From Phoronis australis (Eukaryota; Animalia; Phoronida): a stretch of DNA of 64,000 nt. Shown here in pieces: positions 1-64,000 of this stretch (within the stretch, counting starts at the first letter, position 1; the number at the start of each line of letters is the position of its first letter). The notes beneath the pieces were generated by a model, which did no database searches, was not told the origin of the DNA, and saw only the letters and a list, made by a program, of their open reading frames with translations. Position numbers and translations under genes: made by a program. The stretch spans positions 84,826 to 148,825 of the forward strand of contig NMRA01000232.1 of the NCBI GenBank assembly GCA_002633005.1, written 5' to 3'.

Positions 1-2882
1 TACAACCGAATATGGCTGTGAAATGTAAACTTTGATTATTACATCCATTTGTTGTTATTTTACTCGGAGACTCGGATAGCCCGAACTGCATGGCTTCAAG
101 ACAAGATTGGCAGTGTAATTAATTTTTAACGTTGGGGCAAGACGAACATGCTGTCTGAAAATACCAATGAGATATGTCCTCGAGTCACATGCGAACTGTT
201 AGTAGAGAACCTTAATTGTGAACCGGCGTTAACTAACGTGGCCCACTGCCGGAGTCACGGCTTCAGATTTTTTCATTGAATGGTCGGTGCATGCCTTTTG
301 AGAGTAATAAGACAACAGATGACACTCAGTAACGAAATGCAACGCATAGATATCACCGTCGGTTGTGTTCAACCGAGGATGCTCTGGTGTATATGTAGCC
401 ATGCCAGCCGCATAGTCTGGGCCTCCGCAGAGTCCAACATCTGCGGGATCGGACTTTCGTTAGTTTTTGAATTAAGAAACGACTTATTTCCATACAACGT
501 AAACGCGAAAGTTCCAAAAAGAATTAAACCGGACATACACTCCGCTGATTTAAACCATAGCACTATGGTATTGGCCAGCTTGTTCCCAATTCGAACAACT
601 GAAATACTCCCGTACTAAAACTTTTTCTTCAAAAACACATGCTTCCTTCGTTCAGTTGCCCAAATCGGCAAACTGGCAATTTTTGAACTGCTAGTGCTCC
701 TGTTTTTACACTGAACGAAGGACTGTTCGGAGAAAAAGTTTGATTACGGGAGTATTTGTTCGAGTTTAAAGGAATTTAGGTTGACCCTCTGAAAAGTTTA
801 GTTTCGGGGAGACGATTTCAGAGGCCCGTCGCTTTTCACTTGGATTTGACGTACGGACGGGTTCATATCGTGTCTTCAAAACTCCATGCAGCAGCATCTT
901 TGAAAATTATTGTTTGGTGATGAGACCCTTTTTTGATAATGTAATTACCACGCAGTATTAAAATACCCCGAGCTAAAATTCTTAATAAAAACCTGACACA
1001 ATTATTAACCAAATGGAGTTCATTGATTACACTGACAGAAAATTGATCGCTATCTAATTTGGTTAATGCGAGTTTGAGTCTAATATCGTTCAAATTTAAT
1101 CAACTCAAATCGCATTTCAAGGTACGTAATGCTAAGTTTTCCTTCAAAAATATACCAATTCCCAACCAAAAAGAAAACAATTAGCTGATAATACCATGTT
1201 TTACAAAGAAAATGAAATTTCATGACAGCATTATCTTACACAATTTTGAACGCTTTTCAACGGCAGTTGGTTCTGCATAAGTAAAAACATTTACAATATA
1301 AAAAATGTATTGCAGTTTAAAGGCACTCAAACAGACATTTTAAAAGAGCTCTGTAATTGCAATTACATAACGATAACTAATCACAAAGTTGCATGTAATT
1401 AAAAATTTACAAAGCTGGTCTAAGTTTCATGAAAAGTACTAAGACAGCACAGTTGCTAAAAAGGTTTAGCTAAGTAATTATGAGCTCATCATAGTCTTGA
1501 ATTAAGTTGTAGAAATTATTTTAGTGACCGACTGTTCTCTTTTGCTCAAGTGAGATTTAATTATTTTTCAGAAATAATTGTGTGAAGGGTAAGACTAAAT
1601 TTCTGACTTGAGTCATAAGTCACTTTTCATGAACAATACTACGTGAGAAATTTGGTTGAAAAAACATTGAGATCACAAGAACGCATCGTTTTTGTTTTCA
1701 TAACAGGACACTACATCAGCTAATGGCAACAACTAAAAACAGTTTACCAACGATGTCTGTGATAAACATTAAGTTCCAAAAAACTTAAAATATTCTATAA
1801 GTAAACCTTTTCAAGGTTTTGTTGACATGCACACTCATAATTTCTGATAACCTGTTCAAAACGGGAAATTTACAACCTTGCGTATGCCTCGTACGTCGTA
1901 ACGGCTCAGAAACCACTCTTCTAGATTGATACCGAGGAAAACACGTTCTTTCACATTGGGAGGTGAGAAAATAAGAACCGGCAACAGCCGCCCGGCTCAC
2001 AATGGCTGGCACAATTCGTTGGAATGGGCAACAAACACATGGGTATCGCACCCGACATGGGAACTTTGCTGTCGGTGACTTAACCAACCACTGCATGCCT
2101 GCACCTGCATCGCCCCTAACAATAATTGCATGCTGGCATAAAAGGGCGAATATAAATAAATTTGAGTATAAACGAATAGAAAAACCGTGTGTCCGAAAAC
2201 GAATGTAGACGTATTTCGGGATGCGACTATTATTTGGATAAATGTCTGCGATTGCGAATGATTTCCAGTTCTGCTAGCAATCTGTTTCATTTCATCAACA
2301 ATTCGTTTTTTTGGTGGCTCTTGATTCATAAGTAAGATTTACCTCAGCTTGTATATGGCGACTGAATCACCCTTTGATTAGTTCCAATTCTCCTAGCAAC
2401 TGAGTGACGACACAAGCAGATTTTTATCAACATATGACCACGCAGCAAACAATGTATCGGGCGCTTTCAAAGTGAGTAGTGCTAATTGTCTGACGAAAGT
2501 GATAACAACGAAGTCGACATCATTGAAACGGAGAGAATACGAATATTGGTAAGGTTCCGTACTATGGAAAAACGTTTGAAGGCGTTTCAAAAACGTTTGA
2601 AGGCGTTTCATTCTAATAATTACCTACGCCATTGAAAAGCAGCACACGATTTCCCAATCACCCATTGCCGATTCACTGCTTATGACGTCAAATGGTGGAC
2701 AATAAATAAGGTGTGAGTCGCTGAGAGTTTAGAAAGGCGACTGAACCTCTTGGTATTAGAAATTAATAAACCCACTAATGAAATACTTTTTGATTAGCAT
2801 TGACCCCGGGATTTGTGTTTTGACATTTATTTAATATCTATTATCGACAATCGCCATTGACGATTTTCATGAACTGAATTAT

Positions 2883-5318
2883 TTATACACGGGTTTCCTT
2901 GGTCGTATGACACACACTGGTGCAAAAGTCATCCACAATTTGTATTCTTAATTGTTCCACATCACGTGATCCACTCTGTGGCCTTTTCCTCATGGGATAT
3001 CCATTGACAAGTATGTGTCTAACTGCAAATTCTTCATTGGCACTGTTTTTCACTACTTCTCCCAACATCCTAGCTGAAAGATGAGGAAATAAATATTTCA
3101 ACCTCGCTAATCCAGAGATATAGCCTCTACCCAGTGGTGTCTCGAAACTGAGCTGAGTAACGGTCTCAATTCTTTCCTCAACACCAGTGAACATTCGCCT
3201 CGCTTCAAACCATATGCTTCCCATGTTCCCTGTCTGAAATGCCATAGCATGAATATTTTCCGAAGTTTTTGCAAAATAGATTTTGTAAATAACTATTGAA
3301 ATAAGAAGTACAAGAATGAAAAAGGTTATAATGTACCAATGATTAGAAAACCACTCTCTAACGTGCGTTTGTCCTTCCGCAGAGAACATTTTGACGATAC
3401 GCTTTGTTATCAAATCTTTATAAAGGCAAGTACCCTTGGCATTGCAAAATCCCGTGTCTTGCAGACACAACTGTCCGTTTTTTAAATGAATTTTATCACC
3501 ATGTGACGTGATGTAAGGTTTGCAATGGCTATTAATATCAGAACAACACAGTACACAGTAATGTTCTTCCACGTCGGTGCATTGGCACTGGCTCTTGTTT
3601 TGGCCACATAGGGTCTCGTTACAGACACCTCCGCTGCACAGCTTGGTTCCAAATGCGCACGGCGACCCGTCTTGCAACGGTTTCGGCGCGGGACAATCTG
3701 CACTTAATCCGTCACAAACCGATTTATCTAAGCATGGTTGTTCACTTTCACATACGACCCTTCTCTCGGCAGGAATAGGTTGACAGGTGTCACGATCGCA
3801 ACAAAGTGACGTGCTACTACAAGTGAACCCTCTGTTTCGCTTTAGAGTGCACGGCGATCCCTCCTTTGAATCTTTAGGAATACAACACGGATCAATGAAT
3901 TCGCAGTGTAATTCTTCACCACAGTCGCACACTTCTCCTACTTCCTTCACACCATTGCCACACGTAGCTACCGAGTCTTCTAGAAAACACAAAGGGGCTC
4001 TTCTCAGTAACACTGGTCTGATATTCATAATGCTGCATTGGGAAAAGATCATGTGGTTTGCCTTCTCGCCAGTTCCGGCGAAGGTGTGCATAAGATAATT
4101 CCCAGGATCTCCCCCTGGCGTACAGCCGTATGAGGAAGCACCTGTTGTTCCATCATGTGGACTTCCAAAGGCATGGCCAAGTTCATGAGCCACAGTTATT
4201 GAGGACATCAAACGCGTTATTCTTCGACCGATGTTTAAATTGGTCACAAAAACAGAATTCAAACTTTCCACCTCACCACTTTTATGGGTGTAAGACTTCG
4301 AACAAATTCCCCCGAACTCAGCCGTGGGGTTGGCGCGGTAAGCTAAACCAATAACTGAATCGACCAAGTCTCGATAAGTAAAACACAGGCCAACGCAATA
4401 AGCATCGAATTGATGGTTGGTGGCAAACGTTCTAAGAAATTCCTCAGGCGTAGGATTATCTTTTACGTGAAACGTACTCGTTTCATATACGCTCATTTTG
4501 GCAATCTTGATCCCTATGTTGTCCTCGTCCGCATCACCATCGAAGTCGGTTGACCTAAAGATGGCGTCAGCAACCGCCACATTATGCACCATTTCATTAA
4601 CCGTAATGGCAACACTTCGACGGCCCACATGCTCAAAAAACAGATGGTCTGCTATGGCATGGATGCTGCACGCCATGTTACCTTTAAATGATAGTCTTTT
4701 GAATCTACCATCAGAAATACTCAAATTGGAAAATCTTGGCAGTAATTTAACTGCCTTGAAACCACACCTTGCTGGAAACGAAATGTCGTGGCGCAAGTCT
4801 TTGTCTCTATATATGATAGATTTGAAATGTCGAGAAAAGGTGGAATTGAGATATCTTCGGGAAGGTTCTATGTAAAAGTACGAGTTATCCGTAAGTATAA
4901 CTCCATCAAATTCTGTCTGTGACTCGTCGTATGATCCATAAACGTATGAAGACGATTCCCCAACCATATATCCACTATAGAAATAATTATGTGACAGCAG
5001 ACTTGCAATAGTTTCCATTTTTTTACCGGAGTTACCAATTACCTCAACGGGTACTTTTTGGTCTGTCAACTTCGTGTCACGGGATAATTTCAGGCGGAAG
5101 TGCTTATCAAAAGCTACGAAGTCTAGCTCATACGAATCAGCGTACTCAGCTGATCTCCGTCCCCGACTTCGTGTTCTGATACGAAAGCTGAGGTCAAGAA
5201 TAGGCTGAAAGCACATTAAATTAGAATGATTTACAGGCAAACAACCTTGTAGCAGTCCTACACTTGAAGATATTTCCCACAGCCACCAATACGTCATGAG
5301 AAGGTCTCTTTGAAACAT
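2883..5318 (-). CDS. ADAM10/ADAM17-subfamily disintegrin and metalloproteinase, single-exon ORF
   Basis: Uninterrupted ORF of about 811 aa from the first ATG at 5318 (the track's start at 5330 is TTG). Order: hydrophobic N-terminus, prodomain with cysteine switch PARCG, furin site RFKR, zinc motif HELGHAFGSPHD, Met-turn GNYLMH, disintegrin start CGNGVKEVGEVCDCG, Cys-rich region, TM helix WYIITFFILVLLISIVIY, cytoplasmic tail. It mixes ADAM10-like (GSPHD, DHLFF) and ADAM17-like features, so no symbol is given. Confidence 0.93.
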   Translation of the reverse strand: MFQRDLLMTYWWLWEISSSVGLLQGCLPVNHSNLMCFQPILDLSFRIRTRSRGRRSAEYADSYELDFVAFDKHFRLKLSRDTKLTDQKVPVEVIGNSGKKMETIASLLSHNYFYSGYMVGESSSYVYGSYDESQTEFDGVILTDNSYFYIEPSRRYLNSTFSRHFKSIIYRDKDLRHDISFPARCGFKAVKLLPRFSNLSISDGRFKRLSFKGNMACSIHAIADHLFFEHVGRRSVAITVNEMVHNVAVADAIFRSTDFDGDADEDNIGIKIAKMSVYETSTFHVKDNPTPEEFLRTFATNHQFDAYCVGLCFTYRDLVDSVIGLAYRANPTAEFGGICSKSYTHKSGEVESLNSVFVTNLNIGRRITRLMSSITVAHELGHAFGSPHDGTTGASSYGCTPGGDPGNYLMHTFAGTGEKANHMIFSQCSIMNIRPVLLRRAPLCFLEDSVATCGNGVKEVGEVCDCGEELHCEFIDPCCIPKDSKEGSPCTLKRNRGFTCSSTSLCCDRDTCQPIPAERRVVCESEQPCLDKSVCDGLSADCPAPKPLQDGSPCAFGTKLCSGGVCNETLCGQNKSQCQCTDVEEHYCVLCCSDINSHCKPYITSHGDKIHLKNGQLCLQDTGFCNAKGTCLYKDLITKRIVKMFSAEGQTHVREWFSNHWYIITFFILVLLISIVIYKIYFAKTSENIHAMAFQTGNMGSIWFEARRMFTGVEERIETVTQLSFETPLGRGYISGLARLKYLFPHLSARMLGEVVKNSANEEFAVRHILVNGYPMRKRPQSGSRDVEQLRIQIVDDFCTSVCHTTKETRV

Positions 5319-6974
5319 GTTTGCGCGCAATGCAAGACTATGTTGATAAATTATTGATGTAAGTTTTTACGCTCGCGGCACGCGCGCGGTTTTGCAACGC
5401 TTCGTCTTGCAAAAAATATTCTCCACTCTATGTCCGCTCATACTGTTCGAGTAATGCAGGGTGTAGTATATATCAACATGCTATCAAAACAGGTCCAGTC
5501 GCCTCCACCACAATCGCATTTGTGAGGTTTGAAACCAACTTATTTACAGAAAGGGAAAGCCGATAATTGGTATGTTATATGATTACATCTTCCACTTGGT
5601 AATCGATGGAACGAATCCATGTAAGACCATGTCAATGTTTCCGAAAATTCCGATGTAAAATGGAAGGCAAAATCTACTTTGACGAACTTTGAAGTTTTGA
5701 ATACTCATAATAAAGAACAGTAAAACAATAGTTTCTGAAAGCAGGCCCATTCTCATCGTGGGGTATGTGATTTGTTTCTTTTGGATGTTACTCGTAACCA
5801 TAAAGACGTCTATCCTCATCTAATTGTGTTTAGCAGTCCAGGTTAAATCAAAGTACAAGATGTGAAACCATGAAAACCCTGTGACGACGTCGACAGTAGG
5901 AGGGAGAGTTTTTAATTATATAAAATAAATGAATTGCTTGACTGGGTGGAGAGCAAAGGACACAGGGAGCTAGTAGGTGACTACTGGCGTGTTGAATAAC
6001 TAGGGCAACAACTAGGAAAAAAACAATGTTGAACAAAACTGGCACATTGTTAATTCTAATTGAACCGGATTCGAAGCTTTTGAAGTTAAAAGGTTTTAGT
6101 TAAATATCTATTAGAAATCGCGAGTTTTCATCAATTTTGTTTGTTTCAACAAACATGTCTATTTTAGTTGGCAAAATAAAATTTGACAAAAATAGATGTT
6201 CTAACGGCTACAGTTTTGCTGAAGACACCGATTACATGTGTCGTAAATGGAATTAGAGAATTCTATCTATTTGGAGATATTTTATAAACGGATCAACGAT
6301 CGTGATTCATTTTGAAAAATCGTATACAAAATTTAATTTGAATATAGCCTAAACCTTCTCATTCGGTCAAAAATCTTTAACTGGACACTCGTCGTGTTTC
6401 ACCTATTTGTTTCATATTGACGGCGTCCAGGGCATTCTCGTCTTCATTCTGTTGCATCGTAGTAAGAAACGTATTTCATGACCTCCCAAAATATAATCAA
6501 ATGTCAACGTTTTCATTAATTGTTTCAGCGTGCGATGTATTGACGTAGTGACAGCAACTTACGTACTCAATACATCTATGGTGAAATTGATTGAGCACGT
6601 TCAAATTAATGCACTTTTACATTGGTATCAAACTAACTGTACAGTTTTAAACGTTCAAAAAAATTTCAAGATCAAAAACACTGTTTTATGAGCATCAAGA
6701 ACGCACATGGTCCCGATGCCAGGATTTTGGGGTTAATCTTGGCAACATTCTACTATGAAAAATATTTTTAAAAAAGTTACGTGAAATTCCCATCTTGAGG
6801 TTCTAAAAGTTCCACTCAACTGATTCAACTCCCCTGAGGTTAGAATCTCTTTTGCACACGGTGACGGCCAGAGACAGGGGGTGCTACACTCTCCAAAGGC
6901 ACCTTTCTGGCCTCTCAGATGAGCGAGAGCCCTGCTAAAATGTTGAACTGAACCAAAAGTTAGAAAGGCTCGTG

Positions 6975-7260
6975 AGTATTGATGAACGATGCTGTCAAAG
7001 ACTTTAGAAAGATCCACAAAATGGCAATTGAGTTGTCTAAATATTTCGCTATTTGTATTAGGCACCAACTATTTCAAAAGAGAGTTTGGTTCATAAGCCA
7101 TAGCGAGATTTATAGGAAAAGTTACAATGGAAAAATAAGTGTAAACTTGACCACATCCCCAAAACTCTGTCTTTCGTAGAATAGAAATGACTTTGTGGTG
7201 GAGGGTAGAAAGTTATAAGTTATAATTTAACTTAGCTTTAGTGTACGAGGATTATGTTGA
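6975..7260 (-). mobile_element. Decayed non-LTR retrotransposon RT fragment
   Basis: Translation HFVDLSKVFDSIVH resembles the LINE RT motif FVDLSKAFDSV; the surrounding frame is broken. Confidence 0.55.
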
Positions 7261-9067
7261 CATTTGGGCACAAAAATGCAGAAACAGGTGCCAGCAAAAA
7301 GCAGTATATTTAACACCATGATAACAATAAAAACACGAAAATATCACAGCACACGAACTTTGAAAGTTCATATCGATACAAAAGCAAGCACTTGTTGTAG
7401 AAAATGACATCAAAACTGAATTTCAACATTCGTGGACATGTGCCAGTAAAATTAAAGTATAAAATGAAATGTATACACTGTTTTGAATTTTATAAGCTCA
7501 CCATTGTCAAGAGTAGACAGGCACTGATTTACTTCTACAAGTTTTAATTAGCGGTTTCATTTTGTCAGTAGCATTTAGCACTTGATTAATACGACTTATG
7601 AGGTAAGGCACGTGATCATCTATATTACCATAGACTATTGAACAGGTGTTGTCTATAATCTATGATATCATTTAATAACAGAAAACTTCTAGACATTAAC
7701 ATTTTGGTAGGTTCCATCATACCAGTAACTGCGACCATAGCTTGGAACATTCTAGAGCACATTGGCAGAACAATAGGGTAGATTCTAGAAGATTCTAACA
7801 TGTGCCTGAACTAGTGAAAAGCTCCAGAACACGTATAAATAGTTAAGCAGGAACTGCAAAGTCAGCAGCTTCAGGATCAGCGGCTATTTGTTACGTGAGG
7901 CAGTTATAGAGACAGCAAGTTACTGACACACAAGTCTAACAAGCAGGTTAACATTTCAAAACGAGTTATAACAGCAATCCATATAATTATAAAACGTTAG
8001 TATAACAAATAAATAAATAAATAAAATGAGCCCCCGCAATGATTAATACAGTACCTCTGACCACAAAGCTTTTTAACTCGGACACGACCAAGCACAACCT
8101 TGCACTGGATATTCATGGAAAATTAGCTCAACTTAACTGCTTGCACTTAGGACCCAGATTCTAATCTGGGGCTGTGACTATCCTAAGCTCCAACATGACA
8201 TGTTCGGTTCTACTTCAGTACAAACTTATCAAAGATATGGTGTATAATATCTCCGAACTTAAAGTGGCTGTCATTTTGAGCTCGGGTACTCTTTGGCTTA
8301 TGTGGAATGTCAAATCCGCATTGATGGCCTTTAAAGCCACGAGTTCGAGATCAACATGTACATACTTGGACTAGCAACTTGCCTGTGCAAATTGCGCCAC
8401 ACACACTAATAGATAATCATCAACAGAAAATATCAAAAATGATTTGGAGTTCGAACTTGAGTTTGTAAATTATAACCGAGCTCCGATTATGAAACAGAAT
8501 AGCATAGCAGCGTAAATATAAATTGCATAGCTAAATAGCGTCATCCCTATCTTACTTTGGAAAAAAACAGGAATGAAAATGTCGCGGCCCACTTTAGTTC
8601 CCGAATCGCAGCAAATTTTTTATGAAAATTGTTGAACAGAATACGTTCCCAGAAAAGAGCTGTATTAAAGTTAATACATAAAAAGAGGAGTTCCATGCGC
8701 ACAGGGAATGTTTCTGTAGCAACGGCTTGACAATGTGAAGTTCATGGAAATAATGTTTAAAAATACGAACATGTTATATCGAGTAAAAATGTACCACAAC
8801 TAATACAAAGATATGTAGACGGTTAGTCTAAAGCTCACTCACAAGTGAAAAAAAACAAAAGTTTCAGGATTACACTTCATGTTTTCTTTTAACACTGCGA
8901 GTCAGTGTTCGTGAGTATACACGGCTACATGGCATTGGACCGACTGAAGTTCTTTTAACTCCGACAGCACGTTCTGCCACCGCGAACTCAGTAAATTCCT
9001 GTAGTTCGAGACAGCGCTCAGCTTGGTCCATGCTGTGGTGTTTCATGAGGACTAATCGTCGGAGAAA

Positions 9068-9125
9068 TCACATCAACGTACACGTCTTCGATGACCGTTT
9101 CTGTTTTTGACTGGATTGGTCCTCC
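9068..9125 (-). CDS. NOS: NOS terminal exon 23 ([18 protein letters not shown]), CaaX-encoding
   Basis: Strong acceptor cttttattttcag. Phase 2 joins exon 22 (GT|G = Val), and the frame ends in CTLM-TGA. Confidence 0.72.
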
Positions 9126-12100
9126 CTGAAAATAAAAGTAAGTTTTCGCTCACGGAAAACACTTTACGAATCGTTGTGAATTCATTACAACGCATATACG
9201 AAACGTGCCTCGATATTTAGCTTCCAAAACAGGAAATGAATTAAAGTCCTTCTCTCACGCGTTGTTAACCCTTACTACATGGTTAGAAGATGTTATAAGG
9301 ATCCAACAAGTACCTACCCCATAACTAATACACGATCCCCGTACTCGAAAACAGTTTAAATGAACGCGCCACTCACGATTCGCACCCGAAGAAACACCGC
9401 CATTTTGAACTTGCCGCGAACCCGGAAGTACAATTCATTCAGGAACCCAGGCCGAGAAAACGCCGTCAGTGCGACTGGAGCAGTGCCTGTACTGTTACCA
9501 GCCAGCAAACGGGGATAAAAAAAAATCGACAGCGCGCCTTAATTTTGATAAAATCAAACTACGGACAATTTTATGGAATTTGCTGAAGAAATGTGGCGAA
9601 TAAATTTTGACAGAAATTATTTTGCCAGACTCGGGACCGCAGCCTATCGGACCCGGTGCGGATCGAGACCAGACACTGGCGAACGGTAAATGCATGCGGT
9701 TGCAAGCTGTTTTGTCGAAGTAAAATGGTCAAATGATAAATGCTGCATATATTCAAGGGTAGTTTCAGACACTTGCATGAAATTACGGGCTGGTTAGTCC
9801 TGTGTCACACTGCCGCGGCAGACCTTAGTTAGCCTCAGTCACCAGCTACCAGTGAAGACTATAGTCAAAATACAGCTTGTTAGTAGGCCTACACAGCTTT
9901 GCGCCAAGACTACCCTTAGGCCTAACTGGTCGCTGGCCACAAACACAAAAAACACGAAAATTGAACAAAGTTTCTTTTTTTGTAGCAACGTTTGTCAAAA
10001 TGTATCAACGTTAAATCTTCACAAATTATAAAGTAGCCGATTGAACATGCCTTTCAGTTAAGCAAAACTCGACATTGTAGGTGCCGCCAGAAATGAGACG
10101 AAGTCCAACGGGAATTGTGAGCACATTTTATCACTTAATGAGTAACAACTGCGATGCTGAAATTTGGTGAACACTGCTACTGAAATCGTGCAGAATAGTA
10201 AGTAAGATATGTCTAACTAAATTCCACCGTAATTTGTTGGCGAAAACAATTTACACAAAGTTTTAAACTTGTAACTCATCCCGCTGTCCTCCAATACATA
10301 TGGCCGACGCGATCCAAACAAAGTGACCCAAATTTCGCCACAAAACTTGCAATAACTTTACAGTACTTGCCCCGATTTTGATACTTTTTCGATTTTTACT
10401 GAGTAGAATGTACTACCTTTCCGATCATAGCAAAGTACTTTTTCAAAACGAGGAAAAAAATAAAACCGAAAAAAATTGGTTCGACCCATATTAGTTCCTA
10501 GGTTCGACCCGCCTACGTAAGGAACTAAACACCAATGCTATTTTAACATACTAAGTACGCGTAACATTCCACAAAAAAATCAACGACCACTAACTACAAA
10601 CTATAAATACACTACATATGCAAACGAATCACGATATATTACTAATAAAACAAAATAATGAAGACTTTTCGAGCAAGCCATAGCACATTCAGTTACAAGG
10701 AAAAAATGGCGGCGTTCAGGACAAGTTCCTGAACTGATGAGCCGGAAATGTGGGTCTGGAAATAACCGATGATAATCGGTAATCATACGCTCAGAGAGAA
10801 GGGTCAAATACTGTTAAAAATCGCTTTTGGCAAGAAAGGCGAAAAGAATGTAAAGATAGGGTGTCGAAAATAAGAATTTATGTAGTAAGTATTTTCGGAT
10901 ACTGGAACCACATGGGCAGTTTGCAAGAAGGACTTTAAGCCACTGCGGCTCATACGATTGGTCTCATAATATGCATGCCAGGACTTGGTTTCCATTACCA
11001 ACAAGATTATCAAAACCATCAACAACTAAAAATGCTTCTTTGGAGGCTTGGCTAACCCTAAAATTGCGAATTCGAAAATAGCGCGTGCACGCATTTCGTG
11101 TATCACGGTATCATTCGGCAACATCCGAGGATCACAGGAGGGGGTAATACTTTTAAACATCAAAGTGCTTTTTGGTTTAGAATTCAGCATTGGCAAATAA
11201 GCATCAGGAAATGTTCCTATAAACTTCGAACGGCCTTAGGAAGGCTGGAATGGTAGCCGGTTAGGGTTTTGGATGAGTTCAGTAGCTGTCTAGCGGTTAG
11301 AAAAATCTAGCCAAAATCACGTATTCACATTTAAAATACACGGCGTAATTCTGCTTTTCTTGCGAAGTGCTAGCGTTATTGAACTCTACCTCAGTTATCG
11401 ACTACAACACTCACGACCTGCATGCGTACACTTCTTCTCAAAGAGCTTTTATAACGTTGACTTCAAACGTTTTAGAATCATTTTTTATTTCGATTCTAAA
11501 TGTTTATTGCGCATGCGTACAGCCCTGTCGGTGAGTTTACAGTTGCATGGCCTTGAAGTCCCAGTTAAGTCAAGATTCGGCGTAAATATACTTACACCAC
11601 CTTGTACTTGTTAGTCAGAACCCCGAACACGTCCTCGTGGTAGCGCTTGGTCGTCTAAAATACATAAACAGTGTACACGCAATAAATTGGAAGAAATGGT
11701 ACATCGCTGTAACCATGGTAAGTACATGCAAATATCAACATCACGTGTATGCCTAAGCCTACTGTCCAATCAAAGTGGTGTATTTAAAGTGACAATAAAC
11801 CCATGCATTCCGACAAAAACAACTTTTGATTTTTTGCTTCAGACTAGGCCTATTGTGTTACTTGTCAGGGCGGGTTAGTAAGACAAGGCAATACGGCGGT
11901 CAGGAGAGTTCCAGGCTGTTTCAATTCCAACAAAGAATAAGAAAAAGTTGCTTTGAAAGAACAAGTACATCTGTGAACAAAGTATGAGGTTATTAACCTA
12001 AGAATATGGTTCATAGCGGATTTAAGAGCAATGTTGTCTTCAGTTTCTCAATATCAAAGGACTACAACTGGCGAAACGTTTTTGGTACGCCTCTTGCAAC

Positions 12101-15100
12101 ACTAAGACAGAACCGAAAATGTATAGAATATGTTGCAGTCATCGATTTTAAATTGAAAGTTAGTCGAAAACTATCTTCTCATGACGCAGCAGTAACTGAC
12201 AAGTAAAAATGATCAACGCTGTGAGGGACTCTCACATTAGAGGGGTTGAGAGAGGCGTGCCCGCGCTACCTTGGTTACAAATACGTTTCCCTTCTGCACA
12301 ATTCATCACCTCAGGGTAAGAACATTTGTACTCTGAGAGATAATTTTTGTTTTGTGCCGGGCTATCAGTGTCATTGTCACGAGAGTCTAGCAAAAGAGGT
12401 TTTGTCTCGCGAGGTTCTTTTCGCCAGCCCAGCCTGTCCATCATGCAACAGAAAGTCCTTTGGCAGATCAAGACAGACATAGAACAATAAAACTTTCAAC
12501 ATTACGACAGACATACTTTCATGACGTCGATGTATGTCTCCGCTTTCTGCGTCGTAAATCCTTTGTGTGTCCGCAAGATCTCAACAATTGAGATGTGCAC
12601 ATCTTCAGCAAGCTGAACACCTCCACACACATAGACGTGGCCTTTCCGCTCAACAATTTTTTCAGCAACATTTTTTCCATCTTCTTCCAAGATTTGCTGT
12701 ACGTATTTCTTAAATCAAATAATATACAAGTTACAAATAACTCGGTGAACTTTAAAAGTCGGAAACATTTCAGGACAAAAAAAATAATGAGTAAGTTAGG
12801 ATTCACATTTAATGGCCAAGACAAGATTTTCAGTGTCACAGGTAAGTATCAGTTGTCACAGCTTTCTGTTGCTTTTTCCATGTATAAGTCAAATCAATTT
12901 TGCTTTTGTCACATATGCATGACATAATGTTTGTCAGCGATAACGGTTGAATGCAATGATTTTACTCTTTAGGAAAAAGGATCTACCACTTGATGCGGCA
13001 TAAAATAACCGTAAACACAACAACACAAACTACTAACAGATTACATTCATGTGTGATGAGTATTGTCTCAGGATGATCAACGAAAATTAGTTTTACACGG
13101 AGTTGAGTACATCAGTTACTTTTAAGCACATTATTGTAAAGCAGGCTATGATTCCGACATTTATGTTTGATCAACAGTATCCTATAGGCTGTATTTAAAT
13201 TACTGAGGTGTTAACTTCATCCAGCCACTTTAAGTTATTCAATTGCTTGACTCCTCGTCATCACCATCTCCATCTTCTTTTTTCACCTTTTTAAACAAAT
13301 CTCCCATTTCTCATCGACAAACAAAAAATAACATGACAGACTAGATTTTGAAAACTCACAAAATGTTACAGAATCTCAGGCAAGCAAGTTTTGTCACAGA
13401 TTGTCAACATGTCACAGGGTATCAATAAGAGTGCCAGCAGTCTTAATGTGGATTAAATATGCTTGAAACAATCTAGTCATGCATCAAATTTTACTTCGAA
13501 CAAGTAGGTGAGAATCACACTGAATACATCTTATTACCGTGTTTCATCTTTAATTTCAACAATTGCTTTTTTGTCTGACGAGATATTATACGGATTGTAT
13601 TGACGACCGCGGATAGGCCACGCCTACCATAACTATCGTTGCGAGGCCTCACAAGCCCAATATGGTGGAAGTCGTATAGCGTACTACAGCATCAAGTTCT
13701 CTGCATTTCTGTTTTATAACATTTCACTGAAACTGATTCCACATATGGAGCGTGAGCAGCAAACTAGGTTAATAACGTTCTGTGTGCCATCAACACCCAC
13801 AGTACCTCGTTTAATTGTCAATAGACATTATGTACTATTAAATATTTTTTAAACGCCATGAAGATGAATTTCTTTCACATTGTGCTTGATCATCACCGAT
13901 GCACGATAACACTCCATGCTTATCCAGGCGTATATTTATCTAACCACCGTTGAAGTCTACTTCGTGTTTTTATCGGCGACAGGCACTTTTCCTTTTTTGT
14001 TCTCTAAATATCGTTGGCGTACATTACACGTGCCCCAAGCGCACAATAAAGCCACCTTTACGCTTTCGCTCACAACCAATCATTGTGGGACAAAGATGAC
14101 AGACAACATGCTGCCGCGAGATGATTGGCTGGAATTCAGCTTGATTGGCATGTCGGCACCATACGTTCTCTTGTGTTTAATATGCTATGTTTATTGCTCT
14201 TCTACCAGAAAGTTGAGCGCTAATAATAAGCCCAATTATCATACTGGAAATGAAATTTGCAGTAAATGTACTAACTATCAAAATAATGAAGAAAGTAGTA
14301 ATTTAACAATGTTAACGATAAGGCACGATGAAGGCGACAACGACAACGGAAACCATGGTGACAGCAATCGTGAAAATGATATTCGAACAATACTGCTATC
14401 ATTCACAATATAATAATACCAATAGCCATAAAATATGTAAAAATTATAACGATGAACACCTTTTTGATACCAGGCTCTCTTGAGTAGGCCACGTGAACAT
14501 TTTGTAAAGCTCCTGCATTTTTTGCATTCTCCATCTCTTCTTCGTATAAATGAGTTTCCTTGGTGCGGCATCCAAATATTAGAGTCGTGTCATATATCTC
14601 GTTGCCAATTCGACCTTATGAAAACAAGTGTACAAATAAGAGAAGCAGAACATAGATTGCATACATAAAAACATCTTGGTGAACGTAACTTTAGAGCGTT
14701 CTCAAACTTAAATTTGAATGCATATCGTATTTATAAAATTCCAAAGTAATTCAATGAATGAGGTTGATGTTGCTTGTGACGTTAATCGTCGGCGTTTGAC
14801 TTGTGCGCCCGTGCGCAAAAGGCAAAAAAATTCAGAAAAGTCAAAAGTTCTGTCAAAACACCCCAATTTTTCACAAAAGACATGGTGTCGACTTCGTGTA
14901 CAAGTATTCAAAGTGTGTAGACGGATCTTTAGAAGCCAAATCTGTGCCGAAACTCGCTGCCGATCAAAACAAACATTCCAGCAAATTTAAGAAAGTGACG
15001 AAATGCTCTGTGACTACACAATGTCCATGCTTTCTTAGCGTTGTGAAAATTTGTCTTCTGAGATCGCACATTTGTTGTATCCTTTACATGTTGTTCTCTC

Positions 15101-18100
15101 TTGTTATTATTTGTCAGAGTATACAAAACTGGCAGTATTTATGCTACGGTTCCACACCAAGACGAATGACAAGATAGAAGAATGTGGCTATCATTTCCAA
15201 GGTTATGAAAGACGTTCTCGACTAATTTGTGCATTTAGTCAAATATCTACAAAAATATAGATTTTAACCATTAGTAAAAGTATATTTTATCTAAAAGTAG
15301 AAAGCCTGTAGAGATAGACGTTTGACCATATACTAGTCATCCATTATTTGGCCATGTAACTATGTCTTTTAGTAAAACTTACCAAAAAGAAAGGTACATA
15401 AACAGCAAAAATGACGAAATTTTCTTTATTATAAATGCTCAAGTTGAAATCTCGAAAACGCTGTTACAGTTTTCTAAATTACCGTTTCATGAATACCATA
15501 AAAGCACTATTTTTCGTAGCCATTCATGAGAAAGTGAAACGTTTTTAAAAACCTTACCTAACAACGTTTTAAAAAGCAGTGCATAAATCATGAAATCTGA
15601 AAATTTCATATGGGTCCAATCAACATTTTTGAGATACGATGCTCCGAAGTTTGAGGAGACAGTGTGGCGTGATGGTTTCAAACTCAAACTCCCGTTTGCG
15701 AGGCCGTGGTTCAAATCTTGGCTTTATTTGTAAACAACCAAGTATTGCATAAAGGCCTCTCCTGCTCCACTGAGCTCGGTCTCAAAGATTATATGCGAAG
15801 GAGTGGATGAGAACCTGGATATATTTCAAAGGTGATTTCTGGAGATGCGCTAAAAAGTTTTCTAGATTTAAAGATTTCTCTAAGGTGTTACAGTGTATAA
15901 CCTTCAATTAAAATAACCAGGTTACCTTTCAAGTTGTGAGCAAGGTGCTGCCAAAATCCCCTGATAGGTGCTATACCAGAACCAACAGCTAAGAAGATGA
16001 TTGGAACTGTTAATTCCGAGGGCATATTGAAGTCAGGTGAGCTGAAAACAGGGAAGGATGATGAAAATAGGGAGTAAACAACATGCGGTAGTAGTATGAT
16101 TAAACTAAACATTTTTGATAAAAATATTGCCTCAAACCTGAAAAGGTCTGCAAAACACTCTTAGTGGATATTTTTTCTTTTTCATTACTACACAGCTTAC
16201 CTCCATCTCTCGTTTCTGCACGATATCACTTTTTAGTAAAGTCAACTTCGGAGAGTATATTTAATTCAACTAGTGCACAAAGTTATACGTGGTCAAATGA
16301 TTACAAATTACATAACCCGCTTTGTATTCACAGACAATCCATTTTTAAATTAAACTTACAACACAGTTTTCTTTCTTCCTGCAAAAATAACAGCTTTTGC
16401 TGAAAGAAAGTACTTACGGTTTAACGAAGATGGGTATTTTCTCGCCAATGGACACTTTTTTAAGAAAGTTTGTGGCGACGCCCTGTCGATGAGGCCTTGG
16501 CGAATCTATGATGGAGAAATTGATGGATGTATTCCAGCCTTTGGTGACAAAATTAAGTGAACAAGAACTAGCTTGTCCTCCCAGCACTTTAAATATCTTC
16601 AGATTTATCGTTCTAGTACTGAATTTTGAATGTTTACATTTGGTTTTTCTTGTCCAGATTTTGATTCTTTTCCTTTAGTACGTTTAACAAGTGCTTTCAT
16701 TGTTAGTGAAAGTCAATGTTTAACTTATTTTCTCGTAAATATTGTACTATTTCAAACCAGGATGACTTCTGTATTGACTTGCTTTTCAAGAGGACTTTCG
16801 CAAGAAACACGATACAATACAAGGTAATACAATACAATACAATACACTGAAACATAATACACTACAATACAATACAATACAATGCAATACAATACAATAC
16901 AATACAATAAAAAAGAATACACAGTTGATATTAAAACACCATCCTCAGCTGAAAAAAAACACTGGCTATCTTGCTAAGCCCAACAACAAGTAAAGATACA
17001 CAGTCAGCTACAGGAGAGTTACAATAGACTAGACTAACAATGACAACCTGTGGTGTGCCAGTGGCCTATTGAGACTGGGCTTACACCAATTAATATCTGG
17101 GGCCTCACGACTTTTCAGCTTCCTTGTTGTTTCTGCTTGGTCTGTTATAGCAAAGTCACTGAAACAACTTTGTTAATAACAATGTTTGGAGCTCTGTAGA
17201 TGAATATTAATATGTGAACTTCTGTCAAAATTTAGATATTCCCTGGTCCAAGTTTTCAAATGGTGAATAGTTTCACCAATGTAACTGGAGTCACATCCAG
17301 CACAGATAAACGTGTATACTACCCTGGACAGTAGACCCATAGGAATTTTGTCCTTGGTAATAATTCACCAATTTGTTGAGTTTTCGTTGAGCAATCTTTG
17401 CGTAAAAACCAGCATTGGGTGTTTTAAAATACCAATTTATGTGTGTTGGGTGTGGCTGCACTTTCAACTAATTTGAAAACCCAGAGCAGGGAAGTTCTAA
17501 ATTCTGACAAAATTTCACATATTAAAACTCATGTGCAGAGCTCCAATCATTGTTACGAGCAATGCTCTTTCAATGACTTTGCTATAATAGACCAAGCAGA
17601 AGCAACAAGGGAGCTGAAAATTCGTTAGGCTCTACATATCAACTGGAGTAAGCCCAGTCCCAATAGACACTTTAGGTTGTCATTGTTAGTCTAGTCTACT
17701 GTTACTCCCTGTAACTGACCGTGTCTGTATATCATCATTTGTTGATGGACCTATATTTAGTACTGTGGCCACTGTTTTTGCTTCTGGGGTTGTTGTTCTA
17801 ATAAACATGTCAAGCCGATTTAAATCCATCAATGTTCTTAACATCATATACTACTACTTGCTATCATGGAAAACAATACAATGCAATGCAATTCAATAAA
17901 ATTCAAATCAAAATAAACAAGTCTTGGAAATAAATGATAATGATAATAACATACAAGACAAGTTATAAATAAGGGCATTTCAATATTGAATTACATAATA
18001 ATTAGAGTAGCAGAGTGCTACGATTGGATTTGCATGTGAAGAAGCATGACAAAGGGCTTGACACATGCGTTGCATTGTGGGTAAATACATGTACCTTCGA

Positions 18101-21100
18101 ATGAGAGTGGTTGTGTGCTATTTCAGGACCGACATATTGTAGTTGAGCATTCCATGCGTTATGCGACAGAAAAATGTTGATGCCTGTAAATATTATATGG
18201 TGAAAACTTCATACATTTATTTATGTCTCATTTAATTATTCAACGTACTTGGAACGTCGTAGCTGACTACGGAGAATGTCAGTGTCATTTCATTTGGCGT
18301 GACTCTCGGAGACGAGCTGACAGAATACAGTCGAGGCTGAAGGACGGGTAACTGGGTGAGGAGAAGTGTAGGGTCAAGGATGAGGGACGGGAATTCGACC
18401 AACACATCGACAACTGATGACGCTTTTTGTTGTCTCCATCGCGTGAACTGGGATTTACCCTGCAACAAACCACGTAAATTTTATAAACCCTATTCTACAC
18501 AACGTGTACATTTGGAAGTCAGTGAAATCTCGGAATTGGCAGTTTGAAGATTTTGCAAATGTGATCTTACTAAAAGTTATACCGTGTTACGCGCCTTTAG
18601 GCCCCTAGGCGGGGTTATATCAAAATAACGCTTTTGTTCGCGACCTCTTTTACCCAAGTGGTTCGCATATAAGCCCAGGTAATGTCCCCTGCATAGGCTC
18701 AAACATTGATTTGCATGTAGGCGCACCCATTTTGACTACCGCTGTGCCTACTAATGGAAATTTTTTACGTCTGATAGGTAGCTTTGGCGTATTTTCAAGA
18801 AATTTGGTTGGGGAATAGTTTTGTATTACCGTAGTGCCGCGCAGACGTCCATGGGCACTTCTGTAACATAGTCTTTGAAGAGTAGTTTAATATACCAGTT
18901 TTTATTGCACTGCCTATTTGGCAGTTGTGCTTGTGTTTCATGTTTAAATTTTACGGACTGGGAAGTAGAAAAGGAGAACAAGAATGCGATGACGAATCTC
19001 TGGGAAATGCTGATAATACGTGAGAGTGTGAACTGAATTATACCCTAACGATATGCTCTTCACCGAGCGGAAAAGGCAATTCACTACAAACTGGAAAGAT
19101 TGCAACAGGATTCCATGTACATACCTCGAAACAGATATGACAACGTATTAGGTTGCTTTCACTTGACTTTCTTTGCTCTTACCTTGGACAACACCTTTAG
19201 TTTCGATTTCTCTGAGGAATTTCTCGTCAACAGAGCAAGGCAGCCTAAGAACTCCGGTGTAGGAGGAGTAGTGATGTCGAGATACTGAGTCAAGGCAGTG
19301 CGTAAACTGCAGGCCGGCAGCCTAGTGCTTTCTAGAATTAAATGATAAATTACGTGCGTCTTTCAGAAAGTTCCTAAAATTACGATTTTGCGAAGTCAGC
19401 ATGTTCATTTTTTCAAGCAGGTCGTTCAGTGTGTCGCATCCTCGTGAAAAACATGCGACGGCCTAATGAATGCGACGTAAGCAGTTCCTCAACAGAATTA
19501 ACGGGAGACAGTTCCAAGACATCACAGTGGCGGATCTAGGATATCACAAAGGGGGGGCAACATTTTGTCTGGCTGTAAGCATTTGCGCAAATCACGATTG
19601 TAGATGCGCATAGCACCGAATGGGGGGAGGTCGGCAGGGGACAAACCCCCTCCCGCCCAGGAAATTTTCCTGTTCTTTCCTCTAAAAATCAAGCATTTTC
19701 CTTGATTCCTGAAGTACTATACAAAAAGGGCAAGAAAAAAAAAAAAAAAAAAAACACGAAGAACAACGTGTCAAGCAGGAAAAACTGCAAATTAATACCA
19801 GCGACTCGAACTCACCAACTGGCGGATAGAGCGCGCGTGCTTTACCACTACACCACCACGACTTAACTACAAATCTTACTACAAAGAGACCTACTTGTTT
19901 ATAGTCCACAGCGTTTGGGCGCGAAACCTACTTCTTTTTGCAATGCACGTTTTATATTTTGTGCAATCGATTCTTAACAAACTTGTTGTATTTTTAATGC
20001 CCAAAAGACCAAATCCGTTTTTCGTTTTGGCAATAATGACGGGATTGCTTTGGAAATCGTCTCAAGTTAAGGTTTGACAAAGAGAGAATTATGAGTTTCT
20101 GAGTGATGATCAGTAAGGCTTCGATTAAAATGCACATCTTACCAGCAGCTTCTGTTTTTTCATCGTCACTACATTTTCTTTAAAAAATGAAGTAAAATTT
20201 CTTCCTTGCACAGTGGAGCAGACGACGGAAACGGAGTCGTAGTGCGCAGCGCCACTACCGGTCGCCTGGGATATCGCGGGAGAGCCTATACTTAGCCATA
20301 GTTCCGTTACGAATGCGCCGTGTTCCGAATTTGACACTTGAAATTGGATCTGAGCCCCCCCCCAAACACTAAAACTGCACACATTTAAATCTTGTTTCAT
20401 CCGTATAATTTTAATTACCGAGGTAAATTAATAAACTCAACATTTCCCAACGCTCTTGCTGTTTTATTTTTTTTCGGCAGCCAAGGGGGGGGGGGGCGGG
20501 CCCCCTGCCCCCCCTAAATCCGCCAATGGGTCATAAGGGCCTTTCATACTAACGTTGACGCGTCGATGGTTTGGGGAGTTGCGGTCAGTATGAACGTTTA
20601 ACTCCGGTCCTGGATCGAAGTTAACAGCTCCAGTTAACGTCGCAGTTGACAGGTGGATTTAACAGTGCAGCGTCGACGCTGCGGTGCAGAATGAACGATT
20701 AACTTCGGTCCAATCGAAGTTATCACCAGATGCCACAGTTACCGTCAACAATTACAGGGAAGTGCTGTCACTAATAGCTGCATTTGCTCTAATAGCAACC
20801 AATCGATTTAAAAATAAGTTTAATGTCAATTAGCACAACCAATCGATTTAAAAATAAGTTTAATGTCAATAAGCACATGTAAATGTTCCCAAATTGTCAC
20901 ATTGAAAAAATCTTAGCGGGCAGCGCTACCTTGCGATAACTGTGATAACGACAGCGTCACGTCCCATTTACTTCGATGTTCATTAGCTACCAAAGCCAAT
21001 ATGAACGGTCCAGTTAAAGGAAAAGTCAACCTTTTTCATGTCATTTTTAACAAAAATAAGGTTCTTTGATTGCAATTTTTCGTAATTTAATTAATTATTC

Positions 21101-24100
21101 GTCCTTTACTCCGGAAGTGACGTTTTGGGAGGCAAGAATTTCGCGCCAATTGTTTTCCTATAGTGTAACTGTGACTATAGAGCTGTCAAGTCAGTCATTG
21201 TTATACCTCGGCAGTGACAAGTTCGGTCGTCGTTTGCTTTTGCTTTCGAGTCAGTCAACGTGCCACTGACACTGTTGCTGCGTACCAGGATGTACTCATT
21301 ATCGCCCAGAGCATGTAAGCAGCCCTGCAGCGATGTTGAGTAGAGGGAGTGAATACAGGGCCCGTTCGACACCAAGACAGTTCGTCGTCCAATGAATAGA
21401 TCGGTGAGCTAAACTTTGATAAGTTTATTGAGGACTTGTTTACAGTATTGGAGTTATTTAGAAGGTGCCTGGTGTGTGGCAAGGGAGTCACACGGCGGGA
21501 TGTAAACAGTTTGTGTGCTCAAGTCACCATCCAGTGTGAGTATGTCGCGGGACACTCGGGCAAGTGGGGCAATTGTTCCTCTGTCGGTGAGACGACAATG
21601 AGTGCAGTTCGGTACACAGCAACAGTGTGGCATGTTGACTGACTCGTAAACAAACTACTACCGAACTAATCACAACAGAGGTAGAACAATGACTGACTCG
21701 GCAGCTCTCACAGTCAGACTATATGAAAAGAAATTGGCGCGAAATACTTGCCTCCCAAAACGTCACTTCCTGAGTAAAGGACGAGTAATTGTTTAAATTA
21801 CAAAAAGCTGTAATTAAATAAAAAACATGTCTGTGATAATCAACGAACCTTATTTTTGCAAAAAGGTTGCCTTCGCCTTTAACTGCGCTGTATACGTCGA
21901 CGCTCCGCTCAGACCGGAGTTGAGTCAATATGAAAGGGCCTATACTGGTAGTTTGGTTGGATGAACATTCAGTGAGTATGGATTATAGAAAAATACAGGC
22001 TTTAACTCCAAGAAATGTTTTAAATGATATTACTCATTGATTGAGAAAACTCACTTGAAGAAGAACGCAGAACAGGCAAAAGTAAAACATATGATACTTA
22101 CGAAAAGTCTTTTGGGTGGCTTGGTTGTCGTTTATGTCAATTTGTGGCAACTCAACTATAACCGGTATATCACTATCAGCATCAGCGGCCAACCGTTTCA
22201 GGATCTCGGCCACCATCTCCGGGTCATTTTTTGGAAATATCGCTACATGGTCTCCCGGCTGGTAGGATACATGGTCGTCCAGTTTCAAACAAATGGACAT
22301 CTTCATATCACTAAGTTAAAATGGAAAAAGAAAATTGGAAATTTTTGAGTATTTTCATTAAATTTTAGGTTGCAAATTAGAGATGATAAACTCAAAATCA
22401 TGCTACTGTGTTAGAAATATCAAGGTCTGCCATGGAAAAAGTAGGTAGTTTTTCAAGTCATCATCTCAGGCCTCAGACTGTAGGCTCTTTGACAATAATA
22501 ATTTCACAGTTGGGGAACTACATCCACAAAAAGTAAAAATTTACCTTTGGCTTTGCGGTGGGTGCAAATCCAACTTGTTTACCACTTTTGCTTCAGAGAT
22601 GCGGTGTTGATAATGGTGAACAGTTTCCAGTCCTAAAATTTGTAAAAAATGTGCTGCTAAAAGGTGTGAGTATGTTAGGTTAGAGTGGACACAATTCCGA
22701 TTTTATATTCCGGAATTTATTACCAGGACGTTGATTCGATTTCATACCCTTGAATTATTTTGTTGTTGCGCCGAAAATACCGAGTCTAGCCCAGAGAGGA
22801 CAATTTCGAATTCATCTACACATATATCCCGAATATCTCTAACAAATTTATGGGATGACACAGAAATATGTTCACAAATACTTTGAAATATGGATACCAG
22901 AAAATGATTTACTGTATTCCAGGAGTCCCAAAGTTTTGCCTGTAAGACACAGAAGGCCAAATCAAACACAATTAAAATTTTCTACAGGCATAAAATACAA
23001 AACCAGTTCTTTTAAATGCTTTTCACCATGACCAATCACATATGTTGAAAATCTTCGATAACTGCACAAATGATGCGAAAACTCGAAAATTTTTGTTCCC
23101 TATACACTAAGAGTGGTACTGTTTCTAACTTCCACATACTCAAAACAAAATTTGGGATTCTTGAAAACATAATCAGTTTCAGTAAAACCGTATCTTGGGA
23201 TTCATACATGTATTTAAGACTATTTTTGTTAAAGCTTTGTGCCAGAAGTTGACTGTGTGTTTGTTTAAAAGGTAGCTATGCTTTGTGATTGTACGTGGAT
23301 GGAGAAAGAATGGCTAAATCTCTGACACTTTGGAGCACCCTGCATTCCAAATTTGCACTCTAAAAAATAACATACATGGGATATTAAATACATTCTATAC
23401 TCATTAATTATTATGTCAGTGCCCCGACAATTGATCCACACAAGAGATGTAACAGCGGAATAAAATCAAATTAATTTTCCCCATTAAAATTCAATTCTAA
23501 TTTGTCAATACTATTGGGGCACCAATTCCAAAATAAATGGGGATAAAAATTCCGTAATTGTGTCTGCTCTAATCCACCATAAACGTGCGTAGTAGATTCA
23601 CTAATCAAAAAGTTCCGAGATCCCTCCATCAAAGATTAGTTGGTCCCAATTGAGGATCTATATTTTTGAAAGCCTCGAACATGATCACCTGAGGGCCGAT
23701 GAGGTGGGTGGGGGGTGGGGGGCAATTGTCACTCCATGTGCCACGCGATTACATTTACGTTATTCAATTATAAAAGGATCAAATCGATAGAATGTGTAAC
23801 CGCGTACATGTACGCCTTTCTGCTCATCTCTCGAGGTGTCTATTTTTTCTCAAACATTTTCGGAAGCTTAAGTACTTCCGCGTTCAACAATGCCAAAATA
23901 CAAAACAAAGCACGGGACTAATGATATAACGAACCTTTGACGACCATTTCTTCGTTTTTTGCCGTAATTAAATGATATTTGCCCAGAGTCCACGTGTCTG
24001 TTGCAGAGTTACTGTTAATGACGTCATTTATTTCACGTTTCGTCTGAATATTGAACACTTTGCATGATGTCTGGAAATGAATTAAACAAAGAGCTAAGTG

Positions 24101-27100
24101 TTGCGTCTCATCTAACCACATGTACTGATGCACTGAACATAACTAGGAGAACACATAGGAGAGGTACATGGAAAATCACTGGTTGAGAAAGGAAATTATG
24201 TCAGTCACAGAAATACATTTTCTCATAGTTGGAATTAAGCATCATTAACGAGAGCAACGCAGAACGTTGAAATGCGCCCACGAATGCATCACAAATGGTG
24301 TGCTTTTAGGGTTGCTTATTTGTGCCATAAAAATGGCCACTAGATGGTGCAAAAACATACAATCCATCCAAAAACGAAAACATGTAATTGCTTCTTTAAT
24401 AGAAAGCTATACACCAAATTTCATAGAAATCCGAGAAACAAAGGAAAACATAATAAAATGAAATTGCCACTAGGGGCACAGTGTTCATTGGATCCGCCTG
24501 AAAGTCGTCATTGTCTGTTGTTATCTTCACACAAATACACTTACAAAATTTAATAAAGATCCTGCAGTGGGTTTAGGAGATACATCTATGGGCACAAAGC
24601 TACCACTAGGAGGCGCCAGAGAAGTCAAAGTCGCTATCATCAACGGCCGTCCTCTTCACACAAAACATTTACGCCAATTTTCTACACCATCCTTTGAATG
24701 ATTTGGTTGATAGAGAGGTAGAAGCCAAAAAACAGACTCGAAAACAGTAACAATGGCCACTAGGTGGCGCAAGGTACTTTGATTCCATCCGAAAACGGGA
24801 GTATATCAAATAAACACAGAAAAATCAGGAACCCCAACTGGGAATCGAACCACAGGTCTCTAGATTGCCGGTCTAGTGCTCTTACCACTGAGCTACTGAG
24901 GACTCGACATGTGCGCAATTACTGTTTACAGCCAACTGTTATGTCATACATCCCATGAGCGGCGTTTCGCCTTTTTCGCACGGGATTTGGACAAATATGT
25001 AATATACAATCAGCAAATTACCAGTATGTGTTAATTAGATATAGTAAATATATAGACGCTGAGGTTGGCCAGTAGTGAAATATATCAAATAAACACAGAA
25101 AAATCAGGAACCCCAACTGGGAATCGAACCACAGGTCTGTAGATTGCCGGTCTAGTGCTCTTACCACTGTCCAAATCCCGTGCGAAAAAGGCAAAACGCC
25201 GCTCATGGGATGTGTGACATAACAGTTGGCTGTAAACAGTAATTGCGCAGATATCGGGTCCTCAATAGTGTCCGTTCGATCCGCCTGAAAGTCGTCGTCT
25301 GTTATCTTCATATAAATTCACTTACTAAATTTAATAAAGATCCTGCAGTGGGTTTTGGATATACGGCAATGGGCGAAAAACAAAACAAAACTACCACTAG
25401 GAGGCGCCACAGTAGCCAGTCACCATCATCAAACGTCCCCTTCACACTGAAAACATATACGCCAATTATCAAAACCATCCCTAGAATGATTTGATTGATC
25501 GAGGGGTGGACGCCAAAAACAAGATTCGAAAACAGCAAAAATGGCCACTAGGTGGCGCAAAATACCTCGATTCCATCCAAAAACAGGATGATAGCGTCAT
25601 CTCACTAATAGATGCCTATAATTCAAATTTTTATGAAAATTTATTGAGGACCTTTGAAGATACAGACTGGTAAAGGTAAAAATTGCCCCTAGGGGACACA
25701 CCAGTTGTCAGATCCGTTGTCAACATCATATCAATACACTTAAGTAAAGATCCTGCAAACGGTTTAGGAGATACAGCCATGGGCGCAAATAAAAAACAAA
25801 ACAGCCACTAGGAGGCGCCACAGTAGTCGAACTAGTCGGAAAATCATCGTCAGCTGTCCACTTCCTATTAAAAACACATATGCCAATTTTCACACTTATC
25901 CTGAAAGCGGTTTGCTTGATAGACGAGTGGACACCAAAAACATACTTTAAAACAGTAAAAATGGCCAATAGATGGCGCAAACTAGGTCGAATCCATCTGA
26001 AAAGTCACCTCATTAAAAGATGCCACAAAAATGAAATTAAGTTGAGGACCTTTGAACGTACAAGGGTAAACGTAAAAAAAATAAAATTGCCACTAGGTGT
26101 CAGATCCGTCCGAAAGTCATCGTCGTCTGTTGTCAACATTATATAAATACACTTACTAAATTTAGTAAAGATCCTTCGAACGGTTTAGGAGATACAGCCA
26201 TAGGCGTAAAAAAACTGCCACTAGGAGGCGCCACAGTAGTCGCAATCATCGAAAAATCATCGTCAGCCGTCCACGTTATAGTAAGAACATACGTGCCAAT
26301 TTTCACAATCATCCTTTGAGCGGTTTCGTTAATTGAGGAGTGGACGCAAAAAACAGACTCGAAAACAGTAAAAATGGCCACTAGGTGGCGCAAACTACGT
26401 TGAATCCATCCGAAAACGGCAGGACAGCGTTATCTCACTAATAGGTGCCTATATACCAAATTTTACGAAAATCCGTTAAGGACTTTTGAACATACAGAGG
26501 TAAACGTAAAAAATTAAAATTGCCACTAGGGGGCACACCGGTAGTTGGATCCGTCCGAAAGTTCGTTCATGCCGTCCCATCCACAGAAGGAACACATGTG
26601 CAAAATTTCATGAACATACGTCAAGGCGTTTTGGAGATAGAGCAGCGGACGCCGGACGCCGGACACCGGACGCCGAAAGCCGGTCGCCGGACGGTCGGAC
26701 TGACGGACGGAGATGACGGCATAATGCGTTCACATATAAATATGTGGGCGCATAATAAATGCACTTACAAAATTTTGTAAAGATGCTGCAAACGGTTTAG
26801 GAGATATAGCCATAGGTGCAAAAAAAAACAAAACTGCCACTAGGAGGCGCCACAGTAGTTGAAGTCGGAAAATAATCGTCAACCGTCCTCTTCATAGACC
26901 CTATTCACGCCGACAGGAGGTGCGTTCCAAAACGAGGCTCGCTACGATAGCTCTGGTGGCTTATCCGCGTAATTGTACTCCGCGTTGCTCGAACAGCTAG
27001 AAAAAATATGGACACTCTGTTTTACAATCCCTAAGGACGTTGGGATCCGGAAGCGTTGGGTCCTTGCCATACGCCGCGACGAAGAAAAATATGTCCGTGT

Positions 27101-30100
27101 AAAATTTATAACTGTTTTCGAATCATAATTTGTCGCATCTCGGACTGGATGCCGCCATCAACGAGAACCGGATAATCTTCGGCCAGCCAGGCTGTATTTT
27201 CATGACTATATGGGTTGAAGAGCGATGCATTTTTCTTTACAAAAAGGACAGGGCCCTCAATCCCTCAATTTTGGGGCCAAATATCGGCTCTATTCCCCTC
27301 TCAAAAATATTGAAAAATCACGCGAAATTTCCGGCCACGAGGCCTAAAAATCCCCTTTGTGATTGAAAATTTCGCTCCAACGGTTCAAATCACCTGTGAT
27401 CACAGAGGTGACAATTTGAAAAAGTAAAAAATCATAGACGGATTTAGGGGGGCGGGGGGCAGGGGCGCGGCCCCCCCTTGACTGCCGCAAGCAAAATAAA
27501 CCAGCAAAACGTGAAGCGGGAGCCGTGAGGAGACTTGTACTGAGTTCGAGCTAGGACCGGTAGCGGACAAGAGGGGGAAACACGTTCCGTTTTATTTTTT
27601 TAGTCCAACGACAGATTTCCTGAGCAGAAAGTATACATCCTCGGCGCCCGCAACTTCCGGGCCGCCTGCGTGCATACTGACAATCGCGCTTTGCCCGCTT
27701 GTCCGAGGATGTCGGGCCCCGGCTCCCTCACTAGGCTTATATGGTATCCTAGATCAGCCACTGAAAATGCTACTTGAGACAGAGCTATTAGAGCTTGCAA
27801 AAGGACGGGGTGCTATTGATGGTGATCGGTAGGTCAGTAGAGTTTTCACTGACCGGTCACTCGGTGAACAAACGTTCCCTTCTCAGAGGGCCGCACACAC
27901 ATGAGGCACCTTTCCCATCGGATATGAACGAGGCCTCTGAAGAAACATGATAACTATGCTTGTTCCAGGGGGATCCAGGACTTTGAGTTGGGGGGGGGGN
28001 NNNNNNNNNNNNNNNNNNNNNNNNNGGGGGGGGGGGCTGGGGCATAGCCCCTTGGCTCCCCTCTAAATCCACCACTGTGTTCTATCCAGTTAACTCAAAT
28101 TGAGCTCTAAAACGAGGTTATGCTTTGGACGAAAGAATTACATAGGTGTTTTAATTTTAAAATTCAACTTGGTCGAGATTGATATTTGAAAAATATAACA
28201 CATGGAATAGACGTAATTATTAAAACCAAGAAAGCTGAATTGGTGGTCATATAATTTTTATTTTCAATTGCGAGCCTAGTTTTTTATCGTAATCAAAATA
28301 TATATTTAATAACATCAAGTATTATTTCAGATCAATGACAACTCAACTGTTAGTCCCGGTAGTGCCTACCTCACCAGGACCTAGGCTATGCTTGAATCTA
28401 CTGTAATAGGCCTACTCTTGATCAACAAATTAAACCAGATGAGACTAATTGCACATGACAGCAAAATGCTATGAGCCACCACTGTCGAATATGTCTTCAA
28501 CTCGTCAACAATAGGACCAGATGACCTGGTTCGTGTAGAAAGCATTTTTATCAAAAATTTATTGGATGAAACGTAACCCTGCATTCAGCATGATACCTAA
28601 TCCGTAACACTACGATCGCAGCAATTTGGTCATGTTTACTTTTCATGTTTCGAACCTAGTTTTCCTGAAAAAACCTATATCCTTTCGTCAGACAACTCTT
28701 TGGTGCATTGACTTGTTCTTTAACTGTATATTTCTACGTCTCTGGGGTTAATTATTGACATTTTTAAGATTTAATATTCAGGTTGGTCTCCAAAGACCGG
28801 CCATTTAACTCACGCAATGTAAATTTCCGCTTTGTTTATCGCAGTGGGCCTCGCTTTGGATTTTAATGTCCGCCGCGTGAATAGAGTCTATAGCAAGAAC
28901 ATACATGCCAATTTTCACAATAATGCTTAGAGCGGTTTGGTTGACATAGGGGTGCACGTAAAAAAAGACTCGAAAACAGTAAAATTGGCCACTAGGTGGC
29001 GCAAACTATGTCGAATCCATCCGAAAACGGGAGGATACTGGCACTAATAGATACCTATATCCCAAATTTTATGAAAATACGTTGAGGACCTTTAAAGATA
29101 CATAGGTAAACGTAAAAAACTAATATGGCCACTAAGGGGCACACCGGTAGACGGATCCGTCTGAAAGTTCACTCATGCCGTCCCATCCAAGCAAGGAACA
29201 CATGTGCAAAATTTCATGAACATACGTTAATCGGTTTTGGAGATGGAGCAGCGGACGCCGGACACCGGACGGACGCCGCCCGGACGGACGGACGGACGGA
29301 CCGGGACGGACGGACACAGATGACAGCATAATGCGTCCACATATAAATATGTGGGCGCATAAAAACGGAAAATCACATTCTGGCATATTCAGGATGCCAT
29401 TTTCCATAAAAAAAGAATCCGTCGCTTTTGATTTGACAAGGATGAGAAAGAGAATTATGCGTCGAACCAGGAAGTCACTGTAATGACTCCCTGGTCGACC
29501 TGTTATGAACACCAGTATTTACAGTGTTCAAAGACCAGAAATCACGTTTCAGACATACTGCACGTTCCCTCGCTCTCTGTCCAACCCTTCCTCCTTTCCT
29601 CTCTCCCTCAATCCCCCCTCCCTCTCTCCCTCAATCCCCCATCCCTCTTTCCCTCCCTTCCCTCTCATCACGTGCACTGTTTAAGAACGCCCCCTACCGT
29701 GAATACGCTGCCGAGCCATTTCTTGAACATTTCAGCCTCAGCGTGAAGTTCGTCTCCGGTAGCTAGTGGCAATATCTGCTGAGCATTTACAGCTTTGAAT
29801 GTTTTGTCCACGTTTTTGCCAAACTTGCAAAAGTTTAGGTAAGCACTTGATCCCAAGGCAAAGATGGCATACTTGGTCTTTGGAAGACGCTTACTGAAAA
29901 AGAGGCGCATTAAATTGATAAATTGCAATTAAAAGAAATCTAAAACACAACAGGCGTGAGTTGAATTTTAGTTGAACTCAGGTCGAGACTAGACGTCCAC
30001 GTTGCACGCGTAAGGTAGAAGACTGGACACAATTCCATACATTTCAGAATTGATGCTCCCATAACATTAACCACTACGTATATGTGTTTATACCCTCATA

Positions 30101-33100
30101 ATTCGTATATTGACGTGTTGTAAAGTGCCAGCTTATATTATCCCACAGTGGTGAACTTGTGTTCCTTTACAAATGAACCAACAGGATTAGATTTTTATAT
30201 AGTGGTAATAACTTTATTACTTCAGCCGATCAATCGATAATTTAATGGGAGTACAAAATCGAATTTAACAGCCCCATATAAAATGAATTCGTATTGGAAA
30301 AGGCGATGGGGCATAAATTCCGGAATATATGGGGCATCAAAATTCTAGAACTATGTCCACTCCGACCTACCATACTCCAGCACTGCTAAAAAAGCTCTGC
30401 GATTTACATACCCTTCCTTGGCAAGCTCCTGAATGTCAGAGTAAAATTTGGCGCCGTTGGTGGGCGGGTCACCGTTACCAAACGTACTGGCGATGATAAG
30501 AACGAGTCCCTCCTCTGGCAAATTGGACACGTCGTAGTCGTCCATACATTTCACCTGAATGTGTGTGAAAACTTTAGAGTAGTAATTTTAGCCAATTTGT
30601 ATGAGTGCGACATCAGTTTATTCATTTTAATAAAAGTAACAATAAGGGGACCATGGGGGGGAATCGCCACGTACAAAGAATGCAGTACAGTGTAGGCCTA
30701 CATGTATGTTAAGGCATTGAAGTAACATCTATGGGCTCCATTCCGACCATAATATAACCATAGAAAAGCAAGAGGCCTTGTTCAGGGAGTGGCAACGATT
30801 CCTTTAACCACAATACCGGATCAGCAAACACGATATTCGCGGTACAAATCCCATGGCATACCCGCCCCCTTAAGCTCCAAACACAAGGTGACTAAACTCT
30901 AGTCCAGTTGACCAATTCGATGAAACCAAATTACCAATGGATTAAAACAGGATTGGAAAACGTTGCCTGTCTGTCGAGCGTAGCGCTCAGATTTTCCTGT
31001 CTCAGTCGCGTACAGAACAAGAACTCTTGGTTGGTTTGTCCGTAGTTTTACCGTCAAGGATGAACAGAACAAGACGACACTAAAAATGCAAAAAAGAACC
31101 GTATTCCAGAAACACATAGTACCAGTATTGTTATTGTCACGGTAGTTCATACGATCGTATGGCATTTGATCATCCATATTATTCATATACAAAAGAGGGC
31201 GCTGCATCAGTTAAATAGCTACAAACTGACGCTTAAACAAATTTCAACGGGCCATCTACAATAATGACTGAAAAGAATTCATAGAAAGCCTAATACCAAT
31301 CACATTTATAGACTTTAGTTCACTCAGAATAATAGAACCGTTTGTAAACTCAGAAACTCTTCCCTGGAGTTTGGCGTTAATTTTACTTGGTTATCACGCT
31401 CCACGTCAAAAGAGAATAATGAGCTTGTTCAAAGTTTCATCTACACAAAATTGATTAATGTCAATCACAAAATTTATCAACATCAAATAGTTAAAAGAAA
31501 ATTGGTATGTTAACGTACGAAGCTGCACTTTTGAATGAATGGAGTTTTCGCGAACCAGTGGCCATCTTGAATTTCATCTCCATGTGGCAGCTATTCCATA
31601 CGTGTGTCAGCCAAGCGTCGCTGATGTATTCGTACGACGGACGCAGATGGTAATTCAACATCTCCTGGTGCCAGACTTTACATAAGCTGCCACCTATCGG
31701 CGGCACCACCCATACCCAGTCGGCGGGACATCCCCTGCGCAACTTCTGCTCGTTAGTCATGTGAGCCATGAACGAATCAGAAGCAGAATGATGATCAATA
31801 ACTGTGGCACCAGCTTCCTGTAAAATATTTTGATTGACGTTTTTAACCGATCCCATAGTCGCTCCAAGGGACCTCTTCTAACTAATAAAGCCAGCCATGT
31901 TCATCAGTTCCAAAACACAATTGCTCAATTTTTAGTAACTGAAAAAGTTGCATGTGTCAAACGCCGAGGGAAAGATTTTTTTGGTAAACGAAAAGAGCCA
32001 TTGGTGCGAATTCACCCAGATCGATGTTCAATGAAAAACATTACGTTTCACACATACGAAAACACCCTTTTATAAAAGGGCGTCAGCCGAAAATTTAAGC
32101 AACACCAAGTCCATGTCACACACATGATTTACTAAATTCAACGAAATTAGAACACAAACCTTGTAACTGTATAGTATAGCTTTGTTGACCTCCACAAAGG
32201 CTTCGTCTTTCCATAGTGAGTAGTTAGACCTAGTGTCTAAACCCATCATTTTGGCAATAGTCTGTGAATAAATGAACGGCAGTCACAGGCCTCGCATAGT
32301 TACTGTTTCGACGGTCTCACAAGAGCAAAGCCAATTTGGCGTTATTCATTCACAAGCATTACTACAGAAACAGCTTTTCACGATGTTTTTTCAGTAACAT
32401 TTCACAGAAAATGTTACTATGTAGAGTCCCATTGTCTAAATAGACCCTACGAAAGTAAAGTAAAGTTGCAGTGCCTGAATATTCTTAGGTAATTCTGGTC
32501 TTTACCCTGACTCACTGCGACCTGCGCTGATACGCCGTAAAATGTAAAGTTATGTCATTGTTACATTTTACGTTGCTACATTTTATGTAATTGTTACAAT
32601 TTATGTCGAATGCACCTGCGAGAAATTTATCATTGTTACATTTTACGAAAGCGACATCATATTTCATGAGTTTGTATGGTATTTGTCACACGGAGGAAAA
32701 CCGTTGACACACTAAACGCCTTCTTTCTCGGATAGTGTGAATGAAATTCTATCAAATGAGCCAGGTCGACTTGATAGATGTGTCCCTATGCACTTTCCAT
32801 GTTTTTTAACATGAGTAGTTTTATAGTATTGTCAAAAATGTTCAGAGAACAGTTTCAACTCCACACGAAAGGAGTTTTACAGGATCAGGTACCAAGTTTT
32901 TTATTGTTAAAGCGTTCTTGCAAATCTTTTGTTGGCGCTCATAAACCAACTGTGTATCCCACATCAGTAAACACGCTTCCCTTGGTATGAAAAATAATGA
33001 CATCATATTTGGTTAGTATTTATCGTATTTCTTCGGGAACGAACGACAAAAACATTTTTTTTCATGGAGAATTCAATTTCGGAAGCCAATTTGATAGACA

Positions 33101-36100
33101 ATTGACCAGTTTTAGTCCACGATAGTTTATTTCGGCCATTGTTTTAATTGCCACAATGACTTTCTAAAACCGCTCTGAGGAGGTGGCTTATTACAACTAT
33201 TATTAAAATCTCTTGGTCTATTTACACCGACCTCTAGTCTATTTACACTGTCACGACGCTTTGGTCGGTCTATTCTCCGGCCATCGTCAGGTGTTCCTGC
33301 GTTCTTAGAAGAACGAGCACTGATATGTGGTACACTCATGGTGTGTGTGATTTTTTTGTCCTAGGCAGGATTTGAACCCACGCCTTCTAAAACTACTGAT
33401 AATTCGAGTCCAGCACCTTAACCACTCTCCGTAGTGTAGTAACAGTTGTTACATTTTACGGCGTATCACTGCGCTCACCGACAAAAAATCATCGACCCTC
33501 ATCAACTCCAACCAAGGTCTCGTGTTTATGTTTTTCTGAAAATCTGCACAAATGCACACAGCTAAGGGTGAATGAAGCTTGAAACGCCGTGATTTACCAA
33601 GCGATGACTAAGAAAAGACAGATCCCGTTTTAGTTTGGCTCTTCTCCGGTGGCTATTCTAAGAAAATTGGGCATCAAAAAGATCGCATCACTGATTGGAT
33701 TTTCAAAATAACATGGACCGGAACCAACTGTTTTTACCTCATCACGACTTCGATCCCATTCACATATTACAACAGCTCATTCATTTATGTCTAGCAGTAG
33801 TTTTTTCGAATTGTACTTTTATGGTGGGTGACAAGACTAGGTGATCCGGTAAGCTATTTACACGCTGGTAGTCCAGTGTTAGGAAAAAGGTCTTGGGTTG
33901 ACGAAGAGACCGCGTTTTGGTAAGTCACAAGCGCTGTCACCCACATATGTTCTACATGCCGTGCTTAATTGTTAATTTACATTTGACACTATCGATTAAA
34001 ACAAATAACACAATGTAAAAAATGTGGAGTTTGATGAGGGTTAACTTCGTTCACTTTGCGTTTGCTAATCCTATCCCGACGTGTAACCATGCAGCTGACC
34101 GTGAAGTCTGCTACAATTTTTATCGGGAACAGGAATTTGTAAGTGCGCCAAACGCTTTTGTTTGCAGCCAATGTTAGTGGAACAAAGATGGGGGATTATA
34201 GGGGCCTTTACATGTTTCCACGACTTGAGTAGTTGGAATTATAATTAGCATGATTGGCAAGTCCGAACTATCCAGTAAGTGTAAGCATAAATTGTATTCA
34301 TTCTGATAAATCTTTGACATCACAAGCACGCGGGAGTTCATTTACTAGCCATCACTAACGTGCATTGTCTTTGCAGTCACCAGACGGTGAGATTGTCTCA
34401 CCTAGAACTGTCAAACAACATGTAACTCGACTACATATCTTGAATCAGCTCGAAAACAGTTCGGTGAAAAGATAATTTGCGAGAAAGGGAAAATGAAGGA
34501 ATGAAGCCTAGATATCATTAAAAGCAGAAGATAATGTCGTGCTTTGTTCGTCTGAAATGCTGCATGTGGAGACATTTTGACAGAAAATATCAGGTGTGTG
34601 CTAGGGAGGGTCATTGGCGGATTTTCTTAAACTTATATAAATATGAACACGGATACCTGAGATCGTCAGGTCGGATCATTTTATTTATCTTATTCTAACA
34701 AACATGAGGTTGTCTCTAAGCATTATTCTATTTTTGCCTTATCCTATTTGCTTTGAATAATTGATTTATAGACTTACTGGCAAGATGTTGTACCGGTTCG
34801 AATCACAAAAGTTTCTAGCTATTTCCGTCTGCATGTACCAACCGTTGAAAGGAGCCGCGGGAAACTGTATTCCTCCAACGTCGAGCATCATACAGGATAT
34901 GGCCGGGACAGTGTACCACTTATACCCCAACCCGGCGAACCATTTGAACCTAAAATGCAATTGAAGAACAATGACTGGAAGAGGAAATGAGATGAAATAA
35001 AATAAACCCAAAACACCAATTTATTTATTTATTTACTATGTCCCTTATAACACGCAAAAGTGATTCAATCACCATTAACCACAATCAAGTTTCCAGTCAA
35101 ATGATTAAGGCTGCGGTGAACCTGGCAACATTTTCGCAGACACCAAGCCACGAGCCTCTTCCAAGCACACTTGCTCACGAAAACAACAATATTGTGGAAT
35201 GCTAATTAATTTTAATATTTTCAGATATGCAATATTGTTCGAGTACAAAATTCTTTTTAATTTGTTAATCTGGCTTTAATATTCATGTTTGCTAAATTTG
35301 TGTGTGTTTGTGTGTTTGACATGGCCTCGATAAGCGTCTAATGTGCTTGTTTCATTACTTGTACCCCTAAATTAGGTCATGGTTATACAAACATATAAAT
35401 AAAATAAAATAGTCAAATAATGTCATGCGACATCATATAGTACGCGTCAATCTGTCGTGGTTTAGGTCCCCACGTTGCATCATGCTTGCATGGCTTCAAG
35501 TCAAAGTTAATTTGGGAATACACTTGATGCTTGACAGGCTGCGCCATTCATTGTTTTAGCAAGACACGCTGCGAGAGTGAAATGCTTTTACGATGAACGT
35601 CATCCAACGGAGAGATCAGCGCATGCCCAATTAGACCGATGAAAGAATGCAATAGATAACAAATGAACTTGTATTATTTTGATTGGTATACTCTTACTTA
35701 GGATGCTTCATTGGTACTTCGCCGATTAAGTGTTTGGGAATTTCAAACCACTTGGGGTCTTCGCCGCTAGCTTGTATGACAAGAGGGAGTACATCGAATT
35801 GTCCCCCTTTACCCTTCCAACCCAGCGTTTCGCACACCTGAAAATTCAAATGGTGAGTATTGAGGTATTCAGCCCTGGACGATAAAAAAGTCCGGCTTGT
35901 TGAGATTGAATACTGAAACACGTCGATGTTTGATAAATACATTGTGATGTTTTCTAAACGAGCCATAGATTAGCGCTAAGGCGAAACCTGAATTCCCATG
36001 AGACATCGACTTTTTACCAGTGTTTATATTCTTGCAAACTATGAGAAAAATCGTCACAATTGAGATCAACTGACACCCTTCTCGGTTTTTCAATTTCCAT

Positions 36101-39100
36101 ATCATTTTGTATGGGGGCGGGGCGTAACAGAGGAGGCTGATGAGAAAAATAATTGTCGGTTTGACCTTGTTTTGCCCGCTTTACCCCTTCCCTGTGAATC
36201 CGGCACTGGTTACGTGACATACACCGTTCACTACAATGATTCTTACGTGCTCGAATAAGATTTTTGTTTCTGTGCATCCATTAGCTGGGGCGTTTTTCTT
36301 TTTCACAACTTATTATTCCAGGAAACGAAAAACAACAGCATGTAATCAAAAACTAAACAAAGGTAGTTATTTTTCTATACGATGCGCTAGCCAGGTTTGC
36401 ACAAAACAACAAAAATTACCCACTTGATGAGTTTGGTCATTAATATGTGTTATTGAAGAATACCGAGCGTTCGATAGTGTGACCTCATCGTCCATATCAA
36501 ACGAAGGTGGATAACTTTGAACCAACCGGGGCTGAGTTGCGTACTGAAACGCAAGAATCTCTAGAAGCATGCTAGTGTGATTACGTTCTTCACTTGTAAT
36601 ACATAGCGAAAACTCGCGAAGTGTTGGGTATAATCTGCATTTTCGCGAGATTTTCACGTCTACGGAATGAGAGCGAGAAAATGTGATAACTGGAACTAGT
36701 TATGCATTCCATCTTTCACTGTCCAGTGATGTTTTATCATACAGACAGAGAGATCAACCAATTGTAAAACTTCATACACCTAGATAAGCCCACCTTGGTA
36801 AACTCCACTTCGGCCGGATCTCCCATCACACTCCCATCCGGCTGCCTGTAACCAGCATAGCGGATCAATTGGTGGTTCCATACCCGAATGTCCTTTTCCG
36901 GTGATCCCACACGTTGTTTGAAAACAGTTATGGTAGACCTAGACGTTACAGAAATAAGCCAAAACTAAACATTTTCGAAAAGCACTTTTATGAAACTTGT
37001 TTATACGGTATGCTAGAACTTACTGAGAAAAGTCGGTGTCGACCACTAGCACAGTCCCACATGTTTTCAACACATCTTAGCCTTACATTGTTCAATATAA
37101 CAAACCCAATACAACATCTTAAACACAAATAACAAAAGGAATTTTGTTTATGTGACAAAGCTACAAATTTCAGAAAAAAAGTTAGCCCAGATTTCCCATT
37201 TCACATTAGCGATACATTTTGCAGTAACACACGAGTCCCCGGTTTCGTCCACCAGCTTGAATATGTATCAAGCGTTTCCCCTATAGTGTGAGTGGATGTG
37301 AGAGCAACTGCTGCCTATCTTCTGAAGGATGATAGTTGGATCATCAAAACGTTGCTATTTTGTTATTCCCAAAATACTCAGCATAATCACAAAACCTCTT
37401 TTCTTTCTCAGAACCACATGTGCTCGATTTCGGGGCACATCAATGCCGATGATTTTAGTAGGCCTACTACTCCGGCTAGCCAGGTTTTCACAGTCAACCG
37501 CAGACTGTCAGAGGTCATACTGTCAATTAGCCCTCGATACAAAAAAGTCTTCACGTAATTGCAATCAATGCCTTACTCCCATTACAAGTGCAAATTGTTG
37601 CTATATGCGATCACGCCGGCATCGGCTGAACAGCGAATTCAAGAGGCTGGGGGATAAAACTACTAGACTTCATGAATAATCTGTACACTTTTGTACGGTC
37701 CAAACAACGCCGCAATTTTCACGGACTTCTGGCATAAATTTACTATCAAGGTATGTATTCCCATAGAGCACAATGTAAAACTCGTCGCTACTACCTAGTT
37801 ATCCACTACGCTACTGCGCAGGCGCATGCTCAACTAGTATATCCAGATTTTCTAAAAATGTTAAGTTCGTAAAACCGGAGTTTACCACACTGGTTGACGT
37901 TACAATTTTGCATGTTTTTGGTTTCGGGTTTGTGTATCAAAATTTGTGTTACATGCAGTCTTCAAATACATTCTATGTCGGGCTAATAACCTCCATTTTG
38001 AGAGTAACACTAGACTTGCCGTATGACTGAAGTTCATAATTGCAACGTCTCCGAGTGTAAGTCTGAGGTTACGAAAATACCCGATTTTTTTCCGTATGAC
38101 GCTACCAAAGCCAACATGCGAGGTGTTTCCCTACGGACATAAATGCACACATGCTGACAAAGATAGTCCCAAACTCGGCCTACTGACAACATGCGCCGAC
38201 AGTGGTGCTCTCATGTGGTGAGGGTGTGGGTACGCTAACGTCAGGTTTTGAGCAAAAAATTTACGCTAGGTTGCGATCTACTGTTCATGTAGCAAGTGCA
38301 ACGTGTGGCCACAAAATTCTCAAAGTACGACAAATTTAAGTGCTACCTAGTTGAATTAAAACTGGTGAAAGAGGAAGTTTTGTGAAGAGACTACGACAAG
38401 AACTGATATCGCCAGCGAAAACACGTCAGGAAAAACTTTAGTGGGGCATTGTGGAGGCCCAGTTGTCGCAAGGGTCCAAAGTTTCACAACGGCTGGATTG
38501 TTAATATTTAAATCACCATTCACAAACCAGCTTTTCATAATTTGTTGAAATGCGGTCCCAACGCTTTCACCTAACGTCACCTCTTCAGTATGTTTTGAGC
38601 AGTTTTTGTCAAAAACTAGTCACATCTTATCATATCCTGTAAAAAGACATTATTTTATGGTACTTCACTTCAGTCGGGTATTCGTTTTGTCTTCACGAAC
38701 TCATCAGACACCGACACCTTTGGCCAATTTTTCTAATGACTAGAACTTTTAATTAAAAACTGTTCTGAACATGGACAGCGTGTTCCACACGTCTTTTGAC
38801 TCTGCATAACTTTTACGTCAGATGAAGTCAAATTAACATACCATCGTATTCAAGCTTTTGAACATATGCTGTGTTTACAACTAGCTGCGCCTTTTTAAGT
38901 TTGCCTAAACAAATCTAACATACAGTAGTTTGCACGTTACCACACAGAGACTCAGAAATTGCGTCTATCATGATTCAATTATTCGTTACCTCAGGACTGT
39001 CATTTACAATCTACAACGCATACTATGTTCTCTGCAATCATGGTGAAACTTTTCAAGGAGAATGTCTTCCACTCGTAGTTCCTTACCTTATGTTTCCGTC

Positions 39101-42100
39101 GTTTTCAGCGTATTCAAGATGATGACACAAAGCTTCAAACAATTCTTCAGCTGTTTTACAGCCTCGCTTATCGAGAATCTGTAAATTTCCATATTGATAT
39201 CATCGAAGATAAGGGAAAGAACGATAACGGAGACGATGGCGATTATGACGGAAGCTGATGGTGAAGATGATGATAACGATAATGTTGATGACGGCGACGA
39301 TGCCGAGGCTTCACTTCTCATAGCTCTTTAAAGCCATTTGAACGATTGATAGGAAATTCGCTATTTCATAGAAAGATTTGAGTGCCACTATATGCACATA
39401 AAACACAAAAAGAATTGTATGTTTTTCTAAAGATAAAAATAGAAGTGAAAACTCTAGCTACTAAGCCAACAAAATCATCGTCTGCACTTCTGATCTTTTC
39501 CAGAATCATTCTCAATTTAAACCAGGACCTCGTTATACAAAGAAAAATAGCCCCTCCGCGTCACGTTTAGTGAAGGTCTTCTTGAAAGCTGCAGAAACTT
39601 ATCTAAAGGTAATTTTAAAGAAAATTGCGTGGGCACTTAGAGACAATTCCCCTTTTAATGACGTTAAAGGAGAATGCCACATAAAAAACAACGTGTTTTG
39701 TATCAATTTAGATCGAGTAGTTCCATTCGATAACAGCAAGTTCAGTTTTTTTACCTGACACCAGGCGGCAGACGGAGGTGTTGCAATTCACCAATTTCGT
39801 CACAGGTAAAGACAACAGTTCACAAGACGCTAACTGGTGTCAGCTTATCGCTTGAATTCATAATTTCACACCAATAAATCATCAAAATCGTATGTAAAAC
39901 TCTTTCAAATATATTGAGTTTTTAAGCAAATGAGTTGTTTTATTTCGCTGTTAAGGATTTATAGAAAATTTGAACGTAGTGTAGCCTACAAAGTTCGGTA
40001 GGCTAACTTACCGAGGTCGGTCGCGGGAAGTTTGGAGTCTGTTTGGTGGTAAATTAGGGTTATTCTTCCGCGAAATACGGACAGGAGAGCTCAGCCGTGT
40101 GTTGTAATTTTAGACTTGCGATTTTTTCAGTTCTCATGCAATGCGCTCGTTATAACCCTGTAGCTTGGAATCCTAACAGGCCCATCGCGGCCGTACTGGA
40201 GACATTACGAAAATAAACTAAATAAAGACTCCCCTAACACCTGTCCACACAACAGCTTTCTGTCAGCAAACACTGAATAAGCATGCGCTCACAAGGGCGA
40301 TTGCCCGGTCCGAATTAGTTTTATTGCATCTGTAGCCAGCAACGCAGTATGATTTACTGATTGTTGATTTCTCAAAACATTTGCATTCACGAACACTCCT
40401 AGGGCATTACAAATTACTTTGACACTTTGCTTCAGATTTATATAAACATTGCTTAGGGAGAGAATAATTTATTTTGAAACAGAACAATGCAGGCCACAGA
40501 CACGGAGATATTTCACGCCCTCGTACTTGGTATAAACGATGTACTTTCGTTCTTTACTGCCGGGAACCACTTCCAAAGAATTTCGGATTCTCAAGGAAAT
40601 CGGAAAACCATAACGGTATCCGCTTTAATCACAACTTCATGGTTAGCACAAGCGGGAACGATACTCCACACCATAGCAGCACATACTCAACTGAAGAACC
40701 ACTGACGTCGATGCGTCATGTACTCACCTTCGTCACAGGTTAACGCGACACCTTTAGGCGAGGTAAGATCGATTGTATACGAGGTGATGTGGATATAGAC
40801 TGATTAAGACGGTAACAAAAACTAATTAAATTGGGTGGCATTCTCCTTTAATTGACTAAAAACAGCTTCCAAACCGCAAGTGGTACCGCTTTGGATTACT
40901 GCCAGTCCCCCGATCACAAACCAGTAAATAACAGCCAATATGCAACAGAACAACAGAAAAATACCTCTAAGTTGGCCCACTGGATCCTCCCAATGCATCG
41001 GCTGGAATTACGCCATGCAGTCCTGGCGCCAAATACCAGTTCATCCGTCAGCAACTCGTATGTGGCGTGTTCTTCAATGGAGCTCTTCACCTCATGCCAT
41101 CGTCTCATGTGTTGTTCTGAGTTAACTCTGGAAATAAATGATGATGATAATTGATTGAAAGGCCAGAGAGGACGTTTTAAAATTGGCTATCTGAGTCAGA
41201 AGCAGATGCACGTTTTCTGTTTTACCATTATGCATCCATGTTCTGTTGGAGAGATGCCTCACAAATTGTCAACAGCTTCTGTACACTCGTTACGTGACGA
41301 CTGTGATGTAAACCCCTTATTTAAGCTGCATTGCGCACTGCGTAGATATCAGAATTGAAAATCGAGTTAGGCTTTCTACTCTCAGAAAACCGATCTCATA
41401 AATACGAATTTGCGTTGCTGAATGTAATTTCCGGGTTGGCAAATCCCAATCAACTCTGAAGCGTTCTTTTTGATAAAGGAAAGAGAAGCCTATCACAGTA
41501 AGACCTATTGTTAGTCTCCTGCATAGACCCTCGAGGTTGGTTGGGGTCTGCTACAGCGCACTTATCCATATGCATTCTTGGAATATCATTGGCTTTTCCG
41601 ATTTCAAGAAACAAGGCATTCTATTGGTCAGTTGAATAATAGGTCAAACTAGTTCACCAACAGGGCGACTTCCAGTAAGGAAAATGTCGATGGATTTACA
41701 GCTGTTTAAATCTCTCTGCTCTCGTCAAACTCCCGTATTTCAAAGCTAAGTCAAGGAATACATCACCAGTAACGTATACGAAACATGTAATGATAATTAT
41801 TATCTTGTATACTATGCAGTATTTTGAAGTGATGTGATTTTTACGAAATAATTTGTGGAAGAGACAGCCATTACGGCATTAGCTGATTAGGCCATTCACA
41901 ACAACAGTCATTTTAGGCACACTGTAGCACCGAATAGCGGGAAAGGAGTAGCTGAGTGCGTCGTGGCCACAGGAGATTGCCTCGATCTTTTCAGAGCACA
42001 CCCTCTCGTATGTTAACATGTTCATGTGCGTTATGTAAGCTCCTGTTATTACCGTGAAGATTGAATTATTGGGTCAGATAAGGATATATTCTGAAATACT

Positions 42101-45100
42101 GCTATTCATGACATTAACATTGTCATTGCAATGTATAATACACTGGCACACTTGTCGCTACCCACAGAAGTTAGGAGCATAAAAATACAGTCAATGGTCC
42201 TAAACACACAAACATTAACCTGTCTAGCAATGGTTTTATAATGACTGACATCGCTTTTGGAGGTGCCATTCAGGAGTGCCTCTGGCTCTGACTGCCATCC
42301 TACAGTCGTACAGAGTATTCAATTATTTCGCAGGGTGTTTGTTGCTGTGAAATTAGGATTATACACACTCTTTTGTATAGTCAGCAAGATAAAACCTCAC
42401 CCTTTTTTGAGTTGGCACAGTAATTAAAACTGACCCATTTTGGTTAGAGCCTCAATGGAAGAATCAACTTTTCTGATAACATAATTATGCAAAGTTATTA
42501 TTTACAGGGAATTTAATTTTAGCAAAAAGCTCTCTGGGCTGTATTCTTTTTAAAACAACAAACCTCAGTTGCATATGAAACCTTCAGTGGTTTTGGTGCT
42601 AAAATGGATCATTTTATACAGTTCCAACCAAAAAGTAAATATTTTGTGTGGAATTTATTTGGAAATTCACCCTTTCATGGTGACTTTTGCAATTCCCGAG
42701 TCACTGGTCAGAGTGTCACATTTGGTCATATGAAATCTATGCAAGTCTCCTCTCTCCTGGACCCCGACTCGTCGACTGTTCCATTTTTTCTTTCCACGTT
42801 CACATGATGTCAAGTGTTGTGGAGTTTGCAACAATCATCTATTAATATCAGTCTAATTGCAAAACAAAATCTCAGAACCATTCTAAAACATTCTGAAACT
42901 ACTAAGGTTTGCTGTAATCACAGCATCCTGGAGTTAGACATTGTAAACAAGCGAACTTTAAAAACCTGGTTCGTTAAAATGACTACTAGTTGCAAAAACA
43001 TCTCACATTTCAAAATTGGGAGCTCAGGGTACTTCAAAGATTTTAATCTGGGTCACTAAACCCAATATTGACGGTTTCTTGTGCGTTACTTGGGTTGGAT
43101 TGTTATCCAGGCAATAATCACTCACTGGCAATCCGAATTTTGAGAACAAGTTTTAACGCCTGCTATTCAGTGAAAAACAGGTTCCTGTTATACAGTAGAA
43201 AACACTGGTTCTCAAAGTGGGGGTGCCCTGTATGTTACTATTACCATTATGTTTTGCTCAGTGTTTTGAGCAACATGCTAGTGTTTTATTCTTGTGGTTA
43301 TGATCTACATAATACAGCAGTGATTTTAGTCAACATTTCGGTCTTTTCGAACAGTTTTTCAAAATTACAAATTTGACTCTTACTGAGGGGACCTCCTCGT
43401 GGGAAGAATTGGGCAGTGTGAAATGCTTCAGAACATTCGCACTGGCAAACACCCTCACGTTGACATCATTAATGTGCTCCTAGAAATAGTATACTCATAA
43501 GCTACAAAACACACGACATGCCAAGAAATTTATCTAACCATTGGAAACTTTATTTTGCTGATGTATTGATTACAAATATGGTTAGCGATAGATTGAAGTA
43601 CTTAGTTTGGGCATTAAAGGCGAAAGCAACCTTTTTTAATGTCACTTTTAGCAAAAATAAGGTTCGTTGATTATCCCAGACACATTTTCACTTAATTACA
43701 GCTTTTCGTAATTTGATTAATTCCTCGTCCTCTACTCCAGAAGTGACGTTTTGGGAGGCAAGAGTTTCGCGCCAACTTCTTTTCATTATAGTCTGACTGT
43801 GAGAGCAGTCGAGTCAGTCATTGTTCTACCTCGGTTGTGATAAATTCGGTCGTCGTTTGCTTTTGTTTACAAGTCAGTCAACATTCCACGCTGTTGCTGC
43901 GTGCCGGGATGTAGTCATTATCGTCTCACACGGGCTTTGGGTACCTTGCGTCGCTTTCCGAAGGATGACACACTTCGCCGTACTTGGCTAGCTCGTTCAT
44001 GTGAAGAACGCTGCGCTACCCGTCCACGCAACGTACAAAGCAGTGGAGGGTTACCGAGTGTGTGCCAAGCATTTTCTGCCGTCAGATTATGACAGATATG
44101 TACGCTGAATTGATGAAGGTCCCTGCGAAACAACGCCTGAAGAAGGGTACCATATCGTCGCTGTTGATTCCCGGCAGTGCCCCGTCGCCAACCCCAAGAA
44201 GTGCGCCTCTGAAGCGAGAAGCCTCGCGAGCTGTGGCCATTAGACAGTGACTGGAGGCACTTCATCTACTGTCACCCGTGCCTCCGAACGTACCCCATTG
44301 CGTGCAATTCCGGGAACTAGCAGTGATTCGCCCTGTGCTGTTGTCTCTAGCCCAGAGCCTGAAGCAGCCCTGCGGCGATGTTGAGTAATGGGTGTGAATA
44401 CAGGCCCAGTTCGACACCCAGTTAAGAGGACAGTTCGTCATCCAGTGAACAGATCGGTGAGCCTAAGTTTGATAAGTTTATTGTGGACTTGTATTGGAGC
44501 CATTTGGAAGGTACCAGGTGTGTGGCAAGGGAGTCACACGGCAGGATGTAAGCAGTTTGGGTGCTCAGATCACCCTTCAGTGGGAGTTTGTCGCGGGACA
44601 CTCGGGCAAGTGGGACAGTTCTTCCTCCGTACGTGAGACGATAATGAGTACACCCCAGTATGCAGCAACAGCGTGGCATGTTGACTAACTCGTAAGCAAA
44701 AGCAAACGACGACCGAACTTATCACAACAGAGGTAGAACAATGACTGACTCGACTGCTCTCACAGCCAGACTATATGAAAAGAAATTGGCGCGAAATTCT
44801 TGCTTCCCAAAACGTCACTTCCGGAGTAGACGACGAGTAATTAATTAAATTACGAAAAGCAGTAAATAAGTGAAAAATATGTCTGGGATAATCAACGAAC
44901 CTTATTTTTGCTAAAAATGACATGAAAAAAGGTAGCCTTTGCCTTTAACATAGCCGTGGGCGCACAACAGGGCTATCCCCTCCTCATTGCAAACCCTTCT
45001 CCTGTTAAAAACTCATTTCAGTTCTTGCCTAGCCTCCCTGTCCCTGTCCCCTGTTCATACAGTGCTTCCAAGTTGCCTCACATTACAGTAATTGGTTGCC

Positions 45101-48100
45101 AACAATTTCAAGTTTAGCAACCTCTTGAATAATTCTGACTACACCAGTGTTGCTATGGGAATAGGTTACTAAAGACCCGACTGCCATTCAAGTTGCACAT
45201 TCCCTGCCTTGTGAAAGCATAAACCATTATGAAATTAACACCTGGGCCCTGGGTTTCAACTTTTTACTCAGAATTATTTGTTATTTTCTATTCTAGTTTT
45301 GTTTGAACTCGAGATAAGTTTCTTTTATTCTATACTTGAGTGCTTATCGATGGCAATTAATGATCCCTGCATTAGAGCTAAAACTTTGAGTCTGAGTTCG
45401 AGGCTTCACTAGAAATCTTGAGTTTTTACTCAAATTTTAGCTCGAATCTAGTAGACATTAAGTACTAGCTTAATCTTGCAAGAAAGTGGACGACTAGAAG
45501 TGGCAAAAACAATTTCGAGTTCGATTTGGATTGAAAGTTTCTCTACAGGTGTATTCCCAAAACATGATCGCATAATCCCTTTCCAGGGTTTTAAATAAAT
45601 CCATACACGACTGGGCTGGAATCTGTTTTGCCCAAAATGCTATGTGGAGAATAATAAAACATCTGTACTAAACTGTGTTGAAAAAATGAACCCTTTTGAA
45701 GTTCCTTATCCTCAAATTGTACCATTTTTCTAGCTGCTATTAACCCAACCTCTTTTTAGAACCGTCATGTAACAACATAAGATTGGTCTGGTACAAACAA
45801 TGTTGTTTTTGGCCAAATTAGTAGCACTCGCATGAAGATTGGCATTGGATTTGATGTCAATCTTCATGTGTGTGCTCGTGATTAGACTCTTGATCTCGTA
45901 CTGTTCCTTACTGAGATTACATGTGGTACATTGGCTTCGGCTGAACTGATAGTTTGTTATTGCTTAAACAGTACACACCATGGATTTTTGCACATTTTGA
46001 ATTACCAGTGGCCACAGACTAAATGTATGACGTAAAATTTAGCTAAACCCATGTTTATTTTGTGTAATTAGCTCGAAATTTTGATTTTTCTTTCAATTTT
46101 GCCAATTTTCACATATCCCGCCATGTGACGTCATGGGTTGAACACAAGAGATCAGTGACTAGCATTGAACAATAGCGGAGAGCAGTGAATTTGAAAGCGA
46201 CGACGATTATGAGCAAGAATTGAATGAATACTATGAAGAAACGTACGGGAATGGTGGCCAGGATGAAGAAATGGGGTTGCACGAAAGCGAGCTACCAAGT
46301 TTGATGTGCTTCCGGCTGCGTACTTTTCTACTTTGAGCCTTACGAACTGGATCCTCCCGCGAGAGAAGCGGCCTCGGGCTCGGCGAGTCAACCCAGTCAT
46401 CCAACAGACGATTCTGAATTAAGAGCCGATGTTTCTGAATAATAAATATTGTCCTTTATTGAACCAGGCCTTCATCGTAACATCTCCTGTGACTGGAGTC
46501 GAAACACGAGTCCTCAAAGTGGACAAAACACAGAGTCATTGGCCCCGGACCGAATCGCTTGGTCCACGATGAGGTCCCACACTCTCGTTTGGCGCACTAA
46601 GCGATGTCACTTCTGCGCAACTTTGGTGTCCTTCGGAACACCGAGACGTTCTCCGCCTGGCTGTTGTTGCTGCAGCCTCCGGCAACAGATCTTTTGATCC
46701 CTCTACGAACCTTCTCGACGCTAAATGTTCTTTGCTTTCACTTCACTCTATACACTTTGTCTCTGTTCCGATCAGTATGGCGAACGACTTGGGTTCAACC
46801 CATGACGTTGTACATAATTATTATTTTTTTCAATTTTTGCGTGTTTCTTTATGAGCTGTGCACTAAAGGCACTGAAATCAAGTAAGATATAATAATAAAA
46901 TTTATTTTGAGGTACTAGAGTCATGTTGTGTACACTTTAAGACCTGGTGTAATAACTATGGCTTTGAGCAATAACAAAGTTTGAATTCTTCCAAGTCCAC
47001 TAAGGAACAATTTGAGACAGGGATATATACAGGGCTTGGAATTTTCCTTTTTTGTTTTTATTTCCTCTTATTTGATTTCCAGCTTTTTTTATCATCATTT
47101 TTGGCTTGATTCATGCAAAAACATTTATTTCAGTTTAATTTTACAACACAAAAATATTTTTGTGAAATGATAGATCACCTGGAAAATTTTCCTCTTATAG
47201 TCATTCCAATTCCTGTATATAGTTGTTCAGATCAAAATTTATTCTTTTTGACATAAGCCGCATTTATAGTAACTTTAAGGGATTTAATTCGAAGGAAATC
47301 TGGAAGCTAGAAAACACCATCTGATAAGCGCATTCTGAAATCAACAATTGTGCTTGTACTTTCCAAAATGTTCAACACACATGCATAGGGTTTATTCCAC
47401 CATCCCTGGACTTTCAGAGTACCCTCCTAAAACCATTTCAAGGTGGTACTCCCACAGGTTTATACAAGATACGACACTAAACTGGTTGATTTTTTCAAAC
47501 AATTTCTCTTCAAAATGGTGCTTGAAAAAATCCCTACCAAAGCAAACTCTTTCCCATGAATACAACGGGTTTCACTCTGGAAGTTAAAAACACTGTAAAT
47601 GGTACCTTTTTCCTACTGCAAAAGGGGTTTTAATACGATACCTGTATTTTTAAAACCTTGTACACCAGACTCATTTTTGACAACAGGAATCTCTGAGCCG
47701 ACTTCTTTAAGCTTAATGGGTGAAAACGACAGCTGTCCAAGAATTACTACGAAAGGATTCAGTTGTTAGCATTAGCTTTTATAAAAAGATTGAAACATTA
47801 GGCTACAATTTTATTGAAGTCCAAACCTCGGACCACAAACAAAATATTTTTTTAGCCACTGTCTAAATGGGTGGAGATTCTTCTAGTACCAGATATGCAC
47901 AAAACTAAAGGATAGGGCCCATTTGGAACACCTCTCGGGTATTTTCGTAGGTACAAATTTACCCTCGGAACATCTGGAGCACCTCGGCTATTTTCCTATT
48001 TACATGTACAAATTTTTCTTAGAAACACTTCAGGTATTTTCGTAGCCTCAAATATCCTATCGGAGATGAATGTTATCCAAAATATGGCAAGTCACGTGAT

Positions 48101-51100
48101 TTTCAATCTTGACAATAATAGGCTAACTGCAGAGAGCGCTCACCTATTAGGTGAGCTTTGAGGTTACAAAAACACCCGAGGTGTTTTGGATGCCCTTGGA
48201 AGTTAATGTTTTCACTGCATGCTCGATCTTTATGGCCAATCATTCTCCACTAAGTTTGATAATCACGCAGGTTAAATTCACCTCCAATTAGAAATTTGAG
48301 GCCCCGAATATACCCAAGGTGATCTGAATGGCTTAGGACCCTCAAGTTGTGCGGGGTACCACCTCAAAAAGGGAAATGGGGAAGAAAAATTATTATGTCA
48401 ACGAGGTGAGGGTTGTAGCTTGAGAATTTTGGCTACCTGGAGGGTCGAAAATTGTGTTGTTCTAGGAGGTGAAGACTGTGTAGGCTGCGAAGTGGTGGAA
48501 ATTGGTTGCCAGCAGTGTCTACTGTAACACTGTACAGAGACGGACAGGAGGAAGGGGGGGCGCGGCAAAGGGGCCATGGCCCTGCCTAAAATTCTCCCAG
48601 ATTCCATTTGGCAGTTTGGGGGTGCAAATGCCTGACAGGCAAATTTCGGGACGTTTTCAATTCATAAAAAGCGTTCAAAAATGAAATTGAAAAAATGCCA
48701 AGTGAGAAGAGTGAAGCCATTGTTAATTCAGGTTTATTTTCCTAATAAGGAATCGATAATTAGATGATTTTACTTCAGTTTGTTGGTAATATCACAATAT
48801 ATAAACAGCTACCTCACAAGAGAGTTTCCCCGGACCGCAAACGCGATCCAGTCTCAAAATAACTTTTTATTCTAGGGACACTTAGCTACCTGATAACGTA
48901 ATACCGGATGTCAGTATGCGCGGAGCAAACTTCCTGGTTAAAAACTGCCAGCAGACAGCCAATGAAAACCATCGTTCTAGTGCGTTGTACCTGGGCCTTC
49001 ACAAGCAATCCGTGACGTCAGCTTGTGAGGCCCGGGAACCAGGTTAGACCTATTGCGCGACTGAGTAAAAGGCCCAATTCAATTTTCGTTTCAACCACTT
49101 AAACGTTGCGAAATTCAGCTTTAAACGCACTATAAACACCCAAAAATAAACTTTGTGATTTAGGCCACTTTCCCTTTATTAAGAAACAGTTTTAAAATAA
49201 GTCACTTGAATTGTGGAGCAAATTTATACTTCTGCATTGTAAAATTGTGCATATGGGTCCGAGGCCGTAACAAGAGAAAATTAGGCAACTCGTACGCTAA
49301 CAATATTTGCACTCGAGTGGACGAAAATGCTTCCATCTTTCACCCCATAGTCTCCAGCGAAGTTCTCGGCACATCTAAAGCTTGATGGCGCCGTCACAGA
49401 TTTAAGTGAGACGGTCGCTATTCGTGGACTTGCCTCAACGTGTAATGGGTGAAATGATTGCTGTCGTAACAACGCTCCTGGCAAGCAAATGAGTTTCAAA
49501 GTCAAAAAAGAAAAATAAGTACGTCAAACGACCACCACGACTGCTTTTAAAATTGTAAAATAAATATTATCTGTCTTCGAATTTTTAAAGCTGATACATT
49601 ATTAGGGAAACTAGCAAATAGGTTTTCTTCAGCTGCACGGCTGAGCCACACTCATTTGTTAACGGGTTAGTGACAGTCTGGCTCTGGCGTGCTTTTAGCG
49701 TCGGGGTGACAAAAGGTCAAATGTTAGCCTACGAATTGCCTCATGATAAACTAATTTGTACCACAAGTTCTAAAGTTTGATACTGCCAATCGAAACCAGA
49801 TCAGGCGATCGCAAAAAATGTTCATCATATGACTGAAACAAAGTAATATTCTGGTGCACGGCGTGACTAATGTTACTTCCTCATTACATTTAACAACAGA
49901 AATTTTACATTTTCTACGCCCAGTATCTCTGTATGCCTCTCTATGGACCCTCCTTCTAACATGTTATCGTTATGAGAGCCAGGATTATAAATCACATTGA
50001 AAATTGGAATTTGAAACTCATTAAGCCAAGCAAATAATGAAAAGAAAACTTGAGAGTTCGTAAGTTGTTTCTCTTTCACCTTTAGCTTAGCAATATGTGG
50101 ACAGAGTCCCTTACTGGTGACAAGGTAAACGGGATTACTTACAAATGTTTGTGTTCATAATACTGAGTTATGAAATCTTGGGCCTCAGCTAACACTTCGT
50201 ACACAGGCTTCAGACTGTCATTTCGTTTTATTTCATCGCTGAATGCTATCTTTGAGCCTTGACAACCAGAAGCGTGACAATGAGTGGGCTGGAAGAAGAA
50301 GAATAACTTTTTCAGCACAAACGCTACCTTTCAAAATGAAAAATTCAGTGGCCGGTTGTATGCTGGATAAGGTGTAATAGTGGAAGGGAGCCAAGAATAC
50401 ATTTTCTCCCCGAGTGCAATCTACATTCAGGCTTAAGAGCGCTACTTTCACTTAAATTTAAAAAAATAGTTACATTTTGCGTAGCAAAATACACACATAA
50501 AGTTTTACGAGACAGCTTTATTATTAACCTATTTCAACAAAATATTCGTTAGCCAAAATGACCCGCCAGAGTTTCCATTGTTCAGCGTATTCCACAAACT
50601 TAACAAAATTACTATATTACAAAAGAATGTATTTCTGAATATCCACCTCAAGCTCCACATGACCGAAAAATATTTGATTTTAAACGACACTTTCTGATTC
50701 TACAACTGAATATTTTCTACACTATAACAGTACCCAGTTTATGACTTCTTTGTCCTTTTTAATAATATTCTGAAAATCTTCATGTTTCTATTTATAGTTA
50801 ATCGTAAACCTCTCTTAGCCAACAACAAACAACAGTAACTCCTGACAAAAAAAATCCAGTCACATCACATACTTACACATACTTGAGTTTCTCTTTCTAT
50901 ATTACAGAAGGTACACTTTTTACACAGACATTTATATTTATTTTAAACAAGAAGGAATTAGTAGCCAAAATCCTGTGTAATATTTTGTATTGCAACCATC
51001 GTAATGGAGAATGTAGCGTGCATCTGAAGGAATGCAATAACTTTTTTCCATGTGTTATCATTTATACGGAAAAGTTTTTTGTGAGGGTTTTTTCATGTCA

Positions 51101-54100
51101 GATCATTTATCACTTGCTTCTGAGGCTCCCAATGCTTATAGACGAAGTTCTAAGACATCTTTTGACAACATTTAGTAATGACATGCAACCTCTTTTTTAA
51201 GTTTTCAAAACTAAGGTAAAAATGTTATTGTCAACCTATAAGTCATTTATGTAAAATGTTCCATTTTCTCCATTGCTTTTACTATGGAATTATTTATTTC
51301 CAATTTGTAAATTATTGAAAACTATAGACTAATGGTTAGGCAGCATCTTTCCTTTCGTTGAATTTTTGTTGTTTTCTAAAACTCGCTCCAGAGTTTCAAA
51401 CAATCTCTTAAAACGGATTATCTATCGGGGCAAGTGTCATAGTATAGTTGTCACCATAATTAACTATGCGTCTGCAATGAACTTGGCTACATGCATTAAT
51501 GTTCTTGCATCCTCTGCCTGTAAGAGTCTGTTAAACATGACAATACCTGTTGATATATTACCTATATATCTCTTTCTAGCCTCATCATATAAGGGACATT
51601 TAAACAAAAATGGTGTTCTGGTTCTATTCTAATCATACTGCATCACTGGCATTTTCTCTCGCTAACAGTGAGATCTAAGTTTCTCTCTTAACACTCATAC
51701 GAGAATGTAATAAATGAATCATCTTTTGAAAAATTATTGTTTTCAAAATTGTAATTCTTCCTAAAATCAAATCTCATCAATTTTTGGTTTGAAGCTTTTT
51801 CTATCATTTCTAGATGTAGATTAAATTTTATTCTTAGTGTTTTAAACCTAGTAACTCCCCAGTCCAACCTCCAAAGCCGATGCAGGTGAAGTACTTCCCT
51901 AGGGAATTTTTGCTACCACTAAGTTTGAAACTCACGCAGGTTAAATTCACCTCCAAGGTGAAATTTGAGGCCCCGAAGATACCCAAGATGATTTGAATGG
52001 CTTAGGGCCCTCAAGCTGTGTGGGGTTTCACCTCAAAGAAAGAAATGGGAGAAAAAATTATGGCGACGAGGGGAGGGTGTAGCTCGCGAATTGTGGCTAC
52101 CTGGAGTGTCACGAATTGTAGTGTTCTACGGAGTGAATACTGTGTAGGCCGCGGAGGGGTGGAAATTGGGCGGCAGCAGTGTCTACTGTGGCAGATTTAG
52201 GGGGGGGGGGTCGCAAGGGGGTCATGGCTCCACCTAAAATCCTCCCAGATTCCATTTGGCAGATCAGGCAAAGCCCCCCCACCCCCTAACCCAAAATCCT
52301 GGATCCGCCCGGGCTGCAAAAGACGTTTTCAATTCATAAAAAGCGTTCAAACAATGAAACTGAAATATGCTAAGTGAAAAGTGTGAAGCCATTGTTAATT
52401 CAGGCTTATTTTCATAGTAATGAATCGATAATTACATTATTTTCAGCTCAGTTTATTGATAATATCCCAGTGTAAACAGCTACATGTAGCTCACCAAAGT
52501 TCCCTCGGTTTACCGGATGTAAGCAGACGCACGCCAACTTCCTGGTTAAAAATTGCCAGCTGACAGCCAGTGAAAACCGCCGTTGTAGTGTGTTGTACCT
52601 GGCCCTTGACAAGCTATGCGGTGTAACGTCAGCGTGTGAGGCCCGGGAACCAGGTTAAGATGACCAGTGATCATGCAGGGCTCCTCGCTTGTTCCCTGCG
52701 TGTCGCTAAGTGGTAGCCAGCACGCAGGTAGCAGGCAGTAGCACGCACTTTATCATTGGTTGATGTAACCTCGGCAATCATTGGTTAGCTTTACAACAAA
52801 GTGAAAAAATGGCGGACTATGAACGATTTTTAGTCTTGTCGTGCAAGTGGCGTAGTAGCAACAATTTCGTTTCTGCAGTAGGCCAAATGTTTAATAACCG
52901 AATGCTTGAAGCCCATACATGTACAATAAACACGGCGTCATCTGGCCGATTTAACTATTGTGTTATTCATTCTGTATGAATACAGGACAGCAATATAAAC
53001 AAAATCAGGGACAGTAGAAAGATGCATTCCGAAAAGCGGATTCACATTTCTTGAACATGAATTTTAAGCACTGGTTTGTCTGTACAACAGACCACATTTA
53101 CACTTCCTCTATCAGTCATGCCAGTTTGTTTGCTTAAAGCGCTGCCTGTTGAGAATTCGACGAGCCAATCAGACACGCCGGTGTAAAAAAATTCCCGAGG
53201 AAAATTAAGTGATGCCTGCGTGCTGGCTACCACCTAGCGGCACGCAGAGAACAAGAGAGGCAGGGCTCCACATGGATTGCAACTATTCTCACGTGACAAC
53301 ACAAGTGCAGAAGTACGCGCATGCAAGTTTCACGTGTTGCAGAGGTCACATCGTAGATTAAATTTATTGTTGCAGTCCCGTTAAATGAGTAAACTTTGCG
53401 CGTATTAGCTGTCAAGTTCTGAGTCAGAAAGCAAGTAATTAGTTGTTTGACGAAATAAAACCTAATCCATGTGTTTTTTTTTGTGTTTGAGAAATCAATG
53501 CTTATGTTCGAGACTCCGTGACCCAATGATTGTCCGGCTGTCTTATCTCGAACGGCCGGCGCAGCTCACTTGCCGTTGCGTGAAACACGCTACGTAATGA
53601 AAATAAGATTCGGAGGTAGCAGACACGAGCAAGTCGTCAGTCAAAAGTTATTACAAAGGCATTACATGCGGGCACCCGGCCTTCAATATGGGGTCTCGAA
53701 TTTGGTTACGTCGTTGACCTCACCTTCATATTTTTATTCTAGTTCGCCTCGTGTACCTCTTCAGAGCACTCTCATTTTTTGTTGATTACATTTACTTCAT
53801 AACTGATGCCATTAATAATTATATGAAAGAAATTTGAAATAATCGAATCCTCAATGTAGTTCTTGTCATCAGAATCAAAGTATGCATCCGGATTCACTTC
53901 AGCTAAATTAGATGAATTTTTTTCTGTCACCACGATCATATTTCAACAAAATTTTGTGAATTATGGGCTCATCTGTACGAAATAATATCCAGAAACTCTC
54001 TGCAGAGTCATGATTTAACTACCTTCAAAAAATTGCTAAATTATTGGTTAATGCAAAGAAACGTCGGAAATAGTTCCTTAAATAAATTAGTTTTGACTTA

Positions 54101-54534
54101 TTTGGTCTTCTTACTTGAAACAAAGGTATCCAAGGGCCTGTTCCAAGAAAACTGACTTAGCTAAGACAAATCTTAAATTTGAATCAATTTTAAGATTAAA
54201 CTTAAATTTGTCTCCAGACCATTTCAAGAAAGAGATCTTAACTTTGACTTAAGCTTTGACTTAAATTTTGTCTTAATTTTGACTATTTTACCGGACTGTG
54301 GAAGTTTAAAAGTTTGGAAGTTGAGACGGATCTTAGACTCGAGTCAAAAATGAACTTAAGTCAGTTTCTTGGAACGGGTCCCAAGTCTCTAATTTCGTGC
54401 AAATTCTTTAAGATACTCACCACATTTGGTTTAGTGTGCAACGAATCAGAAAAATCCGAATGGTCAAGATGATTCTTCAAACGAACAAATTTTGTCCGCT
54501 CCTTTTCTCCACTGGTTAGTTCGTCTTCTCCCAT
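9068..54534 (-). CDS. NOS: Nitric oxide synthase, whole gene span (23 coding exons, about 1105 aa; oxygenase-CaM-FMN-FAD-NADPH)
   Basis: The exons listed below join in frame at GT-AG junctions. Motifs present: Zn CxxxxC, heme ligand [13 protein letters not shown], substrate [63 protein letters not shown]. Confidence 0.95.
11596..11654 (-). CDS. NOS: NOS exon 22 ([19 protein letters not shown])
   Basis: RYHEDxFG motif. The donor gtaagt at 11595 contains an in-frame TAA (11594-11592). Confidence 0.93.
12517..12708 (-). CDS. NOS: NOS exon 21 (KYVQQIL...[15 protein letters not shown]...VMK)
   Basis: NADPH-adenine motifs KYVQ and HVYVCG. Confidence 0.94.
14460..14614 (-). CDS. NOS: NOS exon 20 ([18 protein letters not shown]...[11 protein letters not shown])
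   Basis: FGCR and YSREP motifs. Confidence 0.93.
15926..16041 (-). CDS. NOS: NOS exon 19 ([32 protein letters not shown])
   Basis: Variant of the NADPH-ribose motif GxGIAP. Confidence 0.92.
16418..16505 (-). CDS. NOS: NOS exon 18 ([25 protein letters not shown])
   Basis: 88-nt exon with a GV[A/C][T/S] FAD motif; donor gtaagt. Confidence 0.9.
16810..16910 (+). repeat. (CAATA)n pentanucleotide microsatellite
   Basis: caatacaatac... array; a degenerate copy recurs near 17875-17900. Confidence 0.85.
17020..17720. mobile_element. Penelope-like retroelement remnant (GIY-YIG endonuclease end) as an inverted pair
   Basis: Minus arm reads [25 protein letters not shown]; plus arm reads [29 protein letters not shown]. 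About 17026-17245 is the reverse complement of about 17485-17700. Confidence 0.75.
18249..18459 (-). CDS. NOS: NOS exon 17 (EFPSL...[19 protein letters not shown])
   Basis: 211-nt exon with the FAD isoalloxazine motif PRLYSVSSS. Confidence 0.95.
19183..19331 (-). CDS. NOS: NOS exon 16 ([26 protein letters not shown])
   Basis: YLDITTPP motif; ttctag / gtaaga. Confidence 0.94.
19525..20528. mobile_element. GC-ended MITE-like element (CAGTGGCGGAT...ATCCGCCAATG) with an internal tRNA-derived fragment
   Basis: Terminal inverted repeat and G/C runs; A-box/B-box-like segment at 19802-19858 on the minus strand; TSD imperfect. Confidence 0.55.
20537..21940. mobile_element. PIF/Harbinger-like MITE interrupted by a Kolobok-like insertion
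   Basis: Ends GGGCCTTTCATA...TATGAAAGGGCC with TAA on the left; internal ATGAACG/GTTAAC repeats continue across the nested element. Confidence 0.55.
21018..21878. mobile_element. Kolobok-like non-autonomous element, short copy
   Basis: TTAA on both sides, AGG...CCT termini and long TIRs; an internally deleted version of 43618-44944. Confidence 0.75.
22102..22310 (-). CDS. NOS: NOS exon 15 ([26 protein letters not shown])
   Basis: FAD-domain YQPGDH motif; donor gtaagt. Confidence 0.94.
22545..22632 (-). CDS. NOS: NOS exon 14 ([29 protein letters not shown])
   Basis: Homologous to GLSNVH...NLQSP.S; ttttag / gtaaa; phase 1 to 2. Confidence 0.85.
22681..23571. mobile_element. TIR element with TAG...CTA termini
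   Basis: TAGAGTGGACACAATTCCG versus CGTAATTGTGTCTGCTCTA; no clear TSD. Confidence 0.55.
23935..24070 (-). CDS. NOS: NOS exon 13 (TSCKVFNIQ...WTLGKYHL...VVK)
   Basis: FMN-FAD hinge in the expected position; ttccag acceptor; phase 0 to 1. Confidence 0.82.
24826..24903 (-). pseudogene. tRNA-like cloverleaf (GGC in the anticodon loop) inside a small repeat; partial duplicate at 25107-25169
   Basis: D arm GCTC-AGTGGTAA-GAGC, anticodon arm CTAGA-CCGGCAA-TCTAG, T loop GTTCGATT; acceptor and T stems mismatched and U33 absent. Confidence 0.55.
27433..27763. mobile_element. Small GC-rich TIR insertion with 5-bp TSD AAAAT
   Basis: Absent from the related copy at about 62150; ends CATAGACGGAT...ATCAGCCACTG. 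Confidence 0.65.
27966..28077. mobile_element. Small GC-rich TIR insertion with 5-bp TSD TGTTC (contains an N gap)
   Basis: Absent from the related copy at about 62325; ends CAGGGGGATCC...ATCCACCACTG. Confidence 0.6.
29698..29893 (-). CDS. NOS: NOS exon 12 ([25 protein letters not shown]...[14 protein letters not shown])
   Basis: FMN-binding FALGSSAY and GDEL motifs. Confidence 0.94.
30412..30554 (-). CDS. NOS: NOS exon 11 (VKCMDDYD...[15 protein letters not shown]...KEG)
   Basis: STFGNGDPP motif; donor gtatgt in phase 2 matches the next acceptor. Confidence 0.92.
30935..31079 (-). CDS. NOS: NOS exon 10 (VVLFCSSL...[13 protein letters not shown]...FNPL)
   Basis: 145-nt exon with the FMN phosphate-binding motif YATETGKS. 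Confidence 0.94.
31519..31817 (-). CDS. NOS: NOS exon 9, pterin-binding region and start of CaM-binding helix
   Basis: [17 protein letters not shown] and HQEM, then [11 protein letters not shown]; donor gtacgt in phase 2. Confidence 0.94.
32160..32261 (-). CDS. NOS: NOS exon 8 ([34 protein letters not shown])
   Basis: 102-nt exon with the SLWKD motif. Confidence 0.94.
32528..33468. mobile_element. TG...CA TIR element with perfect 6-bp TSD (CTGCGC), containing a tRNA-Ser-like fragment
   Basis: TGATACGCCGTAAAATGTAA / TTACATTTTACGGCGTATCA; CTGCGC at 32522-32527 and 33469-33474. Confidence 0.8.
33358..33430 (-). pseudogene. tRNA-Ser(CGA)-like fragment or SINE head
   Basis: GAGTGGTTAAGG, anticodon region CTGGA-CTCGAAT, long variable arm, GGGTTCAAATCC; 5' acceptor strand missing. 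Confidence 0.55.
34778..34949 (-). CDS. NOS: NOS exon 7, substrate-binding ([39 protein letters not shown])
   Basis: PFNGWYM.TE motif with the Arg-binding Glu; GT-AG. Confidence 0.96.
35698..35837 (-). CDS. NOS: NOS exon 6 ([34 protein letters not shown]...HPK)
   Basis: 140-nt exon with the FDVLPL motif. Confidence 0.95.
36794..36938 (-). CDS. NOS: NOS exon 5 (STITVFKQR...[32 protein letters not shown])
   Basis: QLIRYAGY motif; GT-AG; phases consistent. Confidence 0.95.
39087..39178 (-). CDS. NOS: NOS exon 4 ([31 protein letters not shown])
   Basis: 92-nt exon homologous to VFDARD...NGGNIR; ttacag / gtaagg. Confidence 0.92.
40965..41127 (-). CDS. NOS: NOS exon 3, heme-ligand Cys ([18 protein letters not shown])
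   Basis: 163-nt exon with the NOS signature RCIGRIQW; ttccag acceptor and gtat donor. Confidence 0.96.
43618..44944. mobile_element. Kolobok-like element with a frameshifted THAP domain
   Basis: TTAA TSD and AGG...CCT ends; TIRs of about 300 bp; plus-strand [11 protein letters not shown]...[14 protein letters not shown]...RVCAKHF...LKKGTISSL is a C2CH THAP pattern. Confidence 0.8.
46124..46814 (-). mobile_element. Probable solo LTR or TG...CA element
   Basis: TGT...ACA ends with inverted ACGTCATGGGTTGAAC; internal AATAAA on the minus strand; no TSD seen. Confidence 0.45.
48247..49045 (+). repeat. Dispersed repeat, copy 1 (ends CCCGGGAACCAGGTT)
   Basis: Colinear similarity to 51915-52656. 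Confidence 0.75.
50143..50288 (-). CDS. NOS: NOS exon 2, Zn-tetrathiolate exon ([13 protein letters not shown]...[13 protein letters not shown])
   Basis: CxxxxC and DFITQYY motifs; acceptor cttccag, donor gtaagt; phase 2 end fits exon 3. Confidence 0.9.
51470..51845 (-). mobile_element. Decayed CR1/L2-type LINE C-terminal fragment
   Basis: ERKCQ*CS..IE.EHH / [14 protein letters not shown] resembles the LINE ORF2 C-terminal zinc-knuckle region; frameshifted. Confidence 0.5.
51915..52656 (+). repeat. Dispersed repeat, copy 2
   Basis: Colinear similarity to 48247-49045; the two copies flank NOS exon 2. Confidence 0.75.
52683..53260. mobile_element. MITE with TIRs of about 45 bp
   Basis: CCTCGCTTGTTCCCTGCGTGTCGCTAAGTGGTAGCCAGCACGCAGG is inverted at 53215-53260. 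Confidence 0.65.
54135..54382. mobile_element. Harbinger-like MITE
   Basis: GGGCCTGTTCCAAGAAAACTGACTTA / TAAGTCAGTTTCTTGGAACGGGTCCC; internal CTTAA repeats. Confidence 0.65.
54421..54534 (-). CDS. NOS: NOS coding exon 1 ([38 protein letters not shown])
   Basis: Matches the NOS N-terminal hook (nNOS RFLKVKNWET...DTLH). Donor gtgagt; in-frame TGA 9 nt upstream of the ATG; acceptor ttccag puts the exon start at 54616. Confidence 0.85.
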
Positions 54535-54543
54535 TTTCGTCGC

Positions 54544-54579
54544 TCAACTGAATGTCGCCAGGTTACGAGATGTTTTCAT
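54544..54579 (-). promoter_or_regulatory. Upstream ORF (MKTSRNLATFS*) in the NOS 5' leader
   Basis: ATG...TGA in the same exon and frame as the main ORF, ending 9 nt before the main ATG. Confidence 0.55.
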
Positions 54580-54909
54580 GTTATTCCCCACACCCTGATC
54601 TGCTAACCCTTGTTTCCTGGAAAGCAATTGTTTGATGTGAGTCACCAAGTCAAATTTTATTGGCTAACGAATACACGTAACCTGCAAAACTTATTGTCAA
54701 TGAGGGGGGGAACTGGAAGTACCTATCTGAATGGTTTCAAAAGCACAGGAGAGTCCGATTTTAATTTCGAAGTCCAACAGAAGGAGAAATTACAATTATG
54801 CATACACACTACGGGATGATAACTAATTCCTATACACATTTAATGGTAGGAATTGTTTCGTTTAATTGTGGTACATGGTTATATGTTTGGTCAAACAGTT
54901 TGTTACCAT

Positions 54910-57274
54910 TTTTATGCGCTCACATATTTATATGTGGACGCATTATGTAGTCATCTCCGTCCGTCCGGCGTCCGTCCGGCGTCCGTCCGGCGTCCGTCCG
55001 GCGTCCGTCCGGCGTCCGTCCGGCGTCCGTCCGGCGTCCGTCCGGCGTCCGTCCGGCGTCCGTCCGGCGTCCGTCCGGCGTCCGTCCGGCGTCCGTCCGG
55101 CGTCCGTCCGGCGTCCGTCCGGCGTCCGTCCGGCGTCCGTCCGGCGTCCGTCCGGCGTCCGTCCGGCGTCCGTCCGGCGTCCGTCCGGCGTCCGTCCGGC
55201 GTCCGTCCGGCGTCCGTCCGGCGTCCGTCCGGCGTCCGTCCGGCGTCCGTCCGGCGTCCGTCCGGCGTCCGTCCGGCGTCCGTCCGGCGTCCGTCCGGCG
55301 TCCGTCCGGCGTCCGTCCGGCGTCCGTCCGGCGTCCGTCCGGCGTCCGTCCGGCGTCCGTCCGGCGTCCGTCCGGCGTCCGTCCGGCGTCCGTCCGGCGT
55401 CCGTCCGGCGTCCGTCCGGCGTCCGTCCGGCGTCCGTCCGGCGTCCGTCCGGCGTCCGTCCGGCGTCCGTCCGGCGTCCGTCCGGCGTCCGTCCGGCGTC
55501 CGTCCGGCGTCCGTCCGGCGTCCGTCCGGCGTCCGTCCGGCGTCCGTCCGGCGTCCGTCCGGCGTCCGTCCGGCGTCCGTCCGGCGTCCGTCCGGCGTCC
55601 GTCCGGCGTCCCTCCGGCGTCCCTCCGGCGTCCCTCCGGCGTCCCTCCGGCGTCCGGCGTCCCTCCGGCGTCAGCAGCTCTATCTCCAAAACCCTTTGAC
55701 GTACATTCATGAAATTTTGCACTTTTGTTCCTATCATAAATGGGACGGCATGAGCGAACTTTCGGACGGATCCGACTACCGGTGTGCCCCCTAGTAGCAA
55801 TTTTATTTGTTTACGGTTCTCAACGTATTTTCATAAAATTTGGCAGACAGGCATCTATTATAGAGACGACGCTACTAGGATGCTCCCGTTTTCAGATGCA
55901 TTCGATGTAGTTTGTGCCAGCTAGTCACCATTTTTGCGGTTTTCGAGTCTGTTTTTTGGCGTCCACCCCTCTATCAACCAAACCGCTCTAAGGATTATTG
56001 TGGAAATTGGTACATATGTTTTTATTATGAAGAGGACAGCTGTGGCGCCTCCTATTGGCAGTTTTTTTCTCTTTTTGCGCCTATGGCTGTATCTCCTAAA
56101 ACCTTTGCAGGTACTTTACTAAATTCTACAAGTGTGTTTATATGATTTTGACGATTGATGACGACTTTCGGACGGATCTGACTACCGGTGTGCTCCCTAG
56201 TGGCAATTTAATTGTTTTACGTATACCTCTGTATTTTCAAAGGTCCTCAACGTATTTTCATAAAATTTGGAATATAGGCACCTATTAGTGAGGTGAAGCT
56301 ATCCTCCCATTTTCGGATGGATTCGACGTAGTTTGCGCCACCTAGAGGCCATTTTTACTGTTTTTAGTCTGTTTTTTAGCCTCCACCTCTCTATCAACCA
56401 AACCGCACTAAGGATGATAATGAAAATTGGCATGTATGTTCTTACTACGAAGCTCAGGATGATTTGCCGATGACTTCGACTACTTTGGCACCTCCTAGTG
56501 GCAGTTTTTTGTGCCCATGGCTGTATCTCCTAAACGGTTTGCAGCATCTTTGCTAAATTTAGCAAGTGCATTTATTTGATGTTGACAACGGATGACAACA
56601 ACTTTCGGACGGATCTGACTACCAGTGTGCCCTCTAGAGGCACTTTTCATTTTTTAGGCTTACTCCTGTATCTTCAAAGGTCCTAAACGGATTATCAGTG
56701 ACTTTGGAATGTAGGCATTTATTGGTGAGATGATGCTATCCTCCCGCTTTCGGATGGAATCGAGGTACTTTGCGACACCTAGTGGCCATTTTTCCTGTTT
56801 TCGAGTCTTGTTTTTTGGCGTTCACTCCTCTATCAACCAAACCATTCTGAGAATGATTTTGGAAATTGGTGTATATGTACTCAGTATGAGGAGGACGATT
56901 GACGATAACAAATTCGACTACTGTAGCACCTCCTAGTGGTAGTTTTGTTTTTTTGCGCCCATAGCTGCATCTCCTAAACTTACTGCAGGATCTTTATTAA
57001 ATTTAGTAATTGTATTTATATGAAGCTAACAGGCGGATCCAATGAAGGTTGAGTCCCATAGTGGCAATTTCATGTTTTGTGTTTTCCTTTGTTTCTCTGA
57101 AGTTTGGTAAATAGCCTTCTATTAAATAAGCGATGGCATGTTCCCATTTCCAGATGGATTTGACTTTTTTTCGCCCCCTGGTGGCTATTTTTATGAAACA
57201 GATAAGCAACAATAGAAGCAATCCGTTTGCGGTGCATTCGTGGGCGCATTTCAACGCTCCGCGTTGTTCTTGTT
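54910..57274 (-). mobile_element. Helentron/HINE-like element, inverted relative to 24247-29363
   Basis: Same AACAAGA start, roughly 400-bp internal units, microsatellite and terminal hairpin, all on the minus strand. Confidence 0.72.
54957..55670. repeat. 11-bp minisatellite (CCGTCCGGCGT)n, roughly 60 near-perfect copies
   Basis: Direct reading; drifts to CCCTCCGGCGT at the right end. Confidence 0.95.
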
Positions 57275-58190
57275 AATAAGGAGTTATTTAAAATGAACCA
57301 GTTTACCGAAACATAGCCTCATTACCCATTCAAATACATACAGTTTTTGGGGGTGATCCAGGAATCCAGTAGGTATCTTGTTGAATTTTATAATATTATT
57401 TTTGGTGATGGGGTGATATTTCCATCACAACTCCATGGTCAAAACATTGATGCTTTGATGTGATTCCACCCACTTTTGCAGGCTTTTACAAAAATTAACT
57501 TGTTCATGTCTCAAATTTATGCTTAAAATAATGTTTGTTTCTCTCGCCTTTCTTTTGCTCCTCTGAGGTAGCTATGTGGGTCGTCGATTTTTTTGGTGTG
57601 CTGTCATTTTCATTCCAGTATACTGATTTAATTTTTACAGTTGAAATAAAATCTTGTGTTGAATTGAACATTCACGCCCTCACACAGACAAGGGGTCAGA
57701 CTAAAATCGGGGCCATGAAAACATATTTGTATGTTCAATGGCACTCAATTATATTTTTTTGAGCAACGGTTCAGTTTACCTCCCTTCATTAAAAATTAGT
57801 GCCTGCTGGGCTGGCAGGGTATTTCAAGTTCTGAGCTTCGTGTGAATGTTACGAATGGCATTTGCCTGATTTTTTAACCTGTTCTGAGTAAAAGATTGTC
57901 AGCTGTTGAGCCCTTGACCCACTTTGTGCTCAGTCATAGCTGTTTTAATTCTTTACTCCTTGCAAGCGGGAAGCTGAAATTTAGCAGGAAATTCAGGTAC
58001 CCTTCAGACTCTTTGGATTTGTGAAAAATCTGGCTGGTCGACATCCACTTTTCACATGATGATGAGGTTTGGAAGTCTGAATGTACTGTCTCTCATTTCT
58101 TAGTAATCGGATTTAAATGGTGGCTTTGGGGTAAGAACTGCTGATTTTAGTATAGTTTGTTTTTTAGTTCAAGTAGGTGCCTCCACTTAC

Positions 58191-58700
58191 CATAGTCGTA
58201 AAAGGTGAAAAATTGACTTTGGAATCAGTTTCAATTGACTTTGTGCAAGGTTTTTGAACTCTTTGGCCCATTATACTCTTCAAACTTTCATGTGGAAAAA
58301 ACTGTTGGAGCTGATTCGATCTGATTTTTCAAGCCCCAAATCAGCAAAGTGGTGATTATTTAATAATTGCCCTACAGATATGACGATTGAATCAGACTTG
58401 CGACACAAACACTCGATACTTCCTCATTCCTGCTGACTCGTGACATAAAAAGTCGTTCGTGGAAATGGAGCTATAATTTTGAAAGTGCTGCCGTTCAAAA
58501 AGCTCTTTCATTTTCATTTTACACGAATATAAAGCTGAATTTCTCTAGGGTTAGTTGGCTATAAAACGAAATAGAAACTCTGTTTTTCACTCTCGTCAAA
58601 TTGAACTCATGATATTTCTTACGGTCATGAGGTTCCTATTTCTGTTCCCTACTTAAGTCACAGCCAATGGGTACTTACGTCATTTTTTTGGGTGAGTCAC
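58191..58700 (-). promoter_or_regulatory. Candidate non-coding NOS first exon and promoter
   Basis: Strong minus-strand donor ATG|gtaagt at 58190. Nearby are TGAGTCA (AP-1, about 58693), TTACGTCA (CRE-like, about 58676) and CCAAT (about 58664). Motif-level evidence only. Confidence 0.3.
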
Positions 58701-59452
58701 AAATGGTTTCGATGTTCTTGTTGTTAATGAAAATAGAATCCTGTAACGGTAAGGTATACTACGAGATCGACTTCATGAAAGTAAAATACTAAATATATCT
58801 TTCGATCTGGTCTCAGCTTACCGATAAATGCTAACAATTATCTCATTATAACGAAGAAAAACAAAGTGAACGATGGATACGCCAATGTACCGATCTCTAG
58901 GCGACCAGCTTGCTACCTAGTTTCCCGTGGGGGCTAATTGCAGCTTTACATGGGCGCACTCAGGGGGGGGGGGTCTCGGNNNNNNNNNNNNNNNNNGGGG
59001 GCTCGAATGAGCCTCTCATTTAGCGAAGTGGCAAAAAGGTCCGCTTCAGAGAAACAAAAAGACCGAGAAAACAAGTCATAAGTCCACATAAAAGGAAAAA
59101 AATTTTCAATGCACAATCCATAACTCTGAACGTACCCCATTTTTTTAGAAAAGGTTCACAATCTCAAAAATTCGACCCCCCCTATATTCTAGACAAGGTG
59201 AACGCATAAATTATACGCTAACCAGAAACATTTTAGACATTTCTGTAATCATTGGCTCGTAATTTATCGCTGTTACATCGAAATACTATTTAAAACTATT
59301 CGCGGCAGAAATTTAACGAGCAGGAACTGTATATCATACAGTGTGCAAGTAATTCTCTTACTCAGAACGATCTTTGGTGACTTGTGTGTATTTATGTGCA
59401 GACAGTCTCCCTTTTCATATCAAAATGCAGACCTGTGATGATAGATACTGGT

Positions 59453-59693
59453 GAGAGAGAGAGANNNNNNNNNNNNNNNNNNNNNNNNNNNNNNNNNNNN
59501 NNNNNNNNNNNNNNNNNNNNNNNNNNNNNNNNNNNNNNNNNNNNNNNNNNNNNNNNNNNNNNNNNNNNNNNNNNNNNNNNNNNNNNNNNNNNNNNNNNNN
59601 NNNNNNNNNNNNNNNNNNNNNNNNNNNNNNNNNNNNNNNNNNNNNNNNNNNNNNNNNNNNNNNNNNNNNNNNNNNNNNNNNNNNNNNNNNNNN

Positions 59694-59735
<42 letters not shown>
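59453..59735. repeat. (GA)n microsatellite spanning an assembly gap
   Basis: GA repeats on both sides of the N run. Confidence 0.9.
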
Positions 59736-59738
<3 letters not shown>

Positions 59739-61101
59739 TGAAACAAGAAGCGTACAGAATGGAAAAATACAATATTTACATAAGCGTGTTTACAATGGCA
59801 CTATTTCGTGAAGTACAAATATTATTAAATTTATCGTATATTTGAGTTTCGGATTAGGTGATGATTATCCGTCAAAATTAAGTGGCTGGCAGGATAGGTG
59901 CAGAAAATACTGAAGGAGAAAATGAGAGAGTAAGAGTGAGAGAGACGGGGGAGGGAGAGGGAGAGGGTAACGGAGAGGGAGAGATGATACGTTTAGTAAC
60001 TTATATAACGATTAGTGAACTACAATAGAAACACAGCAAAAGCCACTTTCATAGAAGACCATTGTATAACACAATAGGCCTACAGCATAATATGAGCAAG
60101 CAATCGAAAATACGAGACGGTAATTATTACTATTCATACATTTAACTTCAATAAATAAATAAAAGAGTGAATAAATAAACAAGTTGGCGCGAGATCCGGA
60201 CAGCAGAGACATAGGCTTAACCCCGTCGGGGCCCTACGTAAAAACCTATCCGGTAGTCGCATAGTTTCACTTGATAGCACTGACACACAGTTTCCAACGT
60301 GGTTGAGTTTGGATTTTTATAAACTCAGTAAAGAGAACAATTTATATACACCCGCCTTCCATAGTGCTTCCGCTATATAACGGCAACTTATAATGACAGA
60401 AGCGGTAATCTGAGACAGCTGGCGACAACGCCCCTAGCGGGGGTGATAGAGGGTCTTGGGTGGCAGTCCCAAAATATTAATTTAAAGTTTTGGGGTAGGC
60501 CAAGTCTGGGGGCATTTTGTAGGTGGGCATTGCATTTAGGCTCAGTGAATGTGGTTTGTTTGCATTTGTGAACATGCTGAGAATAAAAAGGCCACTTTCT
60601 CGGCTGTAGCTGCACTCTTCTTCAAGATGGCGGCCCCCGGTTGCAATTGTGCATTGCTGGGTAGCGACTGGGAAATTGTCGCGATTTTAGGTAGCCCTCA
60701 AACAAGCCAGAATTGCCAAAAAACTAGTTGGTTGACTGTAGTTTTGGACCACATTTTCGGAATCTGTAGGAAATTTGCTTTCAGAATCTATTGTTGATTT
60801 TAGTCGTGCATCGGCAGGGAAGTGGTATTTTTGGGGTGAAAAGTGCCGATTTTGCACTATTTTGCCTCTATTTTTCTTAGTCTAGCTTGGTTTTCAGTGG
60901 GATTGAAAGGGTCAAAAATACAAGAGAGAATAAAGTTTCTGCGCTCATCTGCAGGGCTTTTTATGTGAAATAACTGAAAACATGTCATTCTTTGCATCCT
61001 GTTTTTGACAGAGTGAAGAAAAGGTGACAAATCAAGTGATGTCGGTTTTGCCCAGCAAAACTCAGTGAGAACTGGTCTTTGCCTCCTTGGCGCTGGCCAT
61101 G

Positions 61102-63706
61102 TAGACCTAATTCACGCCGACAGGAGGTGCGTTCCAAAACGAGGCTCGCTACGATAGCTGTGTTGGCTTATCGCATAGCTGTATTCTGTGTTGCTCGAAC
61201 GGCTATAGAAAGTATACGGACACTCAACTGTCTGTTTTACAATGCCTAAGGACGTTTCGCAAGCGTTGGCTCGTTGCCATACGCCGGGACGAAGGAAAAT
61301 ATTTCCGTGTAAAATTTATAAATGTTTCGAAAATTTAGATCATATTTTGTCGCATCTCGTTTCCCAAGCATCATAGCAACCACCGGCGAATCTTCGGCCA
61401 GCCAGGCTGTTTTCATAACCGTCATGGATTGAAACATGACGCATTTTTCTTTCCAAATGAACAGGGCTCTAAATACCTCGATTTTGGGGCCGAACATCTG
61501 CCCTATTCCCCTCTCAAAAATGTTGAAAAATCACGTGAAATTCTCCAACGAGGCCTAAAAATTCGTGACGGCGTTCTCTCGTTCAGTGATTTTACCAAAC
61601 GTAGGGGGTTGTGAGCGTGTAATAACATCTAGCTCCTTTGTTAACTTTCAAGCACAGTCTTTTGTCTAGTTTGACAACAGGTAACGGGCTTATTACGGAT
61701 CACTTGCGAACACAGTCAAACCCAGACCGAATGGGTTCGTTCGGAAAGAATAGAGTGTCGTAACTTCAGTTGTATAGGTGGGCGATTTTTGCGATTCAAA
61801 AAGTAAACATGATCAGCATTTGACGAGGAATTCAGAAATACTATTGGTTTATGTTCAAATATGCTATAACGTAACTTTGATTTTTAAAAGCTCATTCAGG
61901 CTAGATATGATCTTATTGGAGATTAGAGCAATTATCGGGAAAAATAGAGCTGGCCCTCCATCCCTAAATGCCAGAATGGAGTTAATCAGTCGTGTAAGAT
62001 ATTGGCTACAGGGGTCATCTTCCCAACTTGTTGTTGGGCACTAGAATCGAACAAGTTGGAATCAACGGGAAAACGCCGTAATATTCCCCTATTGATTGAA
62101 AATTTCACTCCTAAGTTCAAATTACCTGTAACCACACAGGTGACAATTTGAAAGAGCACAAATTGCTACTTGAGACGGAGCTTATGAGAGCTTGCAACAG
62201 GGCGGGGGGTGCTAAGGACAGTGATAGGGAGGTAACTATCCCCCTCACTCGGCGAATCTCCCAGTTAGGCACGGGCACCTTTCCGCTCGGATGAATGAGC
62301 CCCTGAAGAAACGCGATAACTATGCTTGCTCTGTCCAGTTAACTGAAATTGAGCTCTAAAATGAGATTATGCTTTGGACGGACGAATTAGGTGTTTTAAT
62401 TTTAAAATTCAACTTGGTCCAGATTGATATTTGAAACCTAACGCATGAAATAGATGTAAGAATTATTAAAACTAAGAAAGCAGAATTGATGGTCAAATAA
62501 TTTTTATTTTCAATTACGAACTTAAAATCAATTATTTTTGCAAATCAATGACAAATCAACTGTTAGTCCCGGTAGACCCAACTTCACCACCAAGACATAT
62601 TTTGCTGTCATGTACAAGTCACATCTGGTTTAATTTGTTGATCAAGAATATTAGAATCAAGCATAGCCTAGGTCCTGGTAGTGACATAAGGACTACCGGG
62701 AGTAACAGTTGACATGTCATTGATCTTCAAGAATGATTGATGTAATTAAATATATTTTTATTAAAATAAAAAAACAGGCTGGTAATTTAAACTAAAAATT
62801 ATTTGAACAGCAAACTCTACTTTCTTGGTTTTAATAATTCTTACATCTATTTCATGTGTTAGGTTTCAAATATCAATCTGGACAAAGTTGAATTCTAAAA
62901 TTAAAAAACTTAGTTCGTTCGTCCAAAGCATAACCTGAAAAAAATAACCCATCTCGTTTTAAAGCTGAATTTCAGTAAACTAGACAGAGTCTTCATAGTA
63001 TGTATAGTTATCATGTTTCTTCAGGGGCCTCGTTCACTCCAGTGAGGAAAGGTGCCTGTGCCTTCTGAGAGGGGAATTTTTTCGCCGAGTGAGGAAATTC
63101 TACCTCCCGATCACCGTCAATAGCAACCCCGCCCTGTTGCAAGCTCTCATAGGCTCTGTCTCAAGTAGCAAACTGTCACTTGTGGTTACAGGTGATTTGA
63201 ATTTCGAGGGGAAATTTTCAATCACATTAGGGGAATTTTTAGGCCTCGTGGGGGAGAATTTTTTGAGATTTTTCAATATTATTGTGAGGAAAATAGGGCC
63301 GATATTCGGCTCCAAAATCGAGGAATTGAGGGACCTGTCCTTTTTTAGAACGAAATGCATCATGCTTCAACCCGTAGTCATGAAAACACACCCTGGCTGG
63401 TCGAAGATTCACCATTCGTTGCTATGATGCTCGGCGGCAACGAGATGCGACAAAATGTGATCAAACTTTTAAAAAATTGATCAATTTTACCCAGAAATAT
63501 TTTCCTTCGTCGCGGCGTACGGCAACGACCCAACGGTTCCGAATCTCAACGTCTTTAAGGATTGTAAAAAAGACAGTTGAATGTCCGTACGTTGTCTATC
63601 GCCATTCGAGCAACGCGAAACACAACTGTGCCGATTAGCCATTTAGAGGAGCAATCGTAGTGAGACTCGTTTTGGAGCGCGCTTCTTGTCTGCGTGATTG
63701 GGTGTA
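61102..63706. mobile_element. Foldback (long palindromic) element with a THAP exon remnant in each arm
   Basis: Left arm 61102-about 62580 (with an extra segment at about 61565-62090) is the imperfect reverse complement of about 62690-63706; right arm reads MANRHSCVSRCSNG...FTILKDVEIRNRWVVAVRRDEGKYFW then GT. Confidence 0.75.
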
Positions 63707-64000
63707 TATAAAGGTTAGTATCCGATACATATATAGACATCATAGACCGGGCGCACGCGCTGCAGAATGGTGAATGTTGGCCAATGGGGCTATTCGGAAA
63801 ATCTACAATAACTAGAGGGCGTGCGTGTACTAGTGGTGATAGATTAACAGCCTCGATTTCGCGAGCCCTTTAAATACATGGTGAAATGGCTTGCAGCCGT
63901 GCCAACTGAATCTGAGATTGCGTAAAAAGGGTGCTTCTATGAGAGGAAGTAAGCACGACCTCATACAAAGGTAAGGTTTGTGATTATTTTAACGATTATT

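Follow-up and report, generated by a model that had tools for sequence, protein, structure and literature searches.

A putative farnesylation signal at the C-terminus of a nitric oxide synthase from Phoronis australis

Nitric oxide (NO) cannot be stored, so the location of a nitric oxide synthase (NOS) sets what the NO it makes can reach. In the endothelial enzyme (eNOS, vertebrate NOS3) the acylation motifs are N-terminal. In the papers considered (PMC10342570, PMC7400543), NOS is described as targeted through a PDZ domain or through acylation motifs, the latter comprising myristoylation and palmitoylation motifs in eNOS (PMC10342570). A gene of Phoronis australis raises the question of whether such an enzyme can instead be held on membranes by its opposite end, through a prenylated C-terminus. 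A first-pass annotation of the locus had proposed that the last exon of this NOS adds a CaaX box preceded by a Ras-like basic stretch. The literature on NOS in combination with CaaX, prenylation or farnesylation, most subscription journals lying outside it, yielded in its available portions one engineered case, CAAX-eNOS, and no natural prenylated NOS. The string "prenyl" does not occur in a review of chordate NOS (PMC10342570), a review of eNOS localisation (PMC11678294) or a paper on placozoan NOS (PMC7400543).

We analysed a window of 64,000 nt, the whole stretch of contig NMRA01000232.1 (assembly GCA_002633005.1) from 84,826 to 148,825 of the forward strand, and all positions below are those of the window. 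What is cited from PMC3260459, PMC5014548, PMC6888304, PMC7400543, PMC9231725, PMC10342570, PMC11152559 and PMC12932508 refers to the available portions of these papers.

The gene and its last exon

Searches with homologues (tblastn) and fitting of GT-AG introns gave an intact animal NOS gene on the minus strand, running from 54534 to 9068, with 23 exons and a product of 1105 aa (Table 1). The reading frame is uninterrupted over 3318 nt and all 22 introns are GT-AG; for exons 1-17 the basis of the model is homology rather than reads. The product aligns with known NOS over its full length in blastp. Pfam matches include PF02898 (oxygenase) on exons 3 and 9, PF00258 (exons 11 and 12) and PF00667 (exon 17) above the cut-off, and PF00175 (exons 19 and 20) slightly below it when exons are scored singly. 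Catalytic motifs that are kept are the heme-thiolate Cys, the Zn CxxxxC, the substrate Glu, the pterin Trp (DWVWVVPP) and the shielding Phe (HEDVFG). Between the two halves of the protein, a basic-hydrophobic stretch aligns with the linker of a Ptychodera flava NOS (XP_070568864.1) and is by this alignment a putative calmodulin region. A departure was noted in exon 7 (34778-34949), where the substrate site has TEIARNF; most NOS have TEIGxRD there, a motif longer by one residue and with Asp rather than Asn after the Arg. Going by the motif, inhibitor or substrate binding may be altered.

Table 1. Coordinates of the NOS gene and of the element in its last intron (window positions)
Feature	Position	Strand	Evidence or remark
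3' untranslated region	8200..9067	-	strand-specific depth 3-17; coverage extends to 8200, the limit of the mapped region, or further
Exon 23, last exon, coding part	9068..9125	-	18 whole codons and stop; CaaX Cys is residue 1102 of 1105; spliced reads
CaaX box CTLM	9071..9082	-	motif farnesylated in reporter proteins; predictions
Last intron, GT-AG, phase 2, 2470 nt	9126..11595	-	joint in 3+5+2 reads
Multi-copy 1.7-kb element, 13-nt terminal inverted arms starting TTAA	9241..10938		two-strand deep RNA coverage; loose ends at both borders
Second donor in element (GT at 9317), joined to exon-23 acceptor	9317..9322	-	2, 0 and 15 reads (X2, X3, X4)
Exon 22, NADPH-domain end with HEDVFG (FAD-shielding Phe), start of tail	11596..11654	-	joint 11654/12517 in 3+5+2 reads
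Exons 11-21, FMN, FAD and NADPH domains	12517..30554	-	homology; joints 12708/14460 and 16041/16418 in reads
Exons 2-10, Zn CxxxxC, heme-binding, substrate Glu and pterin Trp motifs, calmodulin-site region	30935..50288	-	joints predicted from homology and GT-AG
Exon 1 (predicted), start MGEDELTS, no PDZ	54421..54534	-	in-frame stop 9 nt upstream of the ATG

Exon 22, a number that agrees between the first-pass annotation and our 23-exon model, carries a GTAAGT donor in phase 2, and the acceptor, a CAG in a pyrimidine-rich context, has 9126 as its last base. After this splice exon 23 is in frame and places Cys at -4 and Met at the very end, as the annotation had read from the letters. RNA confirms the join. 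Three raw RNA runs of one study (X2, X3 and X4), chosen by species label and of which about 18-19% each was read, contain 3, 5 and 2 reads across the joint 9125/11596 (CT..AC on the plus strand), ten spliced reads that give the same counts at a 97% likeness threshold. The first mates of these reads all lie on the plus strand, which fits RNA from the minus strand, as in most stranded libraries. The assembled RNA set X1 has no contig with the joint. Joints further upstream were found in the same three runs at 11654/12517 (3, 5 and 2 reads), 12708/14460 (6, 6 and 4) and 16041/16418 (0, 5 and 3), and the joints listed include none between exons 19 and 20. At 97% likeness the exon-22 donor joins only 9125 among the six joints listed. 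An intron-retained form, with a stop one codon past the donor, was rejected: depth is 0 at 11386-11587 inside the last intron in all three runs, and no reads of retained intron were seen. Among 40 of the 65 base differences, none lies within 9068-9125. The spliced CaaX tail is real and transcribed.

Not all RNA over the last exon is NOS mRNA. The multi-copy element in the last intron is probably a non-autonomous DNA transposon, of a family that we take to be Kolobok- or piggyBac-like, and it supplies a second donor to the exon-23 acceptor. In run X4 the joints of the last exon come mostly from this donor (15 versus 2), so part of the last-exon expression is not NOS mRNA. In the same run the last exon has a depth of 14.8 versus 1.2 for exon 22, about tenfold, which points to a transcript starting in the element, and the element-donor RNA looks like such a transcript rather than an isoform of the NOS. 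An ATG at 9322-9320 falls in the CaaX frame after the element-donor splice and opens a 20-codon ORF (9322-9318 joined to 9125-9068, minus strand). The putative 20-residue CaaX peptide would be similar in size to a prenylated pheromone precursor.

The annotation had also described the enzyme as having neither a PDZ domain nor an N-myristoylation signal, and both parts of this description agree with our results. Nine N-termini of PDZ-containing NOS gave no tblastn match in the window, which includes 9.5 kb upstream of exon 1. The N-myristoylation consensus calls for Gly2, a non-acidic residue 3 and Ser or Thr at position 6. The predicted start MGEDELTS has Gly2, but Glu3, Asp4 and Leu6 make it, judged by eye, a poor candidate. 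The loop in the FMN domain has 26 residues in this enzyme; two NOS2 have 23 and NOS1 has 65, so the architecture is iNOS-like. With no PDZ found and no autoinhibitory loop, the enzyme as predicted is not of the nNOS type. In these features, and in a short tail without an equivalent of R1400, it resembles vertebrate NOS2 and amphioxus NosB, the latter described as lacking both PDZ and autoinhibitory loop (PMC10342570). It differs from them in that trees place it with neither, leaving it as a long, unplaced branch, and in that NOS2 and NosB tails in the set compared lack Cys at -4. An enzyme without PDZ and myristate need not have an anchor of another kind, since PDZ-less NOS without a CaaX exist in the amphioxus NosB cluster, sea urchin, sea star and abalone.

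The tail as a prenylation signal, and similar tails elsewhere

The tail follows the CaaX rule, with Cys at -4 of the C-terminus, an aliphatic a2 and Met as X. That a CaaX ending in Met is a farnesyltransferase signal, as the annotation had stated, is well founded for this particular box, since CTLM is farnesylated on other proteins (PMC5014548, PMC11152559). It is identical to the CaaX box of the yeast G-gamma Ste18, is fully farnesylated and Rce1-specific when placed on Ydj1 (PMC5014548), and is treated as a canonical substrate of both yeast and human farnesyltransferase (PMC11152559). In a table of 8000 motifs, three of four predictors of prenylation (SVM, PrePS and Freq) give a score of 1 to both CTLM and CLVM, the latter being the end of XP_070568864.1, and the fourth, FlexPepBind, gives both 0; CTLM additionally scores 1 for cleavage, and CLVM belongs to the positive prenylation training set (PMC9231725).

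A six-frame scan of the window returned 3310 stop-ended frames of at least 12 aa, 11 of which end in a broad CaaX. The NOS tail is the single frame ending in Cx[VILM]M, and also the single one with a CaaX and at least four basic residues among the eight before the Cys. By a rough composition estimate, a broad CaaX with four basic residues has a frequency of about 2e-5 to 5e-5 per C-terminus, a figure to be read with the pattern having been defined after the tail was seen and the scan spanning very many genes. Our analysis of the motif makes it likely that the tail is farnesylated at its Cys and the enzyme membrane-anchored.

The description of the basic stretch as Ras-like was borne out only in part. 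K-Ras4B has a polybasic run of about six Lys beside its farnesylated Cys. The NOS tail does have four K/R among the eight residues before the Cys, but with a net charge of +2 over 16 residues it falls far short of that lysine run. It is similar to K-Ras4B in combining a CaaX with basic residues and nearby Ser (KRSS, four residues before the Cys); in K-Ras4B the nearby Ser is phosphorylated, and this S181 switch is a target of PKC and PKG2 (PMC6888304). There is no second Cys in the tail for palmitoylation. Ras needs a second signal to reach the plasma membrane, according to the title of a reference cited in PMC6888304, and together with the weak patch this means that the destination of the enzyme is not fixed as the plasma membrane. 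Either the plasma membrane or endomembranes could be reached.

Similar tails were sought among other NOS. Out of 441 retrieved proteins, 284 are longer than 600 aa and have a recognisable terminal motif, with 135 distinct ends; this set is rich in vertebrate NOS1, has few NOS3 and arthropod NOS, and is not a fair sample. A search with exon 9 gave 57 proteins, the best at 59-70% over the exon. An exon-weighted profile search, considered for its best 120 of 6482 matches, mostly reflected the sea-urchin sequence in its first row, and a search with the C-terminus of XP_070568864.1 was considered for its best 120 of 3723. Cluster representatives searched with exon 21 gave 127 matches, with a best value of 35%; many are short fragments or belong to other diflavin reductases. 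Three of these have Cys at -4 (P0264, P0273 and P0311) and were rejected as short exon read-throughs into an intron that lack the HED motif. No true orthologue of the phoronid enzyme was found, the best full-length identity among the matches listed being about 43%. An Atlas search with the tail of XP_070568864.1 gave only scores below 0.9, and the supplements of PMC10073611 gave no matches.

Elsewhere, a single NOS ending in a CaaX was found. Among the matches listed, 283 of the 284 NOS lack Cys at -4, PDZ-less invertebrate NOS included, and the exception is the Ptychodera flava protein XP_070568864.1 (P0105, NOS1-like), which ends KTGRSSSLCLVM. This is a single predicted RefSeq protein of 1152 aa and the one member of its cluster; it has no PDZ and its box is CLVM. 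Its last 12 residues are identical to those of the phoronid enzyme at six positions, and the two tails share a K..RSS..C..M layout, with basic residues followed by RSS and then CxxM. The two proteins otherwise differ, being 41% identical, with an FMN loop of 62 residues kept in the Ptychodera protein versus 26 in the phoronid one. In the predicted model of XP_070568864.1, residues 1133-1152 have a pLDDT below 50, which, given the thin alignment there, is only weak evidence of a flexible, exposed end. For one Cx[VILM]M to turn up by chance in 135 distinct ends, p is about 0.004-0.014.

Trees speak against a sister relation of the two. In them XP_070568864.1 is the sister of a Glandiceps PDZ-NOS, and FastTree paired the phoronid enzyme weakly with another long branch; exon 3 is misaligned in one alignment (A2). 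A clade of the two CaaX-bearing enzymes was rejected by the AU test with p 0.034 (21 rows, LG+G4) and p 0.004 (15 rows, C20), so that the CaaX tail likely arose twice and XP_070568864.1 is not evidence of conservation in the strict sense. To judge from the sequences, the two tails were likely gained independently, although the long branch leaves convergence favoured rather than proven. Among the NOS retrieved we also noted that of the hagfish Myxine glutinosa (P0045, annotated NOS1), whose first residues, MGASET, could allow myristoylation.

Mode of action and rival readings

The gene encodes a spliced, intact NOS, without PDZ and without autoinhibitory loop, whose last exon adds CTLM, and our analysis leads us to think that this box is probably farnesylated and would then tether the enzyme to membranes by its reductase tail. 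By the established CaaX pathway, farnesyltransferase would modify Cys1102, after which Rce1 would remove TLM and the new carboxyl would be methylated. The four basic residues would modestly raise the affinity for acidic lipids. Since NOS is active as a dimer, two farnesyl groups would be present, and the resulting avidity could offset the weak patch. Local production of NO, with a higher output near membranes, would be the expected effect, as in the engineered CAAX-eNOS. That enzyme, from the Fulton laboratory, reportedly carries a K-Ras tail at its C-terminus. Targeted in this way, eNOS is found at the plasma membrane, is active and releases more NO (PMC3260459), which indicates that anchoring of this kind leaves catalysis possible. 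If its CaaX is used, the phoronid NOS would likewise be held on a membrane by a CAAX signal, although its tail is natural rather than artificial and is less basic. It would also be similar to eNOS in being targeted by a lipid, but eNOS has the loop, and the lipid of the phoronid enzyme would be an isoprenoid at the C-terminus, on the reductase side.

The rival that fares best, though we consider it unlikely, is that drift produced the CaaX in the rapidly evolving tail of an enzyme that acts like a cytosolic iNOS-type NOS, where the box may even be farnesylated but has no selected role. The long branch of the phoronid NOS and the high variability of NOS tails fit this reading, as do the other PDZ-less NOS that manage without a CaaX. 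The scan spans many genes, and one broad CaaX among 135 distinct ends is not rare by chance (p 0.08-0.19). Drift accounts less well for a textbook motif with basic residues upstream, found at one of 3310 frame ends, and for its recurrence with the same layout in a second PDZ-less NOS. A farnesyl group and methyl ester, once in place, shifted the localisation even of a cytosolic chaperone in Ydj1-CTLM (PMC5014548).

Farnesylation could also fail if the Cys of the folded enzyme is out of reach, either because the tail lies against the reductase domain, as it does in nNOS and eNOS, or because it is buried in some other way. The tail is just 28 residues long, and in nNOS the tail forms a helix (T1401-I1413) at the FMN/FAD interface (PMC12932508). 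That helix, however, spans +6 to +18 after the shielding Phe, while the CaaX lies at +25 to +28, 7-10 residues beyond the end of the matching stretch, and should therefore be reachable. The anchoring R1400 is moreover replaced by Asn in the phoronid enzyme, and CAAX-targeted eNOS both localises and works (PMC3260459), which together make a hidden Cys improbable. The same comparison lends no support to a further suggestion of the first-pass annotation, that lipidation could be coupled to electron flow, and such a coupling is speculative. At the offsets of R1400 and S1412, the positions through which the nNOS tail exerts control, the phoronid enzyme has Asn and Lys, and the CaaX lies past the tail-helix stretch.

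Least probable of all is that the T-L-M end is a PDZ-binding ligand rather than a prenylation signal: the mammalian iNOS C-terminus acts as such a ligand, and Thr at -2 with a hydrophobic last residue resembles class I, but Met is an unusual class I end, and XP_070568864.1 has Leu at -2, yet Cys at -4 and Met are common to both enzymes. Processing of the CaaX would moreover remove TLM (PMC5014548).

Beyond the farnesylated tether itself, a bolder interpretation is conceivable, and we put it forward tentatively, regarding it as doubtful. Prenylation might be a third natural route of NOS to membranes, one that invertebrate paralogues lacking PDZ have acquired on two or more occasions, and the Ser pair of RSS would serve as a farnesyl-electrostatic switch. 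Feedback from a kinase (for example through NO-cGMP-PKG) might then move the enzyme on and off membranes and reposition the regulatory tail on the reductase. The proposal of a switch builds on the RSS that precedes the CaaX in both enzymes and recalls the S181 switch of K-Ras. Were the anchor real, it would be a natural C-terminal isoprenoid, apparently gained twice, and the part of the protein that in other NOS tunes electron flow would here bear a lipid. NO output would further be tied directly to the mevalonate pathway, and the engineered CAAX-eNOS would have a natural counterpart.

Other features of the window

Two related broken ORFs lie in introns of the NOS gene, at 21178-21654 and 43844-44718. 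Their Cys pattern, MPxCCCVPxC, is presumably THAP-like, and they are probably transposon remnants. Just upstream of NOS exon 1, a long tandem repeat with a 15-nt period occupies 54850-55790, and shorter copies occur near 26500-26750 and 29100-29330. Just downstream of the gene, the minus strand carries an intronless ORF of 811 aa (2883-5318) that resembles ADAM10/17 metalloproteases and has the HELGH zinc motif; its Atlas matches were confined to eukaryotic ADAM10/17 clusters, and it is possibly a retrocopy.
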